Source of the DNA: a virus
Lineage: Duplodnaviria; Caudoviricetes
IMG/VR virus record: IMGVR_UViG_3300021066_000050
Coordinates: 1 to 44,825 of that record
Direction: 5' to 3' (one strand)
Length of the DNA stretch: 44,825 nucleotides
Shown here piece after piece: positions 1 through 44,825 of the stretch (its first letter is position 1; each line of letters begins with the position of its first letter). Under the pieces are notes generated by a model. The model saw only the letters and a list, made by a program, of their open reading frames with translations. It had not been told where the DNA came from and searched no databases. A program made the position numbers and the translations under genes.

Positions 1-274
1 CAGTGCCCACCGACACCCGCAGCGGCGTGTTCCGGCCCAGCTTGCCGTAGTACGAGCTCAGCGGGTTACGCGGCGAGTAGGTGCCGGACGTGTTGCGGAT
101 CGACAGGGAGCAGCTCGTCCGGTCCGTCCGGCTGCCCTCCGACCGGCGCCCCCGCGAGACCGTCACCTGATCACGTTCGCCGCCGAACACATCACCTGCT
201 GCGGCGATGTCCACCCACGCGCCGTCAATCTCCAGCGCGACAGCAATGTCCAGCGGGTCAGCCGGGAACGCCAT
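1..274 (-). CDS. N-terminal part of large tail-tip/minor tail protein (runs off window start; probably continues as 42348..44825)
   Basis: ATG at 274 overlaps the tape-measure stop. Reads MAFPADPLDIAVALEIDGAWVDI...SRGRRSEG...YSPRNPLSSYYGKLGRNTPLRVSVGT with no stop before base 1. Confidence 0.8.
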   Translation of the reverse strand, partial: MAFPADPLDIAVALEIDGAWVDIAAAGDVFGGERDQVTVSRGRRSEGSRTDRTSCSLSIRNTSGTYSPRNPLSSYYGKLGRNTPLRVSVGT

Positions 275-2334
275 CAGCCCACCGCCCCAGCGCCGAGCGC
301 ATCCTGCACATTGCCCCCCAGGTCGCGGATCACGAGCCGCAGGGCCGGCAAGAGTGCGTTGATGATCTGCTTGTCCGACCACTCCGGCCCGGGGTGCACC
401 TCGATCACCATCGGCCCGGCCGGGGCCGCCATACCGGCCAGCATTCGCTGGGTGGTGCCCGCCGGGTGCACCATCGTCGACGGCGGCAGCTCGGCAATCT
501 CCGGCCCGTTCTCCCCGACCACGGTCAGGTTGCCCCGGATCCCGCCCGACGCCGCACCGGTGATACCGCCATGGGCCCGGCCGCCAATCCCGTCACCGAT
601 AGGCACCATCCGGCCCTCTGACCGGATCACGCTGGTGACCACGACCCGCTTTGAGCGGATCTGCGCGAGCAGGTCCCGCACCGACCGCAGGTTCCGGGCA
701 GCCTGCCCCGTGTCCGCCTCAATCTCCGTGGTCACCTTGCGGGGGACCTTCAGGTACTGGTCGGCCAGCTCCTCTGCCCGTTCCCGGCTGTGCCCCATGG
801 CCACGGCGGTGGCGATGAAGTCGGCGCGGGCCTGCCGGTTTCGCTCCGCCAGCTCGCCCGTCGTGGCACCCTGCTGTTCAAGGGCCTCCGTCAAGGTGTT
901 CGACTGGCGGGCCAGCCGCAGCAGCGACTCCGACTCATCGTCAGTGACCTTCCGGCCGCCCTCGATAGCGTCCTTCGCCTCGCGCAGGGTGTCCCGGTAC
1001 CGCAGGGTCGACTCGGCGACGTCGAGGTTCTGGTCGACGATCCGGTCAGCGGCGTCGGCGTACTCCCGTAGCGCCTGCGCGGCAGCGGTCGCCGCATCCT
1101 CCTCACCACGGAAACCGGCCAGGATCTCCTGCAACGACTGGGCGAACTCGGTGTTCGACTCTGCACCCTCGTCGGTGCGGGTGGCCATCTCGCCGATCAG
1201 GCCGACGAGTTGCGGCAGGTTGCCCGACAGGGCCGCTCCGCCGATCTCCATCAGCTCCCACGTCTCCGCGAGCACGTTGACCAGGTTGCTGAAGCCGCGC
1301 ACGCCCTGCTCGACGAGCAGGAACAAGATCGACAAGGCGCGGGCCCCGGAGTCGGCGTTATCGGCGAGGCTGGACAAGCCGTCCCCGGCGGCATCACCGA
1401 TGCGGACCATCCCGTCGGCGATCGAGTCGATGACCGGGTCGGCCTCCTCGACGAGGTCTCGCACCCCACCGAGGACGCTGCGCACCGCAGTACCCGCGCC
1501 CTCGGCCAGCGGCACCACGAACCGGGAGCTGTTCGCGAAGATCGATTCGAGGTCGTCGCGTGCCTCGCCGAGGTGCGAGCGCAACACCCCGATGCCCTGC
1601 ACGGCCGCCGGCACAAACCCGACCGCCGCCTGCTGCATCGTCGACTCGAACTCGTCGCCCAGCGCGGTCGCCGCCTGCTGCACCGCGCTGTGCTTCGACG
1701 CGACCATCAGGCCCCCGACCACACCGCCGGCACCGGCACCGCCGATGATCGCCCCGGCGACGGACGCGCCCAGCCACACGGCGATCCCGGCAGCCAGCGG
1801 CGCACCGATCGCTGCAGCGGCAGGCCCAAGCCCTGCACCGATGGACGTCAGTCGCGCCGTCAGCCCGGCGGCAACCTGCGGGCCCGCCGAGCTGCCCACG
1901 GCCTGCCCGAGGGCCTCGCCGATCTTCCCGCCCTGCCGGGTGACGTCCGGCAGCAGCGCGCCCGCGTCGACCGCCTTACGCAGCTCGGCGCGTTCCCGGC
2001 CGGCATCGACGATCCGCACCTGCGCGTCCGCGCGGCCCAGGTCCGCCAGAGACTGGCGCAACTCGTCGACCCGCTCGTCGGCGGACGCCGCGCCGCGACC
2101 GAGCGACAGCATCTCGGTGTCCAGCCGCGCCAGGGCCCTACTCGACGTACCCGACGCGCCCGCCAGCCCGACAATGGCGTCGGACAGCCGGTCGGCGCTG
2201 CGGGTGCCGGCGCTCATGGACGTGGAGAGCTTGGTGACCTCTGCCCGCAGGGACTGGGCGTTGCGGGTGGCGGACTGCATCGCAGGGCCGGATCCGTCCG
2301 ACCCGGTGACCCGGATCTCGATGTCGTTGGCCAC
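274..2334 (-). CDS. tape measure protein
   Basis: 686 aa, Ala/Gly-rich and helical. MANDIEIRVTG start and C-terminal VVGENGPE motif. Follows the chaperone genes; GGAGGAGG SD. Confidence 0.9.
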   Translation of the reverse strand: MANDIEIRVTGSDGSGPAMQSATRNAQSLRAEVTKLSTSMSAGTRSADRLSDAIVGLAGASGTSSRALARLDTEMLSLGRGAASADERVDELRQSLADLGRADAQVRIVDAGRERAELRKAVDAGALLPDVTRQGGKIGEALGQAVGSSAGPQVAAGLTARLTSIGAGLGPAAAAIGAPLAAGIAVWLGASVAGAIIGGAGAGGVVGGLMVASKHSAVQQAATALGDEFESTMQQAAVGFVPAAVQGIGVLRSHLGEARDDLESIFANSSRFVVPLAEGAGTAVRSVLGGVRDLVEEADPVIDSIADGMVRIGDAAGDGLSSLADNADSGARALSILFLLVEQGVRGFSNLVNVLAETWELMEIGGAALSGNLPQLVGLIGEMATRTDEGAESNTEFAQSLQEILAGFRGEEDAATAAAQALREYADAADRIVDQNLDVAESTLRYRDTLREAKDAIEGGRKVTDDESESLLRLARQSNTLTEALEQQGATTGELAERNRQARADFIATAVAMGHSRERAEELADQYLKVPRKVTTEIEADTGQAARNLRSVRDLLAQIRSKRVVVTSVIRSEGRMVPIGDGIGGRAHGGITGAASGGIRGNLTVVGENGPEIAELPPSTMVHPAGTTQRMLAGMAAPAGPMVIEVHPGPEWSDKQIINALLPALRLVIRDLGGNVQDALGAGAVG

Positions 2335-2337
2335 CTG

Positions 2338-2565
2338 CTACACCTCCTCCCCCTGGTTGTTGGTCTTGCCGTACGCCTCGATGCGCAGCAGCCGCAGCAG
2401 CCCCGCGTCCTCGGCGAGCACCTGCGACGGCAGGCACCCGAACCGGTCGCACAGGCCGAGGATCAGCTCCGCCTCGGCCAGCTCGGGCGGCTTCCCTACG
2501 ACACCTCCATCGGGATCGACAGCTCCGGGGACGGCTCGCCACCGGCTGATGGCGGCACCAAAGGG
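2338..2565 (-). CDS. tail assembly chaperone, frameshifted C-terminal extension (gpGT-like)
   Basis: -1 frame relative to the upstream chaperone, entered at CCCTTTG (2565-2559). Reads FGAAISRWRAVPG...LCDRFGCLPSQVLAED. Confidence 0.7.
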   Translation of the reverse strand, partial: PFGAAISRWRAVPGAVDPDGGVVGKPPELAEAELILGLCDRFGCLPSQVLAEDAGLLRLLRIEAYGKTNNQGEEV

Positions 2566-2897
2566 CGCGGGACCTGCACCATCGCGTCGATCCACGCGAG
2601 GACCAGGGCCTTAAACAGGTCCGGGTCGAGGGTCCGTAGCCCGGTGGCGTCGGCGGGTACCGGCTGGCCGTCCTCGGTGAGGTTCCAGCCGACGAGCGCC
2701 GTAGTGAAGGCGGCAAGGACCCGCTCCAGATGCGGCAGGTCCCCCGGCGCGATCACCGGGCCGAAGATCTTGGCCTCGATGGACGGGGACAGCTCCAGCA
2801 CCTGCCCCATGGAGATCGACCGGGCCTGCACGGCCAGGCCCGGGTGGTCGGGCAGGTCCAGGTCGATAACCCGGCGGGGCAGCTCGTATCCGCTCAC
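2496..2897 (-). CDS. tail assembly chaperone (gpG-like)
   Basis: GTG at 2897 overlaps the tail-tube stop (GTGA). LVGWNL..DGQPVP motif; lies between tail tube and tape measure. Confidence 0.75.
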   Translation of the reverse strand: MSGYELPRRVIDLDLPDHPGLAVQARSISMGQVLELSPSIEAKIFGPVIAPGDLPHLERVLAAFTTALVGWNLTEDGQPVPADATGLRTLDPDLFKALVLAWIDAMVQVPRPLVPPSAGGEPSPELSIPMEVS

Positions 2898-3319
2898 GCG
2901 CTCGTCCAGGTGGGCACCGCGCCGTTGGCGAGGACGCCGGGCGCGGACCACGTCAGCGACCCGTCCTGCGCCCGGGTCAGCGCGTAGTCGGTGAACAGGA
3001 TCGTGGCCGTGGGGGTGGTGCCCAGCGTTTGCCCGGACACGGTGAGCGTGAACTCCCGGGCGACCGAGGTCGACGGCACGGTCTTGAAGACGTCGTGGCT
3101 CGCGTTGGAGCCGTCGTTGAACACCCCGTTGAGGGTGATCGACATGTCGGCGAGCAGTAGCAGCCGCTCCATCGCCGACTTGTCGATACCGGTCACGTCC
3201 TGCACGCCCCGGGGCGTGGAGAACTGGAAGTTCGTGATGTCGTTGCGGATGTCCCGCAGCGTGCCGCCGCTGTCGTCCACACTCAGCGCGGTCCAGCCGA
3301 GGCCGGTCTCCTTGGCCAT
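2894..3319 (-). CDS. major tail (tube) protein
   Basis: 141 aa, Thr/Ser-rich beta protein with QDVTGIDKSAMERL motif, directly upstream of the chaperones. Confidence 0.75.
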   Translation of the reverse strand: MAKETGLGWTALSVDDSGGTLRDIRNDITNFQFSTPRGVQDVTGIDKSAMERLLLLADMSITLNGVFNDGSNASHDVFKTVPSTSVAREFTLTVSGQTLGTTPTATILFTDYALTRAQDGSLTWSAPGVLANGAVPTWTSA

Positions 3320-3322
3320 GAT

Positions 3323-3769
3323 TTATCCCCTCTGCCTGTGGTCTGCGATGCGCTGCTGGTGCTCCCCGAAGTCGTCCACCCAGCTACGGGCGGTGCCGAC
3401 CCGGCGCGGGTCGCCGAGGTCCCGCCAGTCACCGGGACGGATCAGGTACGACTCTGGGCGCACCTGCACCCGATGCTTGTCGGCCGCGAAGCACCGTTGA
3501 CCCGCCTCGAACGTGAACACGGTCAGGCCGGCGGGTGTGCGGTGCTCAACGAAGCCGCGGCCGGAATCGCGGCGGATGTAGTGGGCCTGCCGTCCGCCCA
3601 GCTCCGTCGTCTCGTCGACCGTCGTCGACCAGCCCCGCAGCCACGCCGCGCAGTCGACCTCCGCGCACGTCGCCGGCCGCCAGTGTGTGGAGGCGGGCGC
3701 GAGGATCTGGTACGTCTTGTACGCGGCCGGCGCGCCGGCCGGACCGACCCGGAACAGCCGGCGCATCAA
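3323..3769 (-). CDS. hypothetical protein in tail module
   Basis: 148 aa, start overlaps the upstream stop, typical codon usage. Confidence 0.7.
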   Translation of the reverse strand: MMRRLFRVGPAGAPAAYKTYQILAPASTHWRPATCAEVDCAAWLRGWSTTVDETTELGGRQAHYIRRDSGRGFVEHRTPAGLTVFTFEAGQRCFAADKHRVQVRPESYLIRPGDWRDLGDPRRVGTARSWVDDFGEHQQRIADHRQRG

Positions 3770-4521
3770 AACACCACCGCCACCGGGTTGACGGCCACGA
3801 CCACCAGGAACTCCAGCGACGTGAACCCGGCCGAGGTGGTGGTGACGACCCGTAGGTACCGCTCGACGGCCTGACCGCGGGCCGTCTGGATCCGCTCCGC
3901 CAACGGCGCACCGCCCGTCACCTGCGTGAACCCGCCGCCGGTAACGTCGGCGAACGCGTCGGCCCCGCCGTCGTCGGAGGACTGCTGGAGCTTGACCGTG
4001 ACGTCGGTGCCGGCGAACGCCAGCACATGCAGGTAAGCCTGCAACCCGAACGAGCCCGCCGCACCCAGGTCGATGCTGGTCCCGTTCGCCGCCCCCGTGT
4101 CAGTGCGCGTCGCCGCCGTGGCGAGCACCCCCCACTCCAAGCCGTACCCGTTGGCCTGCGTCTGCACGGCGACCGTCAGCGACCCGTCAGCGGCCCGGGT
4201 CGGGTCGTAGCCGATCTGCTTCGCCACGCAGCACGCGGCCGGCGCGCCGATCGTGGCCCGGTGGCAGTAGGTGACCACCCGGTCGGTGCGGGGCAGCGCC
4301 GACAGCACCCCATGCGCGGCGCCCGCCGCCGGGTTGAACCACGCTTGGTAGTCGATGCCGCCGTCGCGGAGCCCACCGAGCCGCTCATAGGCCGACTTGT
4401 TGATGCCGGTGACGTCGCGGGGCGCGGGACCGCCGCCGATCCGCGACAGGCTGCCCACGTCTCCCGACAGGTCACTGCCCGACACGTACAACCGCGCACC
4501 CAGGCCGGAGGACTTCGTCAT
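3766..4521 (-). CDS. second tail-tube-like protein with C-terminal extra domain
   Basis: ATG 4521 (ATGA overlap). DVTGINKSAYERL and TRAADGSLT motifs are shared with 2894..3319. Confidence 0.7.
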   Translation of the reverse strand: MTKSSGLGARLYVSGSDLSGDVGSLSRIGGGPAPRDVTGINKSAYERLGGLRDGGIDYQAWFNPAAGAAHGVLSALPRTDRVVTYCHRATIGAPAACCVAKQIGYDPTRAADGSLTVAVQTQANGYGLEWGVLATAATRTDTGAANGTSIDLGAAGSFGLQAYLHVLAFAGTDVTVKLQQSSDDGGADAFADVTGGGFTQVTGGAPLAERIQTARGQAVERYLRVVTTTSAGFTSLEFLVVVAVNPVAVVF

Positions 4522-4976
4522 GGCGTCTGCTCCCACACGTCGTTGACCAGCACCGGCAGCACGATCGTGATGACCCGCAACAGCCGGGAGTCCTGCTGGA
4601 GGTAGCCGGCACGCGACGACAGCGGCACCCCCGACTGCCCGAGCAGGTCCACGCAGCGCACCAGATCACCGAGGGTGAAATCGGCGGAATAGGCGGTCAT
4701 CAACGCGTCGTGGGCGGCCATCAGTCGCGGGTCGATCGCGTCGGCCGGTTCGGCGAGCATGCTGGTGTACAGCCGCACGTTGAGCGTCAGCCGGGCCGTC
4801 GTCGCCCGCAGTCCGGACGTACCCCGCGCCGGCTCGGTTGCGTCGACCCACACCGCCGCCGACAGCCCGGTCCCGGGCGCGCTCGTCGGCTCGTGGGCGT
4901 TGACCCGTTCGAAGTGCCCGGAGGTGAGGGCGTGGGAGACCACCGCGTCGATGATCGGTTTGGTGTCGAGGGCCAT
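4518..4976 (-). CDS. tail terminator/completion protein (putative)
   Basis: MALDTKPIIDAVVSHA..., 152 aa, coupled start/stop; called from position before the tail-tube genes. Confidence 0.6.
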   Translation of the reverse strand: MALDTKPIIDAVVSHALTSGHFERVNAHEPTSAPGTGLSAAVWVDATEPARGTSGLRATTARLTLNVRLYTSMLAEPADAIDPRLMAAHDALMTAYSADFTLGDLVRCVDLLGQSGVPLSSRAGYLQQDSRLLRVITIVLPVLVNDVWEQTP

Positions 4977-5365
4977 CACATGCCCCGCAGCCGGTCGAGG
5001 TAGTAGGGCAGCACCTGGCCGGCAATGTCGCCGGCACGCCGGTCGAGGGCTTGACGCACCCGCCGCCAGTGGGAGTAGCCCTTGAAGCGGGTCACCGGGA
5101 AATTCCTGCTCCCGACACCCTCCAACCACGGCCCGTATACGACGCCCTGGTCGTGCACCACAATGTCGTCACGCTGCCGCTCGGTGGTGATCTGCGTCCA
5201 GTAGTACGGGGTGGGCTGGCGGATGACGCGGCGCAACTCCATGCCGATGTCGACCTCACCCTGCCGGGCAACGGCCCACTTCGCGGCGTCGAGGTAGTCG
5301 GCGACGATGCCCGGAGCCTGCCCGTCAAAGAGCGGCCCGGATGCGGTCACGGTGATGGCCTGCAC
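4976..5365 (-). CDS. head-tail joining/tail completion protein (HK97 gp10-like, putative)
   Basis: GTG 5365; VYGPWLEGVGSRN..TRFKGY motif; synteny. Confidence 0.6.
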   Translation of the reverse strand: MQAITVTASGPLFDGQAPGIVADYLDAAKWAVARQGEVDIGMELRRVIRQPTPYYWTQITTERQRDDIVVHDQGVVYGPWLEGVGSRNFPVTRFKGYSHWRRVRQALDRRAGDIAGQVLPYYLDRLRGM

Positions 5366-5366
5366 G

Positions 5367-6407
5367 TCACACCGCCCTCGTGCGGGCCTTGCGGCCGTAA
5401 GTGGTGTACGCGTCGTCCCACACGGCGCGCAGGGCCCGCCCCGATGCCTCCCGCTGCGACTCCCCGGATCCGACCTCCCGGGCGTACCCGGACGACTGCT
5501 GGAGCAGGTCGTCGAGGGCCAGGGCGGTGGCGAGCCGGACAATGCCGGGCGGGGGGTCGTGGCGGGCGATCGCGGTCGCCGTGTCGTGGGCGGCGGTAGT
5601 GGTGCCGAGCGCGCCCCGGGTCACGGTCAGGGTGCGGGGCGCGTACACGTCGGCCCCGGTGGTGTGGGCGGCCAGCACACTGCCGTCCCACGCCCGCTTC
5701 ACCACGAGGTTGTTCCCGGCGATGTCGACGATCAGCATCCGTTCGGCGTCGATGAGGATGATCTCGCCGACGGTGTACGCGCTGCCAGTGGTTACAGGTA
5801 CGGTCACGTCCGCCACCGACGCGGTCAGATTCCCGCCGAGGTTCTGGCCGGTGTCGGTGGCGGTCTTGCCGGTGACGATCATCCGCTCGGTGTTGATGCG
5901 GAGGATGTGGCCGACGCCGATCGTGGCGGAGTCCGTGACGTCGACGGCGGTCTCCGATGCGTCGAGCGCCTCGGCAAGCGCGCCGGCGGGGGACTCGTCG
6001 TTGCGGTAGCCCCACACGCCGGTGATGGTGACGTCGCGCTGGTGGGTGGAGCCGCCGCCGAACACTGCCGAGCTGTCGAGGTCGATCTCGACCCGGTTGT
6101 ACGGCGGTCCCCCGTACGGGCGCAGGAAGTAGTCGGTGGGAGCGATGGTGACGCCGCCAGACGACAGGGCGGTGACGGAGATCAGCTCGTCGGCGTCGAG
6201 GCGCAGCCGCCACGGCCGGGCCCGCTGCCCGTTCGGCCAGTCGAAGTAACGGGTGCCGGTCCAGGGGTAGAACCTGCGGTGCAGGCGCCCCTCGATCGCG
6301 GCGGTGGCAGCGGCGATCGCGCGGTCCACCTGCCCGTTGTTGCGGGCGGTTTCCACGCTGTCCAGGGCCGCTTTGACCTGCTCCCTGGTCGTGTACCAGA
6401 CACTCAC
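5367..6407 (-). CDS. head-to-tail adaptor with inserted beta domains
   Basis: MSVWYTTREQVKAAL..AIAAATAAIEGRLHRRFYP..ITGVWGY; GGAGGAGG SD. Confidence 0.75.
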   Translation of the reverse strand: MSVWYTTREQVKAALDSVETARNNGQVDRAIAAATAAIEGRLHRRFYPWTGTRYFDWPNGQRARPWRLRLDADELISVTALSSGGVTIAPTDYFLRPYGGPPYNRVEIDLDSSAVFGGGSTHQRDVTITGVWGYRNDESPAGALAEALDASETAVDVTDSATIGVGHILRINTERMIVTGKTATDTGQNLGGNLTASVADVTVPVTTGSAYTVGEIILIDAERMLIVDIAGNNLVVKRAWDGSVLAAHTTGADVYAPRTLTVTRGALGTTTAAHDTATAIARHDPPPGIVRLATALALDDLLQQSSGYAREVGSGESQREASGRALRAVWDDAYTTYGRKARTRAV

Positions 6408-6436
6408 TGCTACCTCCTCCCCGCTACCCTGCGCCG

Positions 6437-6826
6437 ATGACGATCCGCCGAACCGCGCCCGCCATCGCCGTCGTTGTCGCCCTGCTCGTGGCCGGCTGTT
6501 CCACCGCGCCGGACGACGGCACCCCGGCCGCCGAACCCACCACCGCAGCCGCCGTCGCCACCTCGGCGAGTTCCGCCGACACCGGCGCGGAAGCGTGCCG
6601 GCTCGTCCGGGCCCTCACCGAGGACACCGAGCTGGAGCCCGCCGACCTGGGCAACATCGCCCGCCTCGCCGGGCGGGCCGCAGACGCAGGGCTGGCCAGC
6701 GCCGGCCGCGACTTGGCCGACGCCGTCAGCACCGTCACCACCGCAGACGACCCGCGCGGCGAGCCGATAATCGCTCTCGCCGAAGCGCGCATCGCCGTGT
6801 CTCGGGCCTGCGACCGGATCGGCTGA
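6437..6826 (+). CDS. lipoprotein, opposite strand inside the virion operon (moron-like)
   Basis: Basic N-terminus, hydrophobic stretch, lipobox LVAG-C, Pro/Thr linker. Fills the 440-bp gap between two minus-strand genes. Confidence 0.75.
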   Translation: MTIRRTAPAIAVVVALLVAGCSTAPDDGTPAAEPTTAAAVATSASSADTGAEACRLVRALTEDTELEPADLGNIARLAGRAADAGLASAGRDLADAVSTVTTADDPRGEPIIALAEARIAVSRACDRIG

Positions 6827-6847
6827 TCCCCGCCCATGCCGGCCACC

Positions 6848-7330
6848 TCAGGCCGCCCGGGTGAGCATCAGGTACGAGCCGGCCTTGACGACCGTCGCGC
6901 CCGCGTCGGAGACGCCTTGAGCCCACTGGAGCTTGATAGTGCCGGCGGTGGCGCCGACGACGAGCAGGCCTGTCGGGAGGGCGGTCACCGGAGTGGACAC
7001 GTCCACCGCGCCGGGGATGTCCGTGTCGGCGAGGGTCTTCGCGGGCAGGCGAACCGACCCGGCCGCCGCCGTGGTGGTCGTCGTCAGCCCGCACGGCGTC
7101 CACGTGAGTGACGACCCGGACGGGGCGGCCCAGCCGAGCTTGATGTCGCCGGCCGACGCCGCCGTGTAGACGATCATCGCCTGGAGCACGTACACCGCGC
7201 CGGGGGCGACGGACACCTGGAGCACGCCGTCGTCGGCGAGGACCGTCGAGCTGGTGATGCCGGCATGGTCGGCGGTGCGCCGCACGAACAGGGCGCCCGG
7301 CCGGTCGAGGGTGTTGAAGTGGTCGGGCAT
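6848..7330 (-). CDS. virion-associated beta-sandwich protein (paralog of 40550..41059)
   Basis: 160 aa; C-terminal GTIKLQWAQGVSDAGATVVKAGSYL. Confidence 0.7.
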   Translation of the reverse strand: MPDHFNTLDRPGALFVRRTADHAGITSSTVLADDGVLQVSVAPGAVYVLQAMIVYTAASAGDIKLGWAAPSGSSLTWTPCGLTTTTTAAAGSVRLPAKTLADTDIPGAVDVSTPVTALPTGLLVVGATAGTIKLQWAQGVSDAGATVVKAGSYLMLTRAA

Positions 7331-7333
7331 GGG

Positions 7334-7705
7334 TCAGCCGACCAGGTGCGCGGCGGCGGAGTAGGTGATGCTGTCGGCATCTCCGTGGGTCATGACCAGC
7401 CGCACCGTCTGCGGGATCACGTCCGAGGCCGCCGCGCCCGCCACGGTCGCGATCCCCGGGTAGATCTTCAGCACCGTCGTGCCGGTCGCGGTGATCGCGT
7501 TGCCGGTGAGCAGGTTGTACCAGGTGTTGCTGGCCGCGTCGTAGCCGTCGATGGTGGGCACCACACTCGGGGTGTCCGTCACTGCGGTGACGTTGATGGC
7601 CAGGTGCAGGCCGCGGTTGCCGGCGGCGGCGAACTGCGCTGCCGTCGGGGTGGCGGTGCGTGCCGCCGACGCGTACAGCAGAGTCGGCAGCCGAACCACG
7701 GTCAC
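7334..7705 (-). CDS. putative head decoration/structural protein
   Basis: 123 aa, Thr/Ala-rich beta protein, GTGA overlap. Confidence 0.65.
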   Translation of the reverse strand: MTVVRLPTLLYASAARTATPTAAQFAAAGNRGLHLAINVTAVTDTPSVVPTIDGYDAASNTWYNLLTGNAITATGTTVLKIYPGIATVAGAAASDVIPQTVRLVMTHGDADSITYSAAAHLVG

Positions 7706-8172
7706 CGCAGCTCACCTGTCCGAGGCGGATCCGTCCCAGGACCATCCGTCGAAGGGGCAGTAGAGCCCTCCGTCGGGTCCGGCGCGGAGGGGCTCTCCGT
7801 CGTTGGGGCAGGCTTGCGGCGGTTGCTCTTCGTCGGCGCGCTGCTCTTCGGCGGCTTCGGCGAGGATGCTGAGGAGCTGCTCCCAGGCGATGACGCACCT
7901 CCCTCGTCTGCGGGCCCGGCCAGGACGGCGGGGCCGGCGTGTGGGTGGTCGAGCACGCAGTCGGGGTGCTGGCAGCCCGGCTCGGTGAGCGCCGGAGCAG
8001 CGGGCTGGCCGGCCAGTTCGGGGCTCTGCTGGCTGGCGATGGACGGGCCACCGTGGCGGGTGATCTTCGGCATGCTGCCCTCCTCGTGATGGTCGGTACT
8101 GCCGCAGTGCGGGCAGCCGAGCAGGCCCGCCGCATACGCGGTCGTGCAGGCCAGGCACACCCGCAGCGCCAC
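7702..8172 (-). CDS. hypothetical protein, N-terminal CxxC..CxxC ribbon and low-complexity tail; possible internal start at 8073
   Basis: GTG 8172 lies 2 nt after the previous stop. VCLACTTAYAAGLLGCPHCG; GAGGAGG precedes ATG 8073 (MPKITRHGG). Confidence 0.6.
   Translation of the reverse strand: MALRVCLACTTAYAAGLLGCPHCGSTDHHEEGSMPKITRHGGPSIASQQSPELAGQPAAPALTEPGCQHPDCVLDHPHAGPAVLAGPADEGGASSPGSSSSASSPKPPKSSAPTKSNRRKPAPTTESPSAPDPTEGSTAPSTDGPGTDPPRTGELR
7712..7891 (-). CDS. nested small protein with CPND..CPFD motif, predicted ATC start
   Basis: GGAGGT SD at 7902-7897, 5-nt spacer, then ATC. Reads IAWEQLLSILAEAAEEQR..QACPNDGEPLRAGPDGGLYCPFDGW. Confidence 0.55.
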   Translation of the reverse strand: MAWEQLLSILAEAAEEQRADEEQPPQACPNDGEPLRAGPDGGLYCPFDGWSWDGSASDR

Positions 8173-8174
8173 GG

Positions 8175-8648
8175 TCAGGCCGCCGTGACCTCGGCGCCCG
8201 CATCGAGCGGCACGTAGATCAGCGACCACTTCACCGATCCGGTGTTTGACGCCGCGCACGACAGGTCGAGCGTGCCCGGGGCCAGCACGACGGGCCGGGT
8301 CGGCCACACTGTCGCGCCCGCGTTCGCCCCGACCAGCGCGTCGGAGAAGACGCCGGTGATGCCGTACAGGCAGCCCACCTCGTCGGCGGTGATGTCGAGC
8401 ACCGCGCAGATGTCCACCGTGGTGCCCGTTGTCGGGTTCGCTTGGAGCTTCGTGTTGTTGGCCTGGGTCTGGATGACCGTGGTGACCTCGCCGACGATGC
8501 CCATGAGCAGTACCCGGCCCGTGGAGATCGTGAATAGAGCTTCAGCGGTGGTCTGCGGGAGGGTGTCGGTGGCCCGGTCCACGCGGATGCCCTGCACGAG
8601 CTCGCGGGCCACGCCGTGGAACTGGGTGGGGTCGAGGATGACCGTCAT
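8175..8648 (-). CDS. putative capsid-associated structural protein
   Basis: 157 aa beta-rich protein downstream of the capsid; GGAAGG SD. Confidence 0.7.
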   Translation of the reverse strand: MTVILDPTQFHGVARELVQGIRVDRATDTLPQTTAEALFTISTGRVLLMGIVGEVTTVIQTQANNTKLQANPTTGTTVDICAVLDITADEVGCLYGITGVFSDALVGANAGATVWPTRPVVLAPGTLDLSCAASNTGSVKWSLIYVPLDAGAEVTAA

Positions 8649-8815
8649 GACTCGCTTGCCTTCCTACGGCGTCCGGCCGGAACGGGAGCGGGGGTGGTGC
8701 CAGTGGAGCCGACCCGGGCCAGGTCCGGGCGGCGGGTACGGGTGTGCCGGCACACCGTGCGGCTCTGCGCCAGGCAGGCGGCAGAGCCACACGATGGGCA
8801 CGGCGTGAGGCGCAT
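8645..8815 (-). CDS. small Cys-containing hypothetical protein
   Basis: MRLTPCPSCGSAAC..., 56 aa, overlaps the neighbouring stop and start on both sides. Confidence 0.4.
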   Translation of the reverse strand: MRLTPCPSCGSAACLAQSRTVCRHTRTRRPDLARVGSTGTTPAPVPAGRRRKASES

Positions 8816-9315
8816 CAGCTCAGCGGGGCCGCAAGGTTGGCCGGGGCCCGCTGCACGGTCAGGTCCCGCAGCAGGTACAGCACCGCGCAGTGCTTCGTGC
8901 CGTTCGTGCCCAGGTCCGGCACGTTCAGCGACAGGTACTCGAAGCCGTCCGACAGTTGGGTGGAGTCGACCTCGATGACGAGGATCTGCTCCTGGCTGGC
9001 GGTGCCCGCGTTGGTGATCTCGCTGCCGGCGGACTGGGTGACCTTCGTCCACTGCTCGTCACCGTCGAGGGTCGCCTCGTCCTTGAGGTAGTAGTGGGTG
9101 ATGATGTCGAGGTCCTGCGACGTGCCGCCGGTGGACGCGTTGTGTTCCTGGAGGTCGACGTCGAGGACGTCGGTGCTGGCACCGGTGCACACGACGACGA
9201 TGGTGACGCCGCCGGCGTTGGTGAGCCGGACGCGCTTGCCGGTGATCGCGCCGGCCACCGCGTCGGTGGGGACGGCTCCGATCGAGATGTCGAAGAGCCT
9301 GCCGAGTGCTTCCAT
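8815..9315 (-). CDS. capsid decoration/cement protein (putative)
   Basis: 166 aa directly after the major capsid; GGGAG SD. Confidence 0.65.
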   Translation of the reverse strand: MEALGRLFDISIGAVPTDAVAGAITGKRVRLTNAGGVTIVVVCTGASTDVLDVDLQEHNASTGGTSQDLDIITHYYLKDEATLDGDEQWTKVTQSAGSEITNAGTASQEQILVIEVDSTQLSDGFEYLSLNVPDLGTNGTKHCAVLYLLRDLTVQRAPANLAAPLS

Positions 9316-9327
9316 GGTCGCGTCTCC

Positions 9328-10818
9328 CTACGCCCGCTCGGCGATCTTGACGAACGGGGAGAGGGTCGCCCCGCCGTTCTTCGGGGTGATGGCGGACTCC
9401 AGCCACGGCCGGCCGTCGACCCGCTCGATGATCCGGTACGCCGTCTGGTCGTTCTGGAACTTGAAGTGCGGGCTGCTCATGGCGGACATGACCTGCCGGT
9501 CGCCGACCAGGTAGAACCCGAGGTCCACGAAATTCAGGTCGCCCAGGTCGCCCACCTTCGGGACCTTCTCGCTGAAGATCACCGGGCGGCCGAGGATCGT
9601 CATCGGCGGCCCCTCGACGCCGTTGTTCAGCCAGATCGCCGACCCGCCGGTGCCCACGGACAGCGCCATCGTGGCCAGCTCAGGGAACGAGTCGATGGAG
9701 CAGATCCACACCGCGCGGCCCAGGCTGCCGGGCAGCATCCGGGCGAACGCCTTGACGATGTTCTCCCACACGATCGTGTCGGCCGGCTGGCCGGACTCCT
9801 TCGCGACGGACACAGCCGCGGCGCCGTTGAGGAAGCCGAGCGGCTCGCCCACGCCGCTGCCGTTGATGAACGCGTCATCCTCGTAGAAGCCGAGCGCCTC
9901 CGGGAAGATCTGGTCGATGAACGCCTGGAACGACGAGATGCTGTCGGAGATCAGCTCGTTCGGGACCTCCGTGTAGGCGGTGAGCTTCTTCGCCTCCAGC
10001 ACGATGCGGGAGAACGCCGCCTGACTCGCGGTGAGCTGGCCGCCTTCCTCCGTCCAGTAGCCGACGATGCCGCCGTACACACTGGAGACGTTGGAGGTGG
10101 CATCGATCGCCGGGAACGGCACCCGCAGCGTCTCCATCGGGATGACCCGGGCGCGGGGGCGCACGATCGCGGTTTCCAGGGAGACGCGGAGCAGCTCGGC
10201 TCGCAGCGTCTCCGGGATGAGGAAACCGCCCTCCGACGGCACCGTCGAGCTGAAGGCGTTGCGGATGCGGCCCAGCTTCGCCTGGAGGTGCGAGTCAGGG
10301 GGCCGCTGGTGCCAGATCGCCTGGAAGTAGTCCGCGCTGGTGGCGAACTCCTTGTCGATCGCGGCACCCATCGCCCGGGGGTTGTAGATGCGGTCCCGGC
10401 CTCCGGTAGCGGCGACCACACCGGTCGGGTTGGTGTGCCGCAGGTCCAGCGGCACCGCCCCGTCCTGCTCCCGCTGGTCCTTGAGCCACTGGGCGAGGGT
10501 GCGCTGCACCTCGGTCTGCACCTGGTCGGAGATCGACCTGTCCCGGTCGATGACGGTCCGCGCGTAGCGCTGCACGAAGTCGCGGAAGCCGTCCTTCTGC
10601 TGGAACAGCTTCGCCATCTTGGGGCCGTCGCGGAGCATGTCCTCGAGGCCCTCGGGGGTGTCGGGGATGGTGATGCGGTCCACGTCGTCCGGGTTGACGG
10701 TGCCGGTGCGCGGCCCGGAGGCGGTGGCCCGGTTGACGATCCGGCCCAGGTCGGCCGGGTCCACGCCGTAGCGGCGGGCGAGTGCCCGACGCTGCGCCCG
10801 GTTGCTGTCGGTCTTCAC
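9328..10818 (-). CDS. major capsid protein (HK97 fold, N-terminal scaffold-like region)
   Basis: SEGGFLIPE, WTEEGG, FINGSGVGEPLG, ILGRPVIFSE, RIIERVDG motifs. Confidence 0.95.
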   Translation of the reverse strand: MKTDSNRAQRRALARRYGVDPADLGRIVNRATASGPRTGTVNPDDVDRITIPDTPEGLEDMLRDGPKMAKLFQQKDGFRDFVQRYARTVIDRDRSISDQVQTEVQRTLAQWLKDQREQDGAVPLDLRHTNPTGVVAATGGRDRIYNPRAMGAAIDKEFATSADYFQAIWHQRPPDSHLQAKLGRIRNAFSSTVPSEGGFLIPETLRAELLRVSLETAIVRPRARVIPMETLRVPFPAIDATSNVSSVYGGIVGYWTEEGGQLTASQAAFSRIVLEAKKLTAYTEVPNELISDSISSFQAFIDQIFPEALGFYEDDAFINGSGVGEPLGFLNGAAAVSVAKESGQPADTIVWENIVKAFARMLPGSLGRAVWICSIDSFPELATMALSVGTGGSAIWLNNGVEGPPMTILGRPVIFSEKVPKVGDLGDLNFVDLGFYLVGDRQVMSAMSSPHFKFQNDQTAYRIIERVDGRPWLESAITPKNGGATLSPFVKIAERA

Positions 10819-11825
10819 AGGCTCGCCTCTCTCACGGCGTTGTAAAACTCGATGGGGTCGATCAGAACGACCTCGCTGAGGTCGGGGTCCGGTTCGGCCA
10901 GGGCGTCACGGAACGCTGCGGCCAGGTCGGACTCGTCGGGGGGACGCAGGGCGTCGCGGAACACGGCGGCCAGGTCGTCGCTCCACAGCGGCACGTCGGC
11001 GGTGTCCGGGGCGTCGGGGGTGGTGTCCGGGGCCGGACCGGTGGAGGTGTGCGCCGCCGCCTCCTCCACCGGGTCCGGCGCCGGTGCGGTCCGGGCGACC
11101 ACCGCCACAGACTCCCGGGCCGCAGGGGTGGCATCGTCGGCCGGTCCGCCAGTGCGGCCGTCGGTGCCGAAGATCGTCAGGTCCCAGGTGTTCTCCCGGC
11201 GGGGCATCCGGTTGGTGGATGCGCCGTTGGTGGCGACCTGGTCAGCGAGGCCGGCGGCGACCGCCTCGTCCGCGCCGTACCACGTTTCGGCGCGCATCCG
11301 GTCCCGCCAGCGGGCCACGGTGCCGTCGCCGCGTTCGGCGTAGACGCTGGCGATGGTGTCGGAGATCCGGTCGAGCTCGTCGGCCATCTGCCGCATGTCC
11401 GCACCGTTGCCGACGCACAGCCCCATCGCGTCGTGGATCATGAGTTGGGACTGGGGGCGCATGATGCGGGTGTCAGCGGCCTGGAGAATGAACGACGCGG
11501 CCGAGGCGGCGAGGCCGTCCACGTAGGCCGTGACGGTCGCCGGGTGCGACCGGATCGCGTTCATGATCGCGATGCCGTCGAACACCTCTCCGCCCGGTGA
11601 GTTGATGCGCAGCTCGATCGCGGGGGCAGTGACGCCCTGGAGCTCACGCACGAAGTCCGCGGCGGTAACGCCCCAGTAGCCGATCTCGTCGTAGATGAGA
11701 ACCTCGGCGACGGGGGATGCCGCGTTGCGGATGGCGTACCAGTCGGTACGGCCCTGACGGAGTTGGGCGCGAGGGCGGGCGGTGCGGATGCCGGCCCGGT
11801 TGAGGATCCGCCTACGCATGATCAC
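10815..11825 (-). CDS. ClpP-like prohead protease (alternative start ATG 11819)
   Basis: IYDEIG, RINSPGG, DGLAASAAS, MIHDA, ETWY..EAV..GLAD motifs. Confidence 0.93.
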   Translation of the reverse strand: MIMRRRILNRAGIRTARPRAQLRQGRTDWYAIRNAASPVAEVLIYDEIGYWGVTAADFVRELQGVTAPAIELRINSPGGEVFDGIAIMNAIRSHPATVTAYVDGLAASAASFILQAADTRIMRPQSQLMIHDAMGLCVGNGADMRQMADELDRISDTIASVYAERGDGTVARWRDRMRAETWYGADEAVAAGLADQVATNGASTNRMPRRENTWDLTIFGTDGRTGGPADDATPAARESVAVVARTAPAPDPVEEAAAHTSTGPAPDTTPDAPDTADVPLWSDDLAAVFRDALRPPDESDLAAAFRDALAEPDPDLSEVVLIDPIEFYNAVREASL

Positions 11826-11965
11826 CCCCCTTGTTGAGGCTGATCGTACTCTCCGCTACCTACGATTCATCAGCTGAGAGGGTGTTTCACCTTCGATTCT
11901 TAGGCAGCATCCGCGCCCCGGTAGGGGTTCACCCGTCTTGAGCTGCAAAAACAGGCGAAGGCGGG

Positions 11966-12022
11966 GCGTGCAACGGACGGCCGGACGGCCGTTGCACGCA
12001 CCATAACCGGTATTATGGTGCG
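11966..12022. promoter_or_regulatory. two overlapping inverted repeats in the portal-protease intergenic region
   Basis: GCGTGCAACGG/CCGTTGCACGC (11966-11999) and CGCACCATAA/TTATGGTGCG (11997-12022). Confidence 0.55.
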
Positions 12023-12062
12023 CGCTTTCCTGCCCGAACGCGAGCGTCGTTCACGTTCTGAG

Positions 12063-14150
12063 TCAGCTCCAGCGGGGTTCGATCAACCCTCGGCAGCGGA
12101 TCCCGCCCTCGCACGCGACATACCCCGCGCCCGTCGGATAGTCCAGCAGCGCCGCCGACAGCAAGGTGTACTCCTTGCCGTCGACCTCCCGGCACGGTCC
12201 GCACGTGTTGCGGTCCCGCACCTCGTCCGCCACGTACGCCGCCGGCTCCGGTAGCGCCTCCAGCGCGGCCAGCCGACCGGCGCCCACCGCCGACCACAGC
12301 GCCCCGCCGAGCTGGTCACGCACGTACCGATCCGACAGTCCGTCCAGGTGTGCACGGACCTGCTCGGCGACCTCCGCCCCCGACGCGTCCGGCCCCGCCA
12401 CCCGCAGCGCCTCCCGGCCGGCAGCCTCCGCCAGAGCCGACGCCATCAACGCCGCGCGGGCCTGCGCGGCGGCGGTCAGCGCCTGCGCGTCGACCGTCAC
12501 GTCCGGCACCGGCGACACCCCTGCGGCCTCCGCCGCGTCGAGGACTGCCTGCGCCGCACCGACCGCGACCGCGATCATGCTGTCGGCGAGCAGGCCGGCG
12601 GCGACGGTTGACGAGATGAGCAGTGTGGCCAGGGCTGCGAGGTCACCCTCGTCGACGGCCTCCTCAACCTGGGCGGTGACCTCCTCAACCTGGGCGGGGG
12701 TGACGTCGGCCGCCCACTGCTCGGTGAGGGACTCCAGCTCCTGCTCCCACTCCTCCAGGGACTCGGCGGCCTCCTGGGCGACGATCCGCTGTGCGCGGCG
12801 CGCAGATGCCCGGGCGAGCGCGGCAGCCGGACCGGCCGGCGCGACCGGGGCGGGCGCGGGCGAAGCGGGCACGTCGAAGCCGAGCATCGGCAGGATCATC
12901 GGGGCCAGGCTCGGCGCACCGGTGACCAGCTTGATCAGCAGATCCCGGTCCGGGTCGCTGCCGGGCAGGCCGTACTGCATGTCGGGCAGGTCCAGGGCTG
13001 CGGCCACCGAGGCCGGGTCGAACCCGGCGTCGATGTACGTCTTCGCCGCGGTGGCCTTGCTGGTCCGCTCGGCGTCTGCGGCGGCCTCGTCGGCGTGCAC
13101 CGGGCTGTCGTAGTCGAACTCCAGGCCAGCGGTCGTCGACCCGAACATGGGCAGGTAGTCGTTGTTCAGCGCGCCCTTGAAGCGCTCCAGGCGGGGCACG
13201 GTCAGGTGCTCGGCGAACCACGCCGAGGATGCGTCGGCCGAGGCCCTGTTGACGTCGTCGACGTCTCCGACGGCGAACTTGGGGATCCCGAATGCCTCCC
13301 GGATGACGTCGCGGGACACCGACCGCAGTTCGGCGAACTGCATGTCGCGCATGGTGAAGGTGCGGTTCACCCACTTGCCCTGCTCGATGACGGCCACCCG
13401 GTGCGCGTTGGCAACCCCTCGGTGCTGCTCGTTCCACCGCGTGGACATCTCGTCGAACTCATCATCGCTGAGCCGCTTGTCGACCTCGATGATGCCGCCC
13501 GGCTCGGCCGAGTTGCGGAAGAAGTTGCGGTTCCACTCGGCGCTGTACCTCGCGCTGTCGAGGTCGGTGAGGATCGCCTGCACCGGACCCATGCCCCGGT
13601 ACGGGTCCAGCGGGTTCGGCATGCGGAGCTGGATGACCTCGTCGAGGCGCAGCGACACCTCCCGGCCGTCCGGCCCGTGGTAGATGTACCCGGCCAGGAA
13701 CTCCGTCGCCGATGGCACCGGCTCCATGCGGTCCGGGCGCACCGGCCACAGGCCGAGCGGGATCGACCGGGCGCGCTCGTCGCGCTCCACCACCCACCAG
13801 CCCTCACCGGTCAGGTCGACATGCTGCTGCACCGACTCGACGAACTCCTGCCCGGTCATGAACGGGTTCGGCTTGCGCCACAGGTCTAGGGCCAGGTGGC
13901 GGGTGACCTCGACGCGGTCTTCGCGCCGGCCGGACGGGGTGGTGCGCCACAGCCGCCAGTGCACCTGCGACACAGCGTTGGAGGTGCGGTTGACGATGGC
14001 GAACAGGGTTCCGACGGAGCCCATGGCGCGCATCTGCGCCTCAGCGCCGGACGTGCCGACCCACGGGATGGACAGCCGCTGTCCGGGGCCGACGTAGGCG
14101 ACGGGGGCCCGGTTGACGAGGGTAGCGAGGCCGCCGAGCAGGGATCTCAT
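12063..14150 (-). CDS. portal protein fused to C-terminal MuF/gp7-like head morphogenesis domain
   Basis: LWPVRPDRM, DPYRGMGPV, NFFRNSAEPGG, IREAFGIP motifs; C-terminal DRNTCGPC...CEGGIRCRG. Confidence 0.92.
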   Translation of the reverse strand: MRSLLGGLATLVNRAPVAYVGPGQRLSIPWVGTSGAEAQMRAMGSVGTLFAIVNRTSNAVSQVHWRLWRTTPSGRREDRVEVTRHLALDLWRKPNPFMTGQEFVESVQQHVDLTGEGWWVVERDERARSIPLGLWPVRPDRMEPVPSATEFLAGYIYHGPDGREVSLRLDEVIQLRMPNPLDPYRGMGPVQAILTDLDSARYSAEWNRNFFRNSAEPGGIIEVDKRLSDDEFDEMSTRWNEQHRGVANAHRVAVIEQGKWVNRTFTMRDMQFAELRSVSRDVIREAFGIPKFAVGDVDDVNRASADASSAWFAEHLTVPRLERFKGALNNDYLPMFGSTTAGLEFDYDSPVHADEAAADAERTSKATAAKTYIDAGFDPASVAAALDLPDMQYGLPGSDPDRDLLIKLVTGAPSLAPMILPMLGFDVPASPAPAPVAPAGPAAALARASARRAQRIVAQEAAESLEEWEQELESLTEQWAADVTPAQVEEVTAQVEEAVDEGDLAALATLLISSTVAAGLLADSMIAVAVGAAQAVLDAAEAAGVSPVPDVTVDAQALTAAAQARAALMASALAEAAGREALRVAGPDASGAEVAEQVRAHLDGLSDRYVRDQLGGALWSAVGAGRLAALEALPEPAAYVADEVRDRNTCGPCREVDGKEYTLLSAALLDYPTGAGYVACEGGIRCRGLIEPRWS

Positions 14151-14166
14151 GTGCCGCTCCGGGGGG

Positions 14167-14361
14167 TCAGGTGCCGCGTACGCGCCACTCCATGATCAGG
14201 CAGGAGATGCCGGCGGCGGCGAGGCCGGCGGGGGCGGACCATGCGGTCCAGGCGGCGGCGGAGAGCAGGGTGAGGCCGGTGGCGGCCCACGTGTAGGGGG
14301 CGGCGCGGCGGGCGGCGTGTCCGGCGCGGGCGGCGGCTGCGCGGGCGGTCTGGGTGGTCAC
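14167..14361 (-). CDS. small two-TM membrane protein
   Basis: 64 aa hydrophobic protein, GTGA overlap with the terL stop. Confidence 0.7.
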   Translation of the reverse strand: MTTQTARAAAARAGHAARRAAPYTWAATGLTLLSAAAWTAWSAPAGLAAAGISCLIMEWRVRGT

Positions 14362-15761
14362 CTGCGGCTCCGGCGCGCTGGGCCACCGAGGAACCGCACG
14401 CGGGGGCGGGCCGACAGGTCCACCTCGGCGACCAGGTAGCGCATCGCGTCCATGCCGTGATCATCCGCCTTAAACGGTTGCTCTTTCGGGGCCTTGCCCG
14501 CGCCAGTGTCCCAGACGTAGCCGGGGAACTCCTCCGCCGTGCAGGTCGGCTTGGACGCGTCGACCAACGCCGGGTCGCGCTCGACGACGGCGTCACGCAT
14601 CAGCAGCAGACGGGGGCGCCCGTCGCCGGCGGGACGCAGGCGCGTCTGCACGCCCTGGATACCGTCGCTGACGCTCTTGTGGGCGGCGACGGTGGACATG
14701 CCGAGGTGCCGCTCCAGGGTGGCCCGGTCCTCGGCGTCGTGGTCGCAGACGATCGCGCGGGGTTTCGGGCCGGTCCAGGTGCGGCCGTGGTGGGCGTAGC
14801 GGGGCCGGCCGGCGGGGTGCCGGTAGTCCGGATCGGGGCGGCTGACCTGGTCGAGGATTGTGATCGCGTGGTCCTCGACCAGGCGCTGCGTGTGGTACAC
14901 CTCCCACTCCAGCCACAGCCGGCCGTCGGGGTCCTCAGCCCAGCACTGGCAGACGAACGGGTTGGTGTAGCCGAAGTCGACGGCCCAGTAGCGGGTCCAG
15001 CCCGCGGGGAGGGGCACGCGGTCGACGAGGTGCACGGCCGGGTCGTACGTCTCGTAGATGACGCCCTCGGCGGCGACCCACAGGCCGCGGCGCAGCCGGT
15101 GGTAGCGAACGCCGGTGAGGTTGTCGAGCTTGCCGATGTAGGCCCGGCCGATGTCGGTGAGCTGGCCCTGGTCGTCGACGAGCACCGGATTGTCCTCGTG
15201 CCGGGACTCGACCATCCGGGTGGTGCCGGCGTCGCAGCGGCCCTTGAGCCAGTGCGCGGGGGTGTCCGGGTTGGTGTCGGCGATGATCTGCTGAAACGAG
15301 ATCCGGCCGTTGCGCAGGCGGGTGGTGATGGACTCCCAGTCGGTCAGGGTCAGCTCGATGGCCTCCTGCACGTACACGACGTCGTATTCGGAGGACATCA
15401 CACGCGTTGCCCGATCCATCCCCCCAACGACGATGACCGATCCGTTTGAGTACCTGTACGAGGGTGCTACCTGCGGGCTTCCTCCGTACCAATTGACCGT
15501 GCCGTTGGCCAAAGCTTCTTTCGCCACGTGCTCGCGGAAGGTAACCAGAGCTGTCGAACCGAGAGAGGCGAGTGTCTTCCGAACGATCAGCCCGCGCGCC
15601 CCTGGGTTCAGCAGCATCAACAGGTGCAGCTTTTCGAGGCACGCCCTCGATTTGCCCGTGCCAGCCGGTCCGCTCAGTAGCAGTTCAGGGTCTCGACACT
15701 CCATCAGCGCTTTGGCCGCACCGCGCGGTCTGTACTGGTGTGTCAGCCCTGCCGCGGTCAT
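14358..15761 (-). CDS. terL: terminase large subunit
   Basis: Walker A SGPAGTGKS, Walker B VYVQEA, DTNP, nuclease VDFGYTNP and DHGMDAMRY. Confidence 0.95.
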   Translation of the reverse strand: MTAAGLTHQYRPRGAAKALMECRDPELLLSGPAGTGKSRACLEKLHLLMLLNPGARGLIVRKTLASLGSTALVTFREHVAKEALANGTVNWYGGSPQVAPSYRYSNGSVIVVGGMDRATRVMSSEYDVVYVQEAIELTLTDWESITTRLRNGRISFQQIIADTNPDTPAHWLKGRCDAGTTRMVESRHEDNPVLVDDQGQLTDIGRAYIGKLDNLTGVRYHRLRRGLWVAAEGVIYETYDPAVHLVDRVPLPAGWTRYWAVDFGYTNPFVCQCWAEDPDGRLWLEWEVYHTQRLVEDHAITILDQVSRPDPDYRHPAGRPRYAHHGRTWTGPKPRAIVCDHDAEDRATLERHLGMSTVAAHKSVSDGIQGVQTRLRPAGDGRPRLLLMRDAVVERDPALVDASKPTCTAEEFPGYVWDTGAGKAPKEQPFKADDHGMDAMRYLVAEVDLSARPRVRFLGGPARRSRR

Positions 15762-16413
15762 CGCCCACCCCATGCAAGGTCAGGTAGGCGACAGCCGCCC
15801 TGAGTCGGGTCGGGTCCTCCTTGAAGAGCCCGATAGCCATGTTGCAGTTCGAGCAAAGCAGGCCACGTACGCAGCTGCCGCACGACTGCGCGCCGGGGCA
15901 GCACCTGTGATCGTGGTCGACAGCCAGAGACCTGGAGCTCTCGTTCTGGCCACCGCAGATTGCGCAGACGTCGCTCTGAGTCGACGCGAGCCGCTCGTAG
16001 TCCTCCAGCGATATTCCGTACCGCTGGGCGACGATTCTGTTTCTCTGGCATCTGCGGCACGAGCTCATCAGGCCGTCGGCTGTGCGGCCGTGTGCTCCGA
16101 ACTGGCCTGGGTCCAGCCACTGCTTGCAGGTCGCGCACCGCTTGCGTCCGTTCTCGTCTCGCAGCGCGGCGGGCACGCGGTCGTTGATGGGCGCAAGCTC
16201 CTGCCTCCGCCGATGCTGGGCGTAGTGGGTGGCGCACAGGCCTTTGCATGACTTCGGCCGGCTGCATCCAACGAACGAGCAACGGCCGGGTGCCTTGGCC
16301 TGGATCTCGACCGGCCCCGGGTTGCCATTTCTCTTCCAGCGTCGCCAGTGGGCATTGCAGTAGCCGGCGGCGTAGTGAGGCCGAAGGCAGCCGGCAAGTC
16401 CGCAGCGTTTCAC
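15685..16413 (-). CDS. endonuclease VII-family free-standing homing endonuclease
   Basis: CAICG..LAVDHDH..VRGLLCSNCNMAIG; N-terminal C..C..GxC..H repeats; overlaps the 5' end of terL. Confidence 0.9.
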   Translation of the reverse strand: MKRCGLAGCLRPHYAAGYCNAHWRRWKRNGNPGPVEIQAKAPGRCSFVGCSRPKSCKGLCATHYAQHRRRQELAPINDRVPAALRDENGRKRCATCKQWLDPGQFGAHGRTADGLMSSCRRCQRNRIVAQRYGISLEDYERLASTQSDVCAICGGQNESSRSLAVDHDHRCCPGAQSCGSCVRGLLCSNCNMAIGLFKEDPTRLRAAVAYLTLHGVGDDRGRADTPVQTARCGQSADGVSRP

Positions 16414-16440
16414 AGACTAGATCATACATCGACTGTGGCC

Positions 16441-16935
16441 TTATACGAGCTGGTTTAGGTCGACGCCTTCGACGATGTACTTCACCACGCCGCCCTGCTC
16501 GATCTTGCGCGGTGCGTCGAGGCCGAGCAGCTCAGCACGCCGCACCATGATCTTGAGTACGCGGTCGATGGCGGCGAGGGTCGGCCCGTCGTCGCGCAGC
16601 GGCACCTCGACGCCATCGGGGCCGGCGACCATTACCAGCTTGCCGGAGGAGTGCGCGACGTGCTCCCGCTCCAGGACTGCCCAGGCGGTGGCGAGCAGGG
16701 CGTCGAGGCGCGCGACCTCGAGGTGCCGCAGGTCGTCGGCGGGTTCCTGCACGGTGTCGCGTAGCACCTTCTGGACGGCGCGGTGGGCGCCGGCGGCGTC
16801 GGCATAGTCAAGCTGCTCGGCGATCTCACGGTAGGAGAGTCCACGGGCGCGCAGCCGGCAGGCTTCGGCGTCGCGTTCGGCGGCGTCGAGGGTGCGAACA
16901 AAGCGGCCGGAGGGGCTGCGGGGTCGGTCTGTCAT
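16441..16935 (-). CDS. terS: terminase small subunit
   Basis: HTH RARGLSYREIAEQL and RRAELLGLDAP; upstream of terL; GGGAGG SD. Confidence 0.8.
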   Translation of the reverse strand: MTDRPRSPSGRFVRTLDAAERDAEACRLRARGLSYREIAEQLDYADAAGAHRAVQKVLRDTVQEPADDLRHLEVARLDALLATAWAVLEREHVAHSSGKLVMVAGPDGVEVPLRDDGPTLAAIDRVLKIMVRRAELLGLDAPRKIEQGGVVKYIVEGVDLNQLV

Positions 16936-16980
16936 GCCGGTCACCTCCCGTGGATCAATCGTAGGGGCTGCGGTCGCGCG

Positions 16981-17532
16981 TCACGGCCGCCACTCGTCGC
17001 GGTAGCCGGGCCGGTCGGCGTACGGCAGGGCCAGCAGACGCAGCGTGGTGCAGGGCGCGAGGACGTACGGCGTGATGAAACCCTCGGGCAGGACGCCGGC
17101 TTCACCGTACTTCGGGTGCCACTCGGTATATGCGGCGTTCTGGCAGCGGCGGCACGCCTGCGCCTCTCCCTTGCCGTTCTGGTCGTGTGGCCATTCGACC
17201 GTCCGCCAGATTGGCTGGTGCTCATCGAGGATGCGCCGTTTGGCGTCCACCTCGGCGGCCATGCGTGCCGGGTCGTAACGGGTGATGTGCGCGGCGTCGG
17301 CCATGCTCTGCGCGTGACTGGCCGGCCCGGTAGCGGCCACGCATCCGCTGAACGGGCTGTCGCCGTAGCCCACGAACTCTTCGCCCTTGCTGCGGTCGTA
17401 CTGCTCGAATGCCTCGGGCCCCAGCCATGCCTTGCCTGGGTTGTGCCACCAGGGGCCAACCGTGGCTGCGCGCGCCACCTGCTCGTCGTTGTCGAGCTGG
17501 GCGCGCAGCCAGGTGATCAGGTCATCGGTCAT
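16981..17532 (-). CDS. DUF6221-like protein
   Basis: MTDDLITWLRAQLD..HITRYDPARMAAEVDAKRRIL..LRLLALPYADRPGYRDEWRP. Confidence 0.8.
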   Translation of the reverse strand: MTDDLITWLRAQLDNDEQVARAATVGPWWHNPGKAWLGPEAFEQYDRSKGEEFVGYGDSPFSGCVAATGPASHAQSMADAAHITRYDPARMAAEVDAKRRILDEHQPIWRTVEWPHDQNGKGEAQACRRCQNAAYTEWHPKYGEAGVLPEGFITPYVLAPCTTLRLLALPYADRPGYRDEWRP

Positions 17533-17816
17533 CGTGCGTCCTTCCTGGGTAGTCCGGGCAGCGTCTCGGGCGGCCCTCCGGGGCGGCTCACGTCGAGCTG
17601 GTCGACGGGCGTCAGCTTGGCGAGGCGACGGGCGACGGTCTCCCAGTCGGCCCCGTGCGCCTCAGCAATGGCCTTCTTCGGTACGTCCAGCTCGGCGGCG
17701 GCGATGAGCGCGGCGTCGGTCTCGGCGTCGAGGCGGGCGCGGCGGCGGGCGAGGCGCGCGAGCTGGTCGAGGGCGGCCTGCTGGGCGGCGTCGGGGCGGA
17801 ACGGTGTGCGGGCCAT
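17529..17816 (-). CDS. small HTH-like regulator, probably leaderless
   Basis: MARTPFRP..VPKKAIAEAHGADWETVARRL; TATGAT lies 6 nt before the ATG. Confidence 0.65.
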   Translation of the reverse strand: MARTPFRPDAAQQAALDQLARLARRRARLDAETDAALIAAAELDVPKKAIAEAHGADWETVARRLAKLTPVDQLDVSRPGGPPETLPGLPRKDAR

Positions 17817-17822
17817 GCACCC

Positions 17823-17867
17823 ATCATACGCAAGGCACTTGCCATGCGAAAGCCACTCGATTAGACT
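17823..17867. promoter_or_regulatory. divergent promoters
   Basis: Plus strand TTGCCA(17839)-N17-TAGACT(17862); minus strand -10 TATGAT (17828-17823). Confidence 0.6.
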
Positions 17868-17961
17868 GGCACATGCCAGAGAGATTGGCGGGTTCCGGGA
17901 GTGCTCGAACACCCCCGAAACCCCAGGAAAGACCACCTGCTCACGACAGGAGAACCCCTCC

Positions 17962-18366
17962 ATGCAGCACCCTACCGGCCCCTGGTCCATCGACCAGATG
18001 CGCGCCCACCTCAACCCCCCGGCCAGCCTCGCCGTCCTCGCCCAGACCGGCACCCCCCGCCAGATCCGGCCGACCATGGCCGGCGCCCACCTCGCCGACC
18101 TGCCCAACCCCCAGCACCGGGCCCTCGCCACCGCCGCAACCCTCGGCCGCGTCCAACGCGGCAAGGGCGGCGAACCCCTCCCGGTCCTGCGCGCCCTGGC
18201 CCGCAAGGGCCTGCTCACCCTCGTTCCCCCGCCCGGTCGCCGCTTCGACGTCGACCACGCGGTGATCACCCCGGCCGGGGTGCGGGAGCTGGCGCGCCTC
18301 GACCGGGAGGCCGCCGAGCGTGTCGAGCAGTCGGCCCGGGTCGCGAAGGCCCTCGCCTTCGCCTGA
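17962..18366 (+). CDS. hypothetical protein with winged-helix-like C-terminal half
   Basis: AGGAG SD; VLRALARKGLL..AVITPAGVRELAR; flanked by a promoter and a terminator-like hairpin. Confidence 0.7.
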   Translation: MQHPTGPWSIDQMRAHLNPPASLAVLAQTGTPRQIRPTMAGAHLADLPNPQHRALATAATLGRVQRGKGGEPLPVLRALARKGLLTLVPPPGRRFDVDHAVITPAGVRELARLDREAAERVEQSARVAKALAFA

Positions 18367-18373
18367 CGGACGA

Positions 18374-18412
18374 CGAAGGGGCCGGGACGCACATCGCGTT
18401 CCGGCCCCTTCG
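18374..18412. terminator. hairpin terminator between convergent units
   Basis: CGAAGGGGCCGGGACGC-loop-GCGTTCCGGCCCCTTCG. Confidence 0.75.
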
Positions 18413-18478
18413 CCATGGCCAGACGTTGCTGTGGGGTGGCGGCCGTGGCGTGGAGGTGGTGCGGGGTCACGGTGCTCC

Positions 18479-18562
18479 TCAGGCGGCGAGGCGGGCGAGC
18501 GGGGCGGCCACCCCCGCCACCAGTGCGGCGGCGAGGATGGCCAGCAGGCGGCGGACGCTCAC
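18479..18562 (-). CDS. 27-aa hydrophobic peptide
   Basis: VSVRRLLAILAAALVAGVAAPLARLAA, GTGA overlap with the upstream gene. Confidence 0.4.
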   Translation of the reverse strand: MSVRRLLAILAAALVAGVAAPLARLAA

Positions 18563-20256
18563 GGGTCGACCCGGTCGGGGTTGGCCGGGCAGGTGGTGGT
18601 GCACGTGCGCGGCGGGCAGGCGACGAGCCGCTCCGGCACGCTGCGGCCACCCTTGGCGGCGGCGGCGACGTGCTCGTTCCACTCGGCGCCGGTCCACGGC
18701 TCGGGGCCGGCAGCGTTGCGGACTACCAGCTCGGCGTCGGGCGCGAAGAGCGGGTAGCCGGTGCTGTGGTCGTGCGCGAGAGTGGCCGGGCGGCCGGCGC
18801 GGATGCCGTCGGGCAGCTCGGTCGCCGCGCCGCTGTACTCGGGGAGGCCGGTCTGCTCCCCGCTGTCGCAGGTCCAGCAGAGCGGGTCCTGGCCGGGGGG
18901 CAGGGTGCGCGGGTAGGTGGCCCCGCACGTGCGGCAGCGTCCGCCGGGGCCGGCGAGGCCGGCGTCGATGATGGCACCGACGGCCATCTCGGCGAGGCGT
19001 TGGGCGGTGACGGCGGCGTCGTCCTCGACGTGGGTCCAGGCGTCGGTGACGGCGTTGATCGCCTTCTGCTCCCAGTCGGCGGGGCGGCTAGGGCCCTGCG
19101 CGCGGTCCGGGCCGGAACCGGGGGACGGCGCGTCCTGCTCGTCGATGTCGATCAGTAGCGCGAGGCGGGTCTGCCCGAAGATTTCGTCGAGCCGGGCGAG
19201 GGTGCGTGTGCCGTAGATGCGGTGGTGCCAGTGGCCGTCGGGTGCGGTGTGCCAGACGGTGCCGTGGGCGTCGATGCGGATGGTCTGGGCCCGCTCCAGG
19301 GCGTCGGCGAGGGCTTCGCAGCGGTCCCGCTCGGCCTCAGCGTCGTCGTCGCCCTCAGCGTCCCCGTGCGCCTCCGTCGCCCCGTCGCCCTGCCCCGGCT
19401 GTCCGTCGCCACCGTCCCGGCGCTCAGCGGCCGTCTGGGCGGGCTGGGCGTCCACGGACGAGAGCGCCCGGTCGATCAGCTCCACGCCGTCGCGGGTGAT
19501 GTCGAGGGCGTGGCGGAGGCGCTCGCTGTTGGCGCGGGCGCGTCGCAGGCTGGTCCGGAGCTGGTCGGCGATCTGGCGGGCTGCATCCCGCTCGGCGGTG
19601 ACGCGCTCCCACGCCTCGTCGTCGAGCCGGTCGAGGGCCTGGTCGCGCTGGGCGACGAGCTGCCGGATGTGGTCGGCGAGGCTGCCGGGTCCCCGGGTGC
19701 CGGCGGCGTTGAGGGCGGCCCACGCGGCGGTGATGACGGCGAGGGCCTCGCCGTGCTTGCGCTCGGCGGCGGTGGTGGCGGCGCGGGCCTGGTCGCGCTC
19801 GGCGATCACCTCGTCGCGGTCGCGGACCATGTTGCGGGTTTCGGCTTCGGCGCGGCCGAGCTGGATGCGGAGGTTGTCGCGCTCGGCCTCGATGGCTTGG
19901 CAGCCGGCGTGCGGGTCGGTCGTCTCGGCGGTGGCGGCGGTGCGGTGTTTGATCTCGCAGACGGCGCAGCGGACGGTGGCCTCGCCGTTGTCGTAGATGT
20001 GTTCGCCGGGCCAGATGTTGTCGCCGCAGGGGGTGCAGAGGTGGTAGCCCTGGACTTGGGTGCCGCCGGTGGGCCAGCCGCCGGGGGGCGGGCTGGCCTT
20101 GGTGCGGTGCTTGAGCGGGATCCGGTCGGTGGCGGCGATGTCGCGCCAGTGCGGTTCGGGCCGGTTGGGGTCGCGGGGCTGGATGGCGTCGGGGTGCTTG
20201 GCGAGGACCGCGTTGATGGCGGCTTGGGCGTCGGGGCTGGCGTGGTCAGCGGGCAC
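18559..20256 (-). CDS. large coiled-coil protein with two CxxC..CxxC regions
   Basis: GAGGAG SD before GTG 20256; repeated AERD heptads; CTPC..CAVC and CRTC..CWTC. Confidence 0.75.
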   Translation of the reverse strand: MPADHASPDAQAAINAVLAKHPDAIQPRDPNRPEPHWRDIAATDRIPLKHRTKASPPPGGWPTGGTQVQGYHLCTPCGDNIWPGEHIYDNGEATVRCAVCEIKHRTAATAETTDPHAGCQAIEAERDNLRIQLGRAEAETRNMVRDRDEVIAERDQARAATTAAERKHGEALAVITAAWAALNAAGTRGPGSLADHIRQLVAQRDQALDRLDDEAWERVTAERDAARQIADQLRTSLRRARANSERLRHALDITRDGVELIDRALSSVDAQPAQTAAERRDGGDGQPGQGDGATEAHGDAEGDDDAEAERDRCEALADALERAQTIRIDAHGTVWHTAPDGHWHHRIYGTRTLARLDEIFGQTRLALLIDIDEQDAPSPGSGPDRAQGPSRPADWEQKAINAVTDAWTHVEDDAAVTAQRLAEMAVGAIIDAGLAGPGGRCRTCGATYPRTLPPGQDPLCWTCDSGEQTGLPEYSGAATELPDGIRAGRPATLAHDHSTGYPLFAPDAELVVRNAAGPEPWTGAEWNEHVAAAAKGGRSVPERLVACPPRTCTTTCPANPDRVDP

Positions 20257-20267
20257 GGCGGGTCTCC

Positions 20268-20591
20268 TCAGGCGGCGGTGGGGTAGGTGGCGACGTAGCG
20301 GGGGTCGTCGTCGACGTCGGGCGGCCATGCGCTGGAGTCGGCGAGGCGGTCGACGTCGGGGCCGGTGATGGTGCCGCCGCCGATGTCGGCGCCGTCGTAG
20401 AGGGCGTCGCCGACGAATCGGATGATCACGCGGGCTTCGGCGTAGTCCACCTCCACCTCGATGTCGTGGTAGCCGGCGTCGGTGAGGGCGCTGTGGATGT
20501 GCTGGGCGGTCTGGGCGGCGGGGGCGGGGGCGGGGATGGTGTGGGTGCCGCCGATGTCGGTGGTGACGTGGTAGGCGGGCGTCTCGGGCAT
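20268..20591 (-). CDS. hypothetical protein
   Basis: 107 aa, GAGGAG SD. Confidence 0.75.
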   Translation of the reverse strand: MPETPAYHVTTDIGGTHTIPAPAPAAQTAQHIHSALTDAGYHDIEVEVDYAEARVIIRFVGDALYDGADIGGGTITGPDVDRLADSSAWPPDVDDDPRYVATYPTAA

Positions 20592-20601
20592 CGGGGGCTC
20601 C

Positions 20602-21024
20602 TCAGGCGATGTCGGCGGCGGGCAGGTGGACGGTCTCGACGTCCCGGGTCAGGGGCGGCTCGTCGCGGTGCGGGCGTCCCGGGGTGGTGTCGGGGCGAAG
20701 CTTGGTGAGGGCGGCGCGCAGGGTCGGTTCGTCGCCGAGGTCGAGCCACGCGCGGGCGGAGTCGGCGAGGGCCTGGATCTCGGCGTCGGTGAGGGTGAGC
20801 AGCGGCAGCCGGGCGGCGGTTTCCCCGGCGGGGGTGAGGGACACGTCGAAGCCGATCGCGGCGGCGTAGGGCACGAACTTCTCCAGCCGGGGCACGTATC
20901 GGCCGCACTCCCAGTAGGAGATGGAGGTCAGGCTGATGCCGGTGGCGGCGGCGATGTCGGTGGCGCGGACGCCGAGCATGTGGCGCAGGGTGCGCAGTTC
21001 GGCGACCAGCGGGTGGGTGGTCAT
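20602..21024 (-). CDS. XRE-family HTH protein
   Basis: LRTLRHMLGVRATDIAAATGISLTSISYWECG. Confidence 0.85.
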   Translation of the reverse strand: MTTHPLVAELRTLRHMLGVRATDIAAATGISLTSISYWECGRYVPRLEKFVPYAAAIGFDVSLTPAGETAARLPLLTLTDAEIQALADSARAWLDLGDEPTLRAALTKLRPDTTPGRPHRDEPPLTRDVETVHLPAADIA

Positions 21025-21227
21025 GGCTGGCGGGTCTCCTGGATCTCGTGGCGGATCTCTCGGGCTCGGGCGGGGGTGACGTAGGGGTACTGCCGGCCGA
21101 GCAGCTCGTCGGGGTCCTCGGCGGTCGGTAGGGGCGCGGGTGGGACGTGGGCGAGTGCGCGGGCGATGGCGGCCTGTGCGGAGGCGCGGGCGCGCTTCAT
21201 GCCGGGGATCAGGTGCCGGGCGGTCAT
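21021..21227 (-). CDS. hypothetical protein
   Basis: MTARHLIPGMK..., ATGA overlaps on both sides. Confidence 0.55.
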   Translation of the reverse strand: MTARHLIPGMKRARASAQAAIARALAHVPPAPLPTAEDPDELLGRQYPYVTPARAREIRHEIQETRQP

Positions 21228-21811
21228 CGGGTGTCCCGGCCTCGGAGCCGACCGGCCTCGGCGAGCAGGGTCTTGGCGTGGCGCTCCCGGGCGGCGTCGT
21301 CCTCCCACCACGCTGCGGTCGAGCCGCGCGGGCTGGCGTTCCACTCCGGCACCGGGCGCATCGACGGGTCGTACGCGGGGTTCGGGACGGCTTCGGCCTG
21401 GCGCTGGGCGTGGCGGTGCTCGCGCTCCCAGGCGACGCGGCGAGGCATGAGGGCCTCGCGGCTGCCCTCAGGGGTGACCGAGCGCATCTGGCCGACGAAC
21501 GCCTGGATCTCGGCGGACCGGTCGGTGAGGGGGCCGGCCTGCGCGGCGTACGCCTCGATGGCGCGCTGCCGCTCCTGCTCGGCCTCCAGCTCGCGACGCT
21601 GCCGGCGCAGCTCGGTGGCGATCCGGCGGACGTGCACGGGCATGATCCGTTGCTCGCTGCCGGCGTAGTGCCGGGTGACGGCGGCGAGGGCGTCGGCGGG
21701 GTCGAGGTCCTGGAGGGCCTCGTGCCAGGCGAGGATGTCGGCCTGGCCCACGGTGCGCTGGTCGAACGCGGCGGCCTTGGCGAGCACGTTCGCGATGTCG
21801 ATGGGGGTCAT
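21224..21811 (-). CDS. putative helicase loader/inhibitor-type replication protein
   Basis: LAKAAAFDQRTVGQADILAW..AVTRHY..IMPVHV; directly after the initiator. Confidence 0.6.
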   Translation of the reverse strand: MTPIDIANVLAKAAAFDQRTVGQADILAWHEALQDLDPADALAAVTRHYAGSEQRIMPVHVRRIATELRRQRRELEAEQERQRAIEAYAAQAGPLTDRSAEIQAFVGQMRSVTPEGSREALMPRRVAWEREHRHAQRQAEAVPNPAYDPSMRPVPEWNASPRGSTAAWWEDDAARERHAKTLLAEAGRLRGRDTR

Positions 21812-22824
21812 GATCCGAGTGCCTTCCGGTCGAGTTCGGCTTGCAGGGCGGCGCCTGCGGCGAGGGCGGCGGCTACGCGCTGGTCCGTGGTGGAGGGCCG
21901 GCTAGCGGCGTGGTTGGCACGCATGGGGGTGCCGACGCCGGGGCCGGGCAGGTTGACCACGTTGGCGGGCAGCCGGTTGGCGATCTCGTCCACGAGGGAC
22001 GGCAGGGCTCCGGGGCCGAGCTTGCGGGGGCGGAGCTGGCCGAGCCCTTCGCGAATGTGGTCGGGGTGGAAGTCGTCGGCCAGGAGCTCGTAGACGTGCT
22101 GGGCGAGCTTGGCGGCGAGGGACCGGGAGACGCCGCGCGGGGAGTTCTCCCGGTACTCGGTCATGATCTGCTCGACCATCGATGGCTGTCCATCGGAGTC
22201 CGGCGGTTCGGCGTCGCGCGCGGTACGGCCTAGAGATGCGTACGGACCGTCAGTGGGGGTCTTGTTCTTACCTCTAACTCTCTCTTCGCGATCGCGCGCG
22301 GGAGAGTCGCTCGGACAGTCACGTGACACAAAATCTCTTTGCGCAGGTGAAGGCGCATCCGGTGTCCGACTTGCCGGACTAAACGTTGAGTAAGTTGTGT
22401 TTGTTAACTGTTCGCGTTGAGACCTTTCCGTTACCGAATCCGTCACGTGATCCGTCACGTGACGGTCACGTGACATCCGGGCCTCTTCCGCCCTGCGCTC
22501 CCGTTCGCGCCGCTTCCGCTCACGGTCGGCCCGGCGGCGCTCCGCCAATGCGTCCAGTTCGGACTGCCACGACTCCCACGACCGGATCTGCCAACCCCGG
22601 CGGGCGTCATCGCGCGACCACAGCCGCTCCCGCACCAGCGCGGCCACCCGGCCCTTGGTGGACTTGGGCGCAAGGCGCTCGGGGATGCCGTCGGGGATGA
22701 ATCCGCCGGTTTCCTCGCGCCCGCAGTAGGCGAGCGAGCGAGTGAAGAGGACCTCGGCGGCCTCGCCCGCGCGCATGATCGCGGCGTCGGTGTCGTACGA
22801 GGTGGAGAGCTTGACCCAGTCCAT
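21808..22824 (-). CDS. replication initiator protein
   Basis: MDWVKLS..GGFIP..GWQIRSWESWQ N-terminus, charged linker, internal iterons. Confidence 0.75.
   Translation of the reverse strand: MDWVKLSTSYDTDAAIMRAGEAAEVLFTRSLAYCGREETGGFIPDGIPERLAPKSTKGRVAALVRERLWSRDDARRGWQIRSWESWQSELDALAERRRADRERKRRERERRAEEARMSRDRHVTDHVTDSVTERSQREQLTNTTYSTFSPASRTPDAPSPAQRDFVSRDCPSDSPARDREERVRGKNKTPTDGPYASLGRTARDAEPPDSDGQPSMVEQIMTEYRENSPRGVSRSLAAKLAQHVYELLADDFHPDHIREGLGQLRPRKLGPGALPSLVDEIANRLPANVVNLPGPGVGTPMRANHAASRPSTTDQRVAAALAAGAALQAELDRKALGS
22318..22474. repeat. putative replication origin: palindromic iterons flanking an AT-rich tract
   Basis: GTCACGTGA(C) at 22318, 22442, 22454 and 22465; AT-rich 22380-22440. 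Confidence 0.7.
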
Positions 22825-23033
22825 CAGCGGCCTCTTCTTGATCTCGTGTTGCCGGTGCTTCTGCTGCTCGCGGGCGGCCCGCCCGGCCCCGGGGAAGTGG
22901 AGCCGGGCGGCCGGTCAGCGGTGGTGGCGCGCAATCCGTTCGTCCTCAGGTTTTCGCTGGTCGCACAGCCAGTACGTCGGCCGCACTGGGGGCTTCGTGC
23001 AAGTTGCATGCGGTGGTGCGGTCGGTCGCCCGT

Positions 23034-23390
23034 TCATGCGGCGGCGGGCTGGCGGTAGCGGGTGAGGATCGACTGCACGGTCGAGTGCGGAACCCCCGTC
23101 GTCGCCGCGATCTGCCGCGCCGACCAGCGCAGCCCCGCCAGCCGCAGCACGTCGCCCTCCAGGCGGGCCCGGCGGGCGTGCTCCGACTCCTCCAGCGCGG
23201 CCACCGGCACGGCGGGCACCCGGCAGATCAGCCGGTCACCGGCGACCGCCCACTCGGGGGTGCCGACGATGCGGGCCCCGTCGGTGGCGGCCATGACGTC
23301 CAGGGCGGCGCTGGCCTCGGCGATGAGCGCGGCGCGGGGCCGGCTCGGGTCGGTGATGGGCCACAAGGCCAGGTAGGCGTGGGTGGTCAT
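23034..23390 (-). CDS. hypothetical protein with C-terminal HTH
   Basis: WSARQIAATTGVPHSTVQSIL. Confidence 0.7.
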   Translation of the reverse strand: MTTHAYLALWPITDPSRPRAALIAEASAALDVMAATDGARIVGTPEWAVAGDRLICRVPAVPVAALEESEHARRARLEGDVLRLAGLRWSARQIAATTGVPHSTVQSILTRYRQPAAA

Positions 23391-23572
23391 CAGTCCTGGT
23401 CCTCTCCGATGCGGCGCAGGTGCTCGGCCTGCGCGGCGTCGATCTGGGCGACGGCTGTCTCGTCGTGGACCCGGTTGCCGGCCGGGAGAGGGCAGCGGCG
23501 GCACGGCAGGCGGTCCCGGTGGTCCGGCGGGGCGTCCCGGTCCGGCTCGTACAGGTGCGGGGCGAGGGCCAT
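23390..23572 (-). CDS. small hypothetical protein (CxxC..H)
   Basis: MALAPHLYEPD..CRRCPLPAGNRVH, coupled start/stop. Confidence 0.6.
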   Translation of the reverse strand: MALAPHLYEPDRDAPPDHRDRLPCRRCPLPAGNRVHDETAVAQIDAAQAEHLRRIGEDQD

Positions 23573-23802
23573 CAGTGGCCACCCCCGTACACCTCGGCGG
23601 CCGTCAAGCGCCCATGCCGCACGGCCGGCGGCAGGTGCCCGATGTGCCAGTGCCCGGCGATCAGGTCGCAGCGGTACTCGCGCATCCCGCCGCCACCGCT
23701 GTGCCGGCGGATCGCCATGCGGGCCTGCTGCCGGCTGGAGTACAGCCGCTTGTCGTGGGTGTCGCATTGGCCGACGTGGCCGATGTAGCGGGGTTCAGGC
23801 AT
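23572..23802 (-). CDS. small Zn-binding hypothetical protein
   Basis: KRLYSSRQQAR..MREYRC..GHWHIGH; GGAGG SD. Confidence 0.7.
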   Translation of the reverse strand: MPEPRYIGHVGQCDTHDKRLYSSRQQARMAIRRHSGGGGMREYRCDLIAGHWHIGHLPPAVRHGRLTAAEVYGGGH

Positions 23803-23808
23803 TGGTGG

Positions 23809-24000
23809 TCACCTCCGGCCGGCCGGGGCCGGCGTGGTGCCGGCCCCGGGGGTGTAGCGGCGGCAGGAGCACGTGGAGGCGGAGCAGGTGCCGCGACCGC
23901 GGGCGCCCGGGGCGTGCAGCGCCACCAGGTGGCCGCAGTTGCACCGGCCGGGTTCGGTGGCCGCGGCCCCGCCGGCGGCACCCGGGTCGCGGCGGGTCAC
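23809..24000 (-). CDS. small Cys-rich protein
   Basis: CNCGH..H..C...CSCRRY; GTGA overlap with recT. Confidence 0.55.
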   Translation of the reverse strand: MTRRDPGAAGGAAATEPGRCNCGHLVALHAPGARGRGTCSASTCSCRRYTPGAGTTPAPAGRR

Positions 24001-24887
24001 CGCTCGCCGCCGGGCTGCGTCGTCTCCGGCCAGTCCTGCTCGTCGAATCCGCCGGCCGTGTCCGGCTCAACGGGGGCCTCGTCGAGGACCACGCCCTCCA
24101 GGACGTCGCCCTGCGGGGTGGCCGCGCCGGCCGGGGCATTGGGGGCGGTGGCGACCCGCTGGGCCTCGGCCGCCGCGCGGAGCTGCTCCCGGCGGAACTC
24201 CGCGCTCGTTGGCACCCACTTCTGGAGCTGCCGCACCGCGCTCTTGAGCCACATGGCGGCCTCGTGGTTGACCCACGGGCTGTACTTCGAGTCGGAGCCC
24301 TGCGACGACCGCTTGATCCGCTCGATGTCGTCGCGGTTCAGCTCGACCACCCTGCTGACCGCGCCGTCCTTCATCCGGGCGTATGCGTAGACGCCGATCA
24401 GCTCACCGCGGATGGCTTCGCGGGCGAACGGGGCGTACCGGTGCACGGGCACCTCGTCGATGCCCCGCTGGTAGCGGTACTCGTCGTTGGCCCGCACTAC
24501 CTCGGCCACGACGGAGGCGACCGCGCCGGCCCGGTACATCAGCTCGATGTGCCCCTGGTAGCCGGTGATCCCGAGGATCTCCAGCCGGCCGCCGACCTTG
24601 CGGGGGGTCAGGTAGTACTGCTCGGTGCCGGGCTCCAGGCCCTGCCGGGCGGCGTCGAGCAGCGCGGCGAGGAACACGCCTGGGTTGTTCGCGGCGGCGG
24701 CCTCCAGCTCGAAGCGGCCGTCGTCGGCCCGCCGGCCCTTCTTCAGCGCGCCCTGGGCGAGGCGGACCCAGGTGGCCGGCTTGACGTGCGACGGGAGGAC
24801 GGAGGCGAAGTCGCCGCTGTACTGCTTGATCAGGCCGGAGGGGCTGTTGTCGCGGGTGGCGACGGCCTGGCTGATGGTCTGCGTCAT
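23997..24887 (-). CDS. recT: RecT-family ssDNA annealing protein
   Basis: AARQGLEPG..YYLTP..GYQGHIEL..IGVYAYA..SPW....AMWLKSAVR. Confidence 0.92.
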   Translation of the reverse strand: MTQTISQAVATRDNSPSGLIKQYSGDFASVLPSHVKPATWVRLAQGALKKGRRADDGRFELEAAAANNPGVFLAALLDAARQGLEPGTEQYYLTPRKVGGRLEILGITGYQGHIELMYRAGAVASVVAEVVRANDEYRYQRGIDEVPVHRYAPFAREAIRGELIGVYAYARMKDGAVSRVVELNRDDIERIKRSSQGSDSKYSPWVNHEAAMWLKSAVRQLQKWVPTSAEFRREQLRAAAEAQRVATAPNAPAGAATPQGDVLEGVVLDEAPVEPDTAGGFDEQDWPETTQPGGER

Positions 24888-25069
24888 GAGGTGCTGTCCT
24901 CCGTGGGGCGGTAGACGGTGACGTGCTCGATGGAGATCCGGACGGTGTGACCGGACTGCTGGACGTGGAGACGGGCGCGCTCGCGGGTGGCGTCGGCGGC
25001 GAGGACGTCGCAGTCCTCGCACTCGGCGGACGGCGGCAACGTGAGGCGCGTGATCTTGATCCGGCTCAC
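24884..25069 (-). CDS. small CxxC..H...H protein
   Basis: AECEDC..ARLHVQQSGHTV; coupled on both sides. Confidence 0.65.
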   Translation of the reverse strand: MSRIKITRLTLPPSAECEDCDVLAADATRERARLHVQQSGHTVRISIEHVTVYRPTEDSTS

Positions 25070-26097
25070 CGCTTGCCCCTCGCCGGGGTTAGCCGGTCGG
25101 TGGTGGACGTGGTCGCGTAGTCGGCGGCCAAGCCGGGGTGGTCGGCCCGCAGGCGCTTGGTGTCGACGCGGGCGGTGTCGTAGATGGAGCGGGTCGCGAG
25201 TTTCTGGCCGTCGTGGACGGCGACCCGGGCGGCGCCCATCTCCGAGCGGAGGCGGGCCTCGAACCGGTCGCACAGCCGCTGCGCGGCGGCCTTGAGGGCG
25301 CGGGCCCGCCGGTAGCCGGCGGCGGTGGCCGGGCTGATCTCGACCTGCTCGTCGACCAGGTCGGGGTGGAGGCGCTTGACGGTGGCGAGGGTGGCCGAGT
25401 GGTCGTCGACGTCCGGCGGGTCACCGGCGGCGAGCCGGGCCACGAACTGCTCGCCGGCGTGCCGCATGATGTCCAGGTCGCGCTCGTCGCGGCGACCGGC
25501 GTACGCCCGGAACCCGCCCGGGCCCAGGACGGCCAGGTGCCACTCGTCGACGCCGAGGACATCGCACTGCCACAGGACCTGGGCGCGGTAGTAGACGGGG
25601 ATGTCGTCGGTGCCCTCGTCGCCCCACCCGTCCCACGACCCGGTCCACTTGCACTCCAGGACGGACAGGGGCGATCCGGTGTGGCCGACGCTGCCGCAGT
25701 CCTCACAGCGGGTGTCGGGCCGCTGCTCGTAGTCCCACACCGTGCAGCCGGCGCAGCCCATGTAGATCAGCCGGTCGGGGGTGGCGAGCTGCCACGGCCG
25801 GTCCGGGTGGGCGTACAGGCCGGCCCGGACCACGGCGAGGTTGGCGTGCGGGTCGTGGGCGTCGGTCCACCAGTCGGCAACGACGGGCTCGACGCGCCGG
25901 CCGGTGGCCATCGCCTCGTTGTCGTCGGTGACCCAGCCGTTGACCTTCTGCCAGTAGAGAGAGAACGGCGAGTCCCATGGGCTGATGCCGAGGACGGCGG
26001 CGATCTCGGAGGCCGTGACGCCGTCGCGGCGCAACTTGTGCCAGTCCGGGTTAGCCGGGTTGGCCAGCTCGGCGGGCAGCAGCTCCACGGCCGTCAC
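25066..26097 (-). CDS. YqaJ-like (lambda-exonuclease family) recombination exonuclease
   Basis: WHKLRRDGVTASE, ATPDRL, LECK, YYRAQVLWQ; adjacent to recT. Confidence 0.9.
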   Translation of the reverse strand: MTAVELLPAELANPANPDWHKLRRDGVTASEIAAVLGISPWDSPFSLYWQKVNGWVTDDNEAMATGRRVEPVVADWWTDAHDPHANLAVVRAGLYAHPDRPWQLATPDRLIYMGCAGCTVWDYEQRPDTRCEDCGSVGHTGSPLSVLECKWTGSWDGWGDEGTDDIPVYYRAQVLWQCDVLGVDEWHLAVLGPGGFRAYAGRRDERDLDIMRHAGEQFVARLAAGDPPDVDDHSATLATVKRLHPDLVDEQVEISPATAAGYRRARALKAAAQRLCDRFEARLRSEMGAARVAVHDGQKLATRSIYDTARVDTKRLRADHPGLAADYATTSTTDRLTPARGKR

Positions 26098-26372
26098 GCC
26101 GCCACCTGCCCGGCCCCGCGCCGCTCGGCGTTGCGCTTGCGGATCTCCTTGGCTCGGTCCTGCTCGGCGACGCCTCCCCATACCCCGTAGGGCTCGCTGG
26201 TGGCGATGGCCCACTCCAGGCACTCGGTCTGGATGTCGCAGCGGGCGCAGATCCGCTTCGCCTTGCGGGGGTTTTGGCCGGTGAGGGGGTAGAACGCGTC
26301 GGGGTCGGTGCCCTGGCAGTTCGCGCGGGCCCAGTCGGGCTGCTCGACGTCGGCGATGAGTCGGAGGCTCAC
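26094..26372 (-). CDS. whiB: WhiB-family transcription factor
   Basis: W..ANC..DPDAFYP..ICARCDIQTECL..YGVWGG. Confidence 0.92.
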   Translation of the reverse strand: MSLRLIADVEQPDWARANCQGTDPDAFYPLTGQNPRKAKRICARCDIQTECLEWAIATSEPYGVWGGVAEQDRAKEIRKRNAERRGAGQVAA

Positions 26373-26617
26373 GACGGCTCCTCTCCGGTGCTGGTGTGGT
26401 CCGGCGGCGGGGTGGTCCATGCGCCGGTCGTGGCGACGGGGAGCACCGTGATGAGGCCGGTGGCGTCGTCGGGGCCGGCGTGGACGGGCTCGGGGGTGCG
26501 GGTGACGAGCTGCACGGCGGCCGGGGAGAGCAGGTAGTCGACGCCGACGGGGTTGGGGATCTGGAAGCGGCCGGAGGGGCCGCGCTCGGCGTGACGCTCG
26601 GCGTGGTGCCGACTCAC
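26369..26617 (-). CDS. hypothetical protein
   Basis: GTGA overlaps on both sides; 82 aa. Confidence 0.5.
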   Translation of the reverse strand: MSRHHAERHAERGPSGRFQIPNPVGVDYLLSPAAVQLVTRTPEPVHAGPDDATGLITVLPVATTGAWTTPPPDHTSTGEEPS

Positions 26618-27507
26618 CGGGCCACCGCCTGAGCGTGGGTGGCGACCGGTGCCAGCAGGTGCGGCCCGTTGTTCGCCCGCAGCTCGCCGCACAGGTCGTC
26701 CCAGGTGGACGGGCCGTCCGGGTCGCCGCACATCTGGTCGGCGTTGAACCACCGCTGCTCGTCCCAGGCGTTGGCGTCGCTGCGGAAGTAGACGGCGTAG
26801 GGCTCGTGGTTGGGGTCGTACCAGACGACGAAGGTGTTGTTGCCGGGTTCGGCCTGGAGGGCGGCGGCCCGGGCGGGGGTGGCCGACTGCTGGCGGGCGG
26901 CCAGCTCGGCGCGGATGGCGTCGCGGTCGGCGCGAGCGAAGTCGCGGTCCTTGCGGAGGTCGGCCACCTCGGCGGTCAGCTCGGCGATCCGGTTCCGGCT
27001 CCACTCGCCGGTGCCGGTCGGGGCCAGCTCGTCGTGGTGCCGGGCGGCGAGCACCGCGAGCACGGCCCGGGACTCGGCCAGCTCGGGGTTGCCGAGGACC
27101 CGGACGACCCACTCGACGATCGCCGTGTCGCGGCTGTCGTCGTCCGGGTACATGGCCAGCTCGTGCTGCTCAAAGTCGCGGTAGGCGTCGGCGATGCGGG
27201 CGCACCAGGTGTGCAGGTTGATGTCCCTGCCGCCGGCCGGGGCGGCGGTGGGCTGCTGGGCGCGGAGCCGCTCCACCTCGGCGAGCAGCGCGGGCACGGC
27301 GGTCCGGGCGGCGGCGATGAACTCGGCGAGCTGCTCGCCGTAGTCCGGGACGGTGGCGACGCGGCCGGCCTTCGGGTTGTCGGTGGGGTAGCCGACCTTC
27401 CAGCGGCCGTCGTCGTCGAGCTGGACGTACCAGGGGCCGTCGTAGACGGCGGGGATGGTGCGGCGGATGGCGTCGAGGTCCAGGGCGGTCGTGTCGGTGG
27501 TCGTCAT
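26614..27507 (-). CDS. Ead/Ea22-like multi-domain early protein
   Basis: LDLDAIR..GPW..AEFIAAARTAVPALLAEVERLR. Confidence 0.7.
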   Translation of the reverse strand: MTTTDTTALDLDAIRRTIPAVYDGPWYVQLDDDGRWKVGYPTDNPKAGRVATVPDYGEQLAEFIAAARTAVPALLAEVERLRAQQPTAAPAGGRDINLHTWCARIADAYRDFEQHELAMYPDDDSRDTAIVEWVVRVLGNPELAESRAVLAVLAARHHDELAPTGTGEWSRNRIAELTAEVADLRKDRDFARADRDAIRAELAARQQSATPARAAALQAEPGNNTFVVWYDPNHEPYAVYFRSDANAWDEQRWFNADQMCGDPDGPSTWDDLCGELRANNGPHLLAPVATHAQAVAR

Positions 27508-27836
27508 CGGGGCATCTCCCGGTCAGTCGTGGGTAGGGCGGCGATGTCGGCGGCCGTGGACCACCACGCGGGGTCCAGGGCCTCAGGGGTGGGGACCGCT
27601 CGCGCGGTGACGGCGCGGCGTAGCGCGTGCAGCTCGGCGCGGGCGGTGGCCAGATCGGCACGCAGCCCCCGCTCGGTGTGGTGGGCGTCGCGCAAGTCCT
27701 CGCGGGCGTCGTCGCGCTCCTCGGCCGCGTCGTCGGCGGCGATTCGGTACGCCCAGGCCAGCAGGGCTGCGACACCGAGGGCAATCAGCAACGCCACGGA
27801 CAGCGCGGCCAGGGCGGCGATGAGCAGGGCGGCCAT
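27504..27836 (-). CDS. membrane-anchored coiled-coil protein
   Basis: N-terminal TM followed by a heptad region. Confidence 0.7.
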   Translation of the reverse strand: MAALLIAALAALSVALLIALGVAALLAWAYRIAADDAAEERDDAREDLRDAHHTERGLRADLATARAELHALRRAVTARAVPTPEALDPAWWSTAADIAALPTTDREMPR

Positions 27837-28226
27837 CTACGCCACCGCCCGCAGGTGCCCGGCCGCCGGCGGCCAGCCGTACTGCACCAGCTCGGCCCGC
27901 TCCGCGTCGGTCAGCTCGGCGATGGCCTGCTCCAGCTCGGCGCGCAGCCACAGCACCCGGGCCACCGGGTCCCCGTCGAGGCCGAGCGCCTCCAGGCTGT
28001 AGTCCGGGGCGGCGAGCGGGTCGTGGCCGGTGAGCGCGGGGTCGGAGGCGACCGGGAAGTCGTCGAGGGCCGGGTGCATGGTGTCCTCCGTGCCGAGGGG
28101 GATGAGCTGCGGGGTCGCCGGGAACACGGGCCGGACGTCGGGGCCACCGCGCCGGCCGCCGGCACCGGTGCCGGGCATCGGGGGCAGCGGCGGAACCGGG
28201 GGCAGCTTGGGCGTCGGGTCGGTCAC
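27837..28226 (-). CDS. hypothetical protein
   Basis: GTGA overlap; Pro-rich N-terminus; ends HLRAVA. Confidence 0.55.
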   Translation of the reverse strand: MTDPTPKLPPVPPLPPMPGTGAGGRRGGPDVRPVFPATPQLIPLGTEDTMHPALDDFPVASDPALTGHDPLAAPDYSLEALGLDGDPVARVLWLRAELEQAIAELTDAERAELVQYGWPPAAGHLRAVA

Positions 28227-28804
28227 CGGGTCACCCCGGCCGCGTTGAGGCCGTCCGCCATGTGCTGCGCCTGCGCGTAGCGGGCCCGCGCACCGACCGA
28301 CTCGTCGTCGGGGTCGATCAGCCATGCGTCGATCTCGTAGGCCAGGTCCCGGTAGTGGTACTGCTCGGCGAGCTGCATGCCGTCGCCGTCCGGGTCGTCG
28401 ACGGGCATAGCGGTGTCGCGGACCACCCGGACCGTCATCTCCGCGTCGTCGGGCAGGTCGCGGGCGGCCAGTTCGTAGGTGGGGTAGACGGTGCCGTCGA
28501 GGTCGGCGAGGACGGCCAGCCATGGGCCGCGCAGGGCGTCGGCGATCGGGTCCGGCTGGGCCGGCGTGGGCGTGGGGGTGGGGTCCGCCGTGGCCGAGCC
28601 GGTGACGGTGACGCCCTCCTCGACGTGGTACGTCCCGGTCGCGCCGTCCGCCATCGTCGCGGTGACGTCGTCGCCGTAGCGGATCGTGCCGGTGACCTGG
28701 TCGCGGGTGCCGTCCTCGTAGACGACCGTCATGCCGGCGGACAGGTATCGGGCCTTGATCGTGCGGGTGGCCGGCTCGGCCGGCGGGGTACTCTGCGGGT
28801 GCAT
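28223..28804 (-). CDS. hypothetical protein
   Basis: 193 aa, AAGGAG SD. Confidence 0.75.
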   Translation of the reverse strand: MHPQSTPPAEPATRTIKARYLSAGMTVVYEDGTRDQVTGTIRYGDDVTATMADGATGTYHVEEGVTVTGSATADPTPTPTPAQPDPIADALRGPWLAVLADLDGTVYPTYELAARDLPDDAEMTVRVVRDTAMPVDDPDGDGMQLAEQYHYRDLAYEIDAWLIDPDDESVGARARYAQAQHMADGLNAAGVTR

Positions 28805-28839
28805 CTGGACTCCTTGATCAGGTAGGTGTGTCCGGGTGG

Positions 28840-28867
28840 GCCCTCAGCCGGTGGTGCGGCTGGGGGC
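28840..28867. terminator. hairpin after the Xis-like genes
   Basis: GCCCTCAGCCG-loop-CGGCTGGGGGC. Confidence 0.4.
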
Positions 28868-28875
28868 TGCTTTCG

Positions 28876-29151
28876 TCAGGCGGCGGATCGACGGGACCGG
28901 GAGCGGGCGATCCGATCGGCCGTGGCGGCCATGTCGGCGTCGCGCTTGCTCGCCGTCGCGCTCTTGACCGTGGCTTCCTGGAGCAGGCTCAGAACCTGCT
29001 CGTCGGTGAGGTACCGCTTCTTGCCGATCTTGATGTGGGTGAAGCCCTTCGCGCGGGCTCGCCGCTGGAGGCCGATCAGCGACAGGCGGTACTGCTGGGC
29101 GACCTCCTCCAGCAGGTGCAGCCGGGGCAGGGCGGGCGGGGCGTGGGTCAT
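28876..29151 (-). CDS. Xis/MerR-like winged-helix DNA-binding protein
   Basis: LLEEVAQQYRLS..HIKIGKKRYLT. Confidence 0.7.
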   Translation of the reverse strand: MTHAPPALPRLHLLEEVAQQYRLSLIGLQRRARAKGFTHIKIGKKRYLTDEQVLSLLQEATVKSATASKRDADMAATADRIARSRSRRSAA

Positions 29152-29363
29152 CGCGTCCTCTCTTCCGCGCTGATGACGGTGTGGGCCTCGATGTAGGCGT
29201 GGAGGCTCCGGAGCGGGATGCGGATCGAGCCGTTCGGCCCGTCGCTCTTGATCGCCTCCAGTGCGCCGGCCTCGATGTACCGACCGACCGACCACCGAGA
29301 GACCCGGAGGATGTCCGCGACCTCCTGGACGGTCAGGAAGCGCTCCGTCTCCAGCTCCGTCAC
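29148..29363 (-). CDS. xis: excisionase/Cro-like HTH_17 protein
   Basis: FLTVQEVADILRVSRWSVGRYIEAGAL..SIRIP; first gene of the early operon. Confidence 0.8.
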   Translation of the reverse strand: MTELETERFLTVQEVADILRVSRWSVGRYIEAGALEAIKSDGPNGSIRIPLRSLHAYIEAHTVISAEERTR

Positions 29364-29387
29364 CAGCAACCACCTTGTATCGAGTCG

Positions 29388-29450
29388 TAGCGTGTCCGTG
29401 CGTTTAAAGACGCTAGACGACGAACGCTTACGATGCAAGACGCTACAAGG
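29388..29450 (-). promoter_or_regulatory. early lytic promoter with repeated operator-like motifs
   Basis: TTGCAT-N17-TAGCGT (29438-29410); AAGACGCTA repeats at 29407 and 29437. Confidence 0.6.
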
Positions 29451-29530
29451 ATGGACATGCGGAAAGCGCTGACCTGCGCCATCCCGACCGGGTCTATGTC
29501 CGGATCGTGCAGTCGTGCTACAACATGCAC

Positions 29531-29926
29531 GTGACTCAGGGGCCTGAACGGGGCGTGGCGTACGACTTCTGGTGGCGCGTGCGCACCGAACAGGACGCAC
29601 GCGGGTGGACAGACGACGAGCTACGCGCCCGATCCGGCATCGCCCGCACAACGGTCGACCGGCTCCAGGCCGGCAAGCGGCCACCCACCGCCCGCGTCGT
29701 CAACGCCCTCGCCGGCGCCCTCGACATCGACCTCACCGAGGCGCACCGGCTCGCCGGCCGCACGCCCGCCCCGCCGGCCACCGAGAGCGGCGAAGAAGAC
29801 GATCCTCGGGTGAGCGCCCGCGAGGCGATCCTGCGAGACCGGATCTACACAGACCAGCAGCGCAAGACGATGCTGGAACTGCTCGACATTTTCGACGAGG
29901 CCAACCGCAGCCGCCGTCAGGCCTGA
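29531..29926 (+). CDS. immunity repressor, XRE family (start 29525 or 29531)
   Basis: RGWTDDELRARSGIARTTVDRLQAG..LAGALDI; divergent from xis/cro. Confidence 0.85.
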   Translation: MTQGPERGVAYDFWWRVRTEQDARGWTDDELRARSGIARTTVDRLQAGKRPPTARVVNALAGALDIDLTEAHRLAGRTPAPPATESGEEDDPRVSAREAILRDRIYTDQQRKTMLELLDIFDEANRSRRQA

Positions 29927-31254
29927 CGGCCCGCCTTCCGGGCGTCCGCCACCGCGTCCACGGCGGCGTCGATCGCCTGCGGCATCAGGTCCCCGTAGAT
30001 CTCTGACGTCGTGGCGAGCTGCTGGTGGCCGAGCAGCCGAGAGATGGCCAGCGGCGTCATCCGAGGGTCGGAGAACAGCCAGGCGGCGTACGTGTGCCTC
30101 AGGTCGTGCCACGACGGGGCGCAGTGCAGCACATTCGGGCAGTCGCAGTCCGACACTGCGCCGACCCGGGGTCCGTAGTGTGCGGCGCAGCGGGTGGTGT
30201 TGGTGGCGACTCGGGCGCCGCATGGCTCACCCGCCCACGTCGTGCCGCCGTAGTCCCGGCACCGGCCGGTCGCGCCCTCCAGGCGCTCACCCTCACCGAC
30301 CGGTGGGTGCACGGGGCAGAGTCGGGCACGCAGCAGTGCCGGCTTCCACACCCGGTCGTACATCCGGTCGTAGTCCAACGCCTGGCCGTCGTCATCGCGG
30401 AAGACGAGGGTGTCCGGATGCGCGTCGTTGACGAGCTTGGCGAGGGCGGCGTGCAGGTCGGTGCCGACCGGGACCACCCGCTTGGCGCGGCCCTTCGTCG
30501 TGCCGAGGTACCTCTTCCCGCCGGCCTCCTTCCACGCCCGCCACACCTGGAGTCGAGGCCCCGCGCTGGCCGTCGCGGGGACCAGATGCTTCGCGGCCAG
30601 CGCGGTCACCTCCGACCAACGCATACCGGTCTCGACGATGCAGTCCAGCAACGGATGCCACCGCTTCGGGAACTGTGCGCGCAGCAGCTCGAAGTCGCGG
30701 GGCGTCAGGTAGACGGCATGGTGCTCGCCGGTGTCGTCGTCGGCCCGCTGGTCTCGGACGAAGTCCGTGCCATGGCACGGGTTCACGGCGATGTGCCCGT
30801 GGCGAACGGCAGCGGTCAGCGCGGTGTGCAGCAGCGAGTAGTAGCGCGTCACCGTCTTCTGGCTCATGGTCCCGCGCAGCTCGTTCAGCCAGGTGCCGAT
30901 GGCGACGGGCGTGATCTGCGACAGGGGAGTGTCACCGAAGGCGGGGTATATTCTGTCGCGGAGCTGCTGCTCGTATCGCTCTCGCGTTCCGGGTGAAATT
31001 CGTGTTTTCGACGGCAGCCATTCCTTACACCATTCCCGCAGTGTCGGGGAATTGTCGACAGGGGAATCGGTATCCCCCGTGGGAACGCCCATGTCGGCGT
31101 ACACGCGGTCGGCGGTGATCCGTCCTCGGTGGCCCTCGACGATCGCCTTGGCCTCGTTGGCGTACTCCTCGGCAGGCCACGTGGTGTATCGCTTCTGGCC
31201 GTCGTGCCGCCAGACGACCCGCCAAGAGTCCCCTCGTCGTTCGATGCTCGCCAC
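29917..31254 (-). CDS. int: tyrosine integrase
   Basis: TGMRWSE, TTKG, HDLRH, LGH, TSEIYG motifs; N-terminal arm-binding region. Confidence 0.96.
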   Translation of the reverse strand: MASIERRGDSWRVVWRHDGQKRYTTWPAEEYANEAKAIVEGHRGRITADRVYADMGVPTGDTDSPVDNSPTLREWCKEWLPSKTRISPGTRERYEQQLRDRIYPAFGDTPLSQITPVAIGTWLNELRGTMSQKTVTRYYSLLHTALTAAVRHGHIAVNPCHGTDFVRDQRADDDTGEHHAVYLTPRDFELLRAQFPKRWHPLLDCIVETGMRWSEVTALAAKHLVPATASAGPRLQVWRAWKEAGGKRYLGTTKGRAKRVVPVGTDLHAALAKLVNDAHPDTLVFRDDDGQALDYDRMYDRVWKPALLRARLCPVHPPVGEGERLEGATGRCRDYGGTTWAGEPCGARVATNTTRCAAHYGPRVGAVSDCDCPNVLHCAPSWHDLRHTYAAWLFSDPRMTPLAISRLLGHQQLATTSEIYGDLMPQAIDAAVDAVADARKAGRQA

Positions 31255-31390
31255 GGGGACAGATCATCGTCCCCATGGGGACACGGATCAAGCCTGGAGG
31301 GTCCGATGAAGTCCGTCAGGGTCACGGAACGCACAACATGAAACCGGACAATCTGTATCATGGCAGCTCATGGCAGGGGTAGCCGATCGG

Positions 31391-31433
31391 CTCATAATCC
31401 CTCGGTCACGGGTTCGAGTCCCGTCCGCCCCAC
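31391..31433 (+). other. att core: 3' half of a CAU-anticodon tRNA (Ile2/Met), not a complete tRNA
   Basis: CTCATAA anticodon loop, ACGGG-TTCGAGT-CCCGT T-arm, CCGCCCCACC acceptor strand; no pairing 5' half upstream. Confidence 0.85.
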
Positions 31434-31446
31434 CCTTGTTTACCAG

Positions 31447-31488
31447 GAGCAACGGCCCCCCGGAGTGATCTCCGAGGGGCCGTTGCTC
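31447..31488 (+). terminator. hairpin that would terminate the reconstituted host tRNA in the prophage
   Basis: GAGCAACGGCCCCCCGGAG-TGAT-CTCCGAGGGGCCGTTGCTC. Confidence 0.8.
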
Positions 31489-31519
31489 ACCGTGTGGGGA
31501 CACCCTGGGGACAGCGCCA

Positions 31520-31888
31520 TCAGCGGCCCCGGTCGTCCAGGACTGCCGCGAGCCGGTCGACGGTCTCCCGCACACCGTCGACGTGGCCACGGGACAGCAG
31601 CCCCACCTGGAGTAGCGCCACGCCAGCGAACCCCAGTGCGACCAGCTCAGGGGTGACGTGCGGGGTGATGACGGCGTAGACGAACGTCGCGGCGAGCAGC
31701 AGGACGGCGAGGACGAGAGTGGCGGCAACGGCGGTGGTGCCGAGGCGGTGCATGATGGTCAGCTCCGATCGGTGGTGACGGGGAGGGTGATCGGAGGTCG
31801 GGGCTGCGGACCCGGTCTCCTGCGGGCGGGCGGGGGTGGTCGCGGTCGGGTTGGAGGTACGGGCACACCGTTGGGCGATCATGGTCAT
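31520..31888 (-). CDS. two-TM membrane protein
   Basis: GGAGG SD before ATG 31888; two hydrophobic helices and a charged tail. Confidence 0.6.
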   Translation of the reverse strand: MTMIAQRCARTSNPTATTPARPQETGSAAPTSDHPPRHHRSELTIMHRLGTTAVAATLVLAVLLLAATFVYAVITPHVTPELVALGFAGVALLQVGLLSRGHVDGVRETVDRLAAVLDDRGR

Positions 31889-32160
31889 GGCCAGCACCTC
31901 CACCGCAATGTCGTCGTCCCGCCCTCAGCACACTAGTACGATGCCGCGACGGGGCAACCGCGTAGCGTTCCTTTCCATAGGACAATCGTCATATGGGAGT
32001 GGCATGATCGGCTGCTCGATAGTGCGGCATCGCCGAACAGGTCCGACACATCCGACATGACTACTAGCGGCGTGTAACTGCTGGCGAACGCTGTGTTTCG
32101 TAGCCATTACACAGTCCGGTGAGTCCGGCGGATCGGGACAGCCTGGGCCCGTCGGGCAAG

Positions 32161-32571
32161 TCAGGCAGTTGATAGTTCAACCTGGTCACATCGGTACGGC
32201 CCGCGCAGACGCGCCCCTACCCGGATCTCGACCACCGGCACCACTATGCCCGGATCCACACCCAGCTCGGCGCGCTCCAGATCCGTGGGCATACGGATCA
32301 GGATCCGCGCGCCCCTAGGCACCCGGATCCGCTGCCGCTGCTGCTGCTCCACCACGCGCGTACCGTAACCGCGCTCGGTGACAACTAGGCCCTCCGTGCG
32401 CAGCACCTGCATTGCGCGCCGCACGGTGGGCAGGCTGATCCCGTGCTCCTGGGCGAGGCGACCCTCATAGGGCAGCAGGTTGCCGGGCGGGATCCGGCCG
32501 GACGTGATCTCAGCTCGCAGCAGGTCGGCGAGCTGGTGGTACAGGGCACGTCCCGTGCCGGGCCTGATCAC
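32161..32571 (-). CDS. GntR-family regulator (Kor-like), short C-terminal domain
   Basis: LYHQLADLLRAEITSG..LP.E..LAQEHGISLPTVRRAM..L..EGLV....GYGT. Confidence 0.9.
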   Translation of the reverse strand: MIRPGTGRALYHQLADLLRAEITSGRIPPGNLLPYEGRLAQEHGISLPTVRRAMQVLRTEGLVVTERGYGTRVVEQQQRQRIRVPRGARILIRMPTDLERAELGVDPGIVVPVVEIRVGARLRGPYRCDQVELSTA

Positions 32572-32675
32572 GCCCGGACGCTACGGACGGCCACGCCGCT
32601 AGAGGCATCAGGGCTGATGACCATATGCTCATACCCTGTCCGAGCTGGACAGACGCCCACCTCCCGGAGGCACCG

Positions 32676-32879
32676 ATGGCCGACCGCGAGCACCCCGCCC
32701 CCTGCCCCGGCGCGCACCCGGTGGCCCACGGCCGGCCGCCACTGCCCGACGGCCACACCGTCCCGCACCAGCCGCGGCCACCGCTGCCGGCCCTCACCCG
32801 CCAGCAGTGGGCGGCGGGCTGGGCGTGCGCCGCCGTCGTCCTGGCCCTGCTCGCCGCCGGCATTCTCGGCGTCTGGTGA
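32676..32879 (+). CDS. small single-TM protein
   Basis: GGAGG SD; C-terminal hydrophobic helix. Confidence 0.6.
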   Translation: MADREHPAPCPGAHPVAHGRPPLPDGHTVPHQPRPPLPALTRQQWAAGWACAAVVLALLAAGILGVW

Positions 32880-33049
32880 CTGTCGCTGAGGCCACCGTGC
32901 GGCTGTGGTGGCGGCTGATGATCCGGCACCGGCCCCTCGACGGCGTCTGCCCCGTCTGCCGGGTTCGGCGCTGCGGGGAGCGCACCTACGCCAGGACGGC
33001 GCTGATCGTCACCGGGGCATGGCACTTCGGGCCGCCAGCCGACCTGTGA
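32876..33049 (+). CDS. small H..CxxC..C protein
   Basis: GTGA overlap; RHRPLDGVCPVCRVRRC; followed by a terminator-like hairpin. Confidence 0.55.
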   Translation: MTVAEATVRLWWRLMIRHRPLDGVCPVCRVRRCGERTYARTALIVTGAWHFGPPADL

Positions 33050-33060
33050 GCACAGACGAC

Positions 33061-33091
33061 ACCGCCCCCGACCACGCTGGTCGGGGGCGGT
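33061..33091. terminator. hairpin terminator between convergent genes
   Basis: Perfect 14-bp stem ACCGCCCCCGACCA/TGGTCGGGGGCGGT. Confidence 0.8.
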
Positions 33092-33105
33092 TCTGCGTCA
33101 GGGGG

Positions 33106-33381
33106 CTACTGGCCGGCTTGGCGCACGCGGGCGAACCGGTTCCATACGCGCCGGCCGGTGCGCAGCCGCGAGCCTGAGCCCTTGCAGCGGCGGCACACCC
33201 GCCACACCTTCGAGTCGGCGCGGGCGAATCGTCCGTGGCCGTGGCAGCGGCGGCAGGGGGCGAACGGCCACCACCAGCACGACACGGCATACCCGACGGC
33301 GGCGAGCGTCAGAGCGCCCAGGAGCCAACCCCAGGGCATGGGGTGCTCCGGGGTAGCGGTAGCGGCGAGCAGGTGTCTCAC
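33106..33381 (-). CDS. TM protein with DnaJ-type CxxCxGxG zinc-ribbon repeats
   Basis: WWWPFAPCRRCHGHG..VCRRCKGSG; GGAGG SD. Confidence 0.75.
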   Translation of the reverse strand: MRHLLAATATPEHPMPWGWLLGALTLAAVGYAVSCWWWPFAPCRRCHGHGRFARADSKVWRVCRRCKGSGSRLRTGRRVWNRFARVRQAGQ

Positions 33382-33524
33382 GGGGCCTCCAGGGCTGGTT
33401 TTCGGGGTGCCGAGCGGGGGTCGTGCTACCCGCTACCCGCCAGGGTTTCCGCAGGTCGCGGGCTCCCGGCGGGTAGCGGCGGCCGGTAGCAGCTGTGCTA
33501 CCGGTAGCGCGGCGGGTGCTACCT
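33351..33524. repeat. clt-like locus: nine GGTAGC cores (8-mer SGGTAGCR) plus a 12-bp inverted repeat
   Basis: GGTAGC at 33352, 33358, 33472, 33485, 33503; GCTACC at 33425, 33432, 33497, 33518; lies at the 3' end of traB. Confidence 0.7.
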
Positions 33525-35624
33525 GGATTCGATCGCTCGGCGCTCGATCGCGGCCTCGACCGCGGCCTTGTCGCACCCCTGGCCCTTGCCGGACTCGAAG
33601 TGCTCCGGGTCGTGAACGGTCTTCCCGGCGACCCCCGCCTTGCGGACCATGGCACTGATCGCCTGGGGGGTGATGTCGGCGTACGCCTCCGGGTAGACCT
33701 CCCGCAGTCGGGCGGCCAGCGCCGGCCACGAGATCGTCGCCTTCCCCGCGTAGAAGACGTTCCGCACGTCGTTGAGCACGTCGCGGGCTTCCCGCGCCGC
33801 CTCCTCCCCGGCGGCCTCGCCGGACAAGGTGCCGAGGTGTTCCCGGTGGGCGCGGGCGGCCCGCAGAATCCGCTCGGCGTCAACGTGGGTGGCGAGGAAC
33901 GTCCGCACCGTCGGCGTCTCGTCGGTGACGCCGTACAGGTAGCCGACGCCCCGGTATTCGTCGCCTACGGGAAGGCTGGACGCGTCGAAGCCCTCCGCGT
34001 ACGCGTCGCCGCCGAGAACAGCCTCGGACACGATCCGGTTGCCGCACTTGAGCGCGAACCGGGCCGCGTGGTTGTCCCGGTACCGGTTGAACAGGCGGCC
34101 GACGTCCCCGGCGCCCACCCCGGACGGCTTCTGCGACGAGGACAGCAGGATCACCCCGGCAGATGGGCCGGTGGCGAGGATCCGCGACAGCATGGCCGCG
34201 ATCTCCTTGTTCGTGTCCTGGTCCTCGGTTTCGAAGTAGACCTGGAACTCCTCCATGACCAGCAGCCACACCCGCAGGTCCGGGTACCGCGGGTCGCGGG
34301 CCAGCTCCTCGGTGAGCTTCCCCTCCGGGCACACGTCGGCGGGCAACTGCGACAGCACCTGGTTGACGCGGTCGATGTGCTTGAGGACCTCCCGCAGTGC
34401 GGCGAGCAGGTGCCCGATCGGGTCGTTGTCGCGGGGGTTCGGGTGGGTGCCGAAGATGATCCGGTGCGCGACCAGCCGGAACTTGTCCCAGTCGGGGCTG
34501 TTCTTGCCGTCGACCACGATCAGTTTCACCCACGGGTCCAGGGCGGCGTGTAGGGCGAGCAAGCGGGCGGAGAACGTCTTGCCCTTGCGGGGCTGTGCGC
34601 CGACCAGCACCGACGTCCACATCAGCGACAGCTCGACGAGGCGGTCCCGCTCGTCCTTGCCGAACTTCACCGGCCGCCAGATGGAGCGGGGCTTGCAGTC
34701 CAACAGCGGCGTGCGGCCCACCGGGACAGCCAGGGGGTCACGGTCGGCGACGAACAGCAGGTGCCGCCGGTTCGACGACTTGTCGCGGGTGAGGAACACC
34801 TGGTTCTCATGCACGTCGAGGCCGGACGCGAGCTTCTCCTTGGCGTTGACCACGTCGGACCAGCTCTTGCCGTAGGGCAGGTCCACCAGCACCTGCGACC
34901 CGGTTTCACGCTGGTCGCGGGCCATGGGGCCGCCGAACTCGACCTGCTGGTCGCGCTTGTCGGGGTGGCCGAGGCCGGCGGCGTAGTAGGCACGCAGCAC
35001 GATGTCGGGGTTGAGCTTGCGGTACCGGTGCGCGACGACGGCGGGTTGCACGATGGGCCGAGTCTGCGGCCGGCCGTAGTGGGCGAGCACGGGCACCAGC
35101 GCCCCGCCGGTAGCCAGCACTACCCAGCCGGGGGCGGCGGCGAGCAGGCCGAGGGCGACGAGCAGCAGCACGCCCTCACCGGCCAGGACCATGCCGCGGT
35201 AGAGGCGGATGGCGCGGGCCTCCCGGGTGAGCCGCGACCAGGTGTCGGGGTCGTTGCGGTTGGCCGCTTCCTGCCGCAGGTGTTCCTGCTCGGCCACCCA
35301 CCACCAGCGCACCTGCCGGCCGGCGAGGCGGGCGACGCCGACGACGGACCACAGCAGCGCCAGCGCGGCGTACTTCGGTGCGCGCACGGCGTGGTAGGCG
35401 GCGATGTGGCCGGTCACCTCGGCCTTGCGTTTGACGGTGGCCTTGATGTTGTCGGGGCCGCGCCACTGGGCCGGGATGACGGGGTGGCGGGTGTCGTCCC
35501 GGGTGACGACGTCGACGTAGACGGGCTCGCGGGGCGGGTTCGGCTCGTCGTCGAGGGCAATCTCGTAGTGGGTGTCGTGCGGCTCGCCCTGGTCAAGGTC
35601 GTCGCGCTGGATCTGGTCGGTCAT
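33519..35624 (-). CDS. traB: FtsK/SpoIIIE-family TraB-like DNA translocase
   Basis: GAGGAG SD; N-terminal TM pair; Walker A GAQPRKGKT, VDGK, Walker B LVMEEFQ, SSQKP, RFAL, GVGYL; C-terminal winged-helix-like domain. Confidence 0.85.
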   Translation of the reverse strand: MTDQIQRDDLDQGEPHDTHYEIALDDEPNPPREPVYVDVVTRDDTRHPVIPAQWRGPDNIKATVKRKAEVTGHIAAYHAVRAPKYAALALLWSVVGVARLAGRQVRWWWVAEQEHLRQEAANRNDPDTWSRLTREARAIRLYRGMVLAGEGVLLLVALGLLAAAPGWVVLATGGALVPVLAHYGRPQTRPIVQPAVVAHRYRKLNPDIVLRAYYAAGLGHPDKRDQQVEFGGPMARDQRETGSQVLVDLPYGKSWSDVVNAKEKLASGLDVHENQVFLTRDKSSNRRHLLFVADRDPLAVPVGRTPLLDCKPRSIWRPVKFGKDERDRLVELSLMWTSVLVGAQPRKGKTFSARLLALHAALDPWVKLIVVDGKNSPDWDKFRLVAHRIIFGTHPNPRDNDPIGHLLAALREVLKHIDRVNQVLSQLPADVCPEGKLTEELARDPRYPDLRVWLLVMEEFQVYFETEDQDTNKEIAAMLSRILATGPSAGVILLSSSQKPSGVGAGDVGRLFNRYRDNHAARFALKCGNRIVSEAVLGGDAYAEGFDASSLPVGDEYRGVGYLYGVTDETPTVRTFLATHVDAERILRAARAHREHLGTLSGEAAGEEAAREARDVLNDVRNVFYAGKATISWPALAARLREVYPEAYADITPQAISAMVRKAGVAGKTVHDPEHFESGKGQGCDKAAVEAAIERRAIESR

Positions 35625-35649
35625 GCTGGTGTCTCCTCTGCCAGGAGGT

Positions 35650-35681
35650 GCGGGGCCCGACCGGGTGTGGTCGGGCCCCGC
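35650..35681. other. intergenic hairpin upstream of traB
   Basis: GCGGGGCCCGACC/GGTCGGGCCCCGC, perfect 13-bp stem. Confidence 0.7.
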
Positions 35682-35689
35682 GTGGTGGG

Positions 35690-35812
35690 TTACTTCGGGT
35701 CGGTGGCCTTGCAGCAGCGGCAGGTACGGCCGCCGTTGAGCGGGGCGCAGGCGCATCCGCAGGACAGGCAGCCGCCGACGTGGGGGCAACCGCACTGCGT
35801 GCAGCGGGCCAT
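35690..35812 (-). CDS. 40-aa Cys-rich, metallothionein-like peptide
   Basis: MARCTQCGCPHVGGCLSCGCACAPLNGGRTCRCCKATDPK; TGATG coupling to the upstream gene. Confidence 0.55.
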   Translation of the reverse strand: MARCTQCGCPHVGGCLSCGCACAPLNGGRTCRCCKATDPK

Positions 35813-35997
35813 CAGCGGCGGCCCTTGAGCTGCTGAGAGAGCAGCCCGTAGCGGATGCGCTCGTCTTCGTCGAGGACGGTCGGGGTGCGTCCGGCGGCCC
35901 GCTCCTCGCGGAGCTGCTTGTCGAGGTTCTTCGGGTCGACCTTGATCTCACGCGAGCGGCCGGTGGCGTCCGTGCTGAACAGGTACTTCTTGCCCAT
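35812..35997 (-). CDS. small hypothetical protein
   Basis: 61 aa, GGAAGGA SD. Confidence 0.7.
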   Translation of the reverse strand: MGKKYLFSTDATGRSREIKVDPKNLDKQLREERAAGRTPTVLDEDERIRYGLLSQQLKGRR

Positions 35998-36089
35998 GAC
36001 GGGTTCCTTCCGTTGGGGGCGGCCAGGGGGTCTGGCTGCCTCCGCGTGCCGCCGGGGTGATGGCCCCGGCGGCCACGGGGGCGTTCAGA

Positions 36090-36272
36090 TCACTTCCGCC
36101 GCTCGATGTAGCCGCCCTCGCTCTTGCCGCCGTGCATGCGCTTGTTGTGGCCGATGACGTCCTTGTTGGCGTCATCCATGGTCTTGCGGGCGGGGCCGTA
36201 CATGTCGTGGCTGGAGCAGCCGCCCCGGTACTCCCGGTCCTCGCCCTTGTCCTTCTTGCTGAACAGGCCCAT
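36090..36272 (-). CDS. small hypothetical protein (C..H...H...H)
   Basis: MGLFSKKDK..., GAGAGGGG SD. Confidence 0.7.
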   Translation of the reverse strand: MGLFSKKDKGEDREYRGGCSSHDMYGPARKTMDDANKDVIGHNKRMHGGKSEGGYIERRK

Positions 36273-36294
36273 CGGGGCCCCCTCTCGTCGTGCC

Positions 36295-36373
36295 GTCCAG
36301 TCGGTCTGGCCGGTCCCGCGTGGGCATCCGGTGATGGGCGGATGCCCCACGGGGGCGGTCAGACCGACTGGAC
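36295..36373. other. long intergenic stem-loop
   Basis: GTCCAGTCGGTCTG..GGGCATCCG/CGGATGCCC..CAGACCGACTGGAC. Confidence 0.7.
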
Positions 36374-36387
36374 CAGCGCGGCGGCGC

Positions 36388-36570
36388 TCACCGCTGCCAC
36401 CAGGGCAGTACGGTCCGGGCGGCCTGCTCGGCGTCGTCCAGGCGGCGCTGGGCGTCCGCGAGCGCGGCCGGGTCGGCGTCGAGGCGGCTGCTGATGCGCT
36501 CCAGGTCCCGCCCCGCGTCGGCCAGCTCCCGGGCGGCCTGGCGGCGAGCGTCGGCGGTCGGCTTCTTCAC
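36388..36570 (-). CDS. small helical protein
   Basis: 60 aa, GGGAGG SD, GTGA overlap, ends PWWQR. Confidence 0.65.
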   Translation of the reverse strand: MKKPTADARRQAARELADAGRDLERISSRLDADPAALADAQRRLDDAEQAARTVLPWWQR

Positions 36571-37532
36571 GGCCGGCCTCCCGTCCGCAGCGCCTTCTCA
36601 TGGCGGTAGAGCTGGTCAACCAGCGCGGTCGACGCCCGCCACTTCCGCTCAGTCAGCGCCTCGCGCATCCGCCGCCGGAACTCCCGCAGGCTCGGCGGGT
36701 CCTCGTCCACCTCGGCGGCGGCGTACACCTCGGCGGCCAGCAACTGGAGGGCCTTGTCGTCGGGCGTGCCGTAGTCGTCTCCCACCCGTGCCACACCCGC
36801 GCCGTCAGGCGTGCCACCAGCCGTGACAGCCGGAACGGTCAGCGAGTCGAGCAGCCCGCGAATGTCGTCGTCGGAGATCAACCCGAACGACGGCAGTTCA
36901 CCGGCCGGCACGGTGTCGGCGGTATCGGCGGCACGGTCCATCAAGGCCGCTTCGTAGGCCCGGCGGGCGGCGTCGACCTCGGCGTGCGCCTTGACGCGGG
37001 AGCGGTACTCCCGGGCCGTGTGCTCGGCGCCAACCGACTCGCTGAGGGCCTTCACCTCGTCTATGGCGCGGGCCACCGCCACGGCGTCGCGGCCCCGGGA
37101 GCGCACCAGGTCGACCTTCCGCTGGGCGTCGGCGGTGATCCGCACGGCCGCCGTGGACATGGCCATCTGCAAGGTCAGCTTGCCGAGCACGGGGATGGTC
37201 GCGCCGATGATGGCGATGGGAACGGTGGTGACGATCAACCCGTGCAGCAGCACGGCGGCGACGGACACGGCCAGCAGCACCCAGCCGAGGACGGCAGGGG
37301 TGCGGGAGGCGGACGCGGACCGGCGGTGCGCCCGCTCGTGCAGCATCGCGGACACCCACACGAGGTCGAAGAGGGCCCCGGCGCTGTACGCCACCCACGA
37401 GGGGGCCTGCGTGTCGAGCAGACCGCCGACGGCCACGAGAGTCCACACGACGGCGATCGCGGTCAACGCGAGGGGCAGCCCCCACAGGACGCCGGTCTGG
37501 ACGGCGTTGACGGTGTTGGCGCGGCCGGTCAC
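36567..37532 (-). CDS. SpdB-like spread protein (4 TM + coiled coil + C-terminal domain)
   Basis: GTG 37532; four hydrophobic helices (AYSAGALFDLVWVSAM, LGWVLLAVSVAAVLLHG), then helical region; same operon as traB. Confidence 0.65.
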   Translation of the reverse strand: MTGRANTVNAVQTGVLWGLPLALTAIAVVWTLVAVGGLLDTQAPSWVAYSAGALFDLVWVSAMLHERAHRRSASASRTPAVLGWVLLAVSVAAVLLHGLIVTTVPIAIIGATIPVLGKLTLQMAMSTAAVRITADAQRKVDLVRSRGRDAVAVARAIDEVKALSESVGAEHTAREYRSRVKAHAEVDAARRAYEAALMDRAADTADTVPAGELPSFGLISDDDIRGLLDSLTVPAVTAGGTPDGAGVARVGDDYGTPDDKALQLLAAEVYAAAEVDEDPPSLREFRRRMREALTERKWRASTALVDQLYRHEKALRTGGRP

Positions 37533-37780
37533 CGGGTCACCGCCTCGGCCGAGGGGGCCGGGGCCGGGCGCTGCGCCGGGACGGCCTGCTGGACCTGCTC
37601 GCGGCGGTGGGTCGCGGTAGCGATGGCGAACGCGGACCCGGCGGCGGCGAGCGTCGGAATGGTCAGGCCGGCCAGGACGAGACGCACGTCGGCCGGTCCG
37701 GGCGGCAGGGCGATCGCGGACTGCCACACGCCGATGAAGACGGCGGCACCGACCGTGTGGCTGGCGACGAGACGGAACAT
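37529..37780 (-). CDS. small two-TM protein (Spd-like)
   Basis: MFRLVASHTVG..., coupled start/stop. Confidence 0.6.
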   Translation of the reverse strand: MFRLVASHTVGAAVFIGVWQSAIALPPGPADVRLVLAGLTIPTLAAAGSAFAIATATHRREQVQQAVPAQRPAPAPSAEAVTR

Positions 37781-37935
37781 CAGGACTCCAGGGAGATCGA
37801 GACGCACATACCGGCCGCACCCACCTCGGCGGGGCTGCACGGCTGCGTCGTGTGGTTGTGGTGGAACGCCAGGGCCGCGAGCACGGCGCAGACGCCGACG
37901 ACGCGGTAAACCAAGCGGTTGATGCGGGCAGCCAT
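37780..37935 (-). CDS. small single-TM protein
   Basis: MAARINRLVYRVVGVCAVLAALA; GAGGAG SD. Confidence 0.55.
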   Translation of the reverse strand: MAARINRLVYRVVGVCAVLAALAFHHNHTTQPCSPAEVGAAGMCVSISLES

Positions 37936-38013
37936 GACGGCTCTCCTCACGGCGAGGGGTGGGCAAGCTGAGAGGGCCCGGCGACACGACGGCATGCCGC
38001 CGGGCAGGGTGGG

Positions 38014-38199
38014 TCAGCGCTTGGGCTTGCTGGCGCGGCGGCCGATGCCGGCCAGGGTGGCGTCCTGCGTCCGGTACGCCATCTCGTACGTGGCGCCCGG
38101 GTCGTTCACCGGCTTGGCCTGGCCGTAGGCGACCTCACCGATCTTCGGGTCGTACTCGGGCGGCTGCGGGGGCTTGCCCTTGTGGTGGAAAATGCTCAT
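38014..38199 (-). CDS. small hypothetical protein, first gene of the tra-like operon
   Basis: 61 aa, GAAGGAG SD. Confidence 0.7.
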   Translation of the reverse strand: MSIFHHKGKPPQPPEYDPKIGEVAYGQAKPVNDPGATYEMAYRTQDATLAGIGRRASKPKR

Positions 38200-38286
38200 G
38201 GGTCGACTCCTTCACAGTCGATCCGAGGCCCCTGGCCAGCGCCGGAATCGCTGGTCAGGGGCCGCCTTCGTTCTCTGGCGACTCCC

Positions 38287-38331
38287 AATGTAGTGGGTAC
38301 CTTGTCATGGCGTCAAGGTACCCACTACAGT
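38287..38331. promoter_or_regulatory. 16-bp palindromic operator overlapping divergent promoters
   Basis: TGTAGTGGGTACCTTG-N9-CAAGGTACCCACTACA; minus TTGACG-N18-TACATT; plus TTGTCA-N18-TACAGT. Confidence 0.8.
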
Positions 38332-38364
38332 CATGTTTGCAAGGGCACCCCTTACGATCACGAG

Positions 38365-38637
38365 GTGGAGAATCCGTTGGCCGACATCGACGACATCGAA
38401 CAGATCGCCGACCCCGCAGAGCGGGCCAGGCAGGCAGGTCAGCGCCTCGCCGCCGTCCCCGTCTGGCAGGAACGGCTGCGCAAGATCCGGCAGGCCGCCG
38501 TGGTGGAGATGAAGGCCCAGAACATGAGCTATGCCGACATCGGCCGCGAGCTGGGCCTGCACCGCAACCGCATCCAGCAGATCCTGGAAGGCCGGTCCGC
38601 CGGCGGCAAGGGCGGGAAGGTGGAGGCCGCCGAGTGA
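38365..38637 (+). CDS. HTH regulator divergent from the tra-like operon
   Basis: MSYADIGRELGLHRNRIQQIL; TACGAT lies 6 nt before the GTG. Confidence 0.8.
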   Translation: MENPLADIDDIEQIADPAERARQAGQRLAAVPVWQERLRKIRQAAVVEMKAQNMSYADIGRELGLHRNRIQQILEGRSAGGKGGKVEAAE

Positions 38638-38843
38638 CCGCCATGGAGATCCCGACCTGCCTGTACCGCCAGGCTGCCGCCGAGGCGGGCGAGCGGGCCG
38701 ACGAGGCCGACCGGAAGTTGTGGGAGGCGGTGGAGTCGGCACGGGCTGCCGGTGTGCCTGACGTGCTGCTCTGCGAGCGGACGGGGGTCAGCCGGGCCAC
38801 GCTCAACCGTCGGCTCGGCCCCCGCAAGTCCAAGGCTGCTTGA
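38634..38843 (+). CDS. second small HTH protein
   Basis: ARAAGVPDVLLCERTGVSRATLNRRL; GTGA overlap. Confidence 0.7.
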   Translation: MTAMEIPTCLYRQAAAEAGERADEADRKLWEAVESARAAGVPDVLLCERTGVSRATLNRRLGPRKSKAA

Positions 38844-38860
38844 TCGACTGAACACGGCAA

Positions 38861-38896
38861 AGCGCCCCCACTGCCAGACGTGGCAGTGGGGGCGCT
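38861..38896 (+). terminator. hairpin terminator
   Basis: AGCGCCCCCACTGCCA-GACG-TGGCAGTGGGGGCGCT. Confidence 0.8.
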
Positions 38897-38914
38897 GTCG
38901 TTGGCCTGCCTTGC

Positions 38915-38957
38915 TGTAGTGGGGGGCTTGTCAAACTGCCAAGGTACCCACTACACT
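38915..38957 (+). promoter_or_regulatory. second copy of the operator/promoter
   Basis: TGTAGTGGGGGGCTTG-N9-CAAGGTACCCACTACA; TTGTCA-N18-TACACT. Confidence 0.75.
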
Positions 38958-38990
38958 TGGGCTACAGGCAAGCGAGCGAGGGAGACGGAC

Positions 38991-39173
38991 ATGGCGAACA
39001 TCGACTGCGAGATCTGCGGCAAGGCCGGCGCCCGCGAGGTCCCCGCCCCCAGCGGCGGCACGATGGAAGCATGCCGGGGCTGCGAGCAGAAGGAGTGGAA
39101 GCGGGCCGCCATCGACGCCCGGTACGCCGAGCTGGCCGACCTCACCGACGCCGAGCTGGCCCTGGCCGCCTGA
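38991..39173 (+). CDS. small CxxC..CxxC protein
   Basis: MANIDCEICG..EACRGC; GAGGGAG SD; own promoter and terminator. Confidence 0.75.
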   Translation: MANIDCEICGKAGAREVPAPSGGTMEACRGCEQKEWKRAAIDARYAELADLTDAELALAA

Positions 39174-39188
39174 CCCCGGACAGCACGA

Positions 39189-39227
39189 AGCGCCCCCGCC
39201 CGGCCGTAAGGCCAGAGCGGGGGCGCT
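39189..39227. terminator. hairpin terminator between convergent genes
   Basis: AGCGCCCCCGC..GCGGGGGCGCT. Confidence 0.65.
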
Positions 39228-39278
39228 GTCGTAGCTGGACGGTGCCGACACGGGGGAGCCGGCACCGCGCCGACGAGC

Positions 39279-39509
39279 CTACCGGCTCGCTGACACCAGG
39301 CTCGGCGAGTTCGGCTCGCCAGCACCGACCGACACGACCGACGTGAGCAGCGACAGCACCGCCGCGCCCGCCGCCACACCACCGGCCGTCACCCAGTCGG
39401 CGTCCCACGCGGAGAACACCGCGTCGCCACCCCAGAGAAGCAGCAGGGCCTGAGCCGCGCTCTTCCCCGCCCGCTCGGCGGCGGCCTTCCAGAACTTCGT
39501 GGTGAACAT
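39279..39509 (-). CDS. holin (r1t-like)
   Basis: MFTTKFWKAAAERAGKSAAQ..AAVLSLLTSVVS..SPSL; AGGAGG SD. Confidence 0.85.
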   Translation of the reverse strand: MFTTKFWKAAAERAGKSAAQALLLLWGGDAVFSAWDADWVTAGGVAAGAAVLSLLTSVVSVGAGEPNSPSLVSASR

Positions 39510-39522
39510 CAGTACCTCCTGG

Positions 39523-39819
39523 TCAAGTGGTGAACTTGGGCAGCAGCCCGATGGCCAGGGCGGCCAGGGCAACGAGCAGGGACGCGGCCGGCAGCGGCCA
39601 CTGTCGGGCCTCGACGGCACGTATCCGGCTCTCCAGGTCGGCGATCCGGGGCGCGGGCCGCACCTCTTCGACGACCCGGAGGCGGGTTTCGTGGTCGCGT
39701 AGGTCCTCGCCGTGGCCGTCGCTCTGGCTGGTGAGCCGGTCGACGGACGCGGTGAGCCGGATCAGGGCGTCGTAGATGTCGCGGCCGGTGATCTGCACGG
39801 GGCCGAACGGGTCGGTCAC
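39523..39819 (-). CDS. lysis-cassette coiled-coil protein with C-terminal TM
   Basis: DHETRLR..DLESRIRAVE..WPLP + TM; GTGA overlap. Confidence 0.75.
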   Translation of the reverse strand: MTDPFGPVQITGRDIYDALIRLTASVDRLTSQSDGHGEDLRDHETRLRVVEEVRPAPRIADLESRIRAVEARQWPLPAASLLVALAALAIGLLPKFTT

Positions 39820-40553
39820 GACGTCGCCGGGGCCGCGGTGACCTCGCCGGTGATGAGCAGCCGGGTCGGCAGCGGCGCCGGCTGGCCACCGCCGAACTTG
39901 ACCGCCATCGCCTGCATGAACTGGGCGTACGTGTGGGCGTCGTAGACGTCGCCGGAGGTCTGCTTGCTGCCGACGGAGCGGCGCACGGCCAGCACCGCCG
40001 CCGACGTGACCGGCCCATACTGGCCGTCCTCCGCGATCGGCCCGCTGGCGCTCAGCAGCAGCATGTTGCACATGACCTGGACGGCCTGGACGTGCTCGCC
40101 GGAGTCGCCGAGTTTGCAGAACATGAGCTTTCCCCCTGTGCTGGTCAGCCCCCACGGGCTGGTGTCGTCGTAGGGTCCGGTGCTGCGCCCGTCCGGGCCG
40201 GTGCCGACGGAGACGTGCATGTGCTTGGTGTGCGGGTTGGAGCCGGTGTATGTCCGCCACGCCCATCCCGACGAGGCCGACGCGATCCGCCGGTTCCAGA
40301 TCACGTACTTGAGTGCCGGGTGACGGCGGGTGCGGATGTGCTCGGCGATGCGGTGCATGTCCGCGCCGTGGGCGGGGTCGTGGGTGAGGTCCAGGGCGCA
40401 CACCACCCCGGCCGCGTTGGGGTTGTGGTCGGACGCGCCGGACTGGTGGGCCGTGTCGCCGATGGTGCCGTCGGACGCCTTCGACCTGCCCGGGGCCAGC
40501 GCGTTGACCTCGGCGCGCAGCACCTCCAAGGAGCGGGCCAGCCGCCAGCTCAT
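39816..40553 (-). CDS. endolysin (putative Zn-peptidase domain + peptidoglycan-binding domain)
   Basis: IGDTAH...SDHNP..CALD..YVIWNRRI..NPHTKHMHVS; LGDSGEHV..DGQYGP; upstream of the holin. Confidence 0.85.
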   Translation of the reverse strand: MSWRLARSLEVLRAEVNALAPGRSKASDGTIGDTAHQSGASDHNPNAAGVVCALDLTHDPAHGADMHRIAEHIRTRRHPALKYVIWNRRIASASSGWAWRTYTGSNPHTKHMHVSVGTGPDGRSTGPYDDTSPWGLTSTGGKLMFCKLGDSGEHVQAVQVMCNMLLLSASGPIAEDGQYGPVTSAAVLAVRRSVGSKQTSGDVYDAHTYAQFMQAMAVKFGGGQPAPLPTRLLITGEVTAAPATS

Positions 40554-41059
40554 AGCTGCCTCAGCCGCTCGACGGTGGCGAAGCTCGCCGCATTGAGCGT
40601 GGTCGCGCTGGCGTTGGAGGTGTCCTGCGCGAACCGGAAGACCAGGTCACCGACGCCATCCACGATCAGCCGCTCGGCGATGAGCTGCGTGCTGGCGTTG
40701 TTGTACTGGTCGGTGGACTGCTCCTCGCCCAAGGTCGCAATCTGCCGCCACCGCATGTCGTCGATGTTGGCGGTACCGGCCGTGGTGGTCGTGGTCTCGC
40801 CGGCGGACATGATGTCGCGGGCCGTGCAGGTGACGGTGCCCGTGGCGCTCCACGCCCACTTCATCCCGCCGGCCAGGGCGGTGTACCGGGCGCTCAGGCG
40901 CACCTCGGACAGGCCGTCGATGGGCACGACGATCGACGAATCCACGAGGGTTGTCGAGGAGGTAACGGCCTGGGAGCTGCCCTGCACGACGTAGCCGAGG
41001 GTCAGGGCGAGCAGCTCGTCGGCCGTGGGCACCATGCCCGCGTAAAAGTCGATGGTCAT
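40550..41059 (-). CDS. minor tail protein
   Basis: FYAGMVPTADEL N-terminus, beta-rich; GAGGGAG SD. Confidence 0.7.
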   Translation of the reverse strand: MTIDFYAGMVPTADELLALTLGYVVQGSSQAVTSSTTLVDSSIVVPIDGLSEVRLSARYTALAGGMKWAWSATGTVTCTARDIMSAGETTTTTAGTANIDDMRWRQIATLGEEQSTDQYNNASTQLIAERLIVDGVGDLVFRFAQDTSNASATTLNAASFATVERLRQL

Positions 41060-41068
41060 GGCTCCCTC

Positions 41069-42346
41069 TCAGAGCGCGAGGACGTGGCAGGGGGTGCCGG
41101 CGGGCACGCGGGTGGTGCCGCCCGTGGTGGCGGACACCCAGGAGATGGCGCGCTCGCGCCGGTAGACGGTCGCGGTGAGGCAGATGTCGGTGCCGGAGTC
41201 GTTGACCTGGACGGTGGCGTACTGCTCGCGGCCCGGCCACGCGCCGCCGTCGTACTGGGTGGAGTACGAGTGGGGGGTCGCGTCGAGGCCGGCGCAGAGG
41301 AGGACGGGAAAGCCGCCGGCCCCGTTGCCCGCCGCGCTGGAGATGGCCAGGGTGTGCGCGTCGGCGTTGACCATCAGCATCCGGTCGGTCCACCCGCCGG
41401 CGGTGAGCATGTCGACCAGGTCGTCCCGCTCGTCCGTGTAGCCGGCCCACGTGTCGGAGCCGACGCCCAGCCACGGGGTGGGCATCAGCCAGACGAGCGC
41501 CTCAGCGGTGGACGTGGACAGCAGCGTGTCCAGCCAGGCGAGCTGCGCCGACCCGAGCATCGTCGACCCGGCCCGATCTGAGCGGGTGTCGGAGCTGATG
41601 AACAGGACGCGGCCGACCTGCCACGAGTGGTAGATCGGATTGCCGGAGCCGGCGGCCAGCGTGTACGACGGGACGCGCTCCCGGTACATGGCCAGGGCGT
41701 TAGCCCGGCCCGGCGCCGACGCACCCGAGTCGTTGGGCCCGTAGTCGTGGTCGTCCCACATCCACTGCCACGGCACCTCACGGTAGAGCTGGTGTTGGCG
41801 GGGCTGGGCGAGCACGTCGTCGAGCATCGACCGGTACTGCGCCAGGGTTGCCGACGCGCTGAGCCCGTGGTTGCCGGAGCCGAGGTCGTAGTAACACAGG
41901 TCCCCCAGGTGGGCGACCATCAGCCAATCCTCGTCGACCGCCTTGGCGCGGATCGTGTCGAAGATCGAGTGGTTGGACAGCCGGGACGTGGCCGAGCCGG
42001 ACACCCCGGGCGTGGTCGGGACGAGGCCGGCGTCGCCGATGCAGCCGACGGTGAAGCTGGCCGGACTGCCGGCGGCGGCCGGCGCCGTCCGAAGCTGGCC
42101 GGTCACCGTGTTGTCGACGACGCCGTTGTCCTCCACCCGCCACCAGTAGCGGGTGCCCGCAGTCAGCCCCGACAGTGACACCTTGGCGTGGTTGTTGCTC
42201 GTCGCCGTCGACGCCGACCATGTCGGCGAGGTGAAGGCGGCCGAGGTGGACACGCCCACCCGCACGGACGCCGACCCGGTGACCTTGGTCGACACCACCG
42301 CCGTCGTGTCCGTGACCGCGCCCACGGTCATCCACGTCACCGTCAT
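41069..42346 (-). CDS. PhoD-like metallophosphoesterase with N-terminal FN3-like domain
   Basis: GLTAGTRYWWRV; HLGDLCYYD, WDDHDYGPND, SDTRS, MLGSAQLAWL, DTWAGY..ER, ADAH. Confidence 0.85.
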   Translation of the reverse strand: MTVTWMTVGAVTDTTAVVSTKVTGSASVRVGVSTSAAFTSPTWSASTATSNNHAKVSLSGLTAGTRYWWRVEDNGVVDNTVTGQLRTAPAAAGSPASFTVGCIGDAGLVPTTPGVSGSATSRLSNHSIFDTIRAKAVDEDWLMVAHLGDLCYYDLGSGNHGLSASATLAQYRSMLDDVLAQPRQHQLYREVPWQWMWDDHDYGPNDSGASAPGRANALAMYRERVPSYTLAAGSGNPIYHSWQVGRVLFISSDTRSDRAGSTMLGSAQLAWLDTLLSTSTAEALVWLMPTPWLGVGSDTWAGYTDERDDLVDMLTAGGWTDRMLMVNADAHTLAISSAAGNGAGGFPVLLCAGLDATPHSYSTQYDGGAWPGREQYATVQVNDSGTDICLTATVYRRERAISWVSATTGGTTRVPAGTPCHVLAL

Positions 42347-42347
42347 G

Positions 42348-44825
42348 TCACGCCTCCACGTACGCCAGGCGCACCCGCGTACCAGCGGTGTGCTCTTTGG
42401 TGATCCCGTTGACCGACCGGACGACGGTGAACGTCTGCGGCGAGCTGGTCCCGCTGATTGCGGTTACCTCGACGACCTCCCCGCCCAGGCTCGCGTGGAA
42501 GGGGAAGTCGCCCGGCCGCTCGGCGGTGGTGATCCACCGTTGCTTGCCGCCATCAGTGGCCACGGTCAGCGACGTGTCGTCGTCGTCCGCCGCCAGCGCC
42601 AGCTCGGAGCCGGACGTGTCCAGCCGCCCCAACACCTGGTCTTCGACCACAAACACCCTCCACGGTCCGGCTGGCGAACACACCAGCCTCAGGTCCCACA
42701 CGTACTGCGCGAGCGTCTCGGTGTAGCCCTCGCAGTGCTGATCAACCGGCCCCGGCGGCAGGAACGCGGGCGTGCTCGCGATCGTCAACCGGTCCCCGCA
42801 GTCGGCCGCCGCCGCGGACTCCATCAGCGCGGTCTTGCCCGCGGCGGCCAGGGAGGCGAGGTTGACGCGGAGCACCGGGAAGCGCGCCTCATCCCACGTG
42901 CCGAGGTGCGCCCGCCACCACGCCTGCGACGGCAGCTGCTCGTCCGTCTCGACGTTGACGGTCACCTGCGTGTCGTAGCGGCCCACCCCGTCCGGCGGCG
43001 GCAGCACCGACAGTGGCCCCTCGTCCACCTCGGCGCGCGCCGACGACCCGCCCGACCGGGACGCGGTGACGTCGTTGCGCACGTACCTGTCGTCGTCGGT
43101 GGGCTCCAGCGGCGGCGCGATCTCACCGTCCGCCCCGTACGTCAGCGCCAGCGTCGGTGCCAGGTTGTAGCGGGCCGCCGCCGTCCGGTACGCCAGGCCC
43201 AGCACCTCGCGCGGCTCGTACAGGATCCCGCCGTCGACGTCCTCGCACTGGCGCAGCAGTTCCACCAGGGCCGCCACCGGCTGCACACCCATCGCCGCCG
43301 ACCGGTCCGGATCGCCGACGATGTGCACCGCGACGCCCTCTTCGCGGCAGAGGCGCTCTACCCGGCGGGCCGCCGCCTCCCCGTCGTGGCCGGTGACCGC
43401 GCCCTCCAGCACCAGCGGCCAGGTGGCCGCCGTCGGGGACGTCCACACCGCAAGGTGCCCCAGCCCGGCCTCGTCGGCGGTGCGCGGCATGATCCGCGCC
43501 GACTGCGGGCGGCCCGGCGAGCCGACGCCCACCCCGGACACCAGCACCGCGCCGTCGACGTAGATCTCCCACGTCAGCGTGCCGCCATCGTCGTATTCCC
43601 ATACCTCCACCCAGTGCGGCTCGCCGTCCAGCAGCGACGTAAGGATCGACGTGATCGACGTCGTGCCCGACTCGTTGACGCCGGACAGGGTGGTCGTGGT
43701 GGACGTCAGGACCAGACGCAGCTCGTCGTACACCCCGCCGCTCACGGTTACCGCCAGGGGCGTCCACGACGTCGACCCGGTGGCCTGGAGCCGCACGCCG
43801 ACGCCCCAGTCACCGGCCTGCGTCACCCCGGTCAGCGGGGCCGCCATCGACCCGACCGCCGCCGACCAGTCCGGCACCGGCAGCGACCCGGGGGTCTCCA
43901 CCTGCGCCCACGACACGCTGCCCTGGGTTCGCATCGCCGGCCGGCCCGGCAGCGCCGACGCGCCCTCCGTCGACCCCGACACGTCCTCCAGCGGCCAGTA
44001 GTCCACCGGCAGGAACCGCGCAGGAGTCGACGCCCCTGTCAGCGCCCGCCGGATCGCCGACCACGCCGGCGACGACCCCTGACCCAGCCGACGCAGCACC
44101 CCCGCACCAGCGATGGGCACCCACACGTCGGTGCCGGTGACGTCCCAGCGGGTCGGCCACTCGGCCACCTCGACCATGGCCCGGATCGACCAGTCAGCCA
44201 CCCCGCTCAGCACATAGACGACCGCGTGGCTGTCCCCGTCGGCGTACCCGACGCGGCCCGGCACGATGACTGTCTGCGCCCCGTCGACGCTGACGCGCCG
44301 CACCCACACCCGCATGCTCATGTACAGGTCGTCGAGGGTGTTGACGCCGGTCAGGGTCTGCTCGGCGACGAGGATCCACCCGCCGTCGCTGCCGTGCGGG
44401 GCGTCCGGCGCGCCGACATCGGCGGCCGTCGCCCAGCCCTGCACCGCGACCAGCCACCACCCGGCCTCCGTCGCCGCAGCCGTAGTCAGGGTGACGTCTG
44501 CCAGCGTGGACGACACCCCCGACAGCGTCTCCTCCACCGCCACCGCGGTGCCGTGGGCGACAGCCGACACGGCCACGTAGCCCTGGGCGGTGCTGGCCGT
44601 CGCCGTGCGGGTGCCGGTCGCGCCGGCCGCCGCCACTGCCTCGTACCCTGTGCGCAGCGTCGAGTAGGTGCCGTCGGTCTCCGCCGGCCCGGACGACATG
44701 CCGCCCGGAAGCGTGTAGGTGACCGGGTTGTCGGCCATCCACCCGCACACCAGCAGACCCGCGCCCGTCGCCGTGACAGACGGGGCGACGTGGGACGTGG
44801 ACGCCGTCGCCGTCCCGTCCCCGGC
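42348..44825 (-). CDS. large tail-tip/minor tail protein (5' end beyond window end)
   Basis: Frame is open to base 44825; YWPLED, RVERLCREEG, CEDVDGGILYE, VRNDVTASR motifs. Confidence 0.85.
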   Translation of the reverse strand, partial: AGDGTATASTSHVAPSVTATGAGLLVCGWMADNPVTYTLPGGMSSGPAETDGTYSTLRTGYEAVAAAGATGTRTATASTAQGYVAVSAVAHGTAVAVEETLSGVSSTLADVTLTTAAATEAGWWLVAVQGWATAADVGAPDAPHGSDGGWILVAEQTLTGVNTLDDLYMSMRVWVRRVSVDGAQTVIVPGRVGYADGDSHAVVYVLSGVADWSIRAMVEVAEWPTRWDVTGTDVWVPIAGAGVLRRLGQGSSPAWSAIRRALTGASTPARFLPVDYWPLEDVSGSTEGASALPGRPAMRTQGSVSWAQVETPGSLPVPDWSAAVGSMAAPLTGVTQAGDWGVGVRLQATGSTSWTPLAVTVSGGVYDELRLVLTSTTTTLSGVNESGTTSITSILTSLLDGEPHWVEVWEYDDGGTLTWEIYVDGAVLVSGVGVGSPGRPQSARIMPRTADEAGLGHLAVWTSPTAATWPLVLEGAVTGHDGEAAARRVERLCREEGVAVHIVGDPDRSAAMGVQPVAALVELLRQCEDVDGGILYEPREVLGLAYRTAAARYNLAPTLALTYGADGEIAPPLEPTDDDRYVRNDVTASRSGGSSARAEVDEGPLSVLPPPDGVGRYDTQVTVNVETDEQLPSQAWWRAHLGTWDEARFPVLRVNLASLAAAGKTALMESAAAADCGDRLTIASTPAFLPPGPVDQHCEGYTETLAQYVWDLRLVCSPAGPWRVFVVEDQVLGRLDTSGSELALAADDDDTSLTVATDGGKQRWITTAERPGDFPFHASLGGEVVEVTAISGTSSPQTFTVVRSVNGITKEHTAGTRVRLAYVEA

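What the first reader, a model, noticed from the sequence alone, without database searches (positions are those of the whole stretch)
32161..38843. Candidate conjugative phage: TraB/Spd/Kor-type dsDNA transfer module inside an intact temperate phage
Seen: one minus-strand operon (38199 to 33106) encodes small TM proteins, a 4-TM coiled-coil protein, an uninterrupted FtsK/SpoIIIE ATPase with TM anchor and C-terminal wHTH, an 8-mer repeat cluster and a TM zinc-ribbon gene. It has its own operator and divergent HTH genes. No rolling-circle Rep, relaxase, T4SS or second integrase is visible, while head, tail, lysis and terminase genes look complete. Known: Streptomyces plasmids and AICEs transfer dsDNA with TraB alone acting at clt, and spread through mycelium using Spd proteins. 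Inference: the excised phage circle may move hypha-to-hypha without virions or lysis, giving two transmission routes. Alternative: a captured AICE remnant, or use in segregation.
Basis: partly seen in the sequence, partly recalled or inferred. Interest (0 to 1): 0.9.

Follow-up and report, generated by a model that had tools for sequence, protein, structure and literature searches.

The report
Integrating phage with conjugation DNA pump
A temperate phage of a soil actinomycete carries an unbroken gene for the kind of DNA pump that actinomycete mobile elements use to pass DNA between hyphae, plus its predicted docking repeats and a membrane partner, so it likely spreads cell-to-cell without virus particles as well as with them, and many unrelated phages carry the same kit.

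Summary
Observation confirmed; transfer untested. The window is a near-complete Micromonospora-type temperate phage in excised order (one integrase, unbroken attP matching tRNA-Met). Between holin and attP lies an operon with its own promoter/operator: an SpdB-family membrane protein, a 701-aa TraB-type ATPase, nine GCTACC repeats (clt-like) and a conserved TM zinc-finger gene. It is no remnant. dN/dS is 0.086 against a 97%-identical copy in a M. carbonacea prophage with unrelated head genes. The ATPase family recurs in 23 viral records (16 with terminase, portal and capsid) and in Prim-Pol/RepAM AICEs; phage copies are not one clade (AU p 2e-59). Two prophages with 98%-identical capsids carry 29%-identical pumps with different repeats in the same slot. 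Best reading: TraB likely pumps the excised circle into neighbouring hyphae (0.55); main rival: spreading inside one mycelium only (0.27). Conjugating plasmid-phages (pZL12) are in print, and this scan has reported such modules on other phages several times. New here: the integrative form, repeated cassette swapping and a cultured test strain. Most Micromonospora prophages sampled lack the module. New variant; interest 0.62.

The parts
33519..35624 (-). TraB-type FtsK/SpoIIIE dsDNA translocase, 701 aa: N-terminal membrane anchor, motor (Walker A AQPRKGKT, Walker B LLVMEEFQ), predicted C-terminal wHTH
   Evidence: (29% to pSVH1 TraB, E 2e-23)
33352..33523 (.). clt-like array: nine GCTACC cores in both orientations, plus a GACCTGCGGAAAC element
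   Evidence: the same test recovers GACCCGGA behind pSVH1 traB
36567..37532 (-). SpdB-family multi-TM protein, 321 aa (predicted spreading partner)
   Evidence: PF27080; SpdB_N, HTH_SpdB_C; score 0.97
33106..33381 (-). TM + CxxC zinc-finger protein, 91 aa, unnamed family; constant companion of this TraB clade
   Evidence: behind traB in 20 of 23 viral records and 62 of 64 AICE loci; weak DnaJ_CXXCXGXG hit; no family in Atlas
37529..38199 (-). first three operon genes (61 aa soluble; 51 and 83 aa hydrophobic, Spd-like by size and position)
   Evidence: the 61- and 51-aa genes recur in the same slot of related prophages
35690..36570 (-). four small ORFs (60, 60, 61, 40 aa) between spdB and traB; the 61-aa one also precedes traB in AICEs
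38287..38331 (.). palindromic operator with back-to-back promoters (TTGACG-N18-TACATT towards the operon; TTGTCA-N18-TACAGT towards the HTH genes)
38365..38843 (+). two divergent HTH genes (90 and 69 aa); candidate repressors of the operon
   Evidence: the second recurs in the same slot in G001, G070, G068, G044
38915..39173 (+). second operator copy with promoter, and a 60-aa CxxC..CxxC gene
39180..39240 (-). strong hairpin (-50 kcal/mol) behind the holin; terminator-like, would insulate the module from the late operon
   Evidence: no U-tail, not found by the terminator scan
33050..33105 (-). hairpin (-38 kcal/mol) ending the operon
32161..32571 (-). GntR-family regulator, 136 aa (TraR/KorA-like family, but downstream of the operon)
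   Evidence: E 1e-16; same place in G001, G004, L031, G070, G044
31391..31435 (+). attP core: 45 bp identical to the 3' half of a Micromonospora tRNA-Met(CAT) gene, unbroken
   Evidence: spanned without a difference by contigs of runs X1 and X2
29917..31254 (-). tyrosine integrase, the only one in the window
39279..40553 (-). lysis cassette: r1t-type holin, a 98-aa TM gene, lysin candidate
9328..15773 (-). terminase large subunit, portal, Clp-type protease, major capsid protein
21808..22824 (-). phage replication initiator (would copy the excised circle in place of an AICE Rep)
   Evidence: phrog_2447, E 8e-23

Best explanation
This is an integrating tailed phage whose excisable genome carries an unbroken TraB-clt-Spd cassette shared with AICEs, which likely lets the excised DNA circle be pumped into neighbouring hyphae without virions. 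Shown: the parts, their place inside the single att-bounded genome, their conservation and their repeated exchange. Inferred steps: (1) a repressor (the divergent HTH pair or the GntR) keeps the operon off at the 38287-38331 operator; (2) after infection or excision, the circle is copied by the phage's own initiator; (3) membrane-anchored TraB rings load at the GCTACC array through their C-terminal domain and translocate double-stranded DNA into a touching hypha; (4) SpdB and the small membrane proteins spread it across cross-walls in the recipient; (5) the integrase fixes it at tRNA-Met; (6) the intact head, tail and lysis genes remain the long-range route.
For: ATPase groups with AICE and plasmid TraB, apart from chromosomal FtsK; fold is an FtsK motor. 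Repeat array directly behind traB, in the top 5% of its own locus in 18 of 27 phage and 56 of 64 AICE loci; method recovers the pSVH1 repeat. The core changes in all copies of a locus at once. The two columns of 683 that best track the core are residues 680 and 669 in the C-terminal hairpin. dN/dS 0.086 (Sd 89.5, Nd 23.5) against L001/L025; 0.17-0.54 in 11 other pairs of differing phage-type or unassigned copies. 16 of 23 viral records have terminase, portal and capsid, falling into 8 capsid clusters with the window; none has Prim-Pol/RepAM-xis-int behind traB. Monophyly of phage copies rejected, p-AU 1.8e-59. In-place replacement: prophages G001 and G044 share capsid (98%), terminase (89%) and tRNA-His site, but their TraBs are 29% identical with different repeats. 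In pSVH1 TraB alone is crucial for transfer and spd genes for spreading (PMC4447253, passages). Plasmid-phages that conjugate exist (PMC4170104, passage).
Against: No transfer, expression or virion data. No experimentally characterised TraB was found closer than about 29%; the AICEs of this clade are themselves known here only from sequence. Walker B is EE rather than DE (also in 63 of 63 AICE copies). Repeats face both ways, whereas plasmid clt sites are described as direct 8-mers (PMC4447253; pWTY27, pIJ101 and pJV1 also have inverted repeats, PMC3583192). pPaSha2, pZL12, G022 and G023 show no array behind traB. The operator is not conserved: no such palindrome in 6 of 8 relatives scanned, unrelated ones in the other two. 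The spdB gene is replaced by unrelated membrane genes in close relatives. The co-variation is weak once kinship is counted: residue 680 median p 0.03 (7 pairs, column chosen after the fact), residue 669 p 0.6; neighbouring DNA swapped together would give the same signal. How excision and copying avoid lysis is not explained by any gene found.
Confidence: 0.55

Rival explanations
1. The cassette works only inside one mycelium: TraB and Spd move phage circles across cross-walls and into sporulating hyphae, so that one infection or one excision colonises many compartments; passage between colonies needs virions.
For: SpdB2 homologues on actinophages were already suggested to assist spreading of phage DNA, and TraB takes part in spreading (PMC4447253, passage). 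Spreading can act as a stability function (PMC4170104, passage). All conservation results fit this reading equally well.
Against: The same TraB clade, repeat core and zinc-finger gene serve AICEs, which have no virion route. In plasmids, TraB plus clt is sufficient for transfer between mycelia.
Confidence: 0.27
2. The cassette is kept for an effect on the host or on competitors: TraB acting from the integrated prophage mobilises chromosomal DNA, or TraB/Spd toxicity or the repeat array interferes with incoming AICEs and phages.
For: It sits in the accessory slot between holin and att with its own promoter. Unregulated traB is toxic and TraB mobilises chromosomal markers. AICEs with the same repeat core are common in related actinomycetes.
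Against: The array lies in cis directly behind traB and changes together with it, as expected if the phage DNA is the substrate. No tested defence system of this make-up is known to me (PADLOC was not searched).
Confidence: 0.12
3. A captured AICE remnant, or a tandem AICE-prophage insertion or assembly chimera, with no current function.
For: AICE accretion at tRNA sites is common (PMC9513070, passage). Only 4 of 41 examined TraB places in Micromonospora genomes are prophages, and 0 of 31 PF04860 portal places share a contig with one. One small gene has dN/dS 1.3 (60 codons).
Against: One att, one integrase, no AICE Rep. One 44,811-bp contig of run X1 spans the whole stretch laid without a difference; X2 spans attP and part of the module. 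Strong purifying selection, full-length copies, deep all-phage branches (16 rows, SH-aLRT 95) and in-place replacement.
Confidence: 0.06

Closest known systems
TraB/clt/Spd/TraR system of Streptomyces plasmid pSVH1 (also pSG5, pIJ101, pWTY27)
   Same: Membrane-anchored FtsK-like ATPase, repeat array directly behind its gene, SpdB-family membrane gene and small genes upstream in one operon, GntR gene nearby; no relaxase or T4SS seen.
   Different: Only 29% identical over the motor; EE Walker B; two-way 6-mer core; divergent regulators are not GntR; carrier is a tailed integrating phage, not a rolling-circle plasmid.
Prim-Pol/RepAM-type AICEs (pMEA300/pSE211-like; te Poele 2008 PMC2440964, Ghinet 2011 PMC3218068)
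   Same: Same TraB clade (55-69% identity), same GCTAC core, same zinc-finger gene, tRNA-targeting tyrosine integrase.
   Different: No Prim-Pol, RepAM or DUF6284; phage replication initiator and full head, tail and lysis genes instead. Identity to the named elements pMEA300 and pSE211 was not tested.
Streptomyces plasmid-phage pZL12/phiZL12 (Zhong 2010; pFP4, Chen 2012, as cited)
   Same: Tailed-phage genome with an FtsK/SpoIIIE tra gene and a GntR regulator; reported to conjugate and to form phage (title and citing passages only).
   Different: pZL12 is a 90-kb ParAB plasmid; its TraA gives no BLASTP hit to this ATPase and shows no array behind the gene. This phage is 45 kb, integrative, with no par genes seen.
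Micromonospora phage pMLP1 (AY150027) and Nonomuraea phiNon1
   Same: Temperate actinophages that integrate at tRNA genes; phiNon1 is also found as a circle at copy number 17 (PMC5431353, passage). The TraB-bearing prophage of M. carbonacea DSM 43168 has an integrase 51-60% like IntM and an attP arm 89% like pMLP1's.
   Different: Only 2 kb of pMLP1 is held, so its TraB status is unknown; that pMLP1 also replicates freely is recalled. The TraB hit in the Nonomuraea chromosome is an AICE, not phiNon1.

Membership tests
TraB/clt conjugation system | FtsK/SpoIIIE-type motor with intact ATPase motifs | tested here: met
   Walker B is the EE variant, shared by 63 of 63 AICE copies
TraB/clt conjugation system | Groups with TraB rather than chromosomal FtsK | tested here: met
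   (support 99-100); outgroup branches are long; only 2-4 FtsK and 2-3 plasmid TraB rows
TraB/clt conjugation system | N-terminal membrane anchor and C-terminal winged-helix domain | tested here: inconclusive
   TM peak at 152; helix/hairpin domain at 616-700 in the model; no separate fold search of that domain
TraB/clt conjugation system | cis repeat array next to traB | tested here: met
TraB/clt conjugation system | TraB binds the array and transfers dsDNA between mycelia | not testable with these tools
   only indirect co-variation
TraB/clt conjugation system | Spd partner genes in the operon | tested here: met
   SpdB_N family; no hit in plasmids by tblastn
TraB/clt conjugation system | Divergent GntR-type TraR/KorA repressor at the operon promoter | tested here: not met
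   divergent genes are non-GntR HTH; the GntR gene lies downstream. Regulation in trans is not excluded
AICE | Integrase with tRNA att site | tested here: met
AICE | RepSA, RepAM or Prim-Pol replication module | tested here: not met
   no Prim-Pol, RepAM, AAA_25 or DUF3987 hit; RepSA not searched with its own profile
AICE | No virion genes | tested here: not met
   terminase, portal, capsid, tail and holin present
Conjugative plasmid-phage (pZL12 type) | Virion genes and a tra gene on one replicon | tested here: met
Conjugative plasmid-phage (pZL12 type) | Lysogeny as a free plasmid (Rep/iterons, ParAB) | tested here: not met
   integrase and attP present; no ParAB hit among the proteins scanned (not every small ORF was scanned)
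Temperate tailed phage | Uninterrupted terminase, portal, capsid, tail, lysis and immunity genes | tested here: met
   CheckV 96% complete; one tail gene split by the contig ends; lysin has no named family
Temperate tailed phage | Forms infectious virions | not testable with these tools
   library type of runs X1 and X2 is not on record

The most novel reading that the evidence does not exclude
Integrating actinophages with a TraB-clt-Spd cassette are a large, old, many-times-arisen class of dual-route elements: they conjugate like AICEs and lyse like phages, trade pump-plus-docking-site cassettes with AICEs and with each other, and so spread through and between mycelia without needing a receptor or killing the donor. 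Phages and AICEs would then be two ends of one continuum.
Probability: 0.45. Interest if true: 0.82.

Novelty: new variant of a known kind. Interest (0 to 1): 0.62.

Why it matters
If true, a prophage could move through a colony and into neighbours without lysis and without a surface receptor, which changes how lysogeny, phage resistance and gene flow are modelled in antibiotic-producing soil bacteria. AICE surveys keyed on Int+Tra+Rep set such elements aside as remnants or prophages (PMC3218068, passage), and no INPHARED phage hit this ATPase, so the class could have been missed from both sides. It is directly testable: the sequenced strain M. carbonacea DSM 43168 carries a prophage with a 97%-identical pump (L025), and Pseudonocardia 'plasmid' pPaSha2 is a circular phage with a related cassette. 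Natural repeat variants also give a ready panel for how TraB reads its site.

Tried and rejected
Pfam, NCBIfam and PDB-sequence searches of the ATPase gave nothing; the assignment rests on PHROG, fold and tree. No hit among 50,697 INPHARED records; pSVH1 TraB and the G044 TraB found only weak FtsK-like genes there. Direction of transfer: FastTree put phage copies basal to AICEs, IQ-TREE did not, and the genome scan kept only the best 80 of 132 hits, so no donor is claimed. The idea that the DSM 43168 prophage is pMLP1 was rejected (66% nucleotide identity of int). The idea that phiNon1 carries this TraB was not supported. The GACCTGC element in the array is only mildly enriched under a loose pattern (61 of 99 loci versus 42% expected). 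No RNA holder was listed. The Zhong 2010 paper is not held; the pMLP1 search returned only unrelated papers. No complex prediction was run.
Full report
Verdict. The module is real, intact and part of the phage. It most likely gives the phage a second, virion-free route between hyphae, but no transfer has been shown. The concept has precedent in plasmid-phages; the integrating form and its repeated exchange with AICEs are what is new.

The carrier. The window is one virus record, 44,825 bp, about 71% GC, 96% complete by CheckV, no end repeats. Its two ends lie in the same tail gene, so it reads as a nearly closed circle. Terminase, portal, Clp-type protease, capsid, holin, RecE/RecT, a replication initiator, repressor and tyrosine integrase are uninterrupted and hit their families; the lysin candidate hits only an unnamed PHROG. 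A 45-bp stretch at 31391-31435 is identical to the 3' half of a tRNA-Met(CAT) gene of M. carbonacea. It has phage DNA on both sides, so this is attP and the DNA is in excised order. One 44,811-bp contig of run X1 (possibly the window's source) covers 28500-44811 without a difference; contigs of run X2 span attP and part of the module. There is one integrase and no AICE replication gene. The module therefore lies inside the excising unit, between holin and attP.

The module. Ten minus-strand ORFs run from 38199 to 33106, four junctions overlapping. A palindrome at 38287-38331 holds back-to-back promoter-like sites for the operon and for two HTH genes; strong hairpins lie behind the holin and behind the last gene. 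The 701-aa ATPase hits PHROG FtsK/SpoIIIE and pSVH1 TraB (29%, E 2e-23), and its model matches FtsK motors and TcpA best. The 321-aa membrane protein is SpdB-like. Nine GCTACC cores sit across the traB stop and the start of the next gene. The same statistic recovers GACCCGGA behind pSVH1 traB, the repeat named in earlier scan note e1-3415205.

Relatives. At least 1,073 proteins match at E 1e-50 or better among 7,995 scored. An alignment search gave 23 viral records and the best 80 of 132 genome hits. I fetched 20 viral records whole or nearly so and used the held loci for the other three. 16 of 23 have terminase, portal and capsid; the other seven are mostly rated incomplete, and tail or lysis genes were labelled in six of them. 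With the window they fall into 8 capsid, 5 portal and 3 terminase clusters. Three records have direct terminal repeats. An integrase was labelled in 12 of 23. None has Prim-Pol/RepAM-xis-int behind traB; one has a phage primase 16 kb away. Of the 80 genome loci, 64 are AICE-like, 3 phage-like and 13 unassigned. The circular 'plasmid' pPaSha2 of Pseudonocardia alni is a phage with integrase, DUF2637, FtsK and holin in a row.

Selection and exchange. Against L001/L025 (M. carbonacea DSM 43168 prophage, TraB 97% identical) dN/dS is 0.086; 11 other pairs give 0.17-0.54 by Nei-Gojobori, where GC bias makes dS too low at depth; one pair was identical. That prophage's capsid, terminase and portal give no significant BLASTP match to the window's, so the cassette moved between unrelated phages. 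In 121 Micromonospora genomes, 38 hold 60 TraB places; of 41 examined, 37 are AICEs and 4 are prophages (G024, G070, G068, G044). G044 shares capsid (98%), terminase (89%), flanking small genes and the tRNA-His site with the L025 prophage, yet its TraB is 29% identical and followed by TAGAGGGG-type repeats. G068 has a third TraB clade in the same slot. A tree of 34 rows rejects one clade of phage copies (p-AU 1.8e-59). A 48-row tree put the window in a 16-row all-phage group (SH-aLRT 95); pZL12, G022, pPaSha2, the unassigned rows and 14 AICE rows were left out of it. Rooting differed between methods, so direction is open.

Repeat and reader. The top hexamer behind traB is in the top 5% of its locus in 18 of 27 phage rows (L001/L025 and L023/L024 are duplicates), 56 of 64 AICE and 7 of 10 unassigned loci. 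Among 95 loci the core is GCTAC in 73, GCGAC 8, GGCAC 5, GTTAC 4, GTTCC 3, CCTAC 2, changed in all copies of a locus together. The two columns of 683 that best track it are 680 and 669, in the modelled C-terminal hairpin. With kinship counted, 680 holds marginally (5.7 of 7 pairs the same way, none opposite, median p 0.03, column chosen afterwards) and 669 does not (p 0.6). The window's own hairpin has an insertion, so its alignment there is uncertain. This supports, but does not show, direct reading.

Results against. The module is patchy: 0 of 31 PF04860 portal places in the same genomes share a contig with a TraB hit (drafts are fragmented and only 9 candidates a genome were scored). The operator and the spdB gene are not conserved in close relatives. 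Four TraB-bearing phages lack an array behind the gene. No gene explains how the circle would be excised and copied without lysis; transfer might instead happen early in infection, ahead of lysis.

What is in print. Seen as passages: TraB, clt, Spd and TraR of pSVH1, and the remark that SpdB2 homologues on some actinophages might spread phage DNA (PMC4447253); plasmid-phages that conjugate and make particles (PMC4170104); clt make-up and pZL12's tra genes (PMC3583192); AICE definitions and surveys (PMC2440964, PMC3218068, PMC9513070); phage-plasmid review (PMC12282955); pSLE1 and phiNon1 (PMC4487206, PMC5431353); FtsK-like genes in two Streptomyces phages (PMC13587820). Zhong 2010, Chen 2012 and Vogelmann 2011 were seen only as citations. 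Ten searches listed no paper on integrating phages with a TraB-clt cassette. Subscription journals are not covered and no supplements were read, so a mention may exist there. This scan has noted such modules on at least nine other phage windows; these are unchecked notes, not support.

Scores. Works like TraB/clt/Spd: well supported. Member of AICEs or of plasmid-type plasmid-phages: no, each fails a defining feature. Conjugative transfer 0.55, spreading within one mycelium only 0.27, other effect 0.12, remnant 0.06. New variant of a known kind; interest 0.62.

Noticed in passing
window 33447-33460 and many related loci: A GACCTGC(G)-type element sits inside most clt-like arrays whatever their core; a similar word lies near the repressor start (about 29480). 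A possible second, shared binding site; enrichment under a loose pattern is mild (61 of 99 versus 42%).
   Followed up: partly
window 33106-33381: The TM zinc-finger gene follows traB in 20 of 23 viral and 62 of 64 AICE loci and has no named family; an unstudied core part of this transfer system.
   Followed up: partly
L197 (CP052773, pPaSha2): A record filed as a 41.9-kb plasmid of Pseudonocardia alni is a circular phage with terminase, portal, capsid, integrase, DUF2637 and FtsK.
   Followed up: partly
L066, L077, L078, L079: Some AICEs carry a TraG/VirD4-type coupling protein gene upstream of traB, two different DNA-transfer ATPases in one operon.
   Followed up: no
P0078: A 1,066-aa homologue of the ATPase carries a precomputed PF14528 domain (recalled as a LAGLIDADG endonuclease), suggesting an intein in traB.
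   Followed up: no
window 41069-42346: A PhoD-like phosphodiesterase gene lies among the tail genes; pZL12 has a phosphodiesterase gene near its lysis and tail genes.
   Followed up: no
L220-L226: A group of Micromonospora AICEs has the integrase upstream of the tra operon and a fused DUF3987 replication gene, an arrangement unlike the usual tra-rep-xis-int order.
   Followed up: no
L250:18387-18461 and L254:19072-19145: Two TraB-bearing prophages carry their own tRNA-Met(CAT) gene near the terminase, the same anticodon as the tRNA the window's phage integrates into.
   Followed up: no
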